From: Natribaculum luteum
GTDB taxonomy: Archaea > Halobacteriota > Halobacteria > Halobacteriales > Natrialbaceae
Reading direction: 5' to 3'
Length of the DNA stretch: 64,000 nucleotides
NCBI RefSeq assembly: GCF_023008545.1
Contig: NZ_CP095397.1
Coordinates: forward strand, 2,715,199-2,779,198
Of this stretch, positions 1 through 64,000 are shown one piece after another. A program made the position numbers and the translations under genes. How positions within the stretch are numbered: the stretch's first letter is position 1; the number at the start of each line of letters is the position of its first letter. Below the pieces are notes generated by a model, which worked only from the letters and a program-made list of their open reading frames with translations, ran no database searches and had not been told where the DNA came from.

Positions 1-180
1 CTCGGCGATCGCCGCCTCGAGAGTGTCGACGTCGCCGTCGAGCGCGGCGGCAAGGAGCGCGTACACCCGCGAGCGCGACCGGAGGAGCGCGGGGTCGCGT
101 GGCGAGACGTCCGCGGGTCGTCCGCTCGAGTCGGGGGCTGGCTCCCGGACGCGATCGGCAACCGACTCGGGGTCGCTCAC
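1..180 (-). CDS. Partial TorD/DmsD-like redox-enzyme maturation chaperone. It starts at GTG 180..178, overlaps the upstream stop as GTGA, and runs off the window start.
   Basis: The minus-strand translation VSDPESVADRVREPAPDSSGRPADVSPRDPALLRSRSRVYALLAAALDGDVDTLEAAIAE resembles TorD-family N-termini. It lies immediately downstream of a TAT-dependent Mo-enzyme catalytic subunit. Confidence 0.4.
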   Translation of the reverse strand, partial: MSDPESVADRVREPAPDSSGRPADVSPRDPALLRSRSRVYALLAAALDGDVDTLEAAIAE

Positions 181-3100
181 TCGCCGTCACCTCGCTTGCG
201 GACCTCGACGTAAGCGTCGAACTGGGCGTTGCTGCCGCCGACGAGGTCGCTCATTCCGGTGTCGCCCAGTTCGGTGTCGAGCGGCTGGAGATGGTTGACG
301 GCGAAGCCGGCGTCGCGGCCCTTCGCGTAGCCGGCCTCCTCGCGCGTCGGGGTGTCGAACTCGTAGGGGGTGTGGCCGTACCGATCGACCGGCTCTCGAG
401 TCGAGCCGTCGACGGTCTGTGCGGTCGCGCCGTCGCCGGTGCGCCCCCATCCCCACATGGTCCCGACGACACCGGGCCGGATGCCGTTCGTGACCATCGC
501 GGTCGCCTCGACGGTTCGGCGACCGGCGTCGATCTCGATCGCGTCACCGTTCTCGATGCCGCGTTCCTCGGCGTCTCGCGGGTTGATCCACAGGGGATTC
601 TCCGGGCGCGTCTCCCGCAGCCACGGGCTGTTGTGCGTCCGGGTCATCCCCTGGGTGCGTGGCTTCCAGTTTATCAACTGCAGCGGCCGATCGGGTGCGT
701 CCTCGGAGACGACAGGGACCTGCACCGACTCGTCGTAGTGGCGGACGTCGTCGACGCGAGGGAGTGGATCGAACCGTTCGCCGGTGTAGGAGTGTTTGCC
801 CGTCGCCACGACTTCGCTGTAGAAGTTTACCCGCGATCCGAGTTTGTACCGCATATGCTCGCCGTCGTAGGCGTTCGACCGGTCGCCGTACCGGCCGGCG
901 TAATCGTAGTCGTAGCCGTGTTCGGCGAACGCCTCCTCGTAGTCCTCGACCGGTTCCTCGAAGCGACCGCCACGGTTGAGGACGGCGACGACCTTCCGCC
1001 ACTCCTCGTCTCTCACGGCCGCCCGCCAGCGCTCGAGGTCGAAGTGCTCGCCCAGGCCCTTCTCGTGGGCGTTCCGAAACACCGCGAGTTCCTCGTCGCT
1101 GGCGTCGGCGACCGGGTCGCCGTCGTAGGCGACGTTCGCCACGAGCTTGAGGTAGAAGTCCTCGGCCCGGTGGAGCGGCCAGGTCTCGCCGTCGGCGTCG
1201 AGGATGGCGTCTTCACCGACGCCCGGCAGGTCCATGCGCTTCCAGATATCGATCAGTACCTCCTCGAACGGCCGGGCGTCCGGAACGACTTTCACCGTCG
1301 GCTGGCTGATCTTCTCGTCCGCGAGCCGTTTGTTCGGGTAGGTGCCGAAGTTCTCCCAGCGCTCGAGGTAGGTCGGCTCCGGCAGCACGTAGTCGGCGTA
1401 CTGGCTCGTATCGCCGATGACCGTGTCTGCGGCGACCACTAGCGGGATGGCGTCCTCGTCGGCCAACACGTCGGGGATCTCGTCGCCGCCGGCGACCGCC
1501 ATCACGTGGTTGTTGGAGTACGGCCGGATGAACAGCGCCCCGATCGAGTAGGGGTACTCGTCGTCGGCGCTCGCGTAGAGTTCCTGGACCTCGTGTGGCG
1601 GCGCGACGGGGAACCACGGCCGCTTGGCCGGATAGCCGTCGTCGCGGTCGAACAGCGTCGTCTCCTCGTAGGAGACGCCGCCGCGAACGATCGGGATCCC
1701 CCACGGCTCGTACCCGTCGGGGACGGTTCCGAGGTCGTACCGGCCGCTCATCGTGGCGAAGCCGGCGTAGGGCGTGATCTGGCCCCCCTTCCAGTCGTAG
1801 TTGCCGATCAGGTGCTGGAGGGTGGCGACCGCACGCTGGGTGTAGAACCCGTTCGAGTGTTTCGCCGGGCCGCGGTAGGCCATGATCGCCGCGCGCTTGC
1901 CGTGGCTCGTGAACTCGTCGGCCAGTTCCGCGACGTCTGCGACCGAGACGCCGGCCATCTCGGCGTACTCCTCGAGGGTGTACTCGAAGACGCGCTCTCT
2001 GTACAGCGTCCACGCGCTCTTGACGCGCCGTCCGTCGATCGTCAACTCGACGTCCAGGACGCCCTCGTCGGCCTCGCTCGCGGGAACCGGCTCGCCCGTC
2101 GTGGCGTCGACGACCACGAACTCGTCCCCGTCGCCGCCTCCGGCCGTCTCGAGACCGAGGTCCGCGGCTCGAGCCTTCGGCGCGGCCTCCTCGTCGACGA
2201 GGACGAGGTGGGTGGCGTCGCTCCAGGTCGGCTCGCCGTCGTCTGCGGCAGCTGTCTCGGCGGGGTTTCGGAGGTACTCGACGTCGTGGCGGTCGTGCTC
2301 TACGATCCACCGGGCCATTCCCATCGCCAGCGCGGCGTCGCTGCCGGGATCGACCGGAACCCACTTCTCGGCCTTCTCGGCGGTCTTCGACAGCCGCGGG
2401 TCGACGACGTCCATCCGCATGCCGTCCTGGATCGCGTTCGTCAGCTTCGGGGCGAGCCACGTCGGCCCCTTGTTGGCGACCATCGGGTTCGTCCCCCAGA
2501 CGAGGAGGTACTCGCAGTTCTCGACGTCGGGGTACTGGCGTTTCTTCTGCCCGGCGTAGGAACGGACGTTGCCCATCACGCTCGAGAACCCGCAGGTGCC
2601 AGCGTGGTGGTGGCTGTTGATCGACCCCAGTCCCTGGTGCCACAGGCGCGTCCGGATGAAGTTCCGCCGGAAGCCGCCCACGTCGACGATCCGGTTCGCC
2701 TTCGGGCCGAGGTCGGGGTGGTCGGTGTCGATGAGGACGTCCTCGTAGCGCTCGTCGAACTCGCTTCGCTCGAGGTCGCCGTTCTGGACGGCCTCCCAGT
2801 CGGCCATGACCTCGTCTTCGGGGGCGTACGCCCACACGTCCCTGATGCCGGGGTGACCGAGTTCGTCGTCGCCCTCGACGATCTCCTCGATCGCCTGCTC
2901 CCAGGAGATCGTCTGCCACTCGCCGCTGCCTCGCGGCCCGACGCGTTTCATCGGCTTGCGAACGCGGTAGCTGTCGAATGCGGTCTGGATACCCGCCTGT
3001 CCTTTCAGGCACATCCGGCCGCCCGACAGCGACCAGCGCGCGGTGTCGACGTCGCCGGTGCCCTCGAGGTCGCCGGTCGCGACGTCCTCGGGGTCGCTCC

Positions 3101-3473
3101 CGTAGGGAACCTGGGCGAACGGCTGCGTGTTCAGAAACGAGTAGGGGTTGCCCGCCAGTTTGCGCACGAGCGAACTGTACTGGCCGTCTCCGGACTCGTC
3201 GGCGAGTCGCACCGTGATCGGGCAGAACGTGTTGCACTGCCCGCAGGTGGTGTACAGTACGTCGTCGGCGTCGTACTCGCCGTAGTCCGTGCCGACGCCG
3301 TGGTCATCGTCGTCCGTCCAGAGCGAGGACGGGTCGAGGTCGAACGTCGCGTTGCTGGCGGCGGCGACCGCGCCGATTCCGGCGGCCGCCTTGACAAAGT
3401 CGCGTCGATCGAGCGACGGCTGTTCGTCGGAACTGTCGGGTGTCGCGTCTGCGTCTGGATCGTGAGAACTCAC
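177..3473 (-). CDS. Molybdopterin (bis-MGD) oxidoreductase catalytic subunit, TAT-exported. It belongs to the Ttr/Psr/Phs-like family and is about 1098 aa.
   Basis: N-terminal twin-arginine signal (RRDFVKAAAGIGAVAAASNA). Cys motif TTCGQCNTFCP for an N-terminal FeS cluster. The size and the gene order B-C-A resemble tetrathionate reductase. Confidence 0.85.
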   Translation of the reverse strand: MSSHDPDADATPDSSDEQPSLDRRDFVKAAAGIGAVAAASNATFDLDPSSLWTDDDDHGVGTDYGEYDADDVLYTTCGQCNTFCPITVRLADESGDGQYSSLVRKLAGNPYSFLNTQPFAQVPYGSDPEDVATGDLEGTGDVDTARWSLSGGRMCLKGQAGIQTAFDSYRVRKPMKRVGPRGSGEWQTISWEQAIEEIVEGDDELGHPGIRDVWAYAPEDEVMADWEAVQNGDLERSEFDERYEDVLIDTDHPDLGPKANRIVDVGGFRRNFIRTRLWHQGLGSINSHHHAGTCGFSSVMGNVRSYAGQKKRQYPDVENCEYLLVWGTNPMVANKGPTWLAPKLTNAIQDGMRMDVVDPRLSKTAEKAEKWVPVDPGSDAALAMGMARWIVEHDRHDVEYLRNPAETAAADDGEPTWSDATHLVLVDEEAAPKARAADLGLETAGGGDGDEFVVVDATTGEPVPASEADEGVLDVELTIDGRRVKSAWTLYRERVFEYTLEEYAEMAGVSVADVAELADEFTSHGKRAAIMAYRGPAKHSNGFYTQRAVATLQHLIGNYDWKGGQITPYAGFATMSGRYDLGTVPDGYEPWGIPIVRGGVSYEETTLFDRDDGYPAKRPWFPVAPPHEVQELYASADDEYPYSIGALFIRPYSNNHVMAVAGGDEIPDVLADEDAIPLVVAADTVIGDTSQYADYVLPEPTYLERWENFGTYPNKRLADEKISQPTVKVVPDARPFEEVLIDIWKRMDLPGVGEDAILDADGETWPLHRAEDFYLKLVANVAYDGDPVADASDEELAVFRNAHEKGLGEHFDLERWRAAVRDEEWRKVVAVLNRGGRFEEPVEDYEEAFAEHGYDYDYAGRYGDRSNAYDGEHMRYKLGSRVNFYSEVVATGKHSYTGERFDPLPRVDDVRHYDESVQVPVVSEDAPDRPLQLINWKPRTQGMTRTHNSPWLRETRPENPLWINPRDAEERGIENGDAIEIDAGRRTVEATAMVTNGIRPGVVGTMWGWGRTGDGATAQTVDGSTREPVDRYGHTPYEFDTPTREEAGYAKGRDAGFAVNHLQPLDTELGDTGMSDLVGGSNAQFDAYVEVRKRGDGE

Positions 3474-4756
3474 GTGTCGTCACCTCCGTTGGGAGTCGAC
3501 TCGAGCGGTTTCAGGGGCAGTACCTCCGCGCCGAGCGAGTACAGCAGCAGGCCGACGGCGACGATTCCCAGGCTTGTGAGCCACTCGACGGTCGAGGGAA
3601 CGTACGAGCCGTGGGGCAGGCCTTCCATCACCGGAAGGATCTGGGGTGGGACGACGATGTTGAACCGGACGGCCACGATGCCGACCACGACGAACAGCCC
3701 GGCGATCGCCGCCGGGAGCGGCGACCGTCGCCACGAGCGCTTGCTCAAGATGACAAGCGGGAACACCCAGCCGAAGCCGACCATGAACCACCAGAACGAC
3801 CACGACATCTCGCCGAAGAGGATGACGAGCCACGTCTCGAGTTCGTGCGGGTGGAGGCTGTTGATCGCGATGAGTGCCTCGATGGCGGTGAGGGCCGCGT
3901 CGGTGAGGACGAACGCCGCGAGCAGCTGTCCCAGCCGGTCCAGCAGGTCGCGGTCGACGGCGTCGCCGGCGATCAGTTTCGTCCGGACGACGTAGAGGAT
4001 CGTCACGAGCGCGGTTCCCGAGACCACCGCCGAGACGACGAAGATGATCGGGAACAGCCCGCTGTTCCAGTACGGCCGGGCCTTCGCGACGGCGAACAGC
4101 ACGCCCGTCCCGCCGTGGACCATGAAAATCGCCAGCGGGATGCCGACCAGACCGGCGCGTTTGAGCCACCGACGGTCGGTCCGTCCCGATTCTTCGCCCG
4201 TCGACGTGCGTCCGAGGGTCAACAGCCGGCAGAGCGTCGCTCGCCAGCCACGAGCGCGCGCCGCGACGCGTGCGAGGTCGAGGCGCATCGAGAAGTACAG
4301 CTCCGTGACGAGGACGGCGACGTACGCGACGTACGCGTGAACCTCCCAGGACAGCGCCGAGGTCGGCTGTCGCCAGACGAACGGGTAGTACATGCGGTCC
4401 ATCCGGCCGAGGTCGACCCAGACGAACAGCAGCGCCACGATCATGCTGATGACCGCGGCGAACAGCGCGTCCCGGTCGATCTGCTCGAAGCCCTCCATCT
4501 CGAAGACGTTGGCGAGCGTGCTCACGAGGAACGCGCCGGCCGAGAGGCCGACGAAGTAGATGTAGAACGCGACCCACGCGCCCCACGGGGTCACACTCGA
4601 GAGGTTCGTACTCGCCATGCCGACCGTGAGCCGTCGCCACGTCGCCCACCCGCCGACCAGCAGGAGGACGGCGAGGAGGCCGTACCACGCGTACCGGACC
4701 GTCTCGCTCCGGAACCCGGGGTCGTATCGTTCCGTGATGTCCGTTATCGTCGACAT
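3470..4756 (-). CDS. NrfD/PsrC-type polytopic membrane anchor subunit of the Mo-oxidoreductase.
   Basis: 428-aa protein with many predicted TM helices. It sits between the FeS and Mo subunits and overlaps the Mo-subunit start by 4 nt. Confidence 0.85.
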   Translation of the reverse strand: MSTITDITERYDPGFRSETVRYAWYGLLAVLLLVGGWATWRRLTVGMASTNLSSVTPWGAWVAFYIYFVGLSAGAFLVSTLANVFEMEGFEQIDRDALFAAVISMIVALLFVWVDLGRMDRMYYPFVWRQPTSALSWEVHAYVAYVAVLVTELYFSMRLDLARVAARARGWRATLCRLLTLGRTSTGEESGRTDRRWLKRAGLVGIPLAIFMVHGGTGVLFAVAKARPYWNSGLFPIIFVVSAVVSGTALVTILYVVRTKLIAGDAVDRDLLDRLGQLLAAFVLTDAALTAIEALIAINSLHPHELETWLVILFGEMSWSFWWFMVGFGWVFPLVILSKRSWRRSPLPAAIAGLFVVVGIVAVRFNIVVPPQILPVMEGLPHGSYVPSTVEWLTSLGIVAVGLLLYSLGAEVLPLKPLESTPNGGDDT

Positions 4757-4760
4757 GGTT

Positions 4761-5780
4761 CTATTTCAGGTAGTAGACGTTCGGATCGGTCCCTTCGGCC
4801 TCCTTCAGCTGGAAGGCCCGCGAGGAGTCGGCCAGCTTCGACACCTCGCTATCGGGGTCGTTCAGGTCGCCCGCGTTGCGAGCGTCGCCGATGCACGTCT
4901 CGACGCAGGCTGGCTCTTCGCCGCGGTTCAACCGGTGTGTACAGAAGCTACACTTGCGCACGTTGCCGACCGGCGACTCGCCGTCGGTTCGCGGCCCGCG
5001 GTCGACGCCGTACTCCGGGCTCTGGACCTCGCCCGCGCCGTCGACCTCGTCGTAGTTCTCGCCGAAGTCGAAGTAGCGCGCGCCGTACGGACACGCGATC
5101 ATGCAGTACCGACAGCCGATACAGCGGTCGTAGTCGACGTTCACGACACCGTTTTCCATCTTGTACGTCGCCGACACCGGACACACCTGCACGCAGGGCG
5201 GGTTGTCACACTGCATACAGGGCCGGGGGACGTTCGTCCGCGTGACATCCGGGTACGCCCCGTGTTCGTCCTCCATGACGACGTTGTACGTCACGCCGGG
5301 CGGCGTCCGGTTCTCGGCCTTGCACGCGACCGTACACGAATCACAGCCGACGCACTTCTGGAGGTCGATCACCATGCCCCATTTCTCGTCGATCCCGCCC
5401 TCGCTTTCCTCGACCGCCGTCACCTCGAGCGACTCGGCGACGCGTTCCATCGAGCCGACCGAACACGACAGCGACTCGGCGACCTCGTCGTCGATCGTCT
5501 GCTCGCGGTGATCGACGGCGGGATTCGGCGTCTCGCGGTAGTCGTCGCCGAACTCCGCGGCGGCCGCGCGGTCGTACTTCTGCCAGTACGCCTCGCTCGA
5601 CAGTTCGCCGCGACCGACGCGGCGCGCGTCCTCGGCCATCGCAATACCGAGGTCGGTCCGATACGCCGTCTTCTCGAGTTCGTCGCGCGGGTCCAGCGCC
5701 TCCCGGTCTACCATGGCGTCGAGTGCCTCCCGGCTGGGGTCGTCCGGGACGCTCGGCAGCGGCTCGTCGGTGCCGCTCAT
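4761..5780 (-). CDS. 4Fe-4S ferredoxin-type electron-transfer subunit of the Mo-oxidoreductase. The start is placed at internal ATG 5780 (MSGTDEPL).
   Basis: Multiple CxxCxxCxxxCP motifs (CVGCDSCTVACKAEN, CMQCDNPPCVQVCP, CIGCRYCMIACP). It is preceded by an acidic extension of about 130 aa. The longer ORF from 5966 begins with an Arg-rich unlikely segment. Confidence 0.8.
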   Translation of the reverse strand: MSGTDEPLPSVPDDPSREALDAMVDREALDPRDELEKTAYRTDLGIAMAEDARRVGRGELSSEAYWQKYDRAAAAEFGDDYRETPNPAVDHREQTIDDEVAESLSCSVGSMERVAESLEVTAVEESEGGIDEKWGMVIDLQKCVGCDSCTVACKAENRTPPGVTYNVVMEDEHGAYPDVTRTNVPRPCMQCDNPPCVQVCPVSATYKMENGVVNVDYDRCIGCRYCMIACPYGARYFDFGENYDEVDGAGEVQSPEYGVDRGPRTDGESPVGNVRKCSFCTHRLNRGEEPACVETCIGDARNAGDLNDPDSEVSKLADSSRAFQLKEAEGTDPNVYYLK

Positions 5781-6043
5781 CGCGACCCACCGGCCGTCGG
5801 CCGAACCCGTACCCACTGTTTCGAAGTCATACAGGTACAGAGAGGGTCCCCAGGAGGCTGAGCGGACTACCGATACTGTTGGGCACGCTCGCAGGCGCAG
5901 CGTACCCACGACGGTCGGATACCGATACTGTTTGGGACGGTGCGTCGACCTCGAGGTCGCTCTCACCGAAACGGTCGAAATCGACGCCGAGATAGTTCGA
6001 GTCGCCTTTCTCCCGGAATCCGGGACTGCGTGACGGGCTATTT

Positions 6044-8011
6044 GTGTCGACGAGCCGTCCAGTCGCGTATGGTCGTCTTCTGGTCGCGACGAACGGGCCG
6101 TCGGGGGTGGTGGCAGTGAACCCGCTACTCGCGTTATCGATCGCGTTGCGACTCGCGGGGACGGGGTACTCGGTCGCGTTGCTGTACCGCAGTGGCGACC
6201 GGCGGTTCGCCTTCCTGACCGTAATGGTGGGGCTCATGGCGTCGCGCCAGCTCTGGACGGCACAGACGGCCGGCGGGACAGGACTCGAGGAGTTGCCGGG
6301 GCTGGTCGTCAGCGTCCTCGCGGTCGCGACGGTCCACTACCTCGCGCGGTACGTCGCCGAGGAGAGTCGCATCAAGACGGAACTCGAGGAGACGAACGAT
6401 CGCCTGCGGAGTTTCCGAAAGGCCGTCGAACACGCCGGCCACGCCATCTTCCTGACCGACACCGAGGGAACCATCGAGTACGCGAATCCCGCCGTCGAGG
6501 ACGTGACAGGGTACGAACCCGACGAAGTCGTCGGGACGAACCCCCGCCTGTGGAAATCCGGCGAGCACGAGGAGGCGTTCTACGAGGACCTCTGGACAAC
6601 GATCACCGCCGGCGAGGTGTGGGACGGCGAGATCATCAACCGTCGAAAGAACGGCGATCTCTGCTGGGTCGACATGACCATCGCCCCGATCACCGACGCG
6701 GACGGCGACGTCGAGCAGTTCGTCGCGGTCGACACCGACGTCACCGACCGCAAGGAGCGCGAACTGCGCATCCGCGAGCAGAAGACGCGCCTCGAGTTGC
6801 TGAACACGACCAACGAGGTCATCAGGGATGTCAACCGCGAACTGGTGCAAGCCGACTCGAAAGCGGAGGTCGAGGCGGCGGCCTGCGAGCAGTTCGCCGC
6901 GGCCGACCCCTACGAGTCGGCGTGGATCGCGACCCGGAACGTGGTCAACGACGCCGTCCGGGCACAGACGAGTACCGGCGTCGACGACGACACCCTCGAG
7001 GCGGTGATCGCGGCGATCAACGACGCCGATCGCGAGACGGCCGTCGACCGGGCACTCGAGACCGACGCGACCCAGGTCGTGGCAGGGACGGACGAGGGCG
7101 GCGACCGGTACGCGGCGGTCGACGCGGCCGCCACGGTCGCCGTTCCGCTGTCGTACCGCGGTGCACGCTACGGGGCGCTCGTCGTCCACGCGAGCGATCC
7201 CGGCGCTGCCGACGCGGTCGACGTCGACGTCCTCGACGAACTGGGCGAGACCGTCGCGTACGCGATCAACGCCGCCGAGAGCAAGCGGTTGCTCGTGACC
7301 GATCGCGTGACCGCGCTCACGTTCCGGCTCACCGCCGGAGACGACCCGCTGGTGGCGCTCGCCGACGACCTCGAGTGCGAACTCGCCCTCGAGCGCCTCT
7401 CGTCGAGCGGCGACGGCGACCTCGTCGCGTACGTCACCGTCTGCGAGACCGCCGCAGACGACGTCCTCGAGTACGCGGCCGAAAGCGACGGCGTCGACGA
7501 CGCACAGGCCGTCTGCGATCGAGACGACGAGTGCCTGTTCCGGTTCGTCGTCACCGGATCGTCGATCGTCGCCACACTCGCGGAACACGGGGCCGTCGTC
7601 CGGTCGCTCTCTGCCGACGGCGGCGAAGGGCGGCTCACGGCAGAACTCTCCGAAACAGCCGACGTTCGCAGCGTCGTCGAAGCCGTCTCCGGGTCACACC
7701 CGGGTGCCAGCCTCGTCGGACAGCGCGAGCGCGAACGGACGGCGGAGACTCGCGGGGAGTTCCGGACGACACTCGAGGAGCGATTCACCGACCGACAGCG
7801 CGAAGCCATCCAGCGTGCCCACTTCGGTGGCTTCTTCGCGTGGCCGCGGGAGTCGAGCGGCGAGGACCTCGCCGAACAGATGGACGTCAGCCAGTCGACG
7901 TTCCTCCAGCACCTCCGCGCCGGCCAGCGGAAGGTCTTCGAGGAGATCTTCGACGCCGACGAGGCGACCGACGTCGACCGTCGACGCGGCGTCGCCGCCA
8001 GCGCCGACTAA
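6044..8011 (+). CDS. PAS/GAF sensor fused to an HTH_10 (Bat/DmsR-like) transcription regulator with N-terminal TM segments.
   Basis: PAS signature (FLTDTEGTIEYANPAVEDVTGYEPDEVVGTNPRLWKSG...DGDLCWVDMTIAPI). C-terminal HTH_10 (RQREAIQRAHFGGFFAWPRESSGEDLAEQMDVSQSTFLQHLRAGQRKVFEEIF). It is divergent from the Mo-oxidoreductase operon. Confidence 0.8.
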   Translation: MSTSRPVAYGRLLVATNGPSGVVAVNPLLALSIALRLAGTGYSVALLYRSGDRRFAFLTVMVGLMASRQLWTAQTAGGTGLEELPGLVVSVLAVATVHYLARYVAEESRIKTELEETNDRLRSFRKAVEHAGHAIFLTDTEGTIEYANPAVEDVTGYEPDEVVGTNPRLWKSGEHEEAFYEDLWTTITAGEVWDGEIINRRKNGDLCWVDMTIAPITDADGDVEQFVAVDTDVTDRKERELRIREQKTRLELLNTTNEVIRDVNRELVQADSKAEVEAAACEQFAAADPYESAWIATRNVVNDAVRAQTSTGVDDDTLEAVIAAINDADRETAVDRALETDATQVVAGTDEGGDRYAAVDAAATVAVPLSYRGARYGALVVHASDPGAADAVDVDVLDELGETVAYAINAAESKRLLVTDRVTALTFRLTAGDDPLVALADDLECELALERLSSSGDGDLVAYVTVCETAADDVLEYAAESDGVDDAQAVCDRDDECLFRFVVTGSSIVATLAEHGAVVRSLSADGGEGRLTAELSETADVRSVVEAVSGSHPGASLVGQRERERTAETRGEFRTTLEERFTDRQREAIQRAHFGGFFAWPRESSGEDLAEQMDVSQSTFLQHLRAGQRKVFEEIFDADEATDVDRRRGVAASAD

Positions 8012-8568
8012 AGATAGGTGTCGCGCATCGTCTCCTCGAGCAACCCGTCGGGATCGAGGACGATGTAGACGAGCACGAACGGCTCCTGCGGGTCGAGCAC
8101 CCACACCGAGAACGGCGGCGCGGTGGACTCGGCGGCGCGGGCGACCAGCGGCTCGAGGGGTTTGACGCCGTCGCGAAACTCCGCGAAGAGGTCGCGCTGG
8201 CCTGGCTGGTCGGCGAAGGTGTAGACGACGCCGTTCGGTTCGTTGTCCGTGCTGTAGGTGACCCGTGAGTTCATCGCCTCGCCCGCCGACCGCGCCTCCT
8301 CGAAGCAGGCCTGGGCGGCCTGGAAGATCGGCTCGTCGGTGCGGACGAACCGGAATCGCGTCTCCTCGAGCACCTCGCAGTCGGCGACCGTGGGCGTCTC
8401 GTCGTCCCACTCGAGGGACGCCTCTACGCGATTGCCGGGGGTGACGTCCGGCGCGGCGTCCGCCGGAACGTACGTCGGGTCCGCCGACTCGACCTCGAGG
8501 AACAGCCACTCGTCGTCGCGTCGTCCCGGGTACACGCGGAACGTACCCGCCGTCGTGGGGAGCATCAC
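8008..8568 (-). CDS. Hypothetical acidic protein of 186 aa.
   Basis: Long ORF with acidic, haloarchaeal-type composition. I recognise no motif. It overlaps the regulator stop by 4 nt, in convergent orientation. Confidence 0.45.
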   Translation of the reverse strand: MMLPTTAGTFRVYPGRRDDEWLFLEVESADPTYVPADAAPDVTPGNRVEASLEWDDETPTVADCEVLEETRFRFVRTDEPIFQAAQACFEEARSAGEAMNSRVTYSTDNEPNGVVYTFADQPGQRDLFAEFRDGVKPLEPLVARAAESTAPPFSVWVLDPQEPFVLVYIVLDPDGLLEETMRDTYL

Positions 8569-8595
8569 CCGCCGGTTGGTCGGGGGGAAGTAAAT

Positions 8596-8979
8596 ATGTT
8601 CCAGGACGCCCGACGGAGGTCTCGACCCGTCGAGATCGAGACCAGACGATTCATGTCACTCGAGGTGAAACAACCACGCATGGTCACATCTGGACTCCGA
8701 AAGCTCTGGTACGGCTGGATGATCGTGCAGGGTCTCGCCGCCGCCGCGAGCCCCCGGCGAAGCCTCGCTCTCAACCTCCGAATCTGGGGCTGTGGCTTCG
8801 AGAACGTCGCCGACCTCGAGCCCAGGCCGTGGTACGTCCGGCTGGTTCGCGCCGCTGGCGTCGGACTGGTCGCGGCCGGAATCGCTGGCGTCCTGCTGGA
8901 AGACAGAGCCCAGGCCGAACAGATGGCGGAGTCGGAACTCGAGGCGGGCGCGGAGACGGAGACGGAGACCGCGGCCTGA
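8596..8979 (+). CDS. Hypothetical small membrane protein. The start is uncertain; ATG 8653 is an alternative.
   Basis: Two hydrophobic helices (WYGWMIVQGLAAAA; LVRAAGVGLVAAGIAGVLL) and an acidic tail. Confidence 0.3.
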   Translation: MFQDARRRSRPVEIETRRFMSLEVKQPRMVTSGLRKLWYGWMIVQGLAAAASPRRSLALNLRIWGCGFENVADLEPRPWYVRLVRAAGVGLVAAGIAGVLLEDRAQAEQMAESELEAGAETETETAA

Positions 8980-9024
8980 CCGGTCCGATCCGACGGACGA
9001 CTATTTTCGATCTCGGTGACGTCG

Positions 9025-9384
9025 TCAGCGATTGCGTTCTGCGTCGACCCACTCGCGGAGTTCCTCGGCACCGACGAAGCCGTCCGCGCGGCGTGCGACC
9101 GGGTCGCCGTCGGCAAACAGGACCAGCAGGGGGACGCTGCGAACGTCGAAGCGGTCGACGAGCGGCGGATCGTCGCGCGGGTTGACCGTCCCGACGACGG
9201 CATCCGTCGAGCGTGCGACGCCGCCGAGCACTGGTTCCATGCTCTGGCAGATGCCACAGCCTTCGGTATAGAACTCCACCAGCACGAGCGGGTGACTCGA
9301 GACCAGGTCGTCGAGGTCGTCCTCGTCGGCGAGCGACACCGGTCGGTCGGGCGTGTCCGTCGTGGCGTTCGTATCGTCAGTCAC
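9025..9384 (-). CDS. Thioredoxin.
   Basis: Thioredoxin fold with active site EGCGICQ (a CxxC motif) and conserved downstream VPLLVLF / GFVG. Confidence 0.8.
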   Translation of the reverse strand: MTDDTNATTDTPDRPVSLADEDDLDDLVSSHPLVLVEFYTEGCGICQSMEPVLGGVARSTDAVVGTVNPRDDPPLVDRFDVRSVPLLVLFADGDPVARRADGFVGAEELREWVDAERNR

Positions 9385-9595
9385 GCGTCGACGTAGGTGT
9401 CGGAGCTATCTCTGTGTTTCGCTGACAGACGGTACCACGGAACGATTCGTCTCGTCGACCGTCCCCGAACTCGGTCTACTTGCACGACGGTCGTGTTGCA
9501 CCACAAGTGACAGCCTCCCGGCAGTATCGGCGACGAGCGACGGCGGCGAGCGACGGCGGCGAGCGGGACGACAGGACGCGCGAAAACGAGGTGGG

Positions 9596-9745
9596 TCAGT
9601 ACTTGAGTTCCTTGGGCATCACTTCGACGAACGTTTCGCTTCCACAGACGGCACACGCCTTCGGTTTGCCGTGGCGTGCGTAGACGACCCCACAGCTGTC
9701 ACACGCGTAAAACGGCCGTCGTTCGTGTTCGCCGGGTCTGGTCAT
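9596..9745 (-). CDS. Small zinc-ribbon protein of 49 aa. It is absent from the supplied ORF track.
   Basis: Minus-strand ATG...TGA ORF translating to MTRPGEHERRPFYACDSCGVVYARHGKPKACAVCGSETFVEVMPKELKY. It carries two CxxC pairs. Confidence 0.5.
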   Translation of the reverse strand: MTRPGEHERRPFYACDSCGVVYARHGKPKACAVCGSETFVEVMPKELKY

Positions 9746-9828
9746 ACCGGCCGTACACCGCGTCTCGTCAAATGGGTTTCCCCGGACCCCGACTCGAGTC
9801 GGTGAGACGAGGGCGACGACCTCGAGTG

Positions 9829-9918
9829 CCGTCAGACGGACTACTGTCAGTCATTTCCGGTGCAATCGCAACCGTCCTGCGGTTGCACGGGTAAATCGGT
9901 ACAGCAGACCGTATCAGG
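9829..9918. repeat. Family-B palindromic element, copy B1, flipped. The right-arm sequence ggtacagcagaccgtatcag is the complement of the family left arm.
   Basis: Shares the outer arms (ctgatacggtctgctgtacc / ggtacagcagaccgtatcag) with copies at 14.2, 16.4, 43.1 and 56.6 kb. It has an inner stem gcaaccg/cggttgc. The TGA of the minus-strand cTGAtacgg is the stop codon of the quinone-oxidoreductase-like gene. Confidence 0.7.
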
Positions 9919-10867
9919 GAACGACGACGAGTTTCCCGAGGAAGCTCTCCGAGAGGACGTCCTCCTGTGCGTCGGCGACGTCCGCCAGGTCGTACGTTCG
10001 GTCGACGACCGGTTCGACGTCGCCACGTTCGTACAGCCTGGCGAGACGCTCGAGGACGGCCGCGACGTCGGGCGTGTTGAACATGCTGACGTGGTGGACG
10101 GTGAGCGCCTTCCCTCGCGCGGCAGGGACGTTCGGGAACGTCGCCTCGAGGTCCGTGTTACCGATCGCGGCGACGTCCGCGTCGAAGGCCGCGACGCGAC
10201 AGTCCAGCCCGAGGTAGTCGTCGAGTCGGTGATCGAGGATCGCGTCGGGTGCGCCCGCGGCCTCGATCCGTTCCTCGAGGTCGTCGGCCGCGTAGTCGAT
10301 TACGGTCTCGGCACCGAGGTCGGCGAGACGGTCGTGGTACTCGGGGGCGGCGGTCGTCGTCACGTCCGCGCCCGTCGCGGCGGCGAGCTGGACGGCGACG
10401 TGTCCGACGCCGCCGTTGCCGCCGTGGACGAGCGCCCGCTCGCCGGGCTCGAGGTCGCAGGCGTCGACGAGCGACTGCCAGGCGGTGACGCCGACGAGCG
10501 CGCCGGCGGCACCCGTTTCGAAGTCGACCGACGCGGGCAGCGTGGCGGCGAGGTCGTCGGGGACGGCGACGTACTCGGCGCAGGTCCCCGGATCGTCGTT
10601 GCCCAGCCCGGTCGCGAACACGCGGTCGCCGGCCTCGAAGTCGGCGTCCGCGCCCGTCTCCTCGACGACACCCGCGACGTCGGAGCCGGTGATCCAGGGC
10701 AGGTCGCCAGGCGGGTACGACCCCTCGCGGAAGTAGGTGTCGACGGGGTTGACCGCCCCTGCTTCGACGCGAACGAGGAGTTCGTCGGCAGCCGGTTGGG
10801 GTCGGTCGATCTCGTCGACGGTCAGTACCTCGGGTCCGCCGTGGTCGTGGTATCGAACGGCGCGCAT
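9914..10867 (-). CDS. Zn-dependent alcohol dehydrogenase / NADPH:quinone oxidoreductase family protein (MDR superfamily). The start is placed at internal ATG (MRAVRYHD).
   Basis: MRAVRYHDHGGPEVLTVDEIDRPQPAADELLVRVEAGAVNPVD is a typical quinone-oxidoreductase N-terminus. The upstream 49 codons of the ORF are a translation of repeat element A1. Confidence 0.8.
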   Translation of the reverse strand: MRAVRYHDHGGPEVLTVDEIDRPQPAADELLVRVEAGAVNPVDTYFREGSYPPGDLPWITGSDVAGVVEETGADADFEAGDRVFATGLGNDDPGTCAEYVAVPDDLAATLPASVDFETGAAGALVGVTAWQSLVDACDLEPGERALVHGGNGGVGHVAVQLAAATGADVTTTAAPEYHDRLADLGAETVIDYAADDLEERIEAAGAPDAILDHRLDDYLGLDCRVAAFDADVAAIGNTDLEATFPNVPAARGKALTVHHVSMFNTPDVAAVLERLARLYERGDVEPVVDRTYDLADVADAQEDVLSESFLGKLVVVP

Positions 10868-10920
10868 ACGGACACGAAGAACGGCCGTCGTAAAAACGTC
10901 CGCGAGGCGTGCTCGAGTGG

Positions 10921-11040
10921 GTTCATACTGCCGGACAACACGGTTCAGACATCGATCGCACTCGAGACGCTGTCGTCGCTGACGACAGCCGTCGAGACGC
11001 GATCGAGTAGTCACTGACTGTTGTCCGGTAGTATCAGAAC
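10921..11040. repeat. Family-A nested palindromic element, copy A1, about 120 bp.
   Basis: About 90% identical to 29477..29592 in inverted orientation. Outer arms gttcTGAtactaccggacaac / gttgtccggcagtatgaac. Inner perfect 9-bp inverted repeat gctgtcgtc-agc-gacgacagc. The TGA in cTGAtac is the stop codon of fhs. Confidence 0.75.
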
Positions 11041-12758
11041 AGCCCGGTGATCGTCCCGTCCGCCTCGAGGTCGACGTCCGTCGCGGCGGGGTCAGACGGC
11101 AACCCGGGCATCGTCAGCACGTCGCCGGTGAGCGCGACGAGAAAGCCCGCGCCGGCCGCTGGCCGAATCTCGCGGACGGTGAGCGTCCAGTCGGTCGGGA
11201 CGCCCGTTCGTTCGGGGTCGTCCGACAGCGAGTACGGCGTCTTCGAGAGACAGACCGGCAGCTCCTCGAGTCCGAGCCGTTCGATCCGCTCGAGATCGTC
11301 GGGTGCCGAGTCGACGTACTCGACGTCTCGAGCGCCGTAGACCTCGGTCGCGACGGTCTCGATCGCCTCGCGGACCGTCGCAGAGGAGTCGTACAGCGGC
11401 TGTCCCCGTCCCGGTTCGTCGACGGCGTCGGTCACCAGCTGGGCGAGTTCCGTGCCACCCTCGCCGCCGTCCCGGTGGACCGTCGATTCGGCGGCCGGAA
11501 TCCCCCGCTCGGCGAACGCCTCGAGGACGGCGTCGACCTCCTCGTCTGTATCCTGGGGGAAGCGGTTGAGCGCGACGACGACGGGCATCCCGAGGCGCTC
11601 GAGGATCTCGACGTGGGCGAGCGCGTTCTCGAGGCCGTCCAGGGCGGCCTCGACGTCGGGTTCGGCCAGTCGCTCTGTCTCGCTCGGCCACATCGACAGC
11701 CCCTGGCGTTTCAGCGCGCGGACGGTGACGACCAGCACCGCGGCCTCGGGTGCGAGCCCCGTCTGGCGGGTGACGACGTCGACGAACTTCTCCGCACCGA
11801 GTTCCGAGCCGAACCCGCCCTCGGTGACGAGGTACTCGGCACCCGCGAGTCCGACGCGGTCGGCGATCGCCGTGTTCGTCCCGTGGGCGATGTTGGCGAA
11901 CGGGCCGCCGTGGACGAACGCGGGGACGCCCTCGATCGTCTGGACGAGGTTCGGACGCAACGCGTCGCGAAGCAGAGCGGCGACGGCACCGCCGACCTCG
12001 AGGTCGGCGACCGTGACGGGGTCGCCGTCGCGGTCGTAGGCCACGACGATGCGCTCGAGTCGCGCCTTCAGGTCCGCGTAGTCCTCGGCGAGGCCGAGCG
12101 TCGCCATCAGTTCCGAGGCGGCGGTGATCTGGAAGCCGCCTTCCCGCGGGACGCCGTTTGCCTGCCCGCCGAGACCCAGGACGATCTCCCGGAGTGCGCG
12201 GTCGTTGACGTCGAGCGCTCGAGGCCAGGTGACCGATCGCGAATCGATCGGCGGATCGGCTCCGTGGTGGAGGTGTGCGTCGACCGCGGCGGCGACGAGG
12301 TTGTGAGCCGACGTGAGCGCGTGGATGTCACCGGTGAAGTGGAGGTTGATGTCCTCCATCGGGAGGACCTGCGAGTAGCCGCCGCCGGCAGCGCCACCCT
12401 TGATGCCGAAGACGGGGCCGAGGGAGGGCTCTCGAATCGCGACCGCCGCCGACTCGCCGCGTTTGGCGAGTGCCTGGCCGAGTCCGACCGTCGTGACGGT
12501 CTTTCCCTCGCCCTGGGGCGTCGGCGTCATGGCCGTGACGAGGACGAGGTTCCCCGTCGCTTCGCGCTCGAGCGCCCGCTGGAGCGCGTCGACCGACGGC
12601 TTCGCGACGTGGTCTCCGTAGCGCTCGAGGTCGTCCGGCTCGAACCCAAGCTTCGCTGCGACGTCGGAGATCGGGCTGGGCGCTGCCGCACGTGCGATCT
12701 CGAGGTCGTCCGGTACGCTCTCGTCTTCGTCTTCCGGGTGGGGATCTGGTGGCGACAT
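11034..12758 (-). CDS. fhs: Formate--tetrahydrofolate ligase. The start is at ATG 12758 (MSPPDPHPEDE).
   Basis: Hallmark motifs GEGKTVTTVGLGQAL and PSLGPVFGIKGGAAGGGYSQV, and end-to-end similarity to FTHFS. Confidence 0.95.
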   Translation of the reverse strand: MSPPDPHPEDEDESVPDDLEIARAAAPSPISDVAAKLGFEPDDLERYGDHVAKPSVDALQRALEREATGNLVLVTAMTPTPQGEGKTVTTVGLGQALAKRGESAAVAIREPSLGPVFGIKGGAAGGGYSQVLPMEDINLHFTGDIHALTSAHNLVAAAVDAHLHHGADPPIDSRSVTWPRALDVNDRALREIVLGLGGQANGVPREGGFQITAASELMATLGLAEDYADLKARLERIVVAYDRDGDPVTVADLEVGGAVAALLRDALRPNLVQTIEGVPAFVHGGPFANIAHGTNTAIADRVGLAGAEYLVTEGGFGSELGAEKFVDVVTRQTGLAPEAAVLVVTVRALKRQGLSMWPSETERLAEPDVEAALDGLENALAHVEILERLGMPVVVALNRFPQDTDEEVDAVLEAFAERGIPAAESTVHRDGGEGGTELAQLVTDAVDEPGRGQPLYDSSATVREAIETVATEVYGARDVEYVDSAPDDLERIERLGLEELPVCLSKTPYSLSDDPERTGVPTDWTLTVREIRPAAGAGFLVALTGDVLTMPGLPSDPAATDVDLEADGTITGLF

Positions 12759-12915
12759 ACCCGATCGTACGAGGGCCGGGGACAAACGTTCTGGCTGCCG
12801 TTCTCGTTCGACGGGAACGACGACCGAATCGGCCACGCGGACAGTCGCTTTCGTCGACTCGTGTGAACCCTTTTGGCCGTTCGAGGCGAAGATCGGCTGT
12901 ACAGCGGGTGTAAGT

Positions 12916-13128
12916 ATGGAAAAGAACGTGGGCGGGATCGATCGAACCACACGCATCGTCGTCGGAGCGTTCCTCACTGTCGCCGGAGTCGCCGGACTGG
13001 CCGGCTACTGGGCCGTCGGCATCGCGATCGGTGTCGCAGCGCTTCTGGTCGGAGTGATCCTCGTCGTGACCGGTACGACCCAGAAGTGCCCGATCAACGA
13101 AGCCGCAGGCGTCGACACGACTCGGTGA
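12916..13128 (+). CDS. DUF2892 (YgaP-like) small membrane protein.
   Basis: GGIDRTTRIVVGAFLTVAGVAGL signature followed by two TM helices. 70 aa. Confidence 0.65.
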   Translation: MEKNVGGIDRTTRIVVGAFLTVAGVAGLAGYWAVGIAIGVAALLVGVILVVTGTTQKCPINEAAGVDTTR

Positions 13129-13251
13129 CGGATCGACGGCGCGTCGGCGCTCGAGAGCGCTCGAGACGCACCGAATAGACGTAGTCGGCAGACGGCCAAT
13201 CGAATCGCCGGGGACCACAGATTCTTGCCCGATCGTTGCGAGTGTCCGTGC

Positions 13252-14220
13252 ATGGCCGACGAGTTCGACGTCCTCGTGCTCCGCAAGGGGACGCACGGAA
13301 CGCCAGTCGAGGAGTACGCAGCGGCGATCAGAGAGCGACTGCCCGAGACGGACGTTCGCCTCGCACGGACGCCCGCCGAGGAGCGCGAGGCGATCCGGGA
13401 CGCGCGGTTCGTCACCGGCATGACTCTCGAGGAGGAGCTGCTCGAGACCGCCGCCGACCTCGAGGTCTTCGCGTGTGCCTACGCGGGGACGGGTCACCTC
13501 CCGCTCGAGCGCCTCCGGGAACGGGGCGTCACGGTGACGAACGCCTCGGGCGTCCACGGGCCGAACATGGGCGAGCACGTCCTCGGGTCGATCCTCTCGT
13601 TCACCCGTCGGTTCCACGTGGGCGCGCGCCGACAGCGACGCCGGGAGTGGCGCCACTACCGGGCCCACGAACTCCAGGGATCGACCGTCACCGTGGTCGG
13701 ACTCGGCGCGATCGGGCGGGCGGTCGTCGAGCGCCTCGAGCCCTTCGGCGTGGAGACGATCGGCGTCCGGTACACCCCCGAGAAGGGTGGGCCAACCGAC
13801 GAGGTGGTCGGCTTCGACGACGACGCCGTCCACGACGCGCTCGCACGAACGGATTACCTCGTGCTCGCGTGTCCGCTGACGGACGCGACGCGCGGGTTGA
13901 TCGACCGCGAGGCGTTCGTCACGCTGCCGCCGGAGTCGGTGCTCGTGAACGTCGCTCGCGGCCCCGTCGTCGACACCGACGCACTCGTCGAGGCGCTTCG
14001 GTCGAACTGGATCCGCGGGGCCTCTCTCGACGTCACCGATCCCGAACCGCTGCCCGAAGACCACCCGCTGTGGACGTTCGAGAACGTCCAGATCACGCCA
14101 CACAACGCCGGACACACGCCGAAGTACTACGAACGACTGGCCGACATCGTCGCCGAGAACGTCGACCGGATTCGCGAGACCAGCGAGACGGACGGTCTCG
14201 AAAACCAGGTCCTGCCCTGA
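13252..14220 (+). CDS. D-isomer-specific 2-hydroxyacid dehydrogenase (NAD-binding) family.
   Basis: NAD-binding VVGLGAIGRAVVERL and a catalytic-domain arrangement typical of the D-2-hydroxyacid dehydrogenase family. ATG 13252 gives MADEFDVLVL. Confidence 0.85.
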   Translation: MADEFDVLVLRKGTHGTPVEEYAAAIRERLPETDVRLARTPAEEREAIRDARFVTGMTLEEELLETAADLEVFACAYAGTGHLPLERLRERGVTVTNASGVHGPNMGEHVLGSILSFTRRFHVGARRQRRREWRHYRAHELQGSTVTVVGLGAIGRAVVERLEPFGVETIGVRYTPEKGGPTDEVVGFDDDAVHDALARTDYLVLACPLTDATRGLIDREAFVTLPPESVLVNVARGPVVDTDALVEALRSNWIRGASLDVTDPEPLPEDHPLWTFENVQITPHNAGHTPKYYERLADIVAENVDRIRETSETDGLENQVLP

Positions 14221-14229
14221 CTCGCGGGT

Positions 14230-14317
14230 TCATATCGCCTGCTGTACCTGTTTCCCGGCGCACCCGCAAGCCGTCCGGCGGTTGCCCCAGAACTGACGTA
14301 CAGCAGACGGTATCAGG
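14230..14317. repeat. Family-B palindromic element, copy B2.
   Basis: tcatatcgcctgctgtacctg...cccgcaagccgtccggcggttgcccc...gtacagcagacggtatcagg. It begins 9 nt after the stop of the 2-hydroxyacid dehydrogenase. Confidence 0.7.
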
Positions 14318-14477
14318 CTCCGGTCTCGCTTCCGGCGCGCTCGAGTCGACGCGGGTTTATCACATTCGAGGCCGAACCCTCGGCCAGCATGGATTCACCA
14401 CGAGTTCGTCGCGTCTCGAGGCGACACGAGAGGGCTGCACACGAGAACGACGGCGTCCACCGGGCGGTGACCTCGCG

Positions 14478-14909
14478 ATGACGCTCTCGTTCGACGGGCG
14501 GGTGATCGTCCCCGTCGCCGATCCGGACGACGCCGAACGGACCGCGGCCACGCTCGCACCGAAGATCGAACCGACGGGTACTGCCGTCGTCGTCTACGTC
14601 GTCGAGAAAGCCGGCGGCGGCATCGACAAGGCGTCGGTCGAACAGCGCGAGGGGTACGCCGAGCGGATCTTCGAGCGCGCCCGCCAGCCGCTCGAGGCGG
14701 CGGACGTCCCGGTCGAGACCGAGATTTTGTACGGGACCGACGTCGTGGAGACGATTTTCGACGGGGCGATCGACTGGGACGCGGACGCGGTGGCGTTCGT
14801 ACCGCGACAGAGCAATCGTCTCGTGGAACTGCTGACGGGCGACGTGGCCCGAAAACTGGTCAGGAACGCAGAGATACCCGTCGTCGCTCTCCCGCAGGAC
14901 GGCGAGTGA
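14478..14909 (+). CDS. Universal stress protein (UspA).
   Basis: MTLSFDGRVIVPVADPDD...AVAFVPRQSNRLVELLTGDVARKLVRNAEIPVVAL is the typical Usp fold signature. Confidence 0.8.
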   Translation: MTLSFDGRVIVPVADPDDAERTAATLAPKIEPTGTAVVVYVVEKAGGGIDKASVEQREGYAERIFERARQPLEAADVPVETEILYGTDVVETIFDGAIDWDADAVAFVPRQSNRLVELLTGDVARKLVRNAEIPVVALPQDGE

Positions 14910-14910
14910 G

Positions 14911-15945
14911 CTAGAGGTAGCCCTTCTCGAGCAAGAGTTCGCCGTTCAGGACGCTCGCGCCGGCAGCCCCGCGGATCGTGTTGTGGGCGAGACAGTTGTA
15001 CTGGAGACCGAACGTCGACTCGCGGATGCCGCCGGCGGCGATGGCCATGCCGTCGCCGAGCGTGCGGTCGAGTCGCGGCTGTGGGCGGTCGGGTTCGTCG
15101 AAGACCTCGATGAGCTGGTCGGGCGAGGACGGCAGGTCGATCGAGGGGTACTCCCGCATCGCATCGGCGGCCTCCACGGGAGTGAGTTCGTCTTCGGTCT
15201 CGACGAAGACGTTCTCGAGGTGGCCGTCGATCGTCGGGATGCGGTTACACGAGGCCCCGACCTCGACGTCGTTCAGCTCGAGTTCGGCCCCGTCGAACGT
15301 GCCGAGCAGTTTGCGCGATTCGGTCTCGAGTTTGTCCTCCTCGCCGCCGATGTAGGGGATGGCGTTGTCGATGATCTCCATCGAGGTGACGCCGTCGTAG
15401 CCCGCACCGGAGACTGCCTGCAGGGTGGCGACGTGGACGGTCTCGAGGCCGTACTCGGCGAGGGCGGCGAGCGTGGGGACGAAGGTGATCGTCGAGCAGT
15501 TCGGGTTCTTCACCATCGCGCCGTCCCAGCCGCGTTCGTCGCGCTGGACCTCGAGCAGGTCGATGTGGTCGGCGTTGACCTCGGGGATGACCAGCGGCAC
15601 GTCTTCTGCCATCCGCGCGTTCGAGGAGTTCGAGGAGAGCACGTAGCCAGCCTCACAGAAGCCGGGTTCGACCTCGGCACCGACGCTCGAGGGAAGCGAC
15701 GAGAAGAGCAGATCGACGTCGTCGGGAACCTCGTCGGGATCAGTCGCCGTGACGGTCATCTCGGCGACGTCCTCGGGAATGGGGCTGTCGACGCGCCACT
15801 TGGCCACGTCGCGGTACTGTTCGCCCGCGCTCGAGTCGCTCGCGGTGAGTGCGGCGATCTCGAAGTCGGGGTGTGGGTCGAGGAGTCCGATCAATCGCTG
15901 TCCGACGGCGCCGGTCGCGCCAAGTACGCCAACTCGTACTGCCAT
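14911..15945 (-). CDS. asd: Aspartate-semialdehyde dehydrogenase.
   Basis: MAVRVGVLGATGAVGQRLIGLL (NAD(P)-binding) and the archaeal Asd-type catalytic domain, including the active-site Cys region GASCN. Confidence 0.9.
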   Translation of the reverse strand: MAVRVGVLGATGAVGQRLIGLLDPHPDFEIAALTASDSSAGEQYRDVAKWRVDSPIPEDVAEMTVTATDPDEVPDDVDLLFSSLPSSVGAEVEPGFCEAGYVLSSNSSNARMAEDVPLVIPEVNADHIDLLEVQRDERGWDGAMVKNPNCSTITFVPTLAALAEYGLETVHVATLQAVSGAGYDGVTSMEIIDNAIPYIGGEEDKLETESRKLLGTFDGAELELNDVEVGASCNRIPTIDGHLENVFVETEDELTPVEAADAMREYPSIDLPSSPDQLIEVFDEPDRPQPRLDRTLGDGMAIAAGGIRESTFGLQYNCLAHNTIRGAAGASVLNGELLLEKGYL

Positions 15946-16121
15946 TGACGGCCCTCGGTGACGGTGGTCTAAAACCATTTGGGTCGTGTCACGGTTTGCA
16001 TCGGCCGGAACGCCGCGGTCGGCACTCGCCGGACACGAGGCGGTGGCCGACGCTCGCGATCGGCGTCGACGGGGGACGGCGTCGCAACTCGAGGGACGGA
16101 GAATCGAGACGAGAATCCAGT

Positions 16122-16313
16122 TTACGCCGGAACCTGTGCGCCCTTCTTGCGGGTGACGTAGCCCGCGATCCGGTTGCGAACGCCCTTCGAGTCGATGTTG
16201 GTCAGCTTCTCGACGCTGTCTTTGTTCTGTTCGAAGTCGGTCGTAAACGCGTCCGGGTATCGCTCGAGCAGGATGTTCCCGGTCTTCTTGACGTAGGCCG
16301 GTTTGATTGCCAT
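16122..16313 (-). CDS. rps17e: 30S ribosomal protein S17e.
   Basis: MAIKPAYVKKTGNILLERYPDAFTTDFEQNK is the classic S17e N-terminus. 63 aa. Confidence 0.9.
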   Translation of the reverse strand: MAIKPAYVKKTGNILLERYPDAFTTDFEQNKDSVEKLTNIDSKGVRNRIAGYVTRKKGAQVPA

Positions 16314-16335
16314 ACAGAGTGGTTCCGTCTAGAGG

Positions 16336-16345
16336 CCCTTATAAC
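16336..16345 (-). promoter_or_regulatory. Candidate TATA box (ccTTATAAcg) for rps17e, at about -27 from the start codon.
   Basis: The only AT-rich hexamer in a GC-rich spacer. The spacing suits a leaderless archaeal mRNA. Confidence 0.4.
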
Positions 16346-16375
16346 GCACCATTTCTGCTGATCGACGACCCGGGT

Positions 16376-16462
16376 TCATACGGACCGCTGTAAGTACTTA
16401 CCGCAGCGACCGCCCGACGGGACGCGGTCGCTGCGGAAAATAGTTACAGCAGACCGCATCAG
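16376..16462. repeat. Family-B palindromic element, copy B3.
   Basis: ttcatacggaccgctgtaag ... perfect 13-bp inner stem ccgcagcgaccgc/gcggtcgctgcgg ... ttacagcagaccgcatcag. The minus-strand cTGAtgcgg supplies the stop of the antiporter gene. Confidence 0.75.
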
Positions 16463-17688
16463 TCGTCCGACTGGATCACGCCGAGTGCGGCCGCGATCTG
16501 TCTCGCGAAGCCCGCCTCGACGACGACCGTCACGAGGATGACCAGAAAGACCGTGCCGAGCAGGACCTCCGCACCCGCGGGATCGGAGGGCGGCGTCTCC
16601 GTCTCGAGGCGGATGGCAAAGAGGGTCGCGACCGATGCGGGGACGATCCCCCGAGGCCCGACGAAGCTGATGAACAGCCGTTCGTGGGTCGAGAACCCTC
16701 CACCGGCCGTCGAGACGAAGACGAGCAGCGGGCGAAGCAGCAGCGTCAACACGGCGACGACCGCGAGGCCGGCGACGCCGAGCGCGAGGAGTTCCGAGAA
16801 CTCGAGCAACGCCGCGAGCGTGATGAAGACGAACGAGAGGACGAGCAGCGTCACGTCCTGGTTGAACTGCAGGATGCTCTCCCGGTGGGGGAGTTCGAGG
16901 TTCCCGAGGGTAAAGCCCGCGGTGGCTGCGGCCGCGATGCCGGCCTCCGAGAACACCGAGTCCGCGATCGCAAAGGCGACGACTGCTCCGGCCAGCGCGA
17001 GTAACCGGGCCGTCTGTGGTGCCGCCTGCTCCGGGAGGTCGACCCGCGTGAGGAGATACCAGACGACGCCCGCGATCGCGAGGCCGGTGAGGATTCCCAT
17101 CCCGAGGCGCTGTGCGAACAGGAAGACGTACCCTCTTGGCGCGAGTTCCTGGGCCGTCATCGCCTTGAAGAGGACGATCGCGAGGATCGCCGCGGTGACG
17201 TCGTTGACGATCCCTTCTGTCTCGAGCGTCGTCGCGACCTCCTCGCGGACGGGAACGACCGCGAGGATCGGCGTGATGACCGTCGGCCCGGTCGCGACCA
17301 GCAGCGCGCCGACGAGAAGCGAGACGTCCAGACTCGCCCCGAGCAGGAGCCGGACGGTCAGGGCGGTCCCGACGAACGCCATCGCCGCGCCGACCGTGAT
17401 CAACCACCAGACCGCCCGCGGTGCGTTTCGGACGGTCTCGTGCTCGAGTCGGAACGATCCCTCGAAGACGATGATGGCGACGCTCACCCCGACGATCGTC
17501 GAGAGCGCCTCCCCGAAGGTGTCGGTCGTGATGACGCCGAGTCCCTCGGGGCCGATGGTGACGCCCGCGACGATGAGAAACAGCACGCTGGGGACGCGGT
17601 ACTTCGCGGCGAGAAACTGGGCTGTGACGCCGAATGCGACGATGGCCGCGACGAGCGCGATGAGGTCGAGGTCGACGTGGACGGACAC
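16459..17688 (-). CDS. Na+/H+ (monovalent cation:proton) antiporter, CPA1/NhaP-like.
   Basis: 409-aa polytopic membrane protein with motifs typical of the sodium/hydrogen exchanger family (GPEGLGVI, FEGSFRL). Confidence 0.75.
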   Translation of the reverse strand: MSVHVDLDLIALVAAIVAFGVTAQFLAAKYRVPSVLFLIVAGVTIGPEGLGVITTDTFGEALSTIVGVSVAIIVFEGSFRLEHETVRNAPRAVWWLITVGAAMAFVGTALTVRLLLGASLDVSLLVGALLVATGPTVITPILAVVPVREEVATTLETEGIVNDVTAAILAIVLFKAMTAQELAPRGYVFLFAQRLGMGILTGLAIAGVVWYLLTRVDLPEQAAPQTARLLALAGAVVAFAIADSVFSEAGIAAAATAGFTLGNLELPHRESILQFNQDVTLLVLSFVFITLAALLEFSELLALGVAGLAVVAVLTLLLRPLLVFVSTAGGGFSTHERLFISFVGPRGIVPASVATLFAIRLETETPPSDPAGAEVLLGTVFLVILVTVVVEAGFARQIAAALGVIQSDD

Positions 17689-17900
17689 CGGTTCACCGAC
17701 CCCCTCGACTGCGACGTTCGACGTGGTACTCGTCGGACGAACTGCCGATCCGCCATCGCGAACCGTGCGTCACGGCCGCCCGGCGCTGGCCGGATGTCGC
17801 GACCGACATGGCCCGTGCTACGACACCCACCGACAAAATCCTCATCCCCTTCCGCACGTGGGGGTCCACCTGCAGTCGATCCACCGCGGTCGCGGGAACT

Positions 17901-19307
17901 ATGTACGCGCCGCCCCGACCACACGACGTGGCTCCGATCGAACTCGAGTACGAAGACGGGACGATCCGCGTCGACGGCGGCGACGCACTCGAGGCGATCC
18001 CGTGGCTCGAGGCCGACCAGCGAACGGGAGGCCGTCGCGCGCCGGCGTACCGATACGCCGACCTCCGCGCAACGCTGGACGACAGCGGCCTCGAGTACGT
18101 CGATCGCGTCCTCGACCTCGATTCCCTCTCGGCGCTTCACTCGGCGTACGAACTGCGGTCCTACCAGCGCGAGGCGCTCGACGACTGGCTCGCGACCGAT
18201 CGCTGGGACGGCCGCGAGACCTCGACGCGAGCGCCAGCGGGCGTGCTCGAGTTGCCGACCGGCAGCGGGAAGACGGTCGCCGCGCTGAAGGCGATCGAAC
18301 GGCTCGCCGTGCCGACGCTCGTGGTCGTTCCCACGATCGACCTGCTAGAGCAGTGGGCACGCGAACTCGAGCGGGAGTTTTCGCTCCCGGTGGGACGGTT
18401 CGGCGGCGGCGAACAGCGACGCGAGGCGATCACGGTCTCGACGTACGACTCGGCGTACCTGAAAGCCGACGTCGTCGGCGACCGGTTCGGCTGCGTCGTC
18501 TTCGACGAGGCCCACCACCTCGGCGGCGAGGGCTACCGGGAGATCGCCCGCCTGCTCGCCGCTCCCGCACGGCTGGGTCTCACCGCGACGTTCGAACGCC
18601 CCGACGGTGCACACGAGGTGATCGAGGACGTCGTCGGGCCGCGCTGTCACCGCGTCGCCGTCGACGAACTCGCCGGCGACCACCTCGCCGACTACGACGT
18701 CAAGCGACTCGAGGTGTCGCTGATGCCCGAAGAACGCGAGGAGTACGACCGGAACCAGGAGGTGTTTACGAACTACCTCGCACGGTCGAACCTCCAGCTT
18801 CGAAGCGGCTCGGACTACCGGGAACTGGTCAAACGCTCCGGCTCCGATCCCAGGGCGCGCGAGGCCCTGCTCGCCAAACAGCGCGCCCGCGAGATCGTCT
18901 TCGGCAGCGAGGCGAAAGTCGACGCGCTCGAGGAGATCCTCGACGACCACCGCGACGATCGGACCATCGTCTTCACCGCGTACAACGACCTCGCGTACGA
19001 CGTCGCCGAGCGGTTCCTGATCCCGGCGATCACCCACCAGACGGGGGCGAGCGAGCGCCGAGAGATCTTGGAGCGGTTCCGCGAGGGAACCTATTCGCGC
19101 GTGGTGACCTCGAACGTACTCGACGAGGGCGTCGACGTACCCGACGCCAACGTCGCGGTCGTGCTCTCGGGCAGCGGCAGCGAGCGCGAGTTTACCCAGC
19201 GCCTCGGTCGCATCCTCCGGCCGAAAGCCGACGGCGGCCGCGCCCTGCTGTACGAGGTCGTCAGCGGCGATACCGCCGAGGAACGCGTCGCCGACCGCCG
19301 TCACTGA
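17901..19307 (+). CDS. XPB/Rad25-type SF2 DNA repair helicase.
   Basis: Helicase motif I (LPTGSGKT), motif II (DEAHH), and LTATFERPDG. An N-terminal damage-recognition-like domain is present. A Bax1 gene follows. Confidence 0.85.
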   Translation: MYAPPRPHDVAPIELEYEDGTIRVDGGDALEAIPWLEADQRTGGRRAPAYRYADLRATLDDSGLEYVDRVLDLDSLSALHSAYELRSYQREALDDWLATDRWDGRETSTRAPAGVLELPTGSGKTVAALKAIERLAVPTLVVVPTIDLLEQWARELEREFSLPVGRFGGGEQRREAITVSTYDSAYLKADVVGDRFGCVVFDEAHHLGGEGYREIARLLAAPARLGLTATFERPDGAHEVIEDVVGPRCHRVAVDELAGDHLADYDVKRLEVSLMPEEREEYDRNQEVFTNYLARSNLQLRSGSDYRELVKRSGSDPRAREALLAKQRAREIVFGSEAKVDALEEILDDHRDDRTIVFTAYNDLAYDVAERFLIPAITHQTGASERREILERFREGTYSRVVTSNVLDEGVDVPDANVAVVLSGSGSEREFTQRLGRILRPKADGGRALLYEVVSGDTAEERVADRRH

Positions 19308-19423
19308 TCCGACTGCCGGACTACTCGAGTATCGTGCCGACTGCACCAGCCGCACAGCAACCGTGCTCGTCGAACGGCCGCGTCCGGGTGACTTTTGGCG
19401 ACGTCGCTCCCACCAGTGAGTAG

Positions 19424-20965
19424 ATGCTGACGAAGGACCTGTTGCGCGTCTCTCGGGCCGGCGGTGGCTTCCACCCGCAGTTCGCCGGACGCGAACACCG
19501 GCCGCTTGCCGCCCGGGTCATCGGAACGTTCCAGGGCCACGTCGGCGAATCGCGCGAGCGCCTCGAGTCCGCGCTCGCCGATCTGGAGCGCGACGCGGAC
19601 GACTACAAACTCGTCCGCGGCTTCGCGGCGCTGCTCGAGCGCGAGTCGACTTTCGAGACGCGGGCAGCGATCGATCCCGTCCGGGCGCGCCGAGCGACGT
19701 TCCGGGCGGCCGAGGCCGTCGGCGTCGTGACGGCCGACGAGCGGGAGACGGCACTCGAGCAGGTGGGCGAGTCACTCGGCGTCTCGGCAGACGACCTCGA
19801 GGCGTCGCTGTACGCCGACCTCGACGAGCGACAGGTCCTCGCGGCGGTCGACTCCCGGTGGGACCCCGACGGCCTGGTCGCCCAGTACAACCTCTCGCTG
19901 GCCCAGACGGCGCTGTTCGACGCGACCGAAGTCCGGGTACGCTCGAGCGATCCGAAGGCGCTCGTCTCGGCGATCAAGCGCCTCCGGCTGATGTACGAGA
20001 TTCGAAAGACGGCAGCCGGACGCGAGGTCGTCGTCACGGGCCCGACGCACCTCTTTCGGGCCACGCGCCGGTACGGGACGCGCTTCGCTCGCCTGCTCCG
20101 GACGGTAGCCAGAGCCGAGGAGTGGCACCTCGAGGCGACGATCGACGACCGGGGCACCGAACGTCCGCTCGACCTCTCCCACGAGGATCCGATTCGCGTC
20201 CCCGACGCCGCCCCCGTCGCGACGGTGTCGTTCGACAGCGGCGTCGAGGCCGACTTCGCCGCTCGATTTTCGAACCTCGATCTCCCGTGGGACCTCGTTC
20301 GCGAACCCGAACCGCTCGCGACGGGAACCCGGGTGATGATCCCCGACTTCGCGTTCGACTACCGCTACGGGCGTCCCGACTCGAGCGCAGCGAACGAGTC
20401 ATGCGACGGCGACTTTCGCGTCTACTTCGAGATCATGGGCTTCTGGACGCCCGAGTACGTCGAGAAGAAGCTCTCGCAACTCGAGTCGGTCGAAGACGTG
20501 GACCTGCTTGTGGCCGTCGACGAGTCGCTGGGCGTCGGCGAGGAGATCGCGGCTCGCGACCACCGGGCGATCCCCTACACCGACACCGTCCGCGTCAAGG
20601 ACGTCGTGGACGTTCTCCGGGAGTACGAACGGGACCTGGTCGCCGAAAGCGCCGCCGCCCTGCCCGACGAACTCGTGCCCGACGAGGACGTGATCTCCCT
20701 CGCCGACCTCGCGGCCCGACGCGGCGTCAGCGAGGAGGCGCTCGCGGACGCGTCGTTTCCCGATCACGAACTCGTCGGCCGGACGCTGGTCCGCCCTCGC
20801 GTCCTCGAGGACCTGGCCGACGACCTCGAGGCGGGAATGGCACTCGGGGACGCCGAGGCGATCCTCGACGACGCCGGCCTGACGGATTCGAGCGCGGCGC
20901 TGTCGCGGCTCGGCTACCGCGTCGAGTGGGAGGGGCTGTCGGGCGGGACCGTCCGCGAACGTTGA
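19424..20965 (+). CDS. Bax1-like (DUF790) nuclease partnering XPB.
   Basis: 513-aa protein directly downstream of XPB. Its N-terminal region MLTKDLLRVSRAGGGFHPQFAG resembles archaeal Bax1. Its size fits. Confidence 0.7.
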   Translation: MLTKDLLRVSRAGGGFHPQFAGREHRPLAARVIGTFQGHVGESRERLESALADLERDADDYKLVRGFAALLERESTFETRAAIDPVRARRATFRAAEAVGVVTADERETALEQVGESLGVSADDLEASLYADLDERQVLAAVDSRWDPDGLVAQYNLSLAQTALFDATEVRVRSSDPKALVSAIKRLRLMYEIRKTAAGREVVVTGPTHLFRATRRYGTRFARLLRTVARAEEWHLEATIDDRGTERPLDLSHEDPIRVPDAAPVATVSFDSGVEADFAARFSNLDLPWDLVREPEPLATGTRVMIPDFAFDYRYGRPDSSAANESCDGDFRVYFEIMGFWTPEYVEKKLSQLESVEDVDLLVAVDESLGVGEEIAARDHRAIPYTDTVRVKDVVDVLREYERDLVAESAAALPDELVPDEDVISLADLAARRGVSEEALADASFPDHELVGRTLVRPRVLEDLADDLEAGMALGDAEAILDDAGLTDSSAALSRLGYRVEWEGLSGGTVRER

Positions 20966-21066
20966 TCTGACGGCGCGGCCGATCGGCAGCGAGTTCGACT
21001 CGAGCAACCACGACTGGGCCTTTTTGGTCGTTGCCGGTGTACGACGGTCGACGAGGGAGATCTCGA

Positions 21067-21906
21067 ATGGATACTTCGCGACCCGAACGAGGCCAGTTGC
21101 TGGACGAGTTTCCGTACGTTCGAGTCGGCGACGGCCCACGCACGCTCCTCCTGATTCCCGGCATCGGCGACGCGCTGTTCGACGGCGAGTACGGTCAGCT
21201 CGCCTCCTGGGGTCTCCGGGCGTTTCTCCGTGAGTACGTCGACGACCACACGGTGTATCTGGTGAGTCGACCGCGTGGACTCGCCAAGGGAACGTCGATC
21301 CGGGACATGGCACGCGACTACGGCCGCGTCCTCGACGAGGAGCTCGGCCCCGCGTCGGTGATCGGGGCCTCGATGGGCGGACTGATCGCACAGGACCTCG
21401 CGATCGACCGACCGGATCTGGTCGATCGGCTCGTCCTCGCCGTCTCCGGCTGTCGGGTCGCAGCCGAGAGCGTGCCGACGATCCGTCGGAACCGCCGACG
21501 GGCGCTCGAGCACGACTGGACGGCGCTTCGCAGCGAACTGCTCCGGGAACTTTACACCGGCTGGCGGCGCGCGGTCTATCCGCGACTCTCGCGGACGATC
21601 GGCCGCGTTCGACCGCCGAACCCCGCCGATCCGCTCGACGTCGTCGTCTCGATCGACGCCGTCCTCGAGTTCGACAGCCGGGAGCGACTCGAACGGATCC
21701 ACGCACCGACGCTGGTCATCGGGGGGACCGACGATCTCTACTTTCCAGAGCCGATCCTCCGAGAAACCCACGAGGAGATCCCTGACGCACAGCTAGCGAT
21801 GTTTCGCGAGGTCCGCCACGGTGCGTTCCTCGAGCGGAAGGCGGGGTTCGACAACTGGGTCACTCGATTCCTCACGAGCGAGCCGACGCAGGTCTCCTAC
21901 GGGTGA
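21067..21906 (+). CDS. Alpha/beta-fold hydrolase.
   Basis: Nucleophile elbow GASMGG and an alpha/beta-hydrolase domain order with Asp/His downstream. Confidence 0.75.
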   Translation: MDTSRPERGQLLDEFPYVRVGDGPRTLLLIPGIGDALFDGEYGQLASWGLRAFLREYVDDHTVYLVSRPRGLAKGTSIRDMARDYGRVLDEELGPASVIGASMGGLIAQDLAIDRPDLVDRLVLAVSGCRVAAESVPTIRRNRRRALEHDWTALRSELLRELYTGWRRAVYPRLSRTIGRVRPPNPADPLDVVVSIDAVLEFDSRERLERIHAPTLVIGGTDDLYFPEPILRETHEEIPDAQLAMFREVRHGAFLERKAGFDNWVTRFLTSEPTQVSYG

Positions 21907-21916
21907 GGTCTCGCAC

Positions 21917-23182
21917 TCAGCCTTCGTCGATCGAGAGCACGCGACCCGCGGCGACCGTCTGGCCCATGTCGCGAATGGCGAAACTCCCGAGTTCGGGGAT
22001 CTCGCTCGAGGGCTCGACGCTGAGCGGTTTCTGCGGGCGGACGGTCACGATGGCGGCGTCGCCCGACTGGATGAAGTCGGGGTTCTCCTCTTCGACCTCG
22101 CCGCTCGAGGGATCGATCTTCTGGTCGATCGTCTCGAGCGTGCAGGCGACCTGTGCCGTGTGGGCGTGGAAGACCGGCGTGTACCCCGCGGTGATGACCG
22201 AGGGGTGTTGCATGACGACGATCTGGGCCTGGAAGGTCCGTGCCACGGTCGGCGGGTCGTCGGCCGGACCGCAGACGTCGCCGCGACGAATGTCGTCTTT
22301 GCCGATGCCGCGGACGTTGAACCCGACGTTGTCGCCGGGTTCGGCGCGGGGAATCTCCTCGTGGTGCATCTCGATCGTCTTGACCTCGCCGCCGACATCG
22401 CTGGGCTGGAAGGAGACGGTGTCGCCGATTTCCATGACGCCAGTCTCGACCCGCCCGACGGGAACGGTACCGATGCCCGAGATGGTGTAGACGTCCTGGA
22501 TCGGCAAGCGAAGCGGCGCGTCTGTCGGGGGTTCCGTCTCCGGCAGGTCGTTCAGGGCGTCGAGGATCGTCGGCCCGTCGTACCACGGCGTGTTCTCGGA
22601 GAGTTCGGCGACGTTGTCGCCCTCGAACGCCGAGATCGGGATGAAACTCGCGTCCTCGGTGGCGAAACGGACCTGATCGAGCAGGGCCTTGACCTCCTCG
22701 ACGACCTCGCGATAGCGGTCCTCGTCGTAGTCGACGACGTCCATCTTGTTGACGCCGACGATCAGTTCGTCGATGCCGAGCGTCCGTGCCAGGAAGACGT
22801 GCTCCTGGGTCTGGGGTGCGACGCCGTCGTCTGCGGCGACGACGAGGACGGCGTTGTCCGCCTGCGACGCCCCTGTGATCATATTCTTCACGAAGTCGCG
22901 GTGGCCGGGCGTGTCGACGACCGTGAAGTAGTAGACGTCGGTTTCGAACTCCTGGTGGGCGATGTCGATCGTCAGGCCGCGTTCTCGCTCTTCGGCCAGA
23001 TTGTCCATCACGTAGGCGAACTCGAAGCCGCCCTTGCCTTTCTCCTCTGCTTCCTCGCGATGCTGTTCGATGACGTGCTCGGGGATGCTCCCCGTCTCGA
23101 ACAGCAGTCGGCCGACCAGCGTCGACTTTCCGTGGTCGACGTGGCCGATGATCGCCAGGTTCTGGTGTGGTTTATCTACCAT
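21917..23182 (-). CDS. tuf: Translation elongation factor 1-alpha (aEF-1alpha).
   Basis: [27 protein letters not shown]. Near-identical across its length to haloarchaeal EF-1alpha (421 aa). Confidence 0.97.
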
Positions 23183-23270
23183 TTCGATCCCCTCGAGTAC
23201 TATGGTACGTGACACCAGGGCAAAACGCTTGATGGACACCCAACATATTTGAAGGGATTGTCGCGGCCGG

Positions 23271-24164
23271 TTAGGGCTCCCCGTCGGCCATCGGCACGCA
23301 CAACACCGGCACAGAGGCGTTGCGAACGACGTTCTCGGTGACGCTTCCGAGAAGGCGTTGTTTGACGCCGGACCGCCCGTGGGTACCCATAACGACGAGG
23401 TCGACGTCTTCGTCCTCGACGTACGTCAGGATCACCCGCGATGGGGGACCGCTGGCCACCGTTCCCGTGACGCTGACGTCTGCCTCGAGCGCGCGTTCTC
23501 GCACCGTCGCGAGCGCACCCTTCCCCTGTAACTCGAGCGCCTCGAAGATCTCGTCTGCTCCCTCGCCGCTCACCAGCCGGCTCGTGTCGGCCGAGTACAG
23601 CGCGTGGACCATCGCGTCGAACGCGTCCGCCAGCGTGACGCCCCACTCGACTGCGACCGCTGCCGTCTCGCTCCCGTCGGTCGGCAACAGAACGTCGTCG
23701 TAGTCGTAGCCGTCTGCTGGCGTGTCGCCTGCTGCTGGCGGGACCGCGAGTACCGGCGAACTCGTCGTCCGGAGAACGTTCTCGGTGACGCTGCCGAGTA
23801 GGACCCGCTCGAGGCCTGTCCGGCCTTTCGTCCCCATCGCGACGACGTCGACGTCGTGCTCGTCGGCGTACGCGCCGATGATCTCGAACGGAACGCCGCG
23901 CTCGACTGCTGTGGTGGCGTCGACGCCCGCGTCCCGGGCGAGCGTCGCGACCGCGTCGACCGCTCGCTCGGCCTCGCGCTCGAGCGGCGACTGGCCGTCA
24001 CCGTCGAACTCGAGGGCTTCGGCGGCGTGGGTCACGTCGACGACCGAGAGGACGTGGACGTCTGCGTCGACCGTGCTCGCGAGGTCGATCCCCCGCCTCG
24101 CACCGGCGAGTGCGCCCTCGCTCCCGTCGGTGGGGATCAGGACCGACTCGATGGATCGGTTCAT
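23271..24164 (-). CDS. Tandem-domain universal stress protein.
   Basis: Two Usp domains ([16 protein letters not shown]...; [13 protein letters not shown]...). Confidence 0.8.
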
Positions 24165-24238
24165 GTCACGACGGTACGACGTCGACGTACAAGATACTAC
24201 GTGGCGACGTCACGTCGGCCGAACGGCGAGCCGCTCCG

Positions 24239-24781
24239 CTACGTTCGACCGGCGAGGTCGCGCCGTCTCCCTTTCGGTACCAGCGAGCGCAACTCGCCGT
24301 GGAGGTAGAGTCCGACGCCGAGCGGTTCGCGCTCGCCTGCGACCGTGTGGGCGGCGATCAGGTACCCCCAGTCGCCGTCCCACTCGAGGTCCTGGTCCTC
24401 GCCGGCGACGAACCGCCGCGCCTGCTCGCGGGTCAGGTCGATCACGCAGTCGGTCGCGTGTCCGCCAAAGCGCTGGACGAAGTCGGTCGTCGGCTTCCAG
24501 TGTTCCTGGCGCGTCCGCAGGCAGGTCATCCCGAGTGCCTCGAGTTCGACCGGCGTCGGCGACTCGCCCGCGTAGATCCAGATCTTTCCTGCTCCTTTCT
24601 CCCAGAACGTGTGGTCGTCGAAGGTTTCTGGCGGAATGCCGAACCGGTCCGCGAAGTACTCGAGGGTCTCCGCACGGCTCACCCGTCCCTCGACGGTCCG
24701 CTCGTCGGCCGTCGCCGGCAGTCGATCGAACCGCTGGCCGACGTTCTCCTCGAGGTCGCCGTCGCCCGCGTCACCCGACAT
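24239..24781 (-). CDS. RsmF-type methyltransferase C-terminal (PUA-like) domain, encoded as a separate protein.
   Basis: Its start codon overlaps the Sun-family methyltransferase stop as ATGA. The sequence (WEKGAGKIWIYAGESP...LEWDGDWGYLIAAHTVAG) resembles the C-terminal RNA-binding domain normally fused in RsmF-like enzymes. Confidence 0.45.
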   Translation of the reverse strand: MSGDAGDGDLEENVGQRFDRLPATADERTVEGRVSRAETLEYFADRFGIPPETFDDHTFWEKGAGKIWIYAGESPTPVELEALGMTCLRTRQEHWKPTTDFVQRFGGHATDCVIDLTREQARRFVAGEDQDLEWDGDWGYLIAAHTVAGEREPLGVGLYLHGELRSLVPKGRRRDLAGRT

Positions 24782-25689
24782 CAGGCGGTCACCTCCAGTT
24801 TCGCGACGAAGAAGCCGCCCGTGTCGTTGTGGTGTGGGTAGATTCGCATCGCCCGCTCGAGGCTCGAGTCGTACGCCTCGTCGTCCCACTCGGTGAGTCC
24901 GGGCGCGTACTCGAGGTCGGCGTCGGCGTCGACGACGCGACAGTCCTCCTCCTCGAGGACGTAGTCGACGACGGCCTCGTTCTCCTCGGGGGCGAACGTA
25001 CAGGTCGAGTAGACGACGGACCCGCCCTCGCGGGTGGCCTGGACCGCCCGCCGGAGGATCCCCTTCTGGATGCCCGAGACGGACTTGACGTGACCGACGG
25101 ACCAGTCACAGAGCGCGTCGGGGTTCTTCCGGATCGTTCCCTCGCAGGAACACGGCGCGTCGACGAGCGACCGGTCGAACTCGTCGAACGCGAGGGGCTT
25201 CATCGAGAAGTTGCGCGCGTCCTGGTTGGTCACTGCGATCGAGGTCACACCGAGGCGTTCGGCGTTGAACCGCAGCGCCGAGAGTCGCCCGAGGTTGCTG
25301 TCGTTGCCCACGACGGTTCCCCGGTCGTCCATCAGTGCCGCGAGCTGGGTCGTCTTCCCGCCCGGAGCGGCACAGGCGTCCCAGACCCGGTCGCCGGGCT
25401 CGGGGTCGAGGACGACCGGCGGCACCGCCGACACCTCCTCCTGTCCGTGCGTGAACCCGTGGTACGACGCCCAGGTCGACCCCGGCGAGTCGGTCTCGAG
25501 ACGCAGGACCCGCGGGTTCCACGCTGCCTGGTCGTACTCGACGCCCTCCTCGTCCAGCGTGGCCGTCGCCCGCTCGACGCTCGCCTTGATCGTGTTCACG
25601 CGGACGGCGTTGCCGAGCGGTCGCCGACACGCCTCGAGGAAGGCCTCGAAGTCGTCGACGATCGGTCGGTACCGCTCGAGTGGCTCCAT
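24781..25689 (-). CDS. NOL1/NOP2/Sun-family RNA (cytosine-C5)-methyltransferase.
   Basis: SAM-binding motif DACAAPGGKT, DAPCS, and the catalytic Cys in STCT. Confidence 0.85.
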   Translation of the reverse strand: MEPLERYRPIVDDFEAFLEACRRPLGNAVRVNTIKASVERATATLDEEGVEYDQAAWNPRVLRLETDSPGSTWASYHGFTHGQEEVSAVPPVVLDPEPGDRVWDACAAPGGKTTQLAALMDDRGTVVGNDSNLGRLSALRFNAERLGVTSIAVTNQDARNFSMKPLAFDEFDRSLVDAPCSCEGTIRKNPDALCDWSVGHVKSVSGIQKGILRRAVQATREGGSVVYSTCTFAPEENEAVVDYVLEEEDCRVVDADADLEYAPGLTEWDDEAYDSSLERAMRIYPHHNDTGGFFVAKLEVTA

Positions 25690-25951
25690 TGCTCGCCTGT
25701 TCGGTCGCTCGCCGTTTGTGGGTTTCGAAGCGGGGGCGGTCCGACGTCCCAGGAGTAGCGCCCGCGCCGTCGACGGCGTGACCTCGAGAACGGGCACGAG
25801 AGTGGTGACCGGCACCGAACCGAGGCTGGCGACGCGAGACGGTGACTGATGACGTGGCAGGTCGTCTCGTGACCCGTTTCTCGTCGTTTTTCCGGCGTCA
25901 GAACGGATCCTGCCCATTTTTTATCGTGGGACCGCTCCGGGAGCGATAGAG

Positions 25952-27322
25952 ATGTCTACGGAAAGTCACGACGTAGTGGTCATCGGCGGCGGAACCGCCG
26001 GCTGCTTCGCCGCGGCGACCGCTGCCCAGGAAGGGGTCGACGTCGTCCTCCTCGAGCGCAAGACCGAGGAGGAGGCGGGACACATCGCCTGTGGCGACGG
26101 AATCAAGGGCGCGAGTGCGTTTCCCGACGTCGTCGACCGCGACCGGCTCGACGAGGAGGCGTTTACCAACCGGAACATCAGCAGGGCGATCTTCGAGAAT
26201 CCCCAGACCGGCGAGTCGATCGACGTCCCGTTCGACGAGTCCGGCGGCGTCGTCGACCGCTGGACGTACGGGCGGGTGCTCCTCGACGAGGCCGACCGTG
26301 CCGGCGCGGAGATCCACTACGAGACGGTCGTTCAGGACGTCGTCCAGCCCGACGATCGGGTCGAGGGCGTGACGGCGATGCGGAACGGAGAGCCAGTCAC
26401 GTACGAGGCCGACGTCGTCGTCGACGGGGCGGGATCGCTCTCGTTGCTCCAGGACAGGATCGACTTCTCCGGGTCGACGTTCGACACCAACGTCACCTAC
26501 CAGCAGTTCTGCTCTGCCTATCGTGAGATCCTCGAGGTCGACGACCCCGTCGACTGGGACGACGCGCTGGTGTTCAAGCCCACCGAGGAACTGGGCTACC
26601 TCTGGTACTTCCCGCGCTCCTCGACGGAGATCAACGCCGGGCTGGGCTTTCAGATGAACAAGCCGCCGATGAAACTCGTCGAGGACCTCAAACGCGACCT
26701 CGAGACCCGACCCGAGTTCCGGAACGCGACAGTGACGGACAAACTGGGTGCCGCTCTCCCGACCCGGCGGCCCTACGACTCGGCCGTCCATCCGGGGTAC
26801 GTCGCCGTCGGCGACGCCGCAGCCCACGTCAATCCCTGTACCGGCGGCGGGATTCCGGGCGCGGCGAAGGCGGGCCACTGGGCGGCGGAGGTCGCCATCG
26901 AGGCGATCGGCGACGGCGACGTCGGCGAGGCCGCGCTGTGGGAGTACAACCGACGCGTCCAGACCGGCTTCGGCAAGCGCTTCGCCGCGATGGACCTCTA
27001 CAACATTTTCGGCGGCGCTCACGACGTCGACGAACTGGTCTCGGTGATCACCTCGTTGCCCGGCCAGCAACTCGTCGACGCCATCGGGAAACGGGGCACT
27101 GCCTCCATGGGGCTCGGCCTGAAGCTCAAGACGATCCTGAAGACGTTCGGCCACTGGGACGTCCTCTACGAACTCTACAGGGTCCAGAGTCTCGCCGCCG
27201 ATCTCAAAGACGTCTACGACTCCTACCCGGGCGACCCGGCCTACTTCGACGCCTGGCAAAAAGAGCGCGACGCCGTCATGGACCGACTGTACGACGTCAC
27301 GGGTGCGGAGCCGAAGTACTGA
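25952..27322 (+). CDS. Geranylgeranyl reductase family FAD-dependent oxidoreductase (digeranylgeranylglycerophospholipid reductase-like).
   Basis: FAD-binding VVVIGGGTAGCFAA and GD motif. The 456-aa length is typical of haloarchaeal GGR. Confidence 0.8.
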   Translation: MSTESHDVVVIGGGTAGCFAAATAAQEGVDVVLLERKTEEEAGHIACGDGIKGASAFPDVVDRDRLDEEAFTNRNISRAIFENPQTGESIDVPFDESGGVVDRWTYGRVLLDEADRAGAEIHYETVVQDVVQPDDRVEGVTAMRNGEPVTYEADVVVDGAGSLSLLQDRIDFSGSTFDTNVTYQQFCSAYREILEVDDPVDWDDALVFKPTEELGYLWYFPRSSTEINAGLGFQMNKPPMKLVEDLKRDLETRPEFRNATVTDKLGAALPTRRPYDSAVHPGYVAVGDAAAHVNPCTGGGIPGAAKAGHWAAEVAIEAIGDGDVGEAALWEYNRRVQTGFGKRFAAMDLYNIFGGAHDVDELVSVITSLPGQQLVDAIGKRGTASMGLGLKLKTILKTFGHWDVLYELYRVQSLAADLKDVYDSYPGDPAYFDAWQKERDAVMDRLYDVTGAEPKY

Positions 27323-27345
27323 TACTATCTGACAATAGCCAGTAC
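27316..27345. repeat. Short hairpin starting with cTGAtac at the geranylgeranyl reductase stop. It is a minimal family-A/B-like terminus.
   Basis: gtacTGAtactatctgacaatagccagtac, with arms gtactg/cagtac. The TGA is the stop codon of the geranylgeranyl reductase. Confidence 0.5.
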
Positions 27346-27432
27346 GTACTCGAGAGCGACTCGCCCTGTCGGACGGCGAACCGCTGGCCGCGATCCCAAC
27401 CCCTTTTCCCACCGGTCGACTACCCGTCGGCG

Positions 27433-28266
27433 ATGACAGACGAGATCCCCGTCGATCGCTACCCGACAGCCAACGGCATGCCGGTCCTCGGACTCGGCAC
27501 GTGGCAGAACACCGACCCCGAGCAGTGCGCCGAGAGCGTCCAGACCGCACTCGAGGTCGGCTACCGCCACGTCGACACCGCACAGGCCTACGACAACGAG
27601 GAGGCCGTCGGTGACGGACTCGCGGCTGCCGACGTCGATCGCGAGGACGTCTTCCTCGCGACGAAGGTCTGGAACTCGAACCTGGCGTCCGACGACGTCC
27701 TCGAGACGGCGCGGGCGAGTCTCGATCGGCTCGGCGTCGATTACGTCGACCTGCTGTACGTCCACTGGCCGGCGGGTCCGTACGACGCCGAGGAGACGCT
27801 GCCGGCGTTCGAACAGCTGTACGACGAGGGGCTGATCGAACGGGTCGGTGTCAGCAACTTCACGCCCGACCTCCTCGAGGAAGCGGTCGACGTCTGCGAC
27901 GTGCCGATCTTCGCCAACCAGGTCGAGCTACACCCGCTGCACCCTCAGGAGGAGCTTCGCGAGGCGTGCGAGCGCCACGACGTCGAGGTCGTCGCCTACT
28001 CGCCGCTGGCGCGCGGCGAGGTCTTCGACGTGCCCGAGATCCAGGAAATCGCGGCCAAACACGACGCGAGCGAGGCGCAGGTCAGTCTCGCCTGGCTCCG
28101 CGAGAAAGGCATCACTGCGATCCCCAAGGCGACGAGTCAGGCCCACGTCGAGGACAACTGGCGGTCGCTCGACCTCGAGCTAGACGACGAGGATGTCGAG
28201 ATGATCGACGCGATCGACCGCACGGATCGCCAGGTCGATCCGGACTTCGGTCCCTGGAACCGATGA
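27433..28266 (+). CDS. Aldo/keto reductase.
   Basis: LGLGTWQ...GYRHVDTAQAYDNEEAVG...VSNF motifs characteristic of the aldo/keto reductase superfamily. Confidence 0.85.
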   Translation: MTDEIPVDRYPTANGMPVLGLGTWQNTDPEQCAESVQTALEVGYRHVDTAQAYDNEEAVGDGLAAADVDREDVFLATKVWNSNLASDDVLETARASLDRLGVDYVDLLYVHWPAGPYDAEETLPAFEQLYDEGLIERVGVSNFTPDLLEEAVDVCDVPIFANQVELHPLHPQEELREACERHDVEVVAYSPLARGEVFDVPEIQEIAAKHDASEAQVSLAWLREKGITAIPKATSQAHVEDNWRSLDLELDDEDVEMIDAIDRTDRQVDPDFGPWNR

Positions 28267-28342
28267 ACAGTCAGTCGACGTGACTGTCTTCGTGCCGAGA
28301 AAAGCCGGAACGTTAACGGTACGCCGGTGTCACGGGTTCGGT

Positions 28343-29113
28343 ATGGCTACCCGCGCACGCAACAGCGGTGGCATCGTCGGCGCGGTGAAAGTCGACTTGC
28401 AGCGGTTACACGGCGCGTGGATGGAGATCGTTTTCCCTCGCCAGCGTGGCCGCGGCCACTCCGTGATGGGCAAGTGGCGACCCGAGACGCTTCCACAGAA
28501 GATTGGCTACCACTTCTGGAGCGTCCTCGGGACGGTCGGCTTGCTCCTCCTCTACCCGCTGACCGTCATCGGCTTCGCGACCCGCTTTTACGCGGCGAAA
28601 CTCGACTCGACGACGACTCGTCTCGGCATCCTCGGTGTCACGGGTGTCGCACTGCTCGGCTGGGGACTGTTGACGGTCGCCTGGGGGGCGATGTCGTACA
28701 TGGAACAGATCGACATCCCCCTCGACGCGGTCGTCGCGGTCGCGGCGGCCAGCGGCGTCGCGACGGTCGCGACCGCACTCGCCGCGACGTTCTCGAAAGT
28801 CGGCGGCCGGGGCACGTCGGTCGCCCTCGCGTACCCGTTCGCGATGACGGCCCTGTTCCTCCCGCCGGTCGTCGCGGCGCTCGTCACGCCGTCGCTCGAG
28901 GGGTACGTCCTCGAGCCGAGTTACGACCTCGCGGCGTGGTTGCTCGACAACGTGTTGTTCGTCGGCGGGGTCAACGAGTTCCTCCGGACGAACTACACGC
29001 TCGAGGGAGCCGCCTACGCGGGGATGTGGCTCGGCTTCTCGTTCCCGCTGGGCTGGTTCTTCGGCGTCGTCGTCGCGCTGGCGAACCTCGTCAGACCGTC
29101 CGAGCGAGGGTAA
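28343..29113 (+). CDS. Hypothetical polytopic membrane protein. The start is uncertain among ATGs at 28343, 28421 and 28466.
   Basis: At least five hydrophobic helices. I recognise no motif. Confidence 0.4.
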   Translation: MATRARNSGGIVGAVKVDLQRLHGAWMEIVFPRQRGRGHSVMGKWRPETLPQKIGYHFWSVLGTVGLLLLYPLTVIGFATRFYAAKLDSTTTRLGILGVTGVALLGWGLLTVAWGAMSYMEQIDIPLDAVVAVAAASGVATVATALAATFSKVGGRGTSVALAYPFAMTALFLPPVVAALVTPSLEGYVLEPSYDLAAWLLDNVLFVGGVNEFLRTNYTLEGAAYAGMWLGFSFPLGWFFGVVVALANLVRPSERG

Positions 29114-29181
29114 TGGACGGTTTTCCCTATGGACTCTCCGCTGTCGATACCATTAGGTAGGCTACCTCCTAACCTCGAGAT

Positions 29182-29373
29182 ATGGAACTCGACGTAGCCA
29201 AGACGGCCATCGCGTTCGTCGTCGTGATCGGGATCGGCGTCGGTGGCCTCCTCGCCGCGCCGATGATGACCGCCGACACCGTGTTGATGATGGTTGCGCC
29301 GTCGATGATCGTATTCGGGCTGATTATGCTGGGTATCGGCGTCGCACACGGCCAGTACCGCGCGACGCACTGA
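29182..29373 (+). CDS. Small hydrophobic protein of 63 aa.
   Basis: Two TM helices. Support is weak. Confidence 0.3.
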   Translation: MELDVAKTAIAFVVVIGIGVGGLLAAPMMTADTVLMMVAPSMIVFGLIMLGIGVAHGQYRATH

Positions 29374-29476
29374 TTATCCGTCGAACGCGTTCGCGACCGT
29401 CCGTATCGCGTTCGGAACTCCACCGAGCGTTTCTATCCGGACGTACTCGCCGTACGCGTCGGCGATCGCCGCGATC

Positions 29477-29592
29477 CTGTTACTACTGGACAACGGTCAG
29501 TGACTACTCGATCGCGTCTCGCCGTCTGTCGCCGCTGGCGACAGCGTCTCGAGTGCGATCGATGCCTGAACCGTTTTGTCCAGCAGTATGAC
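29477..29592. repeat. Family-A nested palindromic element, copy A2.
   Basis: About 90% identical to the reverse complement of 10921..11040. The terminal TGA is degenerate here (ctgttac). Confidence 0.75.
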
Positions 29593-29789
29593 TGCTCACA
29601 GTCCAGTGGCGTCAGACGGGACGAACTCCGTGGCCGTGGCGTCCTCGTCCCGTTCGTGACCGTTCTCGACGGTTTCGGTCGGCGAAGGGGGAACGACACG
29701 GCCGTCGACACGGCCGTCGACACGACCGACTCGAGACCGCTCTATGCGAAGAGAATCGTCGCTTTCGAACCGGAGGAGTCCAGTTTGGG

Positions 29790-30761
29790 TTACATGTAAC
29801 CCAGGTCGCGCAGCCGCTCCATCAGGTCCTCTTTGTCCTGTGCACGACCCGCACGTTCGGTCGTGCTCTCGAGGTCCTGCAGCCACGCGGGTTCGGTGTC
29901 GGACTTCTCGGTCGAGACTTCGCTGCCCAGCGAACGGAAGCCGGCGAAGTACTTCGGCGAGACGGGGATGTCGTCCTGGGTGAGGTCGTTCGGCAGGTCG
30001 TCGTCGCCCTGTGGGACGTAGCCGTCGTCGGGGTACGCCTCGACGGTGTCGGGGACGACGTAGTTCCAGAAGGCCTCCCAGACGGCGGCCTCGTCGAACT
30101 GGAGGATGGGCTGGATGCGGTCGTGGGGCGGGTAGATGTCCGGATCGTGACGGGGCGAGAAGAACGTCTCGTCGGCGCGAGCCTCCTGCTCGTCCCAGCG
30201 GACGCCGGAGATAACGCCGTCGACGCCTAAGTCCTCGAGGGCGTCGTTCAGCGCCACCGTCTTCAGCAGGTGGTTGCCCGCGTAGGTGTCGAGCAGGAAC
30301 GGGAAGGTGTCCTCTTCGTACTCGAGGATCTCGCGGACGTGGTGCTGGTTGTGCTCCGAGAGGTCGGCGACGGGGACGTCGTCGCCCGGTTCGAGACCGT
30401 GTTCGTCGACGTAGTCGCCGATATCCTCGTTGCGGGCGTAGACGACCTCGAGGTCCCATTCGTCGGCCCACTTCTCGACGAAGCCGTGGATCGCATCGAA
30501 GTGCTGGAAGTGATCGATGAAGATCGCCGTCGGGAGGTCGTAGCCGTGTTTCTCGGCGACTTCCTTGACGAAGTAGAGCGTGAGCGTCGAGTCCTTGCCG
30601 CCGGTCCACATCACGGCGGGGTTCTCGTACTCCTCGAGGCCCTTCTGGGTGACCTCGATCGCCTTCTCGATTTTGTCTTCGAGACGCGGGTAGTCTGCCG
30701 GATCTTCGCCGTCGCCATCGTCGTAGTCGACGTCGACGTACTCGGGGAAGTTCTCGGACAT
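29790..30761 (-). CDS. Phosphoadenosine-phosphosulfate reductase family protein (PAPS reductase-like).
   Basis: PP-loop-like region WTGGKDSTLTLYF and a CysH-like fold. 323 aa. Confidence 0.75.
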   Translation of the reverse strand: MSENFPEYVDVDYDDGDGEDPADYPRLEDKIEKAIEVTQKGLEEYENPAVMWTGGKDSTLTLYFVKEVAEKHGYDLPTAIFIDHFQHFDAIHGFVEKWADEWDLEVVYARNEDIGDYVDEHGLEPGDDVPVADLSEHNQHHVREILEYEEDTFPFLLDTYAGNHLLKTVALNDALEDLGVDGVISGVRWDEQEARADETFFSPRHDPDIYPPHDRIQPILQFDEAAVWEAFWNYVVPDTVEAYPDDGYVPQGDDDLPNDLTQDDIPVSPKYFAGFRSLGSEVSTEKSDTEPAWLQDLESTTERAGRAQDKEDLMERLRDLGYM

Positions 30762-30770
30762 AGGGTGTAA

Positions 30771-30790
30771 TTAGATATAATTAGTAGGCT
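30771..30790 (-). promoter_or_regulatory. AT-rich BRE/TATA candidate (ttagatataattagtagg) at about -27 relative to the PAPS-reductase-like start.
   Basis: The strongest AT-rich island in the local 1 kb, correctly spaced for a leaderless transcript. Confidence 0.45.
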
Positions 30791-30911
30791 TAAACTCTTT
30801 TTGCCGGCGGAAACCTCTGACGGGAGTTAATGCGTTAACGCTTGTCGGTCGCTGGGGCGCTCTCACGATCAGCACGCGACGACAAACAGAATCGATCGGC
30901 TCGAGGACCCG

Positions 30912-31352
30912 TTACTCGTCGCTCGCGTCTCGCACGACGAAGACGGGAACCGACGCGTTGTCGACGACCCGCTCCGAGACGCTGCCCATCGAAATCTGTT
31001 TCTCCCGTGGGCTCTTCCCCTGTGTCCCGATGACGATCAGGTCGGCGTCCACGTCGTCGGCATACCTGAGAATCTCCTTGTCCGGCGTGCCGTGTCTGAC
31101 CTCCTCGACCGTCTCGAGGCCGGCCTCGCTCGCCCGGTCAGCGACGTCTGCGACGGCGTCTCGGCCTTCTCCCTCGAGGTTGGCTTCGATCTCCGCTCGC
31201 GTTCCGTCGGTCGCCGCCTGCAGGAGGCGCGTGTCGACGACGTAGAGCGCGTGGACGGTCGCGTCGTTGGTCTCGGCGATCGGGAGCGCGTGCTCGAGCG
31301 TCTGGCGAACGGTGCTGCTGCCGTCTGTCGGGACGAGAACGTTGTCGTACAT
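30912..31352 (-). CDS. Universal stress protein (UspA).
   Basis: MYDNVLVPTDGSS...ATVHALYV...LIVIGTQG is the Usp signature. Confidence 0.8.
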   Translation of the reverse strand: MYDNVLVPTDGSSTVRQTLEHALPIAETNDATVHALYVVDTRLLQAATDGTRAEIEANLEGEGRDAVADVADRASEAGLETVEEVRHGTPDKEILRYADDVDADLIVIGTQGKSPREKQISMGSVSERVVDNASVPVFVVRDASDE

Positions 31353-31432
31353 CGATCTGGGACCTCTCGCTCGGCTACGTGTCCCCTCTCACTCCGTGGT
31401 CAGAAGTGTTTCGACTCCGCAGGTGGTGGCGT

Positions 31433-32569
31433 TCAGCGTCGCTTCGATCCGGGTTCGGGCCCGTCGTCGGGTGCCGACACGTCGCTACTGCCGGCATCGT
31501 CGGTCCGCACGTCCTCGCCCTCCTGGATCGCCTTCGCCTCCCGTTCCATCGCCTCGAGGTCCACCTCTGCTTCTCGATCGATCTCGCCGATGATCTCGGC
31601 GATGTCGTCCAGCCCGATCAGTTCGCGCGTCTCCTCGTCGAACTCGAGACTCTCGAGCCGAGCGCCGTCACCCTCGACGTCGCTGCCGGTGAGGCGTTTG
31701 CCGTAGCGGCCGACCATCGACGACAGTTCCTGCGGGAGGACGTACGTCGTCGACTCGCTGTGGCCGATGTCCGCGAGCGTCTCCAAACCCCTGTCGATGA
31801 CGGCGCGTTCGCCCATCGACTCCGCCGAACGGGCTCTGAGGACGGTCGAGATCGACTCTCCCTGCGCCTCGAGGATCTGACTCTGTTTCTCGCCCTGCGC
31901 GCGGATGATCCGGCTCTGTTTGTCGCCTTCGGCCCGTTCGACGGCGCTGCGGCGTTCGCCCTGTGCCTCGAGGATCATCGCCCGTCGCCGCCGTTCGGCG
32001 GCGGTCTGCTGTTCCATCGCTCCCGTCACGTCACGGGACGGCGTCACTTCTCGAACTTCGACGCTCTCGACGCGGATCCCCCACTCGTCGGTGGGTTCGT
32101 CGAGTTCCTCGCGAATCCGCGCGTTGATCCGCTCGCGCTTGCTGAGCGTCTCGTCGAGTTCCATGTCACCCAGGACGGCACGCAGCGTCGTCTGGGCGAG
32201 GTTCGAAACCGCCCGCCTGTAGTCGTCGACCTCGAGGAACGCACGTCTGGCGTCCATTACCCTGATGTAGACGACGGCGTCGGCGGTCACGGGCGAGTTG
32301 TCGCGCGTGATCGCCTCCTGGGTCGGTACGTCGAGCGTCTGGGTTCGCATGTCGAAGGTGTACACTCGCGAGACGAACGGGGGTACGACGTTCAGTCCCG
32401 GCTGGAGGAGTTTGCGATACTCACCGAAGACGGTGAGGGCACCCCTGTCGTACGCGTCGACGATCTCGACCATCTGCCAGACGGTGATGGCCACGACCGC
32501 GACGGCGAGCGCTCCGACGGCGAGTGCCGGGTCAGCGAGTTGCAGGGGAACGAGTGCCGAAGCGTTCAT
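31433..32569 (-). CDS. SPFH/band-7 (stomatin/prohibitin-like) membrane protein with a C-terminal coiled-coil acidic extension.
   Basis: N-terminal TM helix, then an SPFH domain (TVFGEYRKLLQPGLNVVPPFVSRVYTFDMRTQTLDVPTQEAITRDNSPVTADAVVYIRV). The C-terminus carries A/EAQGE repeats. Confidence 0.8.
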   Translation of the reverse strand: MNASALVPLQLADPALAVGALAVAVVAITVWQMVEIVDAYDRGALTVFGEYRKLLQPGLNVVPPFVSRVYTFDMRTQTLDVPTQEAITRDNSPVTADAVVYIRVMDARRAFLEVDDYRRAVSNLAQTTLRAVLGDMELDETLSKRERINARIREELDEPTDEWGIRVESVEVREVTPSRDVTGAMEQQTAAERRRRAMILEAQGERRSAVERAEGDKQSRIIRAQGEKQSQILEAQGESISTVLRARSAESMGERAVIDRGLETLADIGHSESTTYVLPQELSSMVGRYGKRLTGSDVEGDGARLESLEFDEETRELIGLDDIAEIIGEIDREAEVDLEAMEREAKAIQEGEDVRTDDAGSSDVSAPDDGPEPGSKRR

Positions 32570-32687
32570 TACGTATACAGGAGGGGCCCGGCCAGATAAC
32601 CTTTGGTACATAGTCACACATCACGACCAGTTCGTCGGTTCCGGCGGGTCGCGCGGACGAGGCGATCGGATCGGGACGTCTCGCCGC

Positions 32688-32993
32688 TCACGACGGTAGC
32701 CGCCCGAGACAGTTCCGGCAGTACCTCGCGTTCGACGTATTCGATTCGCCACACCCCGGGCACCTGAGACTCGAGGAACCATCGGCCTCGACGTCGATTC
32801 CGATCGCCAGCGCGGTCAGCACGTCGTCCTCGAGTTCGTGGCCCTGTTCGTGCAGCCACCGCTCGACGAACGCGTCGTCGCGCAGTCGCTCGAGCCCTCG
32901 TACCAGGCCGAGAAAGAGCAGCGTCGGGGCGATCATGACGAGCGCTGCGACGGCGAGTCGCCAGATCGTTTCCACCGTTCCGGGATCGTCCAT
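32688..32993 (-). CDS. Small membrane protein with a C-terminal zinc ribbon.
   Basis: Two TM helices followed by CPGCG...CRNCLGRLPS. The start is assigned to ATG 32993. The upstream TTG-initiated extension is doubtful. Confidence 0.45.
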   Translation of the reverse strand: MDDPGTVETIWRLAVAALVMIAPTLLFLGLVRGLERLRDDAFVERWLHEQGHELEDDVLTALAIGIDVEADGSSSLRCPGCGESNTSNARYCRNCLGRLPS

Positions 32994-33149
32994 GGTAGAT
33001 CTGGAACACGGCGAGAATAAAACAGTATCACCCGGAAATCCTCGCCGGCCGTTCCGACGAGAGACGGCGAGCGATGGTGGCGGCCAAATACCGGAGCCGA
33101 ACCGCTCGAGACGGACGGACCCGTCGTACGTACGATCCGCTCCGCCCAA

Positions 33150-34136
33150 CTACGTTCGTTCCCTGAGAAAGCGCTCGGCGCGTCGCGTTCCCCGCTGCAG
33201 CAACCGATCGACGAACTCCGGATCCCGGTCGACTTTCGACGGTACGGAGAGGTCACTGCCCAGGTCGATGAACTCGACGTCGATCGGCTTGTACTGTTCC
33301 GGAAGACTCCCGCTCTCGATCAGGTCGTTGATCTTTTCGATGAAGTAGACCTCCTGGTACAGCGAGAGATTGCCCGCCAGTTCGTTACGTCGGTCGACGA
33401 CGTCCTCTACCGACTTTGGCACCTCCTCGCGGTGTCTGGGGTTGATCTGGACGATCCAGATCTCGTCTGGTTTCTCCGCCGCGTCGTCTGGCATCGTCAG
33501 AAAGTCTCGAATCGGCGGATTCTGCGAAAAGAGGCCGTCCCAGTACCAGTGGTCGTCGATCTCGACCGCTTCGAACAGCGTCGGAATCGCTGCCGACGCG
33601 AGAACCGTCTCCGCAGTGACTGCCTCGTTGTGGAAGGTTGCGAACTCGCCTTCGGTGACGTCCGCCGCCCCGACGATCAGATCCACGGACGCACCGCCGG
33701 CGAGTTCGGGAATGTGATCGAACCCGATGTGCGTCTCGAGCGTGTCGAGAAACCGATCACGTCCGGCGTCGGTGTACGGTACCTCGTACGGACTGAACAA
33801 CGGCAACGGCCCACCGCGGGCAGCGAACGTTGCCAGCGCGACGGCCCACTCGTTGGCGATCCTGTCGACCGGCGACCGGGCCGAGAAATCCCGCCAGATC
33901 CCCTCGAGCGCCTCGACGGCACGCTCCGTCCCACCTGCGAGCAGGCCATACCACGCGGCGGTCGCGCAAACGGCCCCGCCGGACGTCCCGCTCAGGCCGA
34001 CGAGTTCGTACGAGCGCGTGTCACACTCGCGGAGAAGTCGTTTGAGCACGCCAGCGGTGAACGCAGTGTGGCTACCGCCTCCCTGGCAGGCGATCGCGAC
34101 TCGAGTGGTACTGTCGACGTCGGCACCGGTGCTCAT
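33150..34136 (-). CDS. Patatin-like phospholipase.
   Basis: Oxyanion motif CQGGGSHTAFTAG, nucleophile elbow GLSGTSGG, and catalytic Asp in WDGLF. Confidence 0.85.
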   Translation of the reverse strand: MSTGADVDSTTRVAIACQGGGSHTAFTAGVLKRLLRECDTRSYELVGLSGTSGGAVCATAAWYGLLAGGTERAVEALEGIWRDFSARSPVDRIANEWAVALATFAARGGPLPLFSPYEVPYTDAGRDRFLDTLETHIGFDHIPELAGGASVDLIVGAADVTEGEFATFHNEAVTAETVLASAAIPTLFEAVEIDDHWYWDGLFSQNPPIRDFLTMPDDAAEKPDEIWIVQINPRHREEVPKSVEDVVDRRNELAGNLSLYQEVYFIEKINDLIESGSLPEQYKPIDVEFIDLGSDLSVPSKVDRDPEFVDRLLQRGTRRAERFLRERT

Positions 34137-34290
34137 GTGCCGATGTCAACGTATTTTACCTTAGTGTTCCGGGAAGCGATCACGTGACGAAGGCGTCGAG
34201 AAGCGTGGCCGTGTGGATTCTGTCGCGAAGGCGTCTATCCGCGATGGACCCCGCTATTCGCTGCTCGTCGTAGAACGCTTTCAGATGCCG

Positions 34291-34869
34291 TTACGAGATG
34301 AACTTGTTGTCTCGCCAGTTGACCCCACCCTGCGAACTCTGCCGGTCGCGTGGCCCTTCGACGACCTCGACGTCGGCCGGCCGAGCTTCGCCGTCGACGA
34401 TGCGGGTCGCCTCGAGGTCACCGTCGTTCTCGGAGATCGCGGTCAGCGTCCCCTTCTCGGTCTGCTCGGCGATGCCACAGAGGACGAGGAACATCTCGTA
34501 CTGCAGCAGCGAGTTCTGGAGGACGGTCTCGCGGTCGCCTTTGAACGCGGCGAACTCGACGAGTTCGGACTCGATTTCCTCTTCCTCCTCTTCGTCCCAG
34601 CGGAACGAACTCCGTCGTTCGTCGGGGTCTTCCTCGTAGACCCGGTTTTCGGTGATGCTCGCTTTGAGCTGGGCCGTCGGCGTGTACTTGCTGACGTTCT
34701 CGTCCTCGGCGACGGCCTTGAGGATCAGCGTGTTGTTCCTGCGTGTGATCTCCACGTCGGCGATCCCGTCCGGGTAGGTCGCGTCACCGATGTATTCGCG
34801 GAGGTCTTCGAGTGGCAGTTCGAGCGTCGAGTGAAGTCGATATACGTGTCTGGATTCCTCTGTTGACAT
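34291..34869 (-). CDS. Hypothetical acidic protein of 192 aa.
   Basis: Long ORF with a poly-Glu stretch (WDEEEEEEIESE). An upstream ttatat element suggests it is expressed. Confidence 0.45.
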   Translation of the reverse strand: MSTEESRHVYRLHSTLELPLEDLREYIGDATYPDGIADVEITRRNNTLILKAVAEDENVSKYTPTAQLKASITENRVYEEDPDERRSSFRWDEEEEEEIESELVEFAAFKGDRETVLQNSLLQYEMFLVLCGIAEQTEKGTLTAISENDGDLEATRIVDGEARPADVEVVEGPRDRQSSQGGVNWRDNKFIS

Positions 34870-34992
34870 GGTGGGAAGGTGTGTGCGGCGACAGTCGTCT
34901 GGTTTGTAGTACGGGAGCGTCGCTTATATGACCTGCTGTTAAATTCCCATTCCGGTGGGGTGGATGAATGATCGGTCGGATCGAACGGTCGA

Positions 34993-35337
34993 TCACGACG
35001 TCTCGAGCGTCTCCGCGAGTTCGCCTCGATCCTCGAGTTCGGCGAGGACGTCCGACCCGCCGACGAACTCGCCGTCGACGAACGTCTGGGGGATCGTCTC
35101 CCAGCCGCTGTGTTCCGCGAGTGCGGTCCGGTACTCGTCGAGGGACTCGAGGACGTCTACCGTCTCGTACTCAGTCCGGTGGTTGCCGATCAACTCGAGT
35201 GCTCGCTGGGAGTAGCCACACTGGGGCATAAGTTCGGTTCCCTTCATGAACAGAACGACCTCGTTCGTCTCGATAGCCCCCGCGACGATCTCGTCGACTT
35301 CCTCCTGCTCGAGGCTGCTGTCTGGCTGGAACGTCAT
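34993..35337 (-). CDS. Monothiol glutaredoxin (Grx4 family).
   Basis: CGYS active site in the monothiol Grx context (VVLFMKGTELMPQCGYSQRALELI ... WETIPQTFVDGEFVGGSD). Confidence 0.8.
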   Translation of the reverse strand: MTFQPDSSLEQEEVDEIVAGAIETNEVVLFMKGTELMPQCGYSQRALELIGNHRTEYETVDVLESLDEYRTALAEHSGWETIPQTFVDGEFVGGSDVLAELEDRGELAETLETS

Positions 35338-35388
35338 GCATCCACATACGAGCGTCCGTCGGATAGACTTTGCGTCCTCGAGCGGTCG

Positions 35389-36696
35389 TCAGGTGGGCTC
35401 GAGACGAAGCAGTCGGTCGTCGCCGTCTCGAGGGAACTCACCGCTTGCTCGCCCGTCGCGGTTCGACGTCAACAGGTAGAGCGCTCCGTCCGGTCCCTGT
35501 TCGACGTGGCGCAGCCGACCGAACTCGCCGTCGTAGAACGGATGGGCGGTCGCGGTGAAGCGATCGTCGAGCCAGTCGGCGTCGTATCTGACTGCGTCGC
35601 CCTCGAGCGGCGGCTCCTCGCCATCGTGGGTCAGCGTGACGGCGAACAGCGTCTCCGATGCGAGTCCGCAGACGAACAGGCGGTGTCGCCAGGCTGGAAT
35701 CGCGTCGGCGGTGTAGAAGGCGATGCCGGAAGGAGCCCACGTGACGTCCGGGCTCGTGTTCAGGATCGGCGGCGTGACCGCCTCGTACTCGCCGTAGGCG
35801 TCGTACTGCGGGTCGTCGGGGCCGCCGCGGACGACGTCCCAGCCGTAGTTTGCGCCCGCCCGCAGGACCGACACCTCGTCGCGGGCGCTCGGTCCGTGTT
35901 CGGCGGCGATCGGCACGTCGGCCGGTGTGAACGCGAGCCCCTGCGGGTTGCGGTGGCCGAGCGTATACGTCCGTGGATCGCTCTCGTCGCCGAAGTCGGG
36001 ATTGTCCGGTGCCGGGTCGCCGTCGGGCGTGATCCGCAAGACGGCTCCGGCGAGCGAGGACGGGTCCTGGGCGAGCGCGGGATCGTCGGCGTCGCCGGTC
36101 GTCACCCACAGCGCGTCGTCGGGGCCGAACGCGAGGCGGCCGCCGTCGTGGATCATCGCGCCGGGAACCCCCTCGAGGATCGGCTCGAGGTCGCCGTCGT
36201 CGACGTCGTAGCGCACCACCCGGTTCTCGAGGTTCCCGTCGTCGGCGGTGTAGTAGATAAACAGGTCGGGAACGTCTGGATAGTCGGGGTGGGTCGCGAC
36301 GCCGAGGGTGCCGCCTTCGCCGTGGGCCGCCTGGTCGGGGAGTTCGTCGCGAGCGAGGACGACCTCGGCGTCGGACGGCTCGAGTCCGTCCCGATCGGTC
36401 ACGGCGTCGCGGTCGAATCGCAAGACGCCACCGTCTCGTTCGGTCACGAAGACGTCGGGTCCGGCAAACGAGAGACTCCAGGGGATCTCGAAGCCGGAGA
36501 CGACGGTCGTCGCCTCGACGGCTGCGTCGTAAGGCGACCCCTCGGCCGGCTCCCACTCCGGCACCGGCAGGCCGTCGCCCGGCGCGTCGCCGGGGTCTGC
36601 CAGCTGGGGTTCGCTGCCGTCCGTAAGACAGCCAGCGACGGGAAGCGAGAGCGACGCCGTCGCCGCAAGAACGCGTCTGCGCGTCGTGTCGAGCAC
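35389..36696 (-). CDS. PQQ-dependent sugar (glucose/sorbosone) dehydrogenase-like beta-propeller lipoprotein with a TAT signal.
   Basis: RRRVLAATASLSLPVAGC (TAT motif plus lipobox) and the SGDH-family beta-propeller repeats. Confidence 0.75.
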   Translation of the reverse strand: MLDTTRRRVLAATASLSLPVAGCLTDGSEPQLADPGDAPGDGLPVPEWEPAEGSPYDAAVEATTVVSGFEIPWSLSFAGPDVFVTERDGGVLRFDRDAVTDRDGLEPSDAEVVLARDELPDQAAHGEGGTLGVATHPDYPDVPDLFIYYTADDGNLENRVVRYDVDDGDLEPILEGVPGAMIHDGGRLAFGPDDALWVTTGDADDPALAQDPSSLAGAVLRITPDGDPAPDNPDFGDESDPRTYTLGHRNPQGLAFTPADVPIAAEHGPSARDEVSVLRAGANYGWDVVRGGPDDPQYDAYGEYEAVTPPILNTSPDVTWAPSGIAFYTADAIPAWRHRLFVCGLASETLFAVTLTHDGEEPPLEGDAVRYDADWLDDRFTATAHPFYDGEFGRLRHVEQGPDGALYLLTSNRDGRASGEFPRDGDDRLLRLEPT

Positions 36697-36744
36697 GGTC
36701 GGAGTACGCGGCGAAAGCGTATAGAAATGCGGGAACGGTCGACG

Positions 36745-37380
36745 CTACTCTTCTTTGCCGACGCTGATGACCTGCAACAGCGAGTAGACGGGGACGCCCT
36801 CGAGTTCGTCGAGACCCTGTTTGTCCGCGAGGACAACGCAGGCAAGCGGCTCGCCGCCTTCGGCGCGGATCGCCTGGATCGTCTCGCGCATGGTCGTCCC
36901 GCTGGTGATGGTGTCGTCGACGACGTAGCACTCGCGGTCGCGGATGCCGGCGAAGTTCCGCGAGAAGGTGCCGCCGAGTTCCTCGATGTCGCCTTCCTCC
37001 CACTGGTGTTTCGAGGGGGTGTACGTCGAGAGGTCGGTCTCGAGTTCGCGGGCGACGAGGGTCGCAATCGGGCCGCCGGCTTTCTCGATGCCGACGGTGA
37101 GGTCGACGTCCTCGCCGTGTTTCGCCAGGAGGTCTGCCATCGCTTCCGCGATCGCGCCCATCCGCTTGCTGTCCCGGCCGACAGCCGACCAGTCGACGTG
37201 GATGTCCTGTGGGCCGCCGGTCGCCGATCGGTTCTGTGCCTGGGTCGCCGCGCCGCTGCGCTCGACGAGCCAGCTCGCAGTCTCCCGGGAGACGTTCAGT
37301 TCGTCCGCAATCTCGCCCTTCGAGAGGCCGCGATCCGCGAGTTCCGCCGCACTCTCGATCAAGTCGTCGACGTTTTTCAT
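36745..37380 (-). CDS. GfcR-like transcription regulator: an HTH fused to a phosphoribosyltransferase (PyrE-like) domain.
   Basis: N-terminal HTH (GLSKGEIADELNVSRETASWLVER) plus PRTase PRPP-binding loop (YVVDDTITSGTTM). 211 aa. Its start overlaps the glucose-dehydrogenase stop as ATGA. Confidence 0.7.
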   Translation of the reverse strand: MKNVDDLIESAAELADRGLSKGEIADELNVSRETASWLVERSGAATQAQNRSATGGPQDIHVDWSAVGRDSKRMGAIAEAMADLLAKHGEDVDLTVGIEKAGGPIATLVARELETDLSTYTPSKHQWEEGDIEELGGTFSRNFAGIRDRECYVVDDTITSGTTMRETIQAIRAEGGEPLACVVLADKQGLDELEGVPVYSLLQVISVGKEE

Positions 37381-38468
37381 ATGGACGTGAATTCGACCGC
37401 CGTTTTTATAGTCGTGTCGTCGTCTGCAAACGTCGACTCCTCGGCAAGCGAGAACGCCCGCTCGAACTCCTCGAGTCCGTAGACGCCGGTCACGAGGTCG
37501 TCGGTGAACCACGTCGGCAGGGCTGCGAGCGTCTCGATGGCCGACTCGAAGTGGCCGCGGTGGGAGTTGACGCTGCCGACCAGCGCCTTGTTCTGCAAGA
37601 CGAGTTCCCGGTGGAGTCGGCCGCCGTCGACCTCGAACGTCCAGTCTTCGGGGACGCCGAGCAGTGCGCCGACGCCGTTGGGGGCGAGCGCGTCGATCGT
37701 CTCGAAGGCGTGTTTCGCGTACCCCGTCGCCTCGTAGACGACGTCCATCCCCTCGTATGCGTCGGCGACCTGCGAGACCGGCGTCTCCCTCGAGTCGACG
37801 TACGTCGCGCCCAGGTTCTCGATGATGTCGATCGTCGGGTCTGGCCTGTCCCGTCGGCCGAGGCAGTAGGTGCGATCGTACTCGAGGACCTCCTCGAACA
37901 TCGCCAGCGTCAACAGTCCGAGCGAGCCGTTCCCGAGGACGAGCGCGGATTCGGGTCGCCAGTCGAACGCCGAGCGGGTGGCGTAGGCGTGCTCGATGGC
38001 CTTCTCCGAGATGCTGATGGGTTCGACGAGGAAGCCAAGCGGTGCGAGTTCCTCGGGGATCGAAACGAGGTACTCGGCGGGGCTGGTGAAGTACTCGGCC
38101 ATGAAGCCGTGAGCACCGACGATGCCACGTTCGACGTACTCGCCCGCTGGGGCCATGTCCGGCTGGCCGCGCTCGAAGTGCTCGGTCGGCCCGTCCAGGG
38201 GCCGCCGAACCGTCGGTACGACGACCGTCCCCTCCTCGAGGTCGGTCCCGTTCGCGTCTTCGACGACGCCGACGGCTTCGTGTCCCAGCACGAGGTGGTC
38301 GTCGCCGTCGGGGACGTCGCCGTGGCGTCCCTCGATCACTTCGCGGTCGGTGCCGTCGACGCCGACGCGAAGCGTCCGGACGAGAGCCTCGCCCGGCGCT
38401 GGTTCGGGGACGGGCTTCTCGAGTACAGTGGGCTCGCCCGACCCTGGTTCGACTGCGATCACGTTCAT
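37377..38468 (-). CDS. Zn-dependent MDR-family dehydrogenase, probably a haloarchaeal-type glucose 1-dehydrogenase.
   Basis: MNVIAVEPGSGEPTVLEKPVPEPAPGEALVRTLRVGVDGTDREVIEGRHG and the GHEAVGVV zinc site. It is co-oriented with and overlaps the GfcR-like regulator. Confidence 0.7.
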   Translation of the reverse strand: MNVIAVEPGSGEPTVLEKPVPEPAPGEALVRTLRVGVDGTDREVIEGRHGDVPDGDDHLVLGHEAVGVVEDANGTDLEEGTVVVPTVRRPLDGPTEHFERGQPDMAPAGEYVERGIVGAHGFMAEYFTSPAEYLVSIPEELAPLGFLVEPISISEKAIEHAYATRSAFDWRPESALVLGNGSLGLLTLAMFEEVLEYDRTYCLGRRDRPDPTIDIIENLGATYVDSRETPVSQVADAYEGMDVVYEATGYAKHAFETIDALAPNGVGALLGVPEDWTFEVDGGRLHRELVLQNKALVGSVNSHRGHFESAIETLAALPTWFTDDLVTGVYGLEEFERAFSLAEESTFADDDTTIKTAVEFTSI

Positions 38469-38490
38469 ACCGTGTCAGTTGGAGCCAGAG

Positions 38491-38506
38491 GGTTAAAGAT
38501 TTATTC
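38491..38506 (-). promoter_or_regulatory. TATA-like element (ggttaaagatttattc) for the glucose-dehydrogenase-like gene.
   Basis: AT-rich, at about -27 from the ATG at 38468, in a divergent intergenic region. Confidence 0.4.
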
Positions 38507-38570
38507 TTTATTGAGTAAAATTGTCCGTATCGGCGAACGGGACTGCGCTGGAAGCGAGGATCGAGACGGA

Positions 38571-38587
38571 AAACGATTATCTCTCTG
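38571..38587 (+). promoter_or_regulatory. TATA-like element (gaaaacgattatctctc) for the HAD-family gene starting at 38606.
   Basis: AT-rich, at about -27 from the ATG. Confidence 0.35.
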
Positions 38588-38605
38588 CCCTTCGGTGTTC
38601 GTGCC

Positions 38606-39853
38606 ATGGAACGATACGACCTCGTCTATCAGCTCTACGACGAGTTCGACACCCAGCGGCTTCGGGAGTACCAGGAGTTCGTCGACGTCTTCCCGGCGAT
38701 CGACTCCCGGGTCGCACTCGAGCACTGGCAGAGCGCGAGCGAGGAACTGGAGCGCCGAAAGGACGAGATCCGAAACGAGTTCGCGGCGGGCGAGACCTTC
38801 GCGGAGGTCGCCGCTCACACGACGCGTGATCAGGCGTTCACCGCACTCGACCTCGAGGCAAAGTACGGTCGCCCGGTGAACGTCCTCGTGTTAGACGTCG
38901 ACGAGACGCTGCGCTCTGCTGGCGGGACGGACAACGAGATTCCCCGCGAGACGCTTCACATCCTCACGGAGTTTCACGAGGCGGGCGTCCCGATCGTCAT
39001 CTGTACAGGACAGACACTCGAGAACGTCAAGGGCTTTGCCATCCAGGGACTCGGCAGCGAGATCGTCCACTCCGGAGAGCTCTCGATCGTCTACGAGGCG
39101 GGAACGGGCGTGTTCACGCCGGGCCACGGCGCGGACACGAAGCAACTGCTCTACGAGGACCTCGAGGGCGACATCCGCGACGTCTTCGACGACGTCCGCT
39201 CTCGCGTCTTGCCCGAAGCCCCGGAAGACCTCCGGCGTGGGTGTCACCTGCAGGGCAACGAGTTCAACGTCACGATGAAGCCCAACTACGAGACGGGCTC
39301 CGGACGCGCTCGCGAGATCATCGACGAGGCGCTGGTCTACCTCGTCGATCTGCTGGCCGACGCGGTCGCCACCGCCATCGAGGTAGAGACCGACGAGGCC
39401 GTCGCCTGGACCCGTGCGTTCTACGCCGACCAGGACCCCGAGATCAGGGGCGTCCTCGAGCAGGAAGGGGCCTATCCCGAGGTGTCTCCGGCCGACGTTC
39501 CCGACGACCTCACAGCCGTCCTCGAGCGGATCGACGTCGCCTACTACGAGGCCGACGCCGCCGAGATCGGCAGCCTCGAGCTGAACAAGGTCGTCGGCGT
39601 CGAGCGGGCGCTGGACGTGCTGGGCGTCGACGACCCGTTCGCGCTGGTGATGGGCGACTCCAAGAGCGACCTGCGCGTGATGGAGTGGGCCGCCGAGAAC
39701 GACGCGGGCATCGCCGCCGCGCCGGAGCACGCCTCGCGCGAGACGCTCGATCACGTCATCCACACCGACGAACTCGTCTTCGACCGCGGCAAGAGCGTCG
39801 ACGTCCTGCGAACGATCTACGCGCTCAACCGCTTCGCACGCCTCGGGCAGTAG
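38606..39853 (+). CDS. HAD-superfamily hydrolase (Cof/IIB-like) with an N-terminal extension.
   Basis: HAD motif I VLVLDVDETL and motif IV MGDSKSDLRVM. Confidence 0.7.
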   Translation: MERYDLVYQLYDEFDTQRLREYQEFVDVFPAIDSRVALEHWQSASEELERRKDEIRNEFAAGETFAEVAAHTTRDQAFTALDLEAKYGRPVNVLVLDVDETLRSAGGTDNEIPRETLHILTEFHEAGVPIVICTGQTLENVKGFAIQGLGSEIVHSGELSIVYEAGTGVFTPGHGADTKQLLYEDLEGDIRDVFDDVRSRVLPEAPEDLRRGCHLQGNEFNVTMKPNYETGSGRAREIIDEALVYLVDLLADAVATAIEVETDEAVAWTRAFYADQDPEIRGVLEQEGAYPEVSPADVPDDLTAVLERIDVAYYEADAAEIGSLELNKVVGVERALDVLGVDDPFALVMGDSKSDLRVMEWAAENDAGIAAAPEHASRETLDHVIHTDELVFDRGKSVDVLRTIYALNRFARLGQ

Positions 39854-39926
39854 TCGACGATCGACACGAGAGAGGCGCGTGCGCGTCGCCGATCGTCTCG
39901 TCGAAGGGTAACTGCCGTCGCGTCCA

Positions 39927-40478
39927 TCAGGGACACTCGGCTGTCTCGAACGACTGGTTCTCGCTTCCCTGCCGGACCGCCCGCGTCGCACCGGTCTCGA
40001 GGGTCACGAGCATCGCCTGGCCGCCGTACGCGTGGGTCTGGTCGTGTCCGCGGACCACGACACAGGTCGCGTCCGACGGAACCGAAACGGTCGCGGATCG
40101 GGTGAACTCCTGCGTTCCGTGGGCGTGTGCGAGGTCCCGCCGTCCCAGCCGGTCCCCCTCGAGCGTCTCGACTTGCCACCAGTTCGCGTAGCCGTCCTCG
40201 CCGTCGTCGTCGTGGTACAGCGTGACGTCGAATCGGTATCCGTCGTCGTTCTGCTCGACGGCGACGGCGGTGACGTTCGCTTCGCGGAGGTCGAGGTCCG
40301 TTTCGTCCGAAGCCGTCGAGTCGCCAGCATCGGAGTCGTTCGGCTGGCCGTCGGTCGTCTGCGCTCCGCCGTCGTCTTCGTCGGCACCGTCGTCCTCGTC
40401 AGTATCGTCGAGACAGCCCGCGATTCCGATCGTCCACAGCACCCCTCCGACCAGGAGGTCCCGTCTGGCGACGTGCAT
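39927..40478 (-). CDS. Acidic secreted lipoprotein (TAT signal plus lipobox), function unknown.
   Basis: MHVARRDLLVGGVLWTIGIAGCLDDTDEDDG... followed by an Asp/Glu-rich low-complexity region. Confidence 0.45.
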   Translation of the reverse strand: MHVARRDLLVGGVLWTIGIAGCLDDTDEDDGADEDDGGAQTTDGQPNDSDAGDSTASDETDLDLREANVTAVAVEQNDDGYRFDVTLYHDDDGEDGYANWWQVETLEGDRLGRRDLAHAHGTQEFTRSATVSVPSDATCVVVRGHDQTHAYGGQAMLVTLETGATRAVRQGSENQSFETAECP

Positions 40479-40828
40479 ACGTCGTCTGGCGGTCGAAATT
40501 GCCAAAAACGTTGGGTTCGTTCTCGTTCGAAAGCTGGCAAAAAGCAGGTATGAACCGCTCTCGCGGTCGTTCGGTAGTCGAGCCTCTCGATCGGCACTTA
40601 AGCGGTCGGAACAAACAGGCCCGAAGGCCAATGCTATCGACGGCCAACCGTTGCGTACCCGCCGACGGTCCATCGGGATGGCCGTTTTTTCTGACCCTCA
40701 CCATCCGTGGACCCGAGGCTGAAACACCACACTGCCCCACGAACCATGCAACTTCACGTATCCACGCCCGTAGACAGTCGCACCGCCCGCGACCGACTCA
40801 CAGACGTCCCGCGAGGGGGAGAGGTACT

Positions 40829-41503
40829 ATGACGACCGTCGCCGAGATCACGCTGTCCGCGGCAGACCTCGCGCTCGAGGAGACGATCACCTCGTTTCCG
40901 GACGCCGAGTTGCGCGTCGAGAGCGTCGTCGCCGAAGGGCCGTTGCGACCGATGCCGCTGGTCTGGATCGGCGGCGTCGACGTCGACGACCTCGAGGACG
41001 GCCTCGAGGCCGATCCCTCGGTCGAGACGTTCACGCGACTGCTCGAGGAGCCTGACCAGCGGGAGTGGCTGTACCGATTCGAGTACGCCGACGTCGTCAC
41101 CGACCGCTGTGGAATCGTCTTCGAGCACGACGGCACGGTCCTCGACGCGGAGTGTTCGTCGGGTCGCTGGACGCTTCGGCTGCTGTTCCCCGACCGGGAC
41201 TCCCTCTCGAGTGCGATCGCCGATCTCGAGGACCTGGACGTCCGCATCGACGTCAAGCGGATGATCGACGCCGGGCGCGACGGCGATCTCGAGGTCAGTG
41301 CGGCGCTGACCGAGGCCCAGGAGGAGGCGGTCAGCGAGGCCTACAGGCGCGGTTACTACGACGTCCCGCGGGAGATTTCGCTCGAGGAACTCGCCGACGA
41401 ACTGGGGATCTCCCACCAGGCGCTGTCCGAACGGCTTCGACGGGCGAACAAGGTGCTCGCCGGCGAGCAACTCGACGAACCGACGCCCGAGCTGGCCCAC
41501 TGA
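40829..41503 (+). CDS. HTH_10 (Bat-like) family transcription regulator.
   Basis: C-terminal TEAQEEAVSEAYRRGYYDVPREISLEELADELGISHQALSERLRRANKVL. It is a paralog of 59112..59816. Confidence 0.75.
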   Translation: MTTVAEITLSAADLALEETITSFPDAELRVESVVAEGPLRPMPLVWIGGVDVDDLEDGLEADPSVETFTRLLEEPDQREWLYRFEYADVVTDRCGIVFEHDGTVLDAECSSGRWTLRLLFPDRDSLSSAIADLEDLDVRIDVKRMIDAGRDGDLEVSAALTEAQEEAVSEAYRRGYYDVPREISLEELADELGISHQALSERLRRANKVLAGEQLDEPTPELAH

Positions 41504-41615
41504 CGAGCCGATCGGCGACGTGTGCCGACGCGGCCACTCGAGCCTGTCGGCCGATTTCGAGAGTCGCCATTCACCCGACGTGGGTGTTTATGGCTGTACC
41601 GACGCAAGACCCGAC

Positions 41616-42527
41616 ATGGCTTACCACGACCCCGGGGAAGCCGATCCCCTCTCGCTTCACGGCGTCGTTCCACCGACCGTCACCGCGTTCGCGGAAGACG
41701 AGTCAGTCGACTACGAGCAGACGGCGGCCCACGCCCGGTTCGTCGTCGACCGCGGCGTCCACGGCGTCTTCCCGCTTGGAACCAACGGGGAGTTCGCCTT
41801 GCTGACCGACGACGAGCGCGACCGCGTCGTCGAGGCCGTCGTCGACGAGGTCGGCGACGAGGTCCCCGTCATCGCCGGTGTCGGTGCACCGAGCACCCGC
41901 CGGACCGTCGCCCGCGCCGAACACGCCGAAGCCGTCGGCGCGGACGGCGTCGTCGTCGTCACGCCCTACTACTATCCGTTAGACGACGAGGCCTACCTCG
42001 AGCACTACCGCCAGGTCGCCGACGCCGTCTCCCTCCCGGTCTACGTCTACCACATTCCGAGCCGAACCGGCAACGCGATCCCCCTGTCGACGCTCGACGA
42101 ACTCGCCGCCATCGACAACGTCGTCGGGGTGAAAGACTCGAGCAAGGACGTCCCGTGGCTCGCACAGGCGATCGACGCCAACCCCGACATGACCTTCCTC
42201 GCGGGGTCTGACTCGCTTTGCTTCACCGGCCTCGAGATCGGCTGTTCGGGGATGGTCAGCGCCGTCGCGAACGCCGTCCCGGAACTCGTCGTCGACCTCT
42301 ACGAGGCGTACGACGGCGGCGACGAAGAGCGCGCTCGCGAACTCCAGAGTCGGACGTTCGCGGTCCGTGACGCGTTCAAGTCCGGCGGCGGCTACATGTC
42401 TGGGGTCAAAAGCGCCCTCGAGTTGCGCGATTTCGACGCCGGCCCGCTGCGAAGTCCCCTGCGGGCCATGACCGACGACGAGCAGGCGACCCTTCGGGAT
42501 CGACTCGAGGAACTCGAGGTGCTCTAG
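41616..42527 (+). CDS. Dihydrodipicolinate synthase / N-acetylneuraminate lyase family protein (DapA-like; possibly a KDG-type aldolase).
   Basis: GVFPLGTNGEFALL, and a Schiff-base Lys within GVKDSSKD. 303 aa. Confidence 0.75.
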   Translation: MAYHDPGEADPLSLHGVVPPTVTAFAEDESVDYEQTAAHARFVVDRGVHGVFPLGTNGEFALLTDDERDRVVEAVVDEVGDEVPVIAGVGAPSTRRTVARAEHAEAVGADGVVVVTPYYYPLDDEAYLEHYRQVADAVSLPVYVYHIPSRTGNAIPLSTLDELAAIDNVVGVKDSSKDVPWLAQAIDANPDMTFLAGSDSLCFTGLEIGCSGMVSAVANAVPELVVDLYEAYDGGDEERARELQSRTFAVRDAFKSGGGYMSGVKSALELRDFDAGPLRSPLRAMTDDEQATLRDRLEELEVL

Positions 42528-42574
42528 GTCCGTCGACTGGTTGACGGACCATCCTGTAGTGAGTTACCGAAGTC

Positions 42575-43144
42575 TTGAATCGTCCCGCCGCCGTATCGGC
42601 GAACGTGACAGAGTACGACGCAGTCGTCTACGACCTCGACGGGACGCTCGTCCGCCTCGACGTCGACTGGGACGCGGCGGCCGTCGACGTCCGCGAGGTG
42701 TACGAGGAGGCGGCCATCGACCCGCCCAGCGACGACCTCTGGGACCTGCTCGCGCTCTCGGAGGAGGTCGGCCTGGACGAAGAAGTCGAGGCGGTACTCG
42801 CCGCCCACGAACGCGACGGAGCGCGCACCTCGGAGCAACTCGCACACGCAGACGAGTTACTCGCCCGCGAGGGGCCCGTCGGCGTCTGTTCGCTCAACTC
42901 CGAGGCAGCCTGTCGCCTCGCCCTCGAGAGACACGGCTTGCTCGAGGCGGTCGACGTCGTTGTCGGACGGGACACGGTCACCAACCGGAAACCGCACCCG
43001 GAGCCGCTACTCGTGGCCGTTCGCGCGCTGTCGGTCGAACCGGAGCGGACGCTGTTCGTCGGCGACTCCGCGCGCGACGAGGAGACGGCGAAACAGGCGG
43101 GGACGGATTTCGAGTACGTCGGCGACGGTCCCTCCGGCCACTGA
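42575..43144 (+). CDS. HAD-family phosphatase.
   Basis: DAVVYDLDGTLV motif I and VGDSARDEETAKQAG motif IV. Confidence 0.75.
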   Translation: MNRPAAVSANVTEYDAVVYDLDGTLVRLDVDWDAAAVDVREVYEEAAIDPPSDDLWDLLALSEEVGLDEEVEAVLAAHERDGARTSEQLAHADELLAREGPVGVCSLNSEAACRLALERHGLLEAVDVVVGRDTVTNRKPHPEPLLVAVRALSVEPERTLFVGDSARDEETAKQAGTDFEYVGDGPSGH

Positions 43145-43230
43145 TACGGTCTGCTGTACCTGTGTACCGGGGCGGCCGCAAGACGGTGCGCGGTTGTCCC
43201 GGTACTGACGTACAGCGGTCCGTATGATAC
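43141..43230. repeat. Family-B palindromic element, copy B4.
   Basis: cTGAtacggtctgctgtacc tgtgta ccggggcggccgc aagacggt gcgcggttgtcccgg tactgac gtacagcggtccgtatga. The TGA is the stop codon of the HAD-family gene. Confidence 0.8.
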
Positions 43231-43256
43231 TGTCGGCCGACGGGACGACTGGACGA

Positions 43257-44051
43257 TCAGTCGTCGACCGCGAGCCGCTGCTGTCGTGCCTCCCGGAGGC
43301 CGTCGCAGATGCCACCCTGCCCGGACATGTTGACCGTCGCCAGTCGGCCGCGCCGGTGGACCAGATCGAACGACTCGGGATCGATCGGTTCGCCCTCCGG
43401 CGTTCTGAACAGCGCGTCGTCGGGAGTCGAGACGACGCCCGTCGCCTCGGCCTTCTCGAGGTAGGACTCGATCGGCTCCATCGGGACCGTCACCGCGAGC
43501 GCGCGGTCGCGCAGGTAGACGGCCGCGACGTCTCCCGTCTCGTCGGCCGGTTCGACGTCCGCCACCCGCAAGGCAGCGATCTGGGCTGGCTCGAGGCCGG
43601 CCTCGAGCAGCCGCTCGACGGCGTCGTACTGTCTGGCGATGCGCGCTTTCTCGTCTAACTCCGCACGGACGGCGTCGACGCCGCCGTCGGCGTCGGGGAA
43701 CGTCTCCTCGAACGACAGTCGCTCGTTTACTCCGCGGTTGATCACCTCGTCGTGCATGTGATCGCGGAGGATCACCCGCGTCTCCGTGACGCCGGGTAGC
43801 GCTTCGATCCCGTCGCGGGCGTCGACTGCCATCATCCAGGCAAAGGCCGGCGAACACCACGCCGTCGGGAGGGTGAACGCGACCGTCACGCGCTCGTCGT
43901 CGATCTCGATCGCGTCGACGTACTCGAGTTCGACGATCGAGCGGTCGAGTTCGGGATCGGTCACGTCGTCCAGGGCTTCGCGTACCCGCTCTCGGTTTGG
44001 CGCGTCGGCGCGTCGGTCGATCGTCTCGTCCGTATCGCGTGCGTCGGTCAT
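43257..44051 (-). CDS. DUF59 (MIP18-family) domain protein, probably related to FeS-cluster assembly.
   Basis: VREALDDVTDPELDRSIVELEYVDAIEID is the DUF59 signature. Its start overlaps the amidohydrolase stop as TGATG. Confidence 0.6.
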   Translation of the reverse strand: MTDARDTDETIDRRADAPNRERVREALDDVTDPELDRSIVELEYVDAIEIDDERVTVAFTLPTAWCSPAFAWMMAVDARDGIEALPGVTETRVILRDHMHDEVINRGVNERLSFEETFPDADGGVDAVRAELDEKARIARQYDAVERLLEAGLEPAQIAALRVADVEPADETGDVAAVYLRDRALAVTVPMEPIESYLEKAEATGVVSTPDDALFRTPEGEPIDPESFDLVHRRGRLATVNMSGQGGICDGLREARQQRLAVDD

Positions 44052-45109
44052 CAGTCGTCCGCTGCCGCGGGTTCGCCGTAGTGGTCCGTGAGGTCGAACT
44101 GCTGGCTGATCTCGTCCTCGCGGAACTGTCGTTTCTTCTCCTCGACGTCGATGTCGTAGAGTTCGGCAGCGTTCTCGCCCATCACCTTCTTTTTCGTCTC
44201 GAGGTCCCACTCGACGCCGTACTCCGCACGGTGTTCCTCGGTCAACTCGGCCTCTATGACCTCTTCGACGAGCCAGTCGGGGTTCCACAGCGCGTAGTCC
44301 GAGCCAAAGAGGAGCCGATCTTCCCCAAGCCACCACAGCAGTTCGGACACGATCTCCGAGAACTTCCCCGGCCGGTTCTGGGCGAACGGAGCGGCGACGG
44401 CCAGCCCGCCGTAGACGTTCGTCTCCTGGGCGGCGATCCAGCAGAAGTCGTCGAGTCGGGGCAGCCCGACGTGTTCGACGACGAAGTTGAGCTCCGGGAA
44501 CGACGACGCGGCGTCGTCGACGTCTTTCACGTCGAAGGCGTCGCGGTTCAGCGGCCGGATCGTCGGCCCCTTGTGGGCGTGGATGTTCTCGATCCCGAGG
44601 TCGGAACACCGCTCGAGGAAGCGAAACGCCTCCTCGTCGTCGAGTCGCCACCCTTTCGACTCGTCGCGCCACTCGGCGGTGTAGAGCTTGACGCCCTGGA
44701 TGTCGTAGGTGTCGTGGAGTTCCTCCAGGTACTCGAGTCCCTCTTTGCCGTCACGCGGATCGAACGTGCCGTTGAGGACGAACCGTTCGGGATACTCGAG
44801 TGCGAGTTCGGCGTTCTGTTCCGTCGTATTGAACCCCTCGTCGTAGAAGTCGGTCAGGTACGTCGGCTGGAAGATGGCCACGTCCGCGGCGGCGTTCCCG
44901 AACAGGTCCTCGACCATCCGCTCTTGGCCGTACTTCCGATACTCGTCCATGTCCCACTGCCGATCGTCGGGCGTGAACGTCGTGTGATAGTCGTAGAAAC
45001 ACTGGATGAACTGTTCTCCCCCGTCGTGTGTGATGTTCTCCTCGGACGCGTCCCACAGGTGAACGTGGGCGTCGATGACGAACACGTCCTCGCCGTCGTG
45101 CTGGTACAT
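44051..45109 (-). CDS. Amidohydrolase-2 family metal-dependent hydrolase. The start is 45109 or 45139.
   Basis: VIDAHVHLWD ... HxH/His/Asp pattern of the PF04909-type TIM-barrel hydrolases. Confidence 0.7.
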   Translation of the reverse strand: MYQHDGEDVFVIDAHVHLWDASEENITHDGGEQFIQCFYDYHTTFTPDDRQWDMDEYRKYGQERMVEDLFGNAAADVAIFQPTYLTDFYDEGFNTTEQNAELALEYPERFVLNGTFDPRDGKEGLEYLEELHDTYDIQGVKLYTAEWRDESKGWRLDDEEAFRFLERCSDLGIENIHAHKGPTIRPLNRDAFDVKDVDDAASSFPELNFVVEHVGLPRLDDFCWIAAQETNVYGGLAVAAPFAQNRPGKFSEIVSELLWWLGEDRLLFGSDYALWNPDWLVEEVIEAELTEEHRAEYGVEWDLETKKKVMGENAAELYDIDVEEKKRQFREDEISQQFDLTDHYGEPAAADD

Positions 45110-45272
45110 CTCACCATGGTAATATATACCATGGAACATCTGTGTTTTCCCGCATCGGATAGAATGTCTAGACAGAATGCAGGTCCGAAGCCGACGCGCC
45201 GGCCGTCATCGACCGGTTCCGGTTCCGCTGCGAGGATTTTTATCACAGTGTGGTGTGTTATGAGTCGACACT

Positions 45273-46316
45273 ATGCAAGCAGCACGTCTCCACGAGTACA
45301 CCGAGGACATGACCGGTGCCCTCTCGATCGACGACGTCGATCGGCCAACGGTCGAGCGGTCCGATCACGTGATCGTCGAGGTCGAGGGTGCCGGCTGGTG
45401 CCAGACGGACAATCACATCATCGAGGGAATGTGGGAGGGGTACGTCCCACAGGAACTCCCCATGACGCTCGGTCACGAGAACGCGGGCGTCGTCACGGAG
45501 GTCGGCGACGAGGTGACGCTGGTCGAGGAGGGCGATCCAGTCATCTGCCACCCCGTCCAGACCTGCGGTATCTGTCGTCCCTGCCGGCTCGGCGAGGACA
45601 TGTACTGCGAGAACAGCGAGTTCAACGGTCTCACGGCCGACGGCGGCTTCGCCGAGTACCTGCAGACGAACGAACGAGCGGTCATCCCACTCCCCGAGGG
45701 CGTCGATCCCATCGACATCGCGCCACACGCGGACGCGGGCATCACCGCCTACCACGCCGCCAAGAAGGCCGTCCGCGAGTTGAACCCCGGCGACACCGCC
45801 GTCGTGATCGGCATCGGCGGCCTGGGCCACATCGGACTGCAGTGTCTCGAGGCGATGAGCGCCGTAAATATTGTTGCCGCCGACGTCAAAGACGAGGCGC
45901 TCGAGTTGGCCGAACAGCTGGGCGCTCACCACACGGTCGACTCGAGCGAGGCAGATCTGCCGTCGGTCGTGGCAGATCTCACCGACGACGTGGGTGCCCA
46001 GCAGGTGCTCGATTTCGTCGGGGCCGACGAAACGACCGGCTACGCGCCCGATCTCGTCGCGGACGGCGGCGACCACCACGTCGTCGGCTACGGCGGCCAC
46101 ATCCACGAGCCATGCCAGGCGCTGGTAGACGGCGAGTTCTCGTTCAGGGGGACGCTCGTCGGCCGCTATACCGAACTCCAGGAACTCGTCTCGCTCGTCG
46201 ATCGCGGCGACGTCGAACTCCGCACCGAACGCCACGATTTCGACGAGATCAACGCGGTCGCCGAACAACTCGAGCACGGGGAGATCGAGGGTCGTGCGGT
46301 CGTGCTTCCGCCCTGA
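45273..46316 (+). CDS. Zn-dependent alcohol dehydrogenase (MDR family).
   Basis: GHENAGVV, the structural-zinc Cys cluster CGICRPCRLGEDMYC, and NAD-binding GIGGLGHIG. Confidence 0.85.
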   Translation: MQAARLHEYTEDMTGALSIDDVDRPTVERSDHVIVEVEGAGWCQTDNHIIEGMWEGYVPQELPMTLGHENAGVVTEVGDEVTLVEEGDPVICHPVQTCGICRPCRLGEDMYCENSEFNGLTADGGFAEYLQTNERAVIPLPEGVDPIDIAPHADAGITAYHAAKKAVRELNPGDTAVVIGIGGLGHIGLQCLEAMSAVNIVAADVKDEALELAEQLGAHHTVDSSEADLPSVVADLTDDVGAQQVLDFVGADETTGYAPDLVADGGDHHVVGYGGHIHEPCQALVDGEFSFRGTLVGRYTELQELVSLVDRGDVELRTERHDFDEINAVAEQLEHGEIEGRAVVLPP

Positions 46317-46337
46317 GCGGCCACGTCTGGATCACTC

Positions 46338-46637
46338 CTACTCCTGGTGGCGTTTCGCGTACGCGAAGACGACGAGCGCCGTCAAAAACCAGATGACTGC
46401 GCCGACGCGGACGGCGAATCCGACGCGCGAACCCCACGTCGGGAGCGTGAACACTGTCGACAGCAGGGCGACGACGGGCGCGCCGACGGCGATCGTGGTG
46501 ACGAACGTCACCTGCATGACCCAGCCGTAGTCGACGCCCTCCGGATTCGTCGTCTCGACGGGTTCTGGCACGACTGCCGTTCGCGCGTCTGTCGTATTAA
46601 GCACCCCGTTTCCCCGATCGAACGCCGCGCGCGCCAA
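46338..46637 (-). CDS. Hypothetical small membrane protein.
   Basis: Two TM helices in a 99-aa ORF. Confidence 0.35.
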   Translation of the reverse strand: MARAAFDRGNGVLNTTDARTAVVPEPVETTNPEGVDYGWVMQVTFVTTIAVGAPVVALLSTVFTLPTWGSRVGFAVRVGAVIWFLTALVVFAYAKRHQE

Positions 46638-46685
46638 TCGGCAGAAGAACGGTGAGGTTTAATCGTCAGAGACGAACGTGTGTGT

Positions 46686-47498
46686 ATGCCATCCGTGCGG
46701 GACGTGCGAACGAAAGCCGGCGAGGAACCGATCACGATGCTGACGGCCTACGACGCGCCGACGGCGAAGATCGTCGACGAAGCGGGCGTCGACGTGATTC
46801 TCGTGGGCGACAGCGTGGGCAACGCCACGCTGGGCTACGAGACGACGCTCCCGGTCACCGTCGACGACGTGGCGAGACACGTCGGTGCCGTCTCCCGGGC
46901 GACCGAATCGGCGCTCGTCGTCGCCGACATGCCCTTCCTCAGCTACGGCACGGACGAACGGACCAGCCTCGAGAACGCCGGTCGAATGCTCAAAGAAGAG
47001 GGCGCACAGGCGGTCAAACTCGAAAGCGGGCCACACACCGTCGACCTCACGGAGACGATGGTCCAGCTCGGCATCCCGGTGATGGCCCACCTCGGACTCA
47101 CGCCCCAGCACGTCAACCGGTACGGCGGGTACCCGCGACAGGGGACCGACCAGGAGGCCGCAGAGCACATTCTCGAACTCGCACGCGCACACGAGGAGGC
47201 GGGCGCGTTCTCGCTCGTCTTAGAGCATGTCCCCTCGAACCTCGCGGCGGACGTGACCGACGCACTCGACATTCCGACCATCGGCATCGGTGCGGGTCCC
47301 GACTGTGACGGACAGGTGCTCGTCTTCAACGACGCCGTCGGCCTGAGCGAGTGGAGTCCGTCGTTCGCAAAGCAGTTCGGAAACGTCCGGGCGGAGATGG
47401 AGCGGGCCGTCGAGGGGTACGTCTCCGCGGTCGAACGCGAGGAGTTCCCGGCCGACGAGCACAGCCACGAGGAGACGGATCTCGACAGCCTCTACTGA
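46686..47498 (+). CDS. panB: 3-methyl-2-oxobutanoate hydroxymethyltransferase (ketopantoate hydroxymethyltransferase).
   Basis: ITMLTAYDAPTAKIVDEAGVDVILVGDSVGN and the catalytic region GIPVMAHLGLTPQ. Confidence 0.9.
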   Translation: MPSVRDVRTKAGEEPITMLTAYDAPTAKIVDEAGVDVILVGDSVGNATLGYETTLPVTVDDVARHVGAVSRATESALVVADMPFLSYGTDERTSLENAGRMLKEEGAQAVKLESGPHTVDLTETMVQLGIPVMAHLGLTPQHVNRYGGYPRQGTDQEAAEHILELARAHEEAGAFSLVLEHVPSNLAADVTDALDIPTIGIGAGPDCDGQVLVFNDAVGLSEWSPSFAKQFGNVRAEMERAVEGYVSAVEREEFPADEHSHEETDLDSLY

Positions 47499-47504
47499 GA
47501 CTTT

Positions 47505-48281
47505 TTAGCCTTCGACGGCCTCGAGAAACGACGTCACCGCCTCGTTGAACGCCTCCGGTTGCTCGAGCATCGCCAGGTGTGCCGCGTCGTCGATCTCCTC
47601 GAGGGTGCCGTCGGCGACGTTCTCTGCGATGTACTCGTGGTACCACGGTGGCGTCAGCTGGTCGTACTCGCCGTAGACTGCGAGGACGGGGACGTCGATC
47701 TCGTCGAGCTGGTCGCGGACGTCGAACTGATGGCTGGTGAGAAAGTCCCGGCGCGTGATCTCCTGTCCGGTCTCGCGCATCGTCTCCATCGAGAGGTCGC
47801 GAATCCGCGGGTCGGGGTCGTGGAAGAAGCGATTCTCGCCGTGGAGGAACTCGAGCGCCCGCTCGAAGTCGTTTTTGAGCCACTCGAGGAGGTCCTCCAG
47901 AACGCCGAGTCGTGCCCCGGTGCCGGTGAGGACGGCCGCGTCGGCATCGAACTCGCGCTCGAGCAAGACGTGCATCACGATGGCACCGCCGAGCGAGTTA
48001 CCGACGAGAACTCGCGCGTCCGTCGCCTCGGCGACAGCCAGAACGTCGTCGGCGTACGCCGAGAGCGTGGTGAAGCCGGGACTGGCGTCGACGTCGTCGG
48101 ACTCGCCGTGACCGCTGAGGTCGAGCGCGGCGACGGGCCGTTCGTCCGAGAGACGGTGCTGGGACTTCCAGACGGCGTGTGTCCCGCCGCCGCCGTGAAC
48201 CAACAGCGCTGGCGCGCCGCCACCGCCGCGGTCCGAGTAGTCGTAGGCGATCTCCCGCCCGAAATTCGTCGTCGTCTCCAT
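47505..48281 (-). CDS. Alpha/beta-fold hydrolase.
   Basis: ALLVHGGGG oxyanion region, nucleophile elbow GNSLGG. 258 aa. Confidence 0.75.
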   Translation of the reverse strand: METTTNFGREIAYDYSDRGGGGAPALLVHGGGGTHAVWKSQHRLSDERPVAALDLSGHGESDDVDASPGFTTLSAYADDVLAVAEATDARVLVGNSLGGAIVMHVLLEREFDADAAVLTGTGARLGVLEDLLEWLKNDFERALEFLHGENRFFHDPDPRIRDLSMETMRETGQEITRRDFLTSHQFDVRDQLDEIDVPVLAVYGEYDQLTPPWYHEYIAENVADGTLEEIDDAAHLAMLEQPEAFNEAVTSFLEAVEG

Positions 48282-48550
48282 GCATATGCAAACTACCGTT
48301 CCAAAGATAAACCCTCGAGTCGGTCAACCGCCAGTGTACTCAAAGGCGTCTGGACCCTGTCGACTTGCTCGGGCGAGGATCGACGCGCCGTCGACGACGT
48401 GACTCCGTTTGGAGGCGACCGGCGATCGTCCGCTATCGCCCGCGACGCGCCCGCCGACTCGTCTACGTACTGACCGATTGGCGGCGCTGGAGACTGTGAA
48501 CCGCGAACATCGTTATTTCTCCGTACCCACTCACGTCCTTCGATTAGTGG

Positions 48551-48570
48551 GCAAAAGATTTAAATATGAA
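48551..48570 (+). promoter_or_regulatory. BRE/TATA candidate (gcaaaagatttaaatatgaa) upstream of the small-ORF plus cdc48 operon.
   Basis: Strong AT-rich box about 30 nt upstream of ATG 48598. Confidence 0.45.
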
Positions 48571-48597
48571 TGGAACTTACCTCGAGTTAGTTGAACC

Positions 48598-48846
48598 ATG
48601 AATCTCGAACGATTCGTCCGCGACGACGGACGACTGGCGCGGCAGTACGACTACGGTGACGAGACGGTACTGGCCGTCGACTTCGGCCCGGCCGGTGCAG
48701 ACGCGTCGGTCGACGTCGTCGACGGCACCGTAATCGTCGTCTTCGACGACGAGCAGCGGGAGCTCGAGCTCCCGGCCGACGTCGAGGACGCGCAAGCGTT
48801 TATCAGAAACGGCGTGCTCACTATCGAGATGGAGGTAGACGCATGA
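48598..48846 (+). CDS. Small acidic protein of 82 aa, translationally coupled to cdc48. It may be a beta-sandwich Hsp20-like protein.
   Basis: Its stop overlaps the cdc48 start as ATGA. Composition is haloarchaeal. Confidence 0.4.
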
Positions 48847-51104
48847 AACTCACCGTCAAACCCCTCAAGCAGAAAGATGCGGGGCGCGGACTCGCGGCGA
48901 TCGATCGCGCGTCGATGCGCGAACTCGACCTCGAGAACGGGGACTACATCCTCATCGAGGGCAACGGCGACGGGCAAGCGGTCGCTCGGGTCTGGCCCGG
49001 CTACCCCGAGGACGAGGGCCGCGGCGTCGTTCGGATCGACGGTCGCCTTCGACAGGAGGCCGGCGTCGGGATCGACGACCGCGTCACCGTCGAACCGGCC
49101 GACGTCAAACCCGCCACGTCCGTGACCGTCGCGCTCCCCCAGAATCTGCGCATTCGGGGGGACATCGGACCGCTCGTGCGCGACAAACTGAGCGGTCAGG
49201 CCGTCACCGAGGGACAGACGGTGCCGTTCTCGCTGTCGTTCGGGCCGATGACCAGCTCCGGTCAGTCGGTCCCGCTGAAGATCGCGAGCACCTCGCCGAG
49301 CGGGACGGTCGTCATCACCGACTCGACGAACATCGAGATCAGCGAGACCCCCGCCGAGCAGATCAGCGCCGCCGGTCGTGAGTCGCCCGAGGGCGTCCCG
49401 AACGTCACCTACGAGGACATCGGCGGCCTGGACGACGAACTCGACCAGGTCCGTGAGATGATCGAGTTGCCGATGCGCCACCCCGAGCTGTTCCAGCAAC
49501 TCGGCATCGAGCCGCCCAAAGGCGTCCTCCTGCACGGCCCACCGGGGACCGGCAAGACGCTGATGGCGAAAGCCGTCGCCAACGAGATCGACGCTGACTT
49601 CCAGACGATCTCCGGGCCGGAGATCATGTCGAAGTACTACGGCGAGTCCGAAGAGCAGCTCCGCGAGGTCTTCGAGGAGGCCGAGGAGAACGCACCCGCG
49701 ATCGTCTTCATCGACGAGATCGACTCCATCGCGGCAAAGCGCGAGGAAGCCGGCGGTGACGTCGAACGGCGCGTCGTCGCCCAGCTGCTCAGCCTGATGG
49801 ACGGTCTCGAGGAGCGCGGTCGCGTCACGGTCATCGCCGCGACGAACCGCGTGGACGCGCTCGATCCCGCACTCCGCCGTGGCGGTCGCTTCGACCGCGA
49901 GATCGAGATCGGCGTCCCGGACAAGGACGGACGCAAGGAGATCCTGCAGGTCCACACCCGCGGGATGCCGCTGTCGGACTCGATCGACCTGGATCAGTAC
50001 GCCGAGAACACCCACGGCTTCGTCGGGGCCGACCTCGAGAGTCTGACCAAGGAGGCCGCGATGACCGCCCTGCGGCGCATCCGCCCCGAACTCGACCTCG
50101 AGAGCGATGAGATCGACGCCGAGGTCCTCGAGTCGCTGCAGGTCACGGAGGCCGACTTCAAGGAGGCACTCAAGGGCATCGAACCGTCCGCGCTTCGCGA
50201 GGTCTTCGTCGAGGTCCCCGACGTCACCTGGAACGACGTCGGCGGCCTAGAGGACACCAAAGAGCGACTGCGCGAGACGATCCAGTGGCCGCTCGACTTC
50301 CCCGAGGTGTTCGAGCAGATGGACATGCAGGCCGCCAAGGGCGTCCTCATGTACGGGCCGCCGGGAACCGGCAAGACGCTGCTCGCGAAAGCCGTCGCCA
50401 ACGAGGCCCAGTCGAACTTCATCTCGATCAAGGGCCCCGAACTGCTGAACAAGTACGTCGGCGAGTCCGAGAAGGGCGTCCGCGAGGTCTTCGAGAAGGC
50501 GCGGTCGAACGCACCGACCGTGATCTTCTTCGACGAGATCGACTCCATCGCGGGCGAGCGCGGCCGGCGAACCGGCGACTCCGGCGTTGGCGAACGCGTC
50601 GTCTCGCAACTGCTGACCGAACTCGATGGGCTAGAGGAGCTCGAAGACGTCGTCGTCGTCGCCACCACGAACCGGCCGGACCTCATCGACTCCGCGCTGC
50701 TCCGTCCCGGACGACTGGACCGGCACGTCCACGTGCCCGTCCCCGACGAGGACGGCCGCAAGAGGATCTTCGAAGTCCACACCCGGGACAAGCCGCTGGC
50801 CGACGCGGTCGACCTCGAATGGCTCGCCAGTGAGACCGACGGCTACGTCGGTGCCGACATCGAGGCGGTCTGTCGCGAGGCGTCGATGGCAGCCACCCGG
50901 GAGTTCATCAACTCCGTCGATCCGGACGACGTGGACGACACCATCGGCAACGTCCGCATCAGCCGCGAACACTTCGAGCACGCACTCGAGGAGGTCAGCC
51001 CGAGCGTGACCCCCGAGACCCGCGAACGCTACGAGGAGATCGAAGAGAAGTTCACGACGTCCGAACCCGAGACCGAGGCTGAAGTCGGCCGGACGTTCCA
51101 GTGA
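48843..51104 (+). CDS. cdc48: CDC48/VCP-type AAA+ ATPase with two AAA domains and an N-terminal CDC48 domain.
   Basis: Two Walker A motifs (GPPGTGKTL twice), SRH regions and an N-domain. 753 aa. Confidence 0.95.
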
Positions 51105-51149
51105 TGTTCCAGCCGGTCTGACTACCGCGTAGCGGTCCCCCGAGACGTC

Positions 51150-51160
51150 GATTTTTCCGA
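51150..51160 (+). terminator. Oligo-T (T5) archaeal-type terminator downstream of cdc48.
   Basis: cgatttttccg about 50 nt after the stop. Confidence 0.4.
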
Positions 51161-51189
51161 TCGACCGAGACGACCGCCGGACACGAGTC

Positions 51190-51663
51190 TCAGTGAGCCG
51201 CCGGTGCCGACTCGAGTTCCGCGAGGATCTCGTCGGCGTGACCCTCCGGTGAGACGTCCTCGTAGACGGCCTCGACGCATCCGTCCGCGTCGATCACGTA
51301 CGTGTTACGGAAGACGCCGTCGAAGGTGTTGCCGAACATCTGTTTCTCGCCGTAGGAATCGTACAGTGTCGACACCTCGCCGTGTTCGTCCGAGAGCATG
51401 TCGAAGGGAATGTCGTGGTCGTCGGCGAACGCCGCCAAGTCGTCGACGGGGTCGTCACTGATCCCGACGACAGCCACGTCCAGGTCGTCGAACGCGGCTC
51501 TGGCGTCGCGAAAGCTCTTGGCCTCAATGGTACAGCCGCGCGTGTTCGCACGGGGATAGAAGTAGACGACGACTCGCTGCCCTTCGAACTCCGAGAGTCG
51601 GATCGTCTCGCCGTGCTGGTTGGGCAGTTCGAACTCCGGTGCGTCCGCCCCTACGTCAAGCAT
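51190..51663 (-). CDS. bcp: Peroxiredoxin (Bcp-type thiol peroxidase, AhpC/TSA family).
   Basis: Peroxidatic Cys in FYPRANTRGCT. 157 aa. Confidence 0.85.
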   Translation of the reverse strand: MLDVGADAPEFELPNQHGETIRLSEFEGQRVVVYFYPRANTRGCTIEAKSFRDARAAFDDLDVAVVGISDDPVDDLAAFADDHDIPFDMLSDEHGEVSTLYDSYGEKQMFGNTFDGVFRNTYVIDADGCVEAVYEDVSPEGHADEILAELESAPAAH

Positions 51664-51753
51664 AGCCGTGAATTCGACTGATCGAAGGTATGTTTATCGG
51701 TATCAACCGAGTGAAAACTTCGCATACGTTGTTGGCCGTTTACTCGAGGTCGC

Positions 51754-52641
51754 TCACTCGAGCGGTTCCGCCGCGTCGCGGTCGACGAGCGGCGTCGCGT
51801 TCGCCTGGGGGAGCGTGACGACGTCGTCGCTCTCGAGGGTGTACTCGCGATCGTCGACGCCGAGGATCGAACCGACGTCTCGGGTAATCCGGACGGTGAC
51901 GCGATCGACGCTTCGGTCCGGGTCGTCGGCGTCGGTGTGTTCGCCGTCCGTTTCTGTCCCGTCGCTGTCGGCCGATTCGTCGTCGGGGGTACGGGTCGTC
52001 GCCGGGTCGGGAGGTGACGGCGGGGCGTCCGCGGACGGCTCGGGTTCCGTGGGGACGTCCCCGGCCATGACGTCGGCTGCCGAGACCGACGACGGCTCCG
52101 CGTCGCCGGTGGCAGCGCCCGGGTCTGTAGGTCGGTCGTCCGGCGGTTCTTCCGGCGGTACTGGCGGTACGTCGTCGGCAGGTGCCGTCGCCGCGCTGTC
52201 GGTCCCGGTGGGGTCGTCCGTCGAGTCGTCGGCCGCATCCGACTCGTCGGGACGCTCCCCCTCGAGGACGTCGAGGACGCGCCCCTTGTTCGTCTGGATG
52301 CGGTCGACGAGGTCGGAAAAGAGATCCTGTTCCTCCGCGGTCAGGCCGTCGTCGTCGGCCGGCATCCCCGCGGCGGCCAGACTCGCCTGCTTGACGAGTT
52401 TGCCCATTCGCCGCTCGTAGATCGCCTCGACGACGTCTCGAGCGGCTTCGATCTCGTCCGTGAGCCGCCCCACCTCGGGCGAGGCGAACGGATCGTCGGC
52501 GCGTTCGGCGGCGCGGTTGCGTTCGTCCTCGAGATCGGCGATGTACTCGCCGACCTCCTGGTAGAACGAGGGGCGCAGGTTCTGGAGGCTGTCTTTCTGG
52601 CGCTCCTTGCTCTGGACCGTGCGCAACTCGTCTAGGTTCAT
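51754..52641 (-). CDS. GINS-like (Gins15/51-type) replication protein with a long acidic disordered insert.
   Basis: The N-terminal region MNLDELRTVQSKERQKDSLQNLRPSFYQEVGEYI is GINS A-domain-like. It is translationally coupled to priS (ATGA), as in other archaea. The middle region of about 110 aa is Asp/Pro/Thr-rich. Confidence 0.55.
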   Translation of the reverse strand: MNLDELRTVQSKERQKDSLQNLRPSFYQEVGEYIADLEDERNRAAERADDPFASPEVGRLTDEIEAARDVVEAIYERRMGKLVKQASLAAAGMPADDDGLTAEEQDLFSDLVDRIQTNKGRVLDVLEGERPDESDAADDSTDDPTGTDSAATAPADDVPPVPPEEPPDDRPTDPGAATGDAEPSSVSAADVMAGDVPTEPEPSADAPPSPPDPATTRTPDDESADSDGTETDGEHTDADDPDRSVDRVTVRITRDVGSILGVDDREYTLESDDVVTLPQANATPLVDRDAAEPLE

Positions 52642-53816
52642 CGTTCTTTCTCCTTTTCTGCCCTGCCACGCGCCATGAGAAACGTCGCGACGTACTCCGG
52701 GAGTGACTGGTCACCCTCCGGAACTGTAAAGATGTCGCCGTCGAGTTCGACCTCGCCGCCGCGAGTGACGTCGACCGCGATCTCGTGGCTGCGGAACGTC
52801 TCGGGGACGGCGTCGACCAGCGGATCGAACGCGTCGAGTTCGTCCCGGTCGATGCGACGCACCTCGAGGGCGCTCCCGCCGTGGAGGCTCCCCGGCAGCC
52901 GGATGAGCCGGTTGGTGTCGGTCGTCACCGGCTCGTCGATCGGCGCGTTGTCGCGCTCGACCGCCCGCGTCGCGAATCGTTCTGCGAGCTGGGCGACGGC
53001 CGTGTGTACGGTGACGTTGCCCGCCTCGAGCTCCTCGCGGTTGTTCCGGGCGGCGTTGAGTGTGGCGGTCGCCTTCCCCTCGCCGATGCCGTCGAACGCC
53101 TGGAGGCGCTCGAGGGCCGCTGCTTCCTCGAGTTCGAGCAACTCGTCGACGAACGCGACGAACCGCCGGTGAGTTCGGCGGCCCCAGCCGCCGTCGGTCC
53201 GCAGGGTGCGTCGCTCCGTCGGCGTCTTCCGTCCCAGTCCGGCGACGGTCTCGGTCTCGACCAGTTCGTCGAACTCGAGGCCGATGCCGCGGACGTAGTC
53301 GACGATCTCGCGGCGGTGCTCGCGGTCGAGGTGGCGGACGCTCTCGTCGCGAACGTGGACGTGGTAGCCGCGACCGCCGGAGAAGACGACCTCGAGGTCC
53401 TCGAACGCGAAGTCGTCTTCGAGGAAGTCGAGCAGTCGACAGAGGGCGTCTTTGCACTTCGCGAGCATCTCGGCGTAGCTGTCCTCGCCGAGCGTAACTG
53501 CGGGCAGGTGATCCGCGTCGAGGTCGAAGACCAGGTCGGAGGAGCGCCAGCCTTTCTCGCTCATCGAGCTCGCGCCGGGATCGTCGTACCGGCCGGCGGA
53601 GAAGTAGACGTGCCGGGGGCGTTCGCGCTCGAGGAACTCCTCGACGGCGCCGAGCTCGAGCAGCGAGCGGTGACGGACCATCGTCGTTCCCGGTCCGTCC
53701 GTCCACGGGATGTATCCCCACTCGCGTTCGTTGGCTGCGGGTGGCAGCGTGATCTCCGTCCGGCGGTAGTGATCTCGAAATCGCCCACGTAGGTAGGCTC
53801 TCGTTCGCTCCTCCAT
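52638..53816 (-). CDS. priS: DNA primase small (catalytic) subunit PriS.
   Basis: DLVFDLDADH metal site, SGGRGYHVHV, archaeo-eukaryotic primase fold. Confidence 0.9.
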   Translation of the reverse strand: MEERTRAYLRGRFRDHYRRTEITLPPAANEREWGYIPWTDGPGTTMVRHRSLLELGAVEEFLERERPRHVYFSAGRYDDPGASSMSEKGWRSSDLVFDLDADHLPAVTLGEDSYAEMLAKCKDALCRLLDFLEDDFAFEDLEVVFSGGRGYHVHVRDESVRHLDREHRREIVDYVRGIGLEFDELVETETVAGLGRKTPTERRTLRTDGGWGRRTHRRFVAFVDELLELEEAAALERLQAFDGIGEGKATATLNAARNNREELEAGNVTVHTAVAQLAERFATRAVERDNAPIDEPVTTDTNRLIRLPGSLHGGSALEVRRIDRDELDAFDPLVDAVPETFRSHEIAVDVTRGGEVELDGDIFTVPEGDQSLPEYVATFLMARGRAEKEKER

Positions 53817-53844
53817 GCGCCTCGCTTACTCGGCCTGCCGATGG

Positions 53845-53860
53845 TATAATATTGCCGGAC
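53845..53860 (-). promoter_or_regulatory. TATA candidate (gatggtataatattgc) for priS.
   Basis: At about -27 from ATG 53816. Confidence 0.4.
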
Positions 53861-54050
53861 TGTCGTCGCCGCTCGAGAGTCGTTCGCATTCGACTGTCGC
53901 CGGCGAGGGTCAGTCGCTCTCGTCTGACGTTCTCGAACGAGGGTCGTTCGGACGGGATCGACTGTCGACACTGCGAACCGTTCTGAGGCGACGAGGAGCG
54001 TTCCACCGACGCGTCGCTCGGGGGAATGGGAGGTCGTGACTGGACCGGGC

Positions 54051-54524
54051 CTACCGCCGTACCAGGTCCGAGATCCGATCCGTGATGCCGCCGTCGCCGA
54101 GTTTGAGGTAGTAGGCGTCGCCGCCATCCTCGTAGTAGTTGTCGATCCGGCGTTTGATCTCGAAGCCGAGGTGTTCGTAGAACTGGAGGGCGTTCTCGTT
54201 ACTCGTCCGGGCGTGGCAGGTGATCGTGTTGTGATCCTCCGCGACGCAGGCGATCAGTCGCTTGCCGATCCCCTCGCCGCGATACTCCGGCGAGACGGCC
54301 AGAAAGAGGATGTATCCGTCGCGACGGACGGCCGCGAAGCCGACCAGTTTCTCGTCCTCGAGCGAGCAGTGGACCGTCGCGCGGCGGTAGGCGTCCGTGA
54401 AGAAGCCGCGTCGCTGTTTGAGCACGCCCTCGCGTTGGTGGATGCGCTCTTTGAGCTCCCAGGCGTCTTCGACGTACTCGTCACTGCCCGGGGCGACGAC
54501 ACGGCTGTCGACGTTGACGCTCAC
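54051..54524 (-). CDS. GNAT-family N-acetyltransferase.
   Basis: Acetyl-CoA-binding motif RGEGIGKRLI. Confidence 0.8.
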   Translation of the reverse strand: MSVNVDSRVVAPGSDEYVEDAWELKERIHQREGVLKQRRGFFTDAYRRATVHCSLEDEKLVGFAAVRRDGYILFLAVSPEYRGEGIGKRLIACVAEDHNTITCHARTSNENALQFYEHLGFEIKRRIDNYYEDGGDAYYLKLGDGGITDRISDLVRR

Positions 54525-54660
54525 TACCCTCGAGTAACAGCGACGTCAATATAATTCCACCGGCAACTGCTCGCAAGTCCGTCGATTTCGAAGCCGATCA
54601 CGAAGCCGCGGTCCACTGCGGCGATGGACCTACTACCCCTGCCGTCGAACCCACTGTCGA

Positions 54661-55083
54661 ATGCGTACGAGTTTCGAACTCCGCGAGCACACAGCCGACG
54701 TCGCCGTCGCCGCGACGGGACCGACGCTCGAGGCAGTCTTCGCCGCCGTCGCCGACGGCCTCGCGGCAGCCAGTTGCGACGACGTGCCCGAAGAAGGCGC
54801 CCGGTTCGACGTCGACGTTCGCGCCGAAAGTCGAGAGGCGCTGCTGTTCGACTACCTCGACGAACTGATCTACCTGCGCGACGTTCGCGGCGAACTCCCC
54901 GTCGACAACCACGCGACGATCACGGAACCCGATGGCGACGACGAGTGGCACCTCGAGGGAAGCGCCCGCGGGGTCCCGCTCGAGGCCGTCGACGCCCGCG
55001 ACGTGAAAGCCGTCACCTACTCCGAGATGCGCCTCGAGGAGACCGGGGAGGGGTGGGAGGCGTACGTCGTCTTCGACGTGTAG
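54661..55083 (+). CDS. Archease (RtcB activator).
   Basis: FELREHTADVAV ... VKAVTYSEMRLEE are the archease signatures. It sits directly upstream of rtcB. Confidence 0.9.
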   Translation: MRTSFELREHTADVAVAATGPTLEAVFAAVADGLAAASCDDVPEEGARFDVDVRAESREALLFDYLDELIYLRDVRGELPVDNHATITEPDGDDEWHLEGSARGVPLEAVDARDVKAVTYSEMRLEETGEGWEAYVVFDV

Positions 55084-55131
55084 CCGCGTTGCAGGAACAG
55101 GTCTTTCACCGATGCTCGCGGACGGTCGAGT

Positions 55132-56592
55132 ATGACCACGTTCGACGCAGACGGCATCACGCTCGAGCAGGTATCGGAGTACGTCTGGGAGATTCCACGG
55201 GAGGGGGACATGCGCGTTCCCGCTCGCGTGTTCGCGAGCGAACTCCTGCTCGAGGAGATCGCCGGTGACAAGACCCTAGAACAGTTGAAAAACTCGACGC
55301 AGCTGCCGGGAATGACGAAGTACGGGATCTGCATGCCCGACGGCCACCAGGGCTACGGCTTCCCGGTCGGCGGTGTGGGGGCGCTCGATGCCGAAGACGG
55401 CTGTATTTCTCCGGGAGCGGTCGGCTACGACATCAACTGCGGCGTCAGGATGATGAAAACTAACCTGGCCTACGACGACGTACAGGGCACCGAACAGGAG
55501 CTCGTCGACGCCCTGTTCGAGAACATTCCGTCGGGGCTGGGCGGCGGCGGCGTCGTCGAGACGGACGTCGACACCATCGACGAGATCCTCGAGGGTGGCG
55601 TCCGGTGGGCGCTCGAGAACGGCCACGCCGTCGAGGACGACCTGGCCCACTGTGAAGACGAGGGCTTCCGCGCGGAGGCCGACGCCTCGAAGATCTCCCA
55701 GAAGGCGAAAGACCGCGGGAAGAATCAGGTCGGCTCGCTGGGATCGGGCAACCACTTCCTCGAGGTCCAGCGAGTCACGGACGTCTTCGACGAGACGATC
55801 GGCGACGCGTACGGACTCGAGGAGGATCAGATCGTCGTCCTCATCCACTGTGGGTCGCGAGGGCTGGGTCACCAGACGTGTAACGATTACCTGCGAAAGA
55901 TCGAAAAACAACACCAGGGGCTGTTGAACCAGCTCCCGGACAAGGAACTCGCGGCCGCACCCGCGGGCTCACAGCTCGCAGAGGACTACTACGGCGCGAT
56001 GAACGCAGCGATCAACTTCGCGTGGGTCAACCGCCAGCTCATCATGCACCGCACGCGGCAGGTGTTCGAGCAGGTCTTCGATCGGCCGTGGCAGGAGATG
56101 GGGATGGAACTGCTCTACGACGTCGCCCACAACATCGCGAAAAAGGAGACGCACACCGTCGACGGCGAGGAGGGCGAGTACTTCGTCCACCGCAAGGGAG
56201 CGACACGGGCGTTTCCGGCGGGCCACCCCGAGGTACCAGAGGCCTACCGCAGCGTCGGCCAGCCGGTCATCATCCCGGGCAGCATGGGGTCGGGCAGTTA
56301 CGTCCTCTCCGGTGGCGACAACTCGATGGAACTCACGTTCGGCTCGACGGCCCACGGCGCGGGTCGAGTGATGAGTCGCACGCAGGCGAAGAAAGACTAC
56401 TGGGGCGGCGACGTCCAGCAGGAACTGCGCGACCAGCAGCAGATCTACGTCAAAGCCCAGTCGGGTGCGACCGTCGCCGAGGAAGCGCCGGGGGTCTACA
56501 AGGACGTCGACGAAGTCGTCCGCGTCTCGGACGAACTCGGCATCGGCGACAAGGTGGCGCGGACGTTCCCCGTCTGTAACATCAAGGGCTGA
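55132..56592 (+). CDS. rtcB: RNA-splicing ligase RtcB.
   Basis: MPDGHQGYGFPVGG, DINCGVRM, and the HGAGR nucleotidylation site. Confidence 0.95.
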   Translation: MTTFDADGITLEQVSEYVWEIPREGDMRVPARVFASELLLEEIAGDKTLEQLKNSTQLPGMTKYGICMPDGHQGYGFPVGGVGALDAEDGCISPGAVGYDINCGVRMMKTNLAYDDVQGTEQELVDALFENIPSGLGGGGVVETDVDTIDEILEGGVRWALENGHAVEDDLAHCEDEGFRAEADASKISQKAKDRGKNQVGSLGSGNHFLEVQRVTDVFDETIGDAYGLEEDQIVVLIHCGSRGLGHQTCNDYLRKIEKQHQGLLNQLPDKELAAAPAGSQLAEDYYGAMNAAINFAWVNRQLIMHRTRQVFEQVFDRPWQEMGMELLYDVAHNIAKKETHTVDGEEGEYFVHRKGATRAFPAGHPEVPEAYRSVGQPVIIPGSMGSGSYVLSGGDNSMELTFGSTAHGAGRVMSRTQAKKDYWGGDVQQELRDQQQIYVKAQSGATVAEEAPGVYKDVDEVVRVSDELGIGDKVARTFPVCNIKG

Positions 56593-56678
56593 TACGGTCT
56601 GCTGTACCTGTGTCCCGGGGCGACCGCAAGACGGTTCGCGGTTGCCCCGGTACTTGACGTACAGCGGTCCGTATGAGA
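56589..56678. repeat. Family-B palindromic element, copy B5.
   Basis: cTGAtacggtctgctgtacc tgtgt cccggggcgaccgc aagacggtt cgcggttgccccgg tacttgac gtacagcggtccgtatga. The TGA is the rtcB stop codon. It is about 90% identical to B4. Confidence 0.8.
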
Positions 56679-56727
56679 GGGTCTCTCGCCCGACTCTTGC
56701 TTCGAGAGCGCAGCCCGTCGTCGCTCG

Positions 56728-57996
56728 CTACGTCCGCTCTCGCACGACGTCGACGTCCTCGACGTGCCGCGTACCGGACGCCGGTGCGTCCGCGATCGAC
56801 CACCAGAGCGACGCCGCGAACAGGGTCCAGGCGACCGCGATCAGGGCGTACCCGCCGAGCGTCAGCGCGTCGCCGACGCCCTCGAGCGGCGGCAGCGCAC
56901 TCAGCCAGAGCGCGAGCACCCCGACGTTCACGCTCCCCACCTGGAGCCAGGACGGCCGCGGAACGGCGTCGGCAGCCGCGACGACGTTCTCGAGAAATCG
57001 ATCGCCGTCGGTCCGGTCGAGTGCGACAGCCGCGACCGGGAGGAACGCCATCGCGAGCTGGAGCATCCACCCGAAGACGAGACCGTCGATGGCCGCGACC
57101 TCGATCGCCCCGGCGGGGACGACGTCCGGAAGCAGCAACACGAACGGCGCCCACGGCACCGGGAAGACGAGCCACAGGTACGCCCCGAGGACGAGCGCGA
57201 CGCGACTGTTCGGGCTGCGATCGCTGGCCCGGCAGGTGCCGACGACGTTCGCGAGGAGCGCGACGGTCCCGCCGACGTAGACGACGAGTCCGAGCATCGT
57301 GAGCGCGTGGCGGGCGAGCCACGGACCGGCGACGAGTCCGCCAGCGCCGAGCGTCAGTCCCCAGAACGTGACCGGGACCAGGTGCGGATAGCGGAGGTCC
57401 GTCTCGAGGAGGACGGGGAGGACCAGGAGGAGCGTCGCGGCGACGACGAGCGCGAGGAAGCCCCAGACGTTGGCGTGGACGTGCGCTTCGATCGAGCCGA
57501 AGTAGCCGCCGGGCCCGTGGACGTTCGACAGCATGCCGAGCGCCGCGAGGAGCCCTGCGACGAGGAACCACGGGGCGATCCGGTAGTAGCGAAGCAGTTC
57601 GTGACCGCCCGCGCTCGTCCGGTAGACAGTCACCGCGAGGAGTGCGAGCGCCACCAGGACCCCCGTCGCACCGACGACTGCAGTGATGGTCGACCCGGCC
57701 GCCATGCCGATCAGGACGAGCGGATAACTGGCGTTCAGCACCAGCCACTGCAGCCATCGAGAACCCTCGTTGATGTCCGCTCTCGAGCCGTCCGCCGCGC
57801 CGACGAGAGACGGCAGGAGGCCGAACAACGCCTGTGTCATCCCGCCGATGGTGACGAAGTGGATCGTCAGCCACCGGAGTCGGGGGAGCGATTCGATTAG
57901 CCCTGCCTCGAACGCCAGCCGGCCGCCGACGGCGAGCAGTCCGACCGTCAGGTACAGTCCGGCGACGAGCAGGAACGGGTCCTTGCGCATTTGCAT
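56728..57996 (-). CDS. Polytopic membrane protein of about 12 TM helices. It may be NnrS-like.
   Basis: 422 aa from ATG 57996 (MQMRKDPFLL). It has conserved His residues in TM segments (EAHVHANVWGF). Family assignment is tentative. Confidence 0.45.
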   Translation of the reverse strand: MQMRKDPFLLVAGLYLTVGLLAVGGRLAFEAGLIESLPRLRWLTIHFVTIGGMTQALFGLLPSLVGAADGSRADINEGSRWLQWLVLNASYPLVLIGMAAGSTITAVVGATGVLVALALLAVTVYRTSAGGHELLRYYRIAPWFLVAGLLAALGMLSNVHGPGGYFGSIEAHVHANVWGFLALVVAATLLLVLPVLLETDLRYPHLVPVTFWGLTLGAGGLVAGPWLARHALTMLGLVVYVGGTVALLANVVGTCRASDRSPNSRVALVLGAYLWLVFPVPWAPFVLLLPDVVPAGAIEVAAIDGLVFGWMLQLAMAFLPVAAVALDRTDGDRFLENVVAAADAVPRPSWLQVGSVNVGVLALWLSALPPLEGVGDALTLGGYALIAVAWTLFAASLWWSIADAPASGTRHVEDVDVVRERT

Positions 57997-58136
57997 CTTG
58001 GAACGACCTCGTACCTCCCAGTTGTCGCGCCCGTCGGTTGGCGGTTCGGCCGAACACATCGGCGGAGCGCAAACGAGTTCGTCCGTTCGAACATGTTCGC
58101 ACTCGTCCTCAGGGACCCTCGGGAGCAAGAACGAGT

Positions 58137-58784
58137 ATGCCGCGCGCGAAGCTGTCGATCACCGTTCCTCGAGAAACGTGGATTCACGACGTCTCGACGA
58201 CGTATCCGGACGCCGTTTTCCGGGTCGTCACGCTGCTGGCCGGCGAACGAACGGGCATCGGGCTCGTCGAAGTGCGGACGGACGAGTCACTCCCGGTCAT
58301 CACCGCCATCGATCGGAGCGAAGACGTCGTCGAGTTGGACCTCCTCTGGAAGCACGACGAGACCGCGCTGTTGCAACTCGAGACGACGAGCCCGCCGCTG
58401 CTCCTGCCGGTGTGGCAGGCGAGCGTCCCGATCGAGATGCCCTTCGAGATCCGGGACGGCACGGCGACGTGGCAGCTGACGACGTCGTCGGCGCGTCTGT
58501 CCGACCTCGGAACGCGACTCGAGGACGCCGGCATTTCGTACGACATCGAGTACGTCCACGAACTCGGGACCAACCAGGCCGATCGAATCCTGACGGACAG
58601 ACAGCGAGAACTCCTCCTGGCGGCAGTCGACGGCGGATACTACGCGACGCCTCGGGAGACGACCCTCACCGGGGTGGCGGACGACCTCGGCATCTCGAAG
58701 GCGACCTGTAGCGACGTCCTCCACCGCGCAGAGGGGAGTATCATCTCCTGGTTCGTCGACGAATATCTCCTGAACGTGAGTTAA
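58137..58784 (+). CDS. HTH_10 (Bat-like) family transcription regulator.
   Basis: C-terminal TDRQRELLLAAVDGGYYATPRETTLTGVADDLGISKATCSDVLHRAEGSII. Confidence 0.75.
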   Translation: MPRAKLSITVPRETWIHDVSTTYPDAVFRVVTLLAGERTGIGLVEVRTDESLPVITAIDRSEDVVELDLLWKHDETALLQLETTSPPLLLPVWQASVPIEMPFEIRDGTATWQLTTSSARLSDLGTRLEDAGISYDIEYVHELGTNQADRILTDRQRELLLAAVDGGYYATPRETTLTGVADDLGISKATCSDVLHRAEGSIISWFVDEYLLNVS

Positions 58785-58814
58785 TCCGCGTCTCGAGTCG
58801 GATCGCGGCTGCGA

Positions 58815-59042
58815 TCACTTCACCCGGAACGGGTTGTCGTCCTGGTCTTCGTCCTCGTCGCCGCCTTCGTCCGCCTCGCTCTCGTACGTCTTTCGCGCCG
58901 TAATGGTCACCGTCGCTTCGGGATTGCTCTCGTCGGCCCAGGGACTGTCGTACGCCGAGAGCTCGACGTCCGTCACCTCCCAGTCGTCCGCTTCGACGAG
59001 TTCGACCAGGCGATGCTGGTCTGCGAGCATGTCGTCGTCCAT
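58815..59042 (-). CDS. Small highly acidic protein of 75 aa.
   Basis: The ORF lies between two convergent HTH_10 regulator genes. It carries a DEDEDQDD tail. Support is weak. Confidence 0.3.
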   Translation of the reverse strand: MDDDMLADQHRLVELVEADDWEVTDVELSAYDSPWADESNPEATVTITARKTYESEADEGGDEDEDQDDNPFRVK

Positions 59043-59111
59043 AGGCGTCGTTAGACGTCACGAGGGGTAGCTGTTGTGCCAGCGACGAGGACTGCCGACT
59101 CCGAACCGCGG

Positions 59112-59816
59112 CTAGCGTTGGCCACTCTGGAAGCGGTCGCTCGAGTCGCCCTCGTCCGGGGGACCGACCTCGATCGCGTCTTCGACGAGCGTCCGGTGTG
59201 CGCGCCGAAGCCGTTCGGACAGCGCCTGGTGAGAGATCCCGAGTTCGTCGGAGAGGCCTTCCATGTCGACCTCGCGCGGGATCTGGTAGTAGCCTCGCTG
59301 GAGTGCCGTCACGAGCGTCTCGTGTTGGGCGTCGGTGAGCCCGTACCGGCCGTGTCGATCCTCGTTCAGTTCGTGGATCTTCTCGATGTCGAGCTGGAGG
59401 CCCCGGTCGGTCACGAAGTCGTAGGTCCGCGAGAGTGCGTCACGCTCGGGAAAGAGGATCCGGAGCCGCCACCGGTGGGCGTTGCCCGAGGCGTCGAGGA
59501 TCGTCGCTTCCTCCTCGGTGAGCACGTGGACGATCACCGCGACGTCTTCGACCCAGCTCATCCGGTAGAGGCGCTCGTCGTCGAGGTCGGTGAGCAGTTC
59601 CATGTCTTCGACGCTCGGATCTGCCTCGAGCACCTCGTCGAGGTCGGCCAGGTCCGACTCGCCGTCCGAGAACCAGACGTACGGCATGACGCGGTCCTGT
59701 TCGTGGGCGACGACTCGCTCGACCTCGACGTCGATCCCGGATACCGACTCGAGCGTTCGTCGGAGCGCGAACTCCTCGGTCGGGATCGCGAGTTCGGCGA
59801 TCGTACTCGTTCCCAT
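59112..59816 (-). CDS. HTH_10 (Bat-like) family transcription regulator.
   Basis: TDAQHETLVTALQRGYYQIPREVDMEGLSDELGISHQALSERLRRAHRTL. It is a paralog of 40829..41503. Confidence 0.75.
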   Translation of the reverse strand: MGTSTIAELAIPTEEFALRRTLESVSGIDVEVERVVAHEQDRVMPYVWFSDGESDLADLDEVLEADPSVEDMELLTDLDDERLYRMSWVEDVAVIVHVLTEEEATILDASGNAHRWRLRILFPERDALSRTYDFVTDRGLQLDIEKIHELNEDRHGRYGLTDAQHETLVTALQRGYYQIPREVDMEGLSDELGISHQALSERLRRAHRTLVEDAIEVGPPDEGDSSDRFQSGQR

Positions 59817-59960
59817 CGGGCACGTACGACCACGCCTGCGAATAAAGAGCCACGGGGCCGATCCGTCCGGACGCCCCGACCGTCCCGATTCGAACACCGT
59901 CAGATCTGCCGACTATTTCGAAACCAGTTTCGGTTATCGAAGTGCGGGTTCCCCCAACGT

Positions 59961-59970
59961 ATTTAATTAG
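59961..59970 (+). promoter_or_regulatory. TATA candidate (atttaattag) for moaA.
   Basis: Centred at about -27 from ATG 59992. Confidence 0.4.
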
Positions 59971-59991
59971 TTTCGACTGCAACAGGGTGAC

Positions 59992-60951
59992 ATGCTCACC
60001 GACGACTTCGGGCGCGAGGTGACCGGGGTTCGCGTCTCGCTCACCGATCGGTGTAACTTCGATTGCGTCTACTGTCACAACGAGGGACTGGGGGACACGC
60101 GCGGTCCGATGGAACCACAGGACGACGAGATGAGCACCGACGACGTCGTTCGCTTCCTCGAGGTCGCCGCCGAGTTCGACGTCGACGCGGTCAAGTTCAC
60201 CGGCGGGGAACCGATGCTCCGGGAGGACCTGGAGGAGATCATCGAACGCACGCCGGACTCGATGGAGGTATCGCTGACGACCAACGGGACGTTCCTGCCG
60301 GGCCGCGCGGAGGCGCTCGTCGACGCCGGACTCGAGCGGGTCAACGTCTCCCAGGACGCCCTCGAGCCCGAGGCGTTCGCCGAGATCACCAAGAGCGGGG
60401 CCTACGACAGGGTGATCGAGGGCGTGGAGGCGGCACTCGAGGCGGGGCTCGACCCCGTGAAGCTCAACATGGTTGTCTTCGAGCACACGGCGGGCTACGT
60501 GCCGGGGATGGTCGACCACGTCGCAGAGAACGACGGCCTCCAGCTCCAGCTCATCGAGTACATGCCCGAACTGACCGGCAAGCCGGAGTGGGCGATCGAC
60601 ATCGAACGCGTCCACGACTGGCTCGCCGAGCAGGCCGACGAGGTCGAACACCGGGAGATGCACGACCGAAAGCGCTACTGGGTAAACGGGGGTATGGTCG
60701 AGATCGTCGATCCCGTCGAGAACCCCACCTTCTGTGCGAACTGCCACCGCGTCCGGGTGACGCACAACGGCTACCTGAAGGGCTGTCTCAACCGCAACGA
60801 CGACCTGCGCCCGATGGGCGAGATGACCAAACCGGAGATCCGCGAGGCGTTCCGCGAAACCGTGGCCAATCGCGTCCCCTACTACGGCGAGTACATGGTC
60901 CGCGGCGACGACGGCGAGTGGGAACTCAACGACGAGTACATCGGCGTCTAG
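59992..60951 (+). CDS. moaA: GTP 3',8-cyclase (molybdenum cofactor biosynthesis protein A), radical SAM.
   Basis: CNFDCVYC radical-SAM cluster and C-terminal [19 protein letters not shown] auxiliary cluster. Confidence 0.9.
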
Positions 60952-61048
60952 TTCTGTTCCGATTCAGTTACGCCCCCGGACGTCTCGGCTACTGGCCGTC
61001 CGTTATCGACGGCGCGGACGTCCCGGTCCGCTACCGACGACGCGAGTC

Positions 61049-61573
61049 CTACCGGCGAGCGCCGTCGCGCCGAACGCGATCCGTGCCCAGGCCGATCGTG
61101 ACGAGGATCGCCGCGGTCAACAACAGGACGACAGCCGCGACCGGCTGGCCGCCGCCGGCGACGACGTACGCCGCGTACCCGATCGTCGCCGACGCCAGCC
61201 CGACCAGCAGACTCGAGCCGGCGTGGACGGCCTCGAGTCGCCACGTGTCCGCCTCGCGGCCGAGTTGCTCGCCGAGGTCGACCGCACTCTGACCGCAGTC
61301 CCACGCGAGGACCGTTCCGACGGTTCCGAGCAAGGTCGCCTCGACGGAGCCTCCGGCGAGCCCACCCGTGACGACGCCGAGAAAGAGCGCGAGAGCGCCG
61401 ATGTCGACGGCACGCCGGCGTCCTCGAGTCACCCCGACGGTAACGACGCCGACGCCGGCGAACCCGAAAACGAGCCCGGACGTCGAACTGGCGCTGGCGG
61501 CGAGGGCGACGACCGCCGCGACGACCGCGACCGCGCTCCCGACTGTCGTCGGCCGGCGGGTGATCTCGCTCAC
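61049..61573 (-). CDS. Hypothetical membrane protein, the third gene of the DUF4129-DUF58 module.
   Basis: Four or five TM helices. It overlaps the DUF58 gene stop by 4 nt. Confidence 0.4.
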   Translation of the reverse strand: MSEITRRPTTVGSAVAVVAAVVALAASASSTSGLVFGFAGVGVVTVGVTRGRRRAVDIGALALFLGVVTGGLAGGSVEATLLGTVGTVLAWDCGQSAVDLGEQLGREADTWRLEAVHAGSSLLVGLASATIGYAAYVVAGGGQPVAAVVLLLTAAILVTIGLGTDRVRRDGARR

Positions 61574-63537
61574 CGGCGACCACCGGCGTTCGTCCGGGCG
61601 AACGCCTCGTCGATCGTCTCGTCGGCCTGCCAGTCGACGACCGGAACGCCGGCGCGCTGGAGGTCGAACCGCCGGATGCGACGGCCGACGCGCGCGAGTT
61701 GCTGGCTCGTCGTCCGGTCTGTCGTCGGATCGGGACTGACGACCGTGACCGCGTGCCCGCGAGCGTCGAGCCGTCTCGCTACGTCCACCGATCCCTGGTC
61801 ACAGAGCGGCGTGAGCAAGACGATCTGTGTCCCGGCCGACAGCCGCCGACGGATCGCCCGCAACTGCCCGAGCCAGTTCGACTGGCGCACGGGCGGTAGC
61901 GTCGAGAACTGCGGATGGGTCGCAAGCGACTCGCGCAGCCGTTCCCGGTGGTGGCGACCCGACGACGGCGCGAGCCAGCACGGTTCGTCCGCGTCGGAGC
62001 CGTCCGGACGTGACGTCGGTCCGAGCGCCGCGAGACCGACCGCGTCGCCGTCCTCGAGCAGCGAGGCCGCGATGCGACCCGCGGCCTCGACCGAGCGGTC
62101 GACCGCGTGGGCGGCGTCGGGTTCCGGGGCGAGGTAAGCCGCCTCGCGCGCGTCGACGAGGACGAGCACGCGGGCCGCCCGTTCCTCGTGGAACTCGAGG
62201 GTCGCGAGGTCGCCGGTCCGGGCGTGGCGGTTCCAGTCGACGCGGTTCAGCGGATCGGTCTTGCGGTACTCCCGGACGGAGTGAAACTCGGTCCCGGAGC
62301 CGCCGTCGGCGGTCGAGAGCCGACCGGCGAACGTCGCCGCCGCAGCCCGGAGCGGGACCGGTGTCGCCGTCGGACGCGAGACCGGTTCGCTGACGAGCGT
62401 CGTCTCCTCGGCGACGAGCGTCTCGCGCTCGGTCGCACGCGAGAGGTCGCGGGTGAGTACGAGCGCTGGATCGAACGTGTGCCTGCCGCGGCGGGCGGTG
62501 ACGGTGTACTCGAGCGTGACCGACTCGCCGGGACGGAGGGCGGTGCCGAGTCGCGCGGAGCCGTCGGTCACGGACAGGCCGGACGGAACGCCGTCGACGA
62601 ACCGGAGGTCTGGCAGCAGCGTCCCGCCCTCGTTGGTGATCGTCACCGTAACCGCGACCTCGTCGCCGGGTTCCGGCGAGTCGTCGCCCGTCGTCCGCTC
62701 GAGGTCGATCTCGGGGACCGGCGGTTCGCTCGTCCGCGCGAAGCCCGCGTAGCCGATGCCGACGACGCCTGCGAGGACGACCGCCGACGATTCGGCGAGC
62801 GCGCCGAGACCGATCGCGAGGAGGGCGACGGTCCCGATCCCGACCCAGTAGCCCGTCGACCGACTCGTCCGGGTCGCCGTCCCGGTGACGGCGTCGGACG
62901 TCGTTCGAGTGGTGACCGACTCGCGTTCGGCGTCGTACCGGGGGAGTGTCACCGTCCCGGGCGACTCGTCGCGACTGGCGTCGGCGTACCCGATCGACGC
63001 GACGGCGGCGGCGGTCCGTCGCACGCCGGTCCGGAACGTCGACGTCCTGCCGAGCGTCGCGGCGATTCGCTCTCGAAGCGGACGTCCTGGCTCCTCGAGG
63101 GTCGGCGAGAGGAAAGCCGCGGCGTGTGGGTCGTCGGTCCACGTCCCGTCTTCGATCCGTTCGCGGGCTTCGTCGGCCGAGAGCCCTTCGAACCGCGTCA
63201 GGACGGCGGCAGCCGCGCTGCGCAGTCCGGCGGTGATCCGGCGAGTCGTGGGCGTGAACCCGAACTCGCTCGAGCGAAACTGGTCGACCGTCTCGAGGAG
63301 GTCGTCACCGGGGACCGGAACGTGCCGCCGACGCTCGGGATCGGGCGTCTCGGTCCGATCGACGGTCGTCCGTCGCCGGAACGTCGCGCTCGCCGCCACG
63401 AAGACGGCAAGGATACCGACGAGCGGAATCGTTCCCTGGACCATCCCGACCGCGACGACGCCCGCGAGGACGGCGACGGCACCGGCGAACGCGAGGACGC
63501 CGCCCAGGAGGGCGAGCGAGCGGCGACTCGCGCTCAC
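61570..63537 (-). CDS. DUF58 domain protein (MoxR-associated, VWA-like) with N-terminal TM helices.
   Basis: EFHSVREYRKTDPLNRVDWNRHARTGDLATLEFHEERAARVLVLVD is the DUF58 signature. Confidence 0.75.
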   Translation of the reverse strand: MSASRRSLALLGGVLAFAGAVAVLAGVVAVGMVQGTIPLVGILAVFVAASATFRRRTTVDRTETPDPERRRHVPVPGDDLLETVDQFRSSEFGFTPTTRRITAGLRSAAAAVLTRFEGLSADEARERIEDGTWTDDPHAAAFLSPTLEEPGRPLRERIAATLGRTSTFRTGVRRTAAAVASIGYADASRDESPGTVTLPRYDAERESVTTRTTSDAVTGTATRTSRSTGYWVGIGTVALLAIGLGALAESSAVVLAGVVGIGYAGFARTSEPPVPEIDLERTTGDDSPEPGDEVAVTVTITNEGGTLLPDLRFVDGVPSGLSVTDGSARLGTALRPGESVTLEYTVTARRGRHTFDPALVLTRDLSRATERETLVAEETTLVSEPVSRPTATPVPLRAAAATFAGRLSTADGGSGTEFHSVREYRKTDPLNRVDWNRHARTGDLATLEFHEERAARVLVLVDAREAAYLAPEPDAAHAVDRSVEAAGRIAASLLEDGDAVGLAALGPTSRPDGSDADEPCWLAPSSGRHHRERLRESLATHPQFSTLPPVRQSNWLGQLRAIRRRLSAGTQIVLLTPLCDQGSVDVARRLDARGHAVTVVSPDPTTDRTTSQQLARVGRRIRRFDLQRAGVPVVDWQADETIDEAFARTNAGGRR

Positions 63538-64000
63538 GGCTCGTCACCACGCGTTCCCGTCGGTTCGTCGTCTTCGTCGGCGTACGTCGCCTCGATCTCC
63601 CGCAGGACGGCGATGGCCCGCGACTCCAGCTCTGCGGTCGGTTCCGCGTGGCCGTATCGGACGTCCTCGAACAGCCGAGTGAGTTCGTTCACGTGCGCGC
63701 GATCCATCCCTGCTTCGACTGCAGCGGTCGCGAACTCGCCTGGCGTGCTCGTCTCGGGTCGGTCGACCTCGAGGAGTCGAGTCATGTCGCGCCAGGTGCG
63801 GTAGATCTCGTTGTCGAGGGTATCGGACGCGTCGTCGCCCTCGATCCGTTCGGCCGCCTGGCCGGCGGCGGCACCGACTGCGGCGACGTCCTCGTCCGTG
63901 AGGTCTGAGTCGGTGTCGACGGTCACGTCTCGTTCGTCGTCGCGACTGACGACGAGCGCGCCTGCGAAGATTGCGGCGACGACCGCGAGGACGGCGAAGA
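63534..64000 (-). CDS. DUF4129-like domain protein. It is partial: the N-terminus lies beyond the window end.
   Basis: YRTWRDMTRLL ... LFEDVRYG motif pair. The reading frame stays open to the window edge, with hydrophobic residues suggesting N-terminal TM segments. Confidence 0.45.
   Translation of the reverse strand, partial: FAVLAVVAAIFAGALVVSRDDERDVTVDTDSDLTDEDVAAVGAAAGQAAERIEGDDASDTLDNEIYRTWRDMTRLLEVDRPETSTPGEFATAAVEAGMDRAHVNELTRLFEDVRYGHAEPTAELESRAIAVLREIEATYADEDDEPTGTRGDEP

What the first reader, a model, noticed from the sequence alone, without database searches (positions are those of the whole stretch)
56589..56678. The element's terminal CTGATAC supplies the stop codon of the upstream gene
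In copies B4 (HAD-family gene, TGA 43142-43144) and B5 (rtcB, TGA 56590-56592), and in A1 (fhs, TGA on the minus strand at 11034-11036), the TGA within the first 'cTGAtac' of the element is the gene's stop codon. Copies B1 and B3 sit to the right of minus-strand genes, so their left-arm TGA is on the plus strand and cannot be used. Instead the same symmetric motif at the right arm, read on the minus strand, supplies the TGA for the quinone-oxidoreductase-like gene (9914-9916) and the Na+/H+ antiporter gene (16459-16461). Because the element is a palindrome with CTGATAC at one end and GTATCAG at the other, it can terminate ORFs approaching from either side. This implies either insertion-site specificity for stop codons, or selection for a structure that begins exactly at the stop (translation termination or 3'-end formation).
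Basis: seen in the sequence. Interest (0 to 1): 0.8.

Follow-up and report, generated by a model that had tools for sequence, protein, structure and literature searches.

The report
Mobile hairpin element duplicating stop codons
The TGA at the edge of this 81-base palindromic repeat is the gene's own stop codon, copied when a small non-coding transposable element that inserts at T-N-A triplets landed on it; the overlap is an ordinary by-product of transposition, although I found no description of this element family.

Summary
The window comes from Natribaculum luteum, a haloarchaeon. Five genes (ADH-like, FTHFS, Na+/H+ antiporter, HAD, RtcB) do end in a TGA that directly abuts a ~80-nt (B family) or ~108-nt (A family) hairpin repeat, and their C-termini are native.

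The element is not bounded by CTGATAC at one end and GTATCAG at the other. Each copy is flanked by a direct repeat of one triplet: TGA..TGA, TCA..TCA, and rarely TAA..TAA or TTA..TTA. This holds in 36 of 47 genome and plasmid copies and 39 of 49 metagenome copies.

In the sister species N. longum the rtcB site is empty. It reads ...aagggcTGAgagggtc..., which is the window's left flank, one TGA, then its right flank. The stop codon therefore pre-existed and was duplicated as a 3-bp target-site duplication.

The elements are MITE-like: terminal inverted repeats, a TNA duplication, no coding capacity, and presence/absence differences between relatives. The TNA target with a 3-bp duplication is the signature of the IS1031 subgroup of IS5. 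No parent transposase was found.

Copies at stops exceed a uniform non-coding TNA null (17%). They do not exceed a null restricted to 3' ends (43%), so TNA targeting plus purifying selection is sufficient. I found no support for a selected RNA structure.

Sister species carry different families at the same stop codons. Copies also flip in place.

The parts
56590..56592 (+). rtcB stop codon TGA, the gene-proximal copy of the 3-bp target-site duplication of B5
   Evidence: ORF 55132-56592 with the RtcB Pfam profile complete to the last residue. The same TGA is present at the empty site in N. longum L121 and N. breve L122.
56593..56673 (.). B5 core, 81 nt. It comprises the TIR TACGGTCTGCTGTAC / GTACAGCGGTCCGTA, an inner 13-bp stem and a 10-nt loop.
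   Evidence: Fold energy is -28.5 kcal/mol as DNA and -55 as RNA, z about -6.5. The core is absent from N. longum and N. breve.
56674..56676 (+). Distal copy of the duplicated TGA of B5
   Evidence: The window reads TGA-core-TGA-gagggtctctcgcc. N. longum reads TGA-gagggtctctcgcc.
43142..43227 (.). B4: TGA (HAD stop, 43142-44), an 80-nt core, then TGA (43225-27)
   Evidence: The orthologous copy is present in N. breve (L250).
16376..16461 (.). B3: TCA, an 80-nt core, then TCA (16459-61, the stop of the minus-strand Na+/H+ exchanger gene)
   Evidence: It is conserved in N. longum and N. breve, and its apical loop is flipped in N. longum.
14230..14315 (.). B2: TCA, an 80-nt core, then TCA. It is intergenic, 9 nt downstream of the 2-hydroxyacid dehydrogenase stop (14218-20), so it is not at a stop codon.
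   Evidence: The relatives carry a 5'-truncated copy.
9832..9916 (.). B1: TCA, a 79-nt core, then TCA (9914-16, the stop of the minus-strand ADH-like gene)
   Evidence: The relatives carry an A-family element between the same TCA..TCA.
10923..11036 (.). A1: TCA, a 108-nt A-family core (TIR TACTGCCGGACAAC), then TCA (11034-36, the stop of minus-strand fhs)
   Evidence: The relatives carry an ~80-nt B-like element between the same TCA..TCA.
29478..29591 (.). A2: TGT, a 108-nt A-family core, then TGA. One flank is mutated and the copy is not at a stop codon.
   Evidence: (I2, 89% complementary to A1)
27320..27344 (+). Stop TGA of gene 25952-27322 followed by a 22-nt remnant, TACTATCTGACAATAGCCAGTA, that resembles an A/C-family end
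   Evidence: Inference from TIR similarity only.
43228..43259 (.). Possible older element remnant, TACTGTCGGCCGACGGGACGACTGGACGA, between the distal TGA of B4 and the TCA stop (43257-59) of the convergent FeS-assembly gene
   Evidence: It resembles the A-family TIR TACTGTCGGACAG seen. Inference.

Best explanation
B5 and its relatives are copies of a superfamily of very small (about 75-110 nt), non-coding, almost fully palindromic transposable elements of haloarchaea. They are MITE-like.

Mechanism. A transposase supplied in trans cuts the target at a T-N-A triplet with a 3-nt stagger. It joins the element ends (TAC...GTA) to the cut, and gap repair duplicates the triplet. This last step is inferred. 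When the triplet hit is a gene's TGA or TAA stop, the gene keeps an intact stop on its side and an unchanged protein. The duplicate sits on the far side of the element.

Why copies sit at stops. Insertions into coding sequence or promoters are removed by selection. Stop codons are TNA sites that selection keeps in place. Surviving copies therefore pile up exactly at stop codons, and the same stops are reused.

Shown here:
- terminal inverted repeats
- a direct TNA duplication with all four middle bases
- precise empty and filled sites
- no coding capacity
- many dispersed copies across Natrialbaceae chromosomes, plasmids and metagenomes

Inferred:
- The enzyme is a DDE transposase of the IS5/IS1031 type. 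This rests only on the TNA target with a 3-bp duplication.
- Arm-to-arm recombination or template switching keeps the palindrome intact and flips copies in place.
For: 1. Direct repeats.
- The flanking triplets are identical in 36 of 47 copies from genomes and plasmids.
- They are identical in 39 of 49 copies from an independent metagenome sample.
- TGA, TCA, TAA and TTA all occur. Only one copy (L074) has complementary flanks, TGA..TCA.

2. Empty sites.
- N. longum L121 reads aacatcaagggcTGAgagggtctctcgcc, which is the window sequence minus the core and one TGA.
- At a second site, a 78-nt C-family copy with a TGA duplication is present in N. breve (L122 8786-8869) and absent in N. longum and the window.

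3. There is no target consensus beyond TNA.

4. With copies oriented by the element, the middle base of the duplication is G in 17 and C in 20.

5. Nested insertions occur: B inside A in L043 and B inside B in L313.

6. The IS1031 subgroup of IS5 is reported to prefer 5'-TNA-3' and to make an exclusive 3-bp direct repeat (PMC12016507; PMC1676026).

7. Against a null restricted to 3' ends, the expected share at stops is 43%. The observed 5/7 and about 23/45 are not in excess (P = 0.13 and 0.18).

8. The C-termini are native.
Against: - No autonomous partner with matching TIRs and no transposase gene was found in about 0.9 Mb of fetched haloarchaeal DNA.
- The TIR (TACGG...) does not resemble the one IS1031-group IR I could read, GAACCTGTCTAGTATCT.
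- About 20% of copies lack a perfect duplication.
- Against the simplest null (all non-coding TNA, 17%), stops are over-represented 2- to 4-fold (P = 2e-3 in the window, 2e-7 pooled).
- Two of five stop sites carry a different element family in sister species. This hints at hot spots or in-place replacement that plain random TNA insertion does not predict.
- Full-length hairpin covariation (14 of 29 pairs with changes on both sides, 0 of 500 shuffles reaching the observed value) goes beyond what TIR recognition alone requires.
Confidence: 0.85

Rival explanations
1. True stop-codon or 3'-end targeting. The mobilising enzyme, or a resident element, actively directs insertion to stop codons or gene 3' ends, or to junctions that already hold an element. 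On this view the stop-codon association is mechanistic and not only a result of selection.
For: - Copies at stops exceed the uniform non-coding TNA expectation: 5/7 and about 23/45 against 17% (P = 2e-3 and 2e-7), and 15/49 in metagenomes.
- The ADH and FTHFS stops carry different families in N. luteum and in N. longum/N. breve, at the identical TCA.
- B4 appears to sit between the HAD stop and an older remnant.
- Similar 'switch_repeats' are reported for Haloquadratum small mobile repeats (PMC3119063 supplement).
Against: - With a null that tolerates only convergent gaps and the first 40 nt 3' of tandem gaps, the expected share is 43% and the excess disappears.
- About half of copies are at non-stop TNA sites, including a divergent promoter region (L123 4854-4937) and site Y.
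- There is no sequence preference beyond TNA.
- A-family copies outside the window are mostly intergenic.
Confidence: 0.12
2. Functional 3'-UTR hairpin. The element was selected, or domesticated after insertion, as an RNA structure that begins at the stop codon. Its role would be mRNA 3'-end formation, stabilisation, or translation termination control.
For: - The hairpin is very stable (-55 kcal/mol as RNA, z = -6.8).
- The stems are kept by compensatory changes across genera.
- Many copies would be transcribed as part of a 3' UTR, given their position.
Against: - The rtcB orthologues of two sister species work without it.
- Copies occur at non-3' sites and in both orientations relative to the gene.
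- G:U and A:C mismatches on the sense strand number 31 and 28 (P = 0.79), so there is no sign of selection on one RNA strand.
- There is no Rfam match and no T-run after the stem.
- Covariation can come from arm-to-arm homogenisation of a DNA palindrome. Flips of this kind are seen directly.
Confidence: 0.05
3. Single-strand (Y1/HUH) element of the IS200/IS605-PATE or REP/RAYT type. It would insert 3' of a short fixed target and make no duplication, and the right-hand TGA would be the element's own cleavage site.
For: - The element is a hairpin, as needed for recognition by Y1 transposases.
- Haloarchaea are rich in IS605-type elements and PATEs (PMC3119063).
- A single copy flanked by TGA..TGA fits either model.
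Against: - The element has true terminal inverted repeats reaching its ends, whereas PATEs have none.
- The middle base of the flanking triplet varies among copies (G, C, A, T) and matches on both sides in about 80% of them. That is expected for a duplication, not for one target-derived and one element-borne site.
- In element orientation the middle base is G in 17 and C in 20, so there is no fixed strand. In-place flipping weakens this last point.
Confidence: 0.04

Closest known systems
MITEs mobilised by the IS5 family, IS1031 subgroup (target 5'-TNA-3', exclusive 3-bp direct repeat; PMC12016507, PMC1676026)
   Same: Both have a TNA target, a 3-bp duplication (TGA in the cited ISLrh case), terminal inverted repeats, and a cut-and-paste type of footprint.
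   Different: No IS1031-type transposase or full-length IS with these ends was found. The TIR sequence (TACGGnCTGCTGTAC) is unlike the ISLrh IR. The elements are much shorter than typical MITEs and are palindromic along their whole length.
Small mobile repeats (SMR; HqIRS41-43, HqIRS55) and 'switch_repeats' of Haloquadratum walsbyi (Dyall-Smith et al. 2011, PMC3119063)
   Same: Both are haloarchaeal, 79-122 bp, non-coding and high in copy number. Both have prominent inverted terminal repeats and no known transposase. [quoted passage not shown]
   Different: SMRs were reported to make no target duplication and to prefer the palindromes of PATEs and IS605 elements. Here a 3-bp TNA duplication is clear and the targets are ordinary intergenic or stop-codon TNA sites. 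The sequences could not be compared, so a relationship is untested. A T..A duplication could be mistaken for an extension of the ITR.
Bacterial intergenic MITEs such as Correia/NEMIS (Neisseria) and ERIC (enterobacteria), which duplicate TA and often lie next to or overlapping gene ends (from my own knowledge, not checked here)
   Same: Both are short hairpin-forming TIR elements with a short A/T-containing target that is part of stop codons. Both are co-transcribed with upstream genes.
   Different: Those elements occur in bacteria, have a 2-bp TA target and belong to other sequence families. Documented RNA-level effects (RNase III cleavage, promoters) have no counterpart tested here.
Eukaryotic PIF/Harbinger-Tourist MITEs (3-bp TAA/TTA duplication; from my own knowledge)
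   Same: Both make a 3-bp T-x-A duplication. PIF/Harbinger transposases are relatives of IS5.
   Different: Those elements are eukaryotic, have an A/T-only middle base, and are longer.

Membership tests
MITE (non-autonomous TIR transposon) | Terminal inverted repeats | tested here: met
   The 15-nt TIR TACGGTCTGCTGTAC / GTACAGCGGTCCGTA is present in all copies. The outer helix is paired in 90.9% of cells.
MITE (non-autonomous TIR transposon) | Target-site duplication of fixed length | tested here: met
   A 3-bp direct repeat flanks 36/47 and 39/49 copies. It is confirmed by two empty/filled site pairs.
MITE (non-autonomous TIR transposon) | Small, non-coding, multicopy and dispersed | tested here: met
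   Copies are 68-111 nt with no ORF. There are 7 copies in 64 kb, 29 places in 9 plasmids and 64 metagenome loci.
MITE (non-autonomous TIR transposon) | Presence/absence differences between close relatives (mobility) | tested here: met
   B5 is present only in N. luteum. The C-family copy is present only in N. breve.
MITE (non-autonomous TIR transposon) | A parent IS with the same TIRs that encodes the transposase | tested here: inconclusive
   No long TIR pair enclosing a transposase was found in the fetched loci. Whole genomes could not be searched.
IS5 family, IS1031 subgroup derivative | 5'-TNA-3' target with an exclusive 3-bp direct repeat | tested here: met
   The definition comes from PMC12016507 and PMC1676026.
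IS5 family, IS1031 subgroup derivative | TIRs similar to those of an IS1031-group IS, and a DDE (often frameshifted orfAB) transposase in the host | not testable with these tools
   ISfinder and whole genomes were not available. The one IR I could read (ISLrh, GAACCTGTCTAGTATCT) is not similar.
IS200/IS605-derived PATE | No TIRs, sub-terminal palindromes, no target duplication, insertion 3' of a fixed oligonucleotide | tested here: not met
   TIRs reach the ends of the element. A duplication with a variable middle base is present. The definition comes from PMC3119063.
Haloquadratum SMR | 80-120 bp, ITRs unrelated to known transposons, no target duplication, insertion into PATE/IS605 palindromes | tested here: not met
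   Size and ITRs fit. However, a 3-bp duplication is present and the targets are stop codons or intergenic TNA sites. Sequence similarity was not tested.
Known structured RNA (Rfam) or intrinsic terminator | A match to a curated covariance model, or a G+C stem followed by a T-run | tested here: not met
   There are 0 Rfam matches at gathering score in the whole window and 0 terminator-like sites in 56400-56900.

The most novel reading that the evidence does not exclude
An unidentified archaeal transposase, or a process templated by resident elements, may specifically recycle stop-codon junctions. Hairpin elements of different families would be exchanged and flipped in place at the same TNA stop across sister species. 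The hairpins might then have been co-opted as 3'-UTR structures of housekeeping genes in Natrialbaceae.
Probability: 0.1. Interest if true: 0.65.

Novelty: new member of a known kind. Interest (0 to 1): 0.35.

Why it matters
The finding removes an apparent oddity. A repeat does not 'provide' stop codons to five unrelated genes; the pattern follows from a TNA-targeting transposon combined with selection.

Annotators should expect CDS ends that overlap these repeats. They should not read the overlap as a mis-called stop or as a regulatory motif.

The element superfamily is abundant in Natrialbaceae, at about one copy per 9 kb in this window. It turns over between sister species and I did not find it described. 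It is therefore a handy marker of recent genome change.

It may also help explain the 'small mobile repeats' and 'switch repeats' of Haloquadratum, whose mode of mobilisation is described as enigmatic.

Tried and rejected
Only about 20 haloarchaeal loci were usable, and two of those (L017, L031) were chance matches inside a conserved coding sequence.

2. The viral-contig scan gave almost only chance matches. One ~85-nt pair turned up in L198. This line was dropped.

3. The search for an autonomous parent failed.
   - Long-range TIR pairs in L043, L106 and L129 are ends of separate small copies or noise.
   - The ORFs between them are ordinary genes: GNAT, PHP, NUDIX, ADH, MoCF, Usp.
   - L295, which has a left end with no right end, is a truncated copy sitting after the stop of an EmrE-like gene.

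4. An exact look-up of the window's RtcB protein found nothing. The homologue search was needed to identify the organism and its relatives.

5. Site X (L123/L124 4854-4937 against the window near 17.85 kb) does not give a clean empty site, because the flanks differ. It was not used as evidence.

6. Orientation as an argument against strand-specific insertion is weakened by the in-place flip seen in L292/L293.

7. Literature searches for a description of this family, or of MITEs targeting stop codons in archaea, found none.
Full report
**What is at the coordinates**

The window has high G+C. Its RtcB protein is 100% identical to that of Natribaculum luteum. The next-best proteins, at 99%, come from N. 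longum (GCA_023008565.1) and N. breve (GCA_023008585.1).

At 56590-56676 the sequence reads TGA, then an 81-nt near-palindrome (TACGGTCTGCTGTAC...GTACAGCGGTCCGTA), then TGA.

The 16-nt terminal motif occurs 9 times in the window with up to 3 mismatches, against 0.17 expected. These hits define five B-family copies:
- B1, 9832-9916
- B2, 14230-14315
- B3, 16376-16461
- B4, 43142-43227
- B5, 56590-56676

A second family of 108-nt cores, with the TIR TACTGCCGGACAAC, has two copies: A1 at 10923-11036 and A2 at 29478-29591.

Five ORFs end exactly at an element edge:
- 55132-56592 (+)
- 42575-43144 (+)
- 9914-11014 (-)
- 11034-12977 (-)
- 16459-17688 (-)

They are real genes: RtcB, HAD, zinc-ADH, FTHFS and Na_H_Exchanger. 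Their Pfam alignments reach the last or nearly last residue.

Orthologues in dozens of Natrialbaceae have the same lengths: RtcB 486-490 aa and HAD 179 aa. PGAP annotation of four plasmids from other genera also ends a CDS on the flanking triplet of a B copy.

No copy has CTGATAC on the left and GTATCAG on the right. The triplets on the two sides of a copy are the same, not complementary:
- B4 and B5 are TGA..TGA.
- B1, B2, B3 and A1 are TCA..TCA.

The outer T and A fit either a palindrome or a direct repeat. Only the middle base tells them apart, and it says direct repeat.

In 47 copies of three families from chromosomes and plasmids of about ten genera, 36 have identical flanking triplets. 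All four middle bases occur. Only one copy, a 111-nt element between convergent genes in L074, has TGA..TCA.

An independent metagenome sample was drawn with a 23-nt internal pattern that does not include the flanks. It gave 49 complete copies, of which 39 have direct repeats. Counted in the element's own orientation, these are TCA 20, TGA 17 and TAA 2.

Reconstructed targets show no consensus outside T-N-A. The 'C' of 'CTGA' is simply the usual G/C third codon position.

**Empty sites prove insertion and duplication**

N. longum reads ...aacatcaagggcTGAgagggtctctcgcccgac... This is the window's left flank, one TGA, then its right flank, with 84 nt fewer. N. breve also ends rtcB with TGA at the same codon and has no element.

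A second clean pair involves a 78-nt C-family copy (TACTATCGGACGTAAC). It is flanked by TGA..TGA in N. breve, and the site reads ...ccgtttTGAggcgacgag... in N. longum and in the window. That TGA is not a stop codon.

So the stop codon existed first. The element landed on it and duplicated it. Nothing is 'supplied' to the gene.

**What kind of element this is**

The elements meet the definition of a MITE in these respects:
- terminal inverted repeats
- a fixed 3-bp duplication
- no coding capacity
- high copy number
- nested insertions (B inside A in L043, B inside B in L313)
- presence/absence differences between sister species

A TNA target with an exclusive 3-bp repeat is what the literature gives for the IS1031 subgroup of the IS5 family (PMC12016507; PMC1676026). 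That is the only basis for naming a transposase type.

I found no parent IS and no transposase in about 0.9 Mb of fetched haloarchaeal DNA. The ends do not resemble the one IS1031-group IR I could read.

An IS200/IS605-PATE or REP/RAYT-type mechanism is unlikely. Those elements lack TIRs and duplications. A target-derived left triplet would also not keep matching an element-borne right triplet through four different middle bases.

**Why so many copies sit at stops**

In the window, 5 of 7 copies abut a stop. In the pooled genome and plasmid set, about 25 of 47 do (about 23 of 45 once the orthologous B3 and B4 copies are counted once). In the metagenome sample, 15 of 49 do by a strict ORF criterion.

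A crude gene model of the window gives 42 TNA-type stops and about 200 other non-coding TNA sites.
- If all non-coding TNA sites were equally likely and tolerated, 17% of copies would be at stops. The observed numbers are far higher (P = 2e-3 and 2e-7).
- If only convergent gaps and the first 40 nt behind a gene are tolerated, the expectation is 43% and the excess vanishes (P = 0.13 and 0.18).

Every TNA is a stop codon on one strand in some frame. In a 65% G+C genome with short spacers and promoters directly upstream of mostly leaderless genes, stop codons are a large share of the harmless TNA sites. The statement about leaderless genes comes from general knowledge of haloarchaea.

Targeting of TNA plus purifying selection is therefore enough to explain the pattern. 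True stop-codon targeting is not needed, though it is not excluded.

**No sign of a selected RNA function**

- The hairpin is very stable: -28.5 kcal/mol as DNA and -55 as RNA, with z about -6.5.
- It is preserved by compensatory changes: 14 of 29 pairs have changes on both sides, and 0 of 500 shuffles reach the observed value.
- In 20 stop-abutting copies oriented by the gene's sense strand, G:U and A:C mismatches number 31 and 28 (P = 0.79). Selection on the mRNA strand should favour G:U.
- There is no Rfam match in the window and no T-run after the stem.
- Sister species lack B5 altogether.

The covariation is better explained by homogenisation between the two arms of a DNA palindrome. Two observations show such events directly:
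- The 10-nt apical loop of B3 (CCGACGGGAC in the window and N. breve) is reverse-complemented in N. longum.
- Two metagenome contigs (L292, L293) carry a 99%-identical element at the same site, with the same TCA duplication, in opposite orientation.

These flips also mean that the mixed orientation of copies cannot by itself be used to argue for random insertion orientation.

**Turnover at the same stop codons**

Comparison with N. longum and N. breve shows the following:
- The ADH stop (window 9914-16) carries a B copy in N. luteum and an A-family copy in both relatives, between the same TCA..TCA.
- The FTHFS stop (11034-36) carries an A copy in N. luteum and an ~80-nt B-like copy in the relatives.
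- The few bases just outside the distal triplet differ: tgggt against acgac, and a 'cg' indel. This suggests repeated excision and insertion, or replacement, with the gene-side triplet held fixed by selection.
- B3 is shared by all three species, and B4 at least with N. breve.
- B2 is 5'-truncated in the relatives.

This behaviour recalls the 'switch_repeats' of the 80-120-bp small mobile repeats of Haloquadratum walsbyi. Their mobilisation is called enigmatic, and they were reported to make no target duplication (PMC3119063). Whether those repeats are relatives with an overlooked T-N-A duplication is untested.

**Verdict**

A MITE-like hairpin element with a T-N-A target duplicated pre-existing stop codons.

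I could not find the element family described, and a 2024 review of prokaryotic MITEs lists no such archaeal family. It is a new member of a known kind. Interest is modest. The points worth following up are the missing transposase, the reuse of the same stop codons by different families, and the in-place flipping.

Noticed in passing
window 9832-9916 and 10923-11036; L123/L124 12815-12928 and 11723-11808: Sister species carry a different element family at the same stop codon. The ADH stop has a B copy in N. luteum and an A copy in N. longum and N. breve. The FTHFS stop has an A copy in N. luteum and a B-like copy in the relatives. Both lie between identical TCA triplets, and a few bases differ just outside the distal triplet.
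   Followed up: partly
window 16413-16422 compared with L124 (N. longum) and L123 (N. breve): The 10-nt apical loop of B3 (CCGACGGGAC) is exactly reverse-complemented (GTCCCGTCGG) in N. longum, while the stems are unchanged. This is a hairpin loop flip, as expected from recombination or template switching between the arms.
   Followed up: partly
L292 (about 3850-3950) and L293 (about 2950-3040), metagenome contigs: The same genomic site with the same TCA duplication holds a 99%-identical 80-nt element in opposite orientation in two samples. This is a whole-element flip in place, or an excision followed by re-insertion.
   Followed up: partly
window 27320-27344: The stop TGA of gene 25952-27322 is followed by a 22-nt mini-palindrome, TACTATCTGACAATAGCCAGTA, with an A/C-family-like end. 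It is probably an internally deleted remnant. A similar mini-element, TGA TACGGACTGCCGTA TGA, is at L043 1352-1371.
   Followed up: no
window 43228-43259; L250 3624-3655: Right after the distal TGA of B4 comes TACTGTCGG..., which resembles an A-family end, running up to the TCA stop of the convergent FeS-assembly gene. B4 may have inserted at the junction between the HAD stop and an older element.
   Followed up: no
L122 11459-11476 compared with L121 11459-13600: N. breve lacks about 2.1 kb (a 420-aa gene and an HTH_10 gene) that lies downstream of rtcB in N. longum and the window. The deletion starts right after the rtcB TGA, and the junction carries the filler TACTCC, which resembles an element end. 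This may be an element-associated deletion.
   Followed up: partly
L074 4893-5007: A 109-nt (core) element with the TIR TACGGACCGTTGTAC lies between convergent ORFs and is flanked by TGA on the left and TCA on the right. Each flank is the apparent stop of one ORF. It is the only copy with complementary rather than identical flanks.
   Followed up: partly
L043 1144-1338 and L313 about 2550-2700: Nested insertions occur. In L043 a B copy (TCA..TCA) sits inside an A copy (TTA..TTA). In L313 a B copy sits inside another B copy at an internal TGA. L043 (Natronolimnohabitans) has an element in several of its intergenic gaps.
   Followed up: partly
window about 53900-53965: The window has an extra stretch of about 66 nt (gccggcgagggtcagtcgctctcgtctgacg...) between the primase and acetyltransferase genes, relative to N. 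longum and N. breve. It is next to the site where N. breve carries the C-family copy, and appears partly to duplicate the neighbouring 'tcgactgtcg.cactgcgaaccgtt'.
   Followed up: no
window 41305-41462 and 59183-59340: A 158-nt inverted repeat at 72% complementarity (I1). It lies within or near genes that, by their position relative to the annotated relatives, may be HTH_10/BAT-type regulator paralogues. It was not examined.
   Followed up: no
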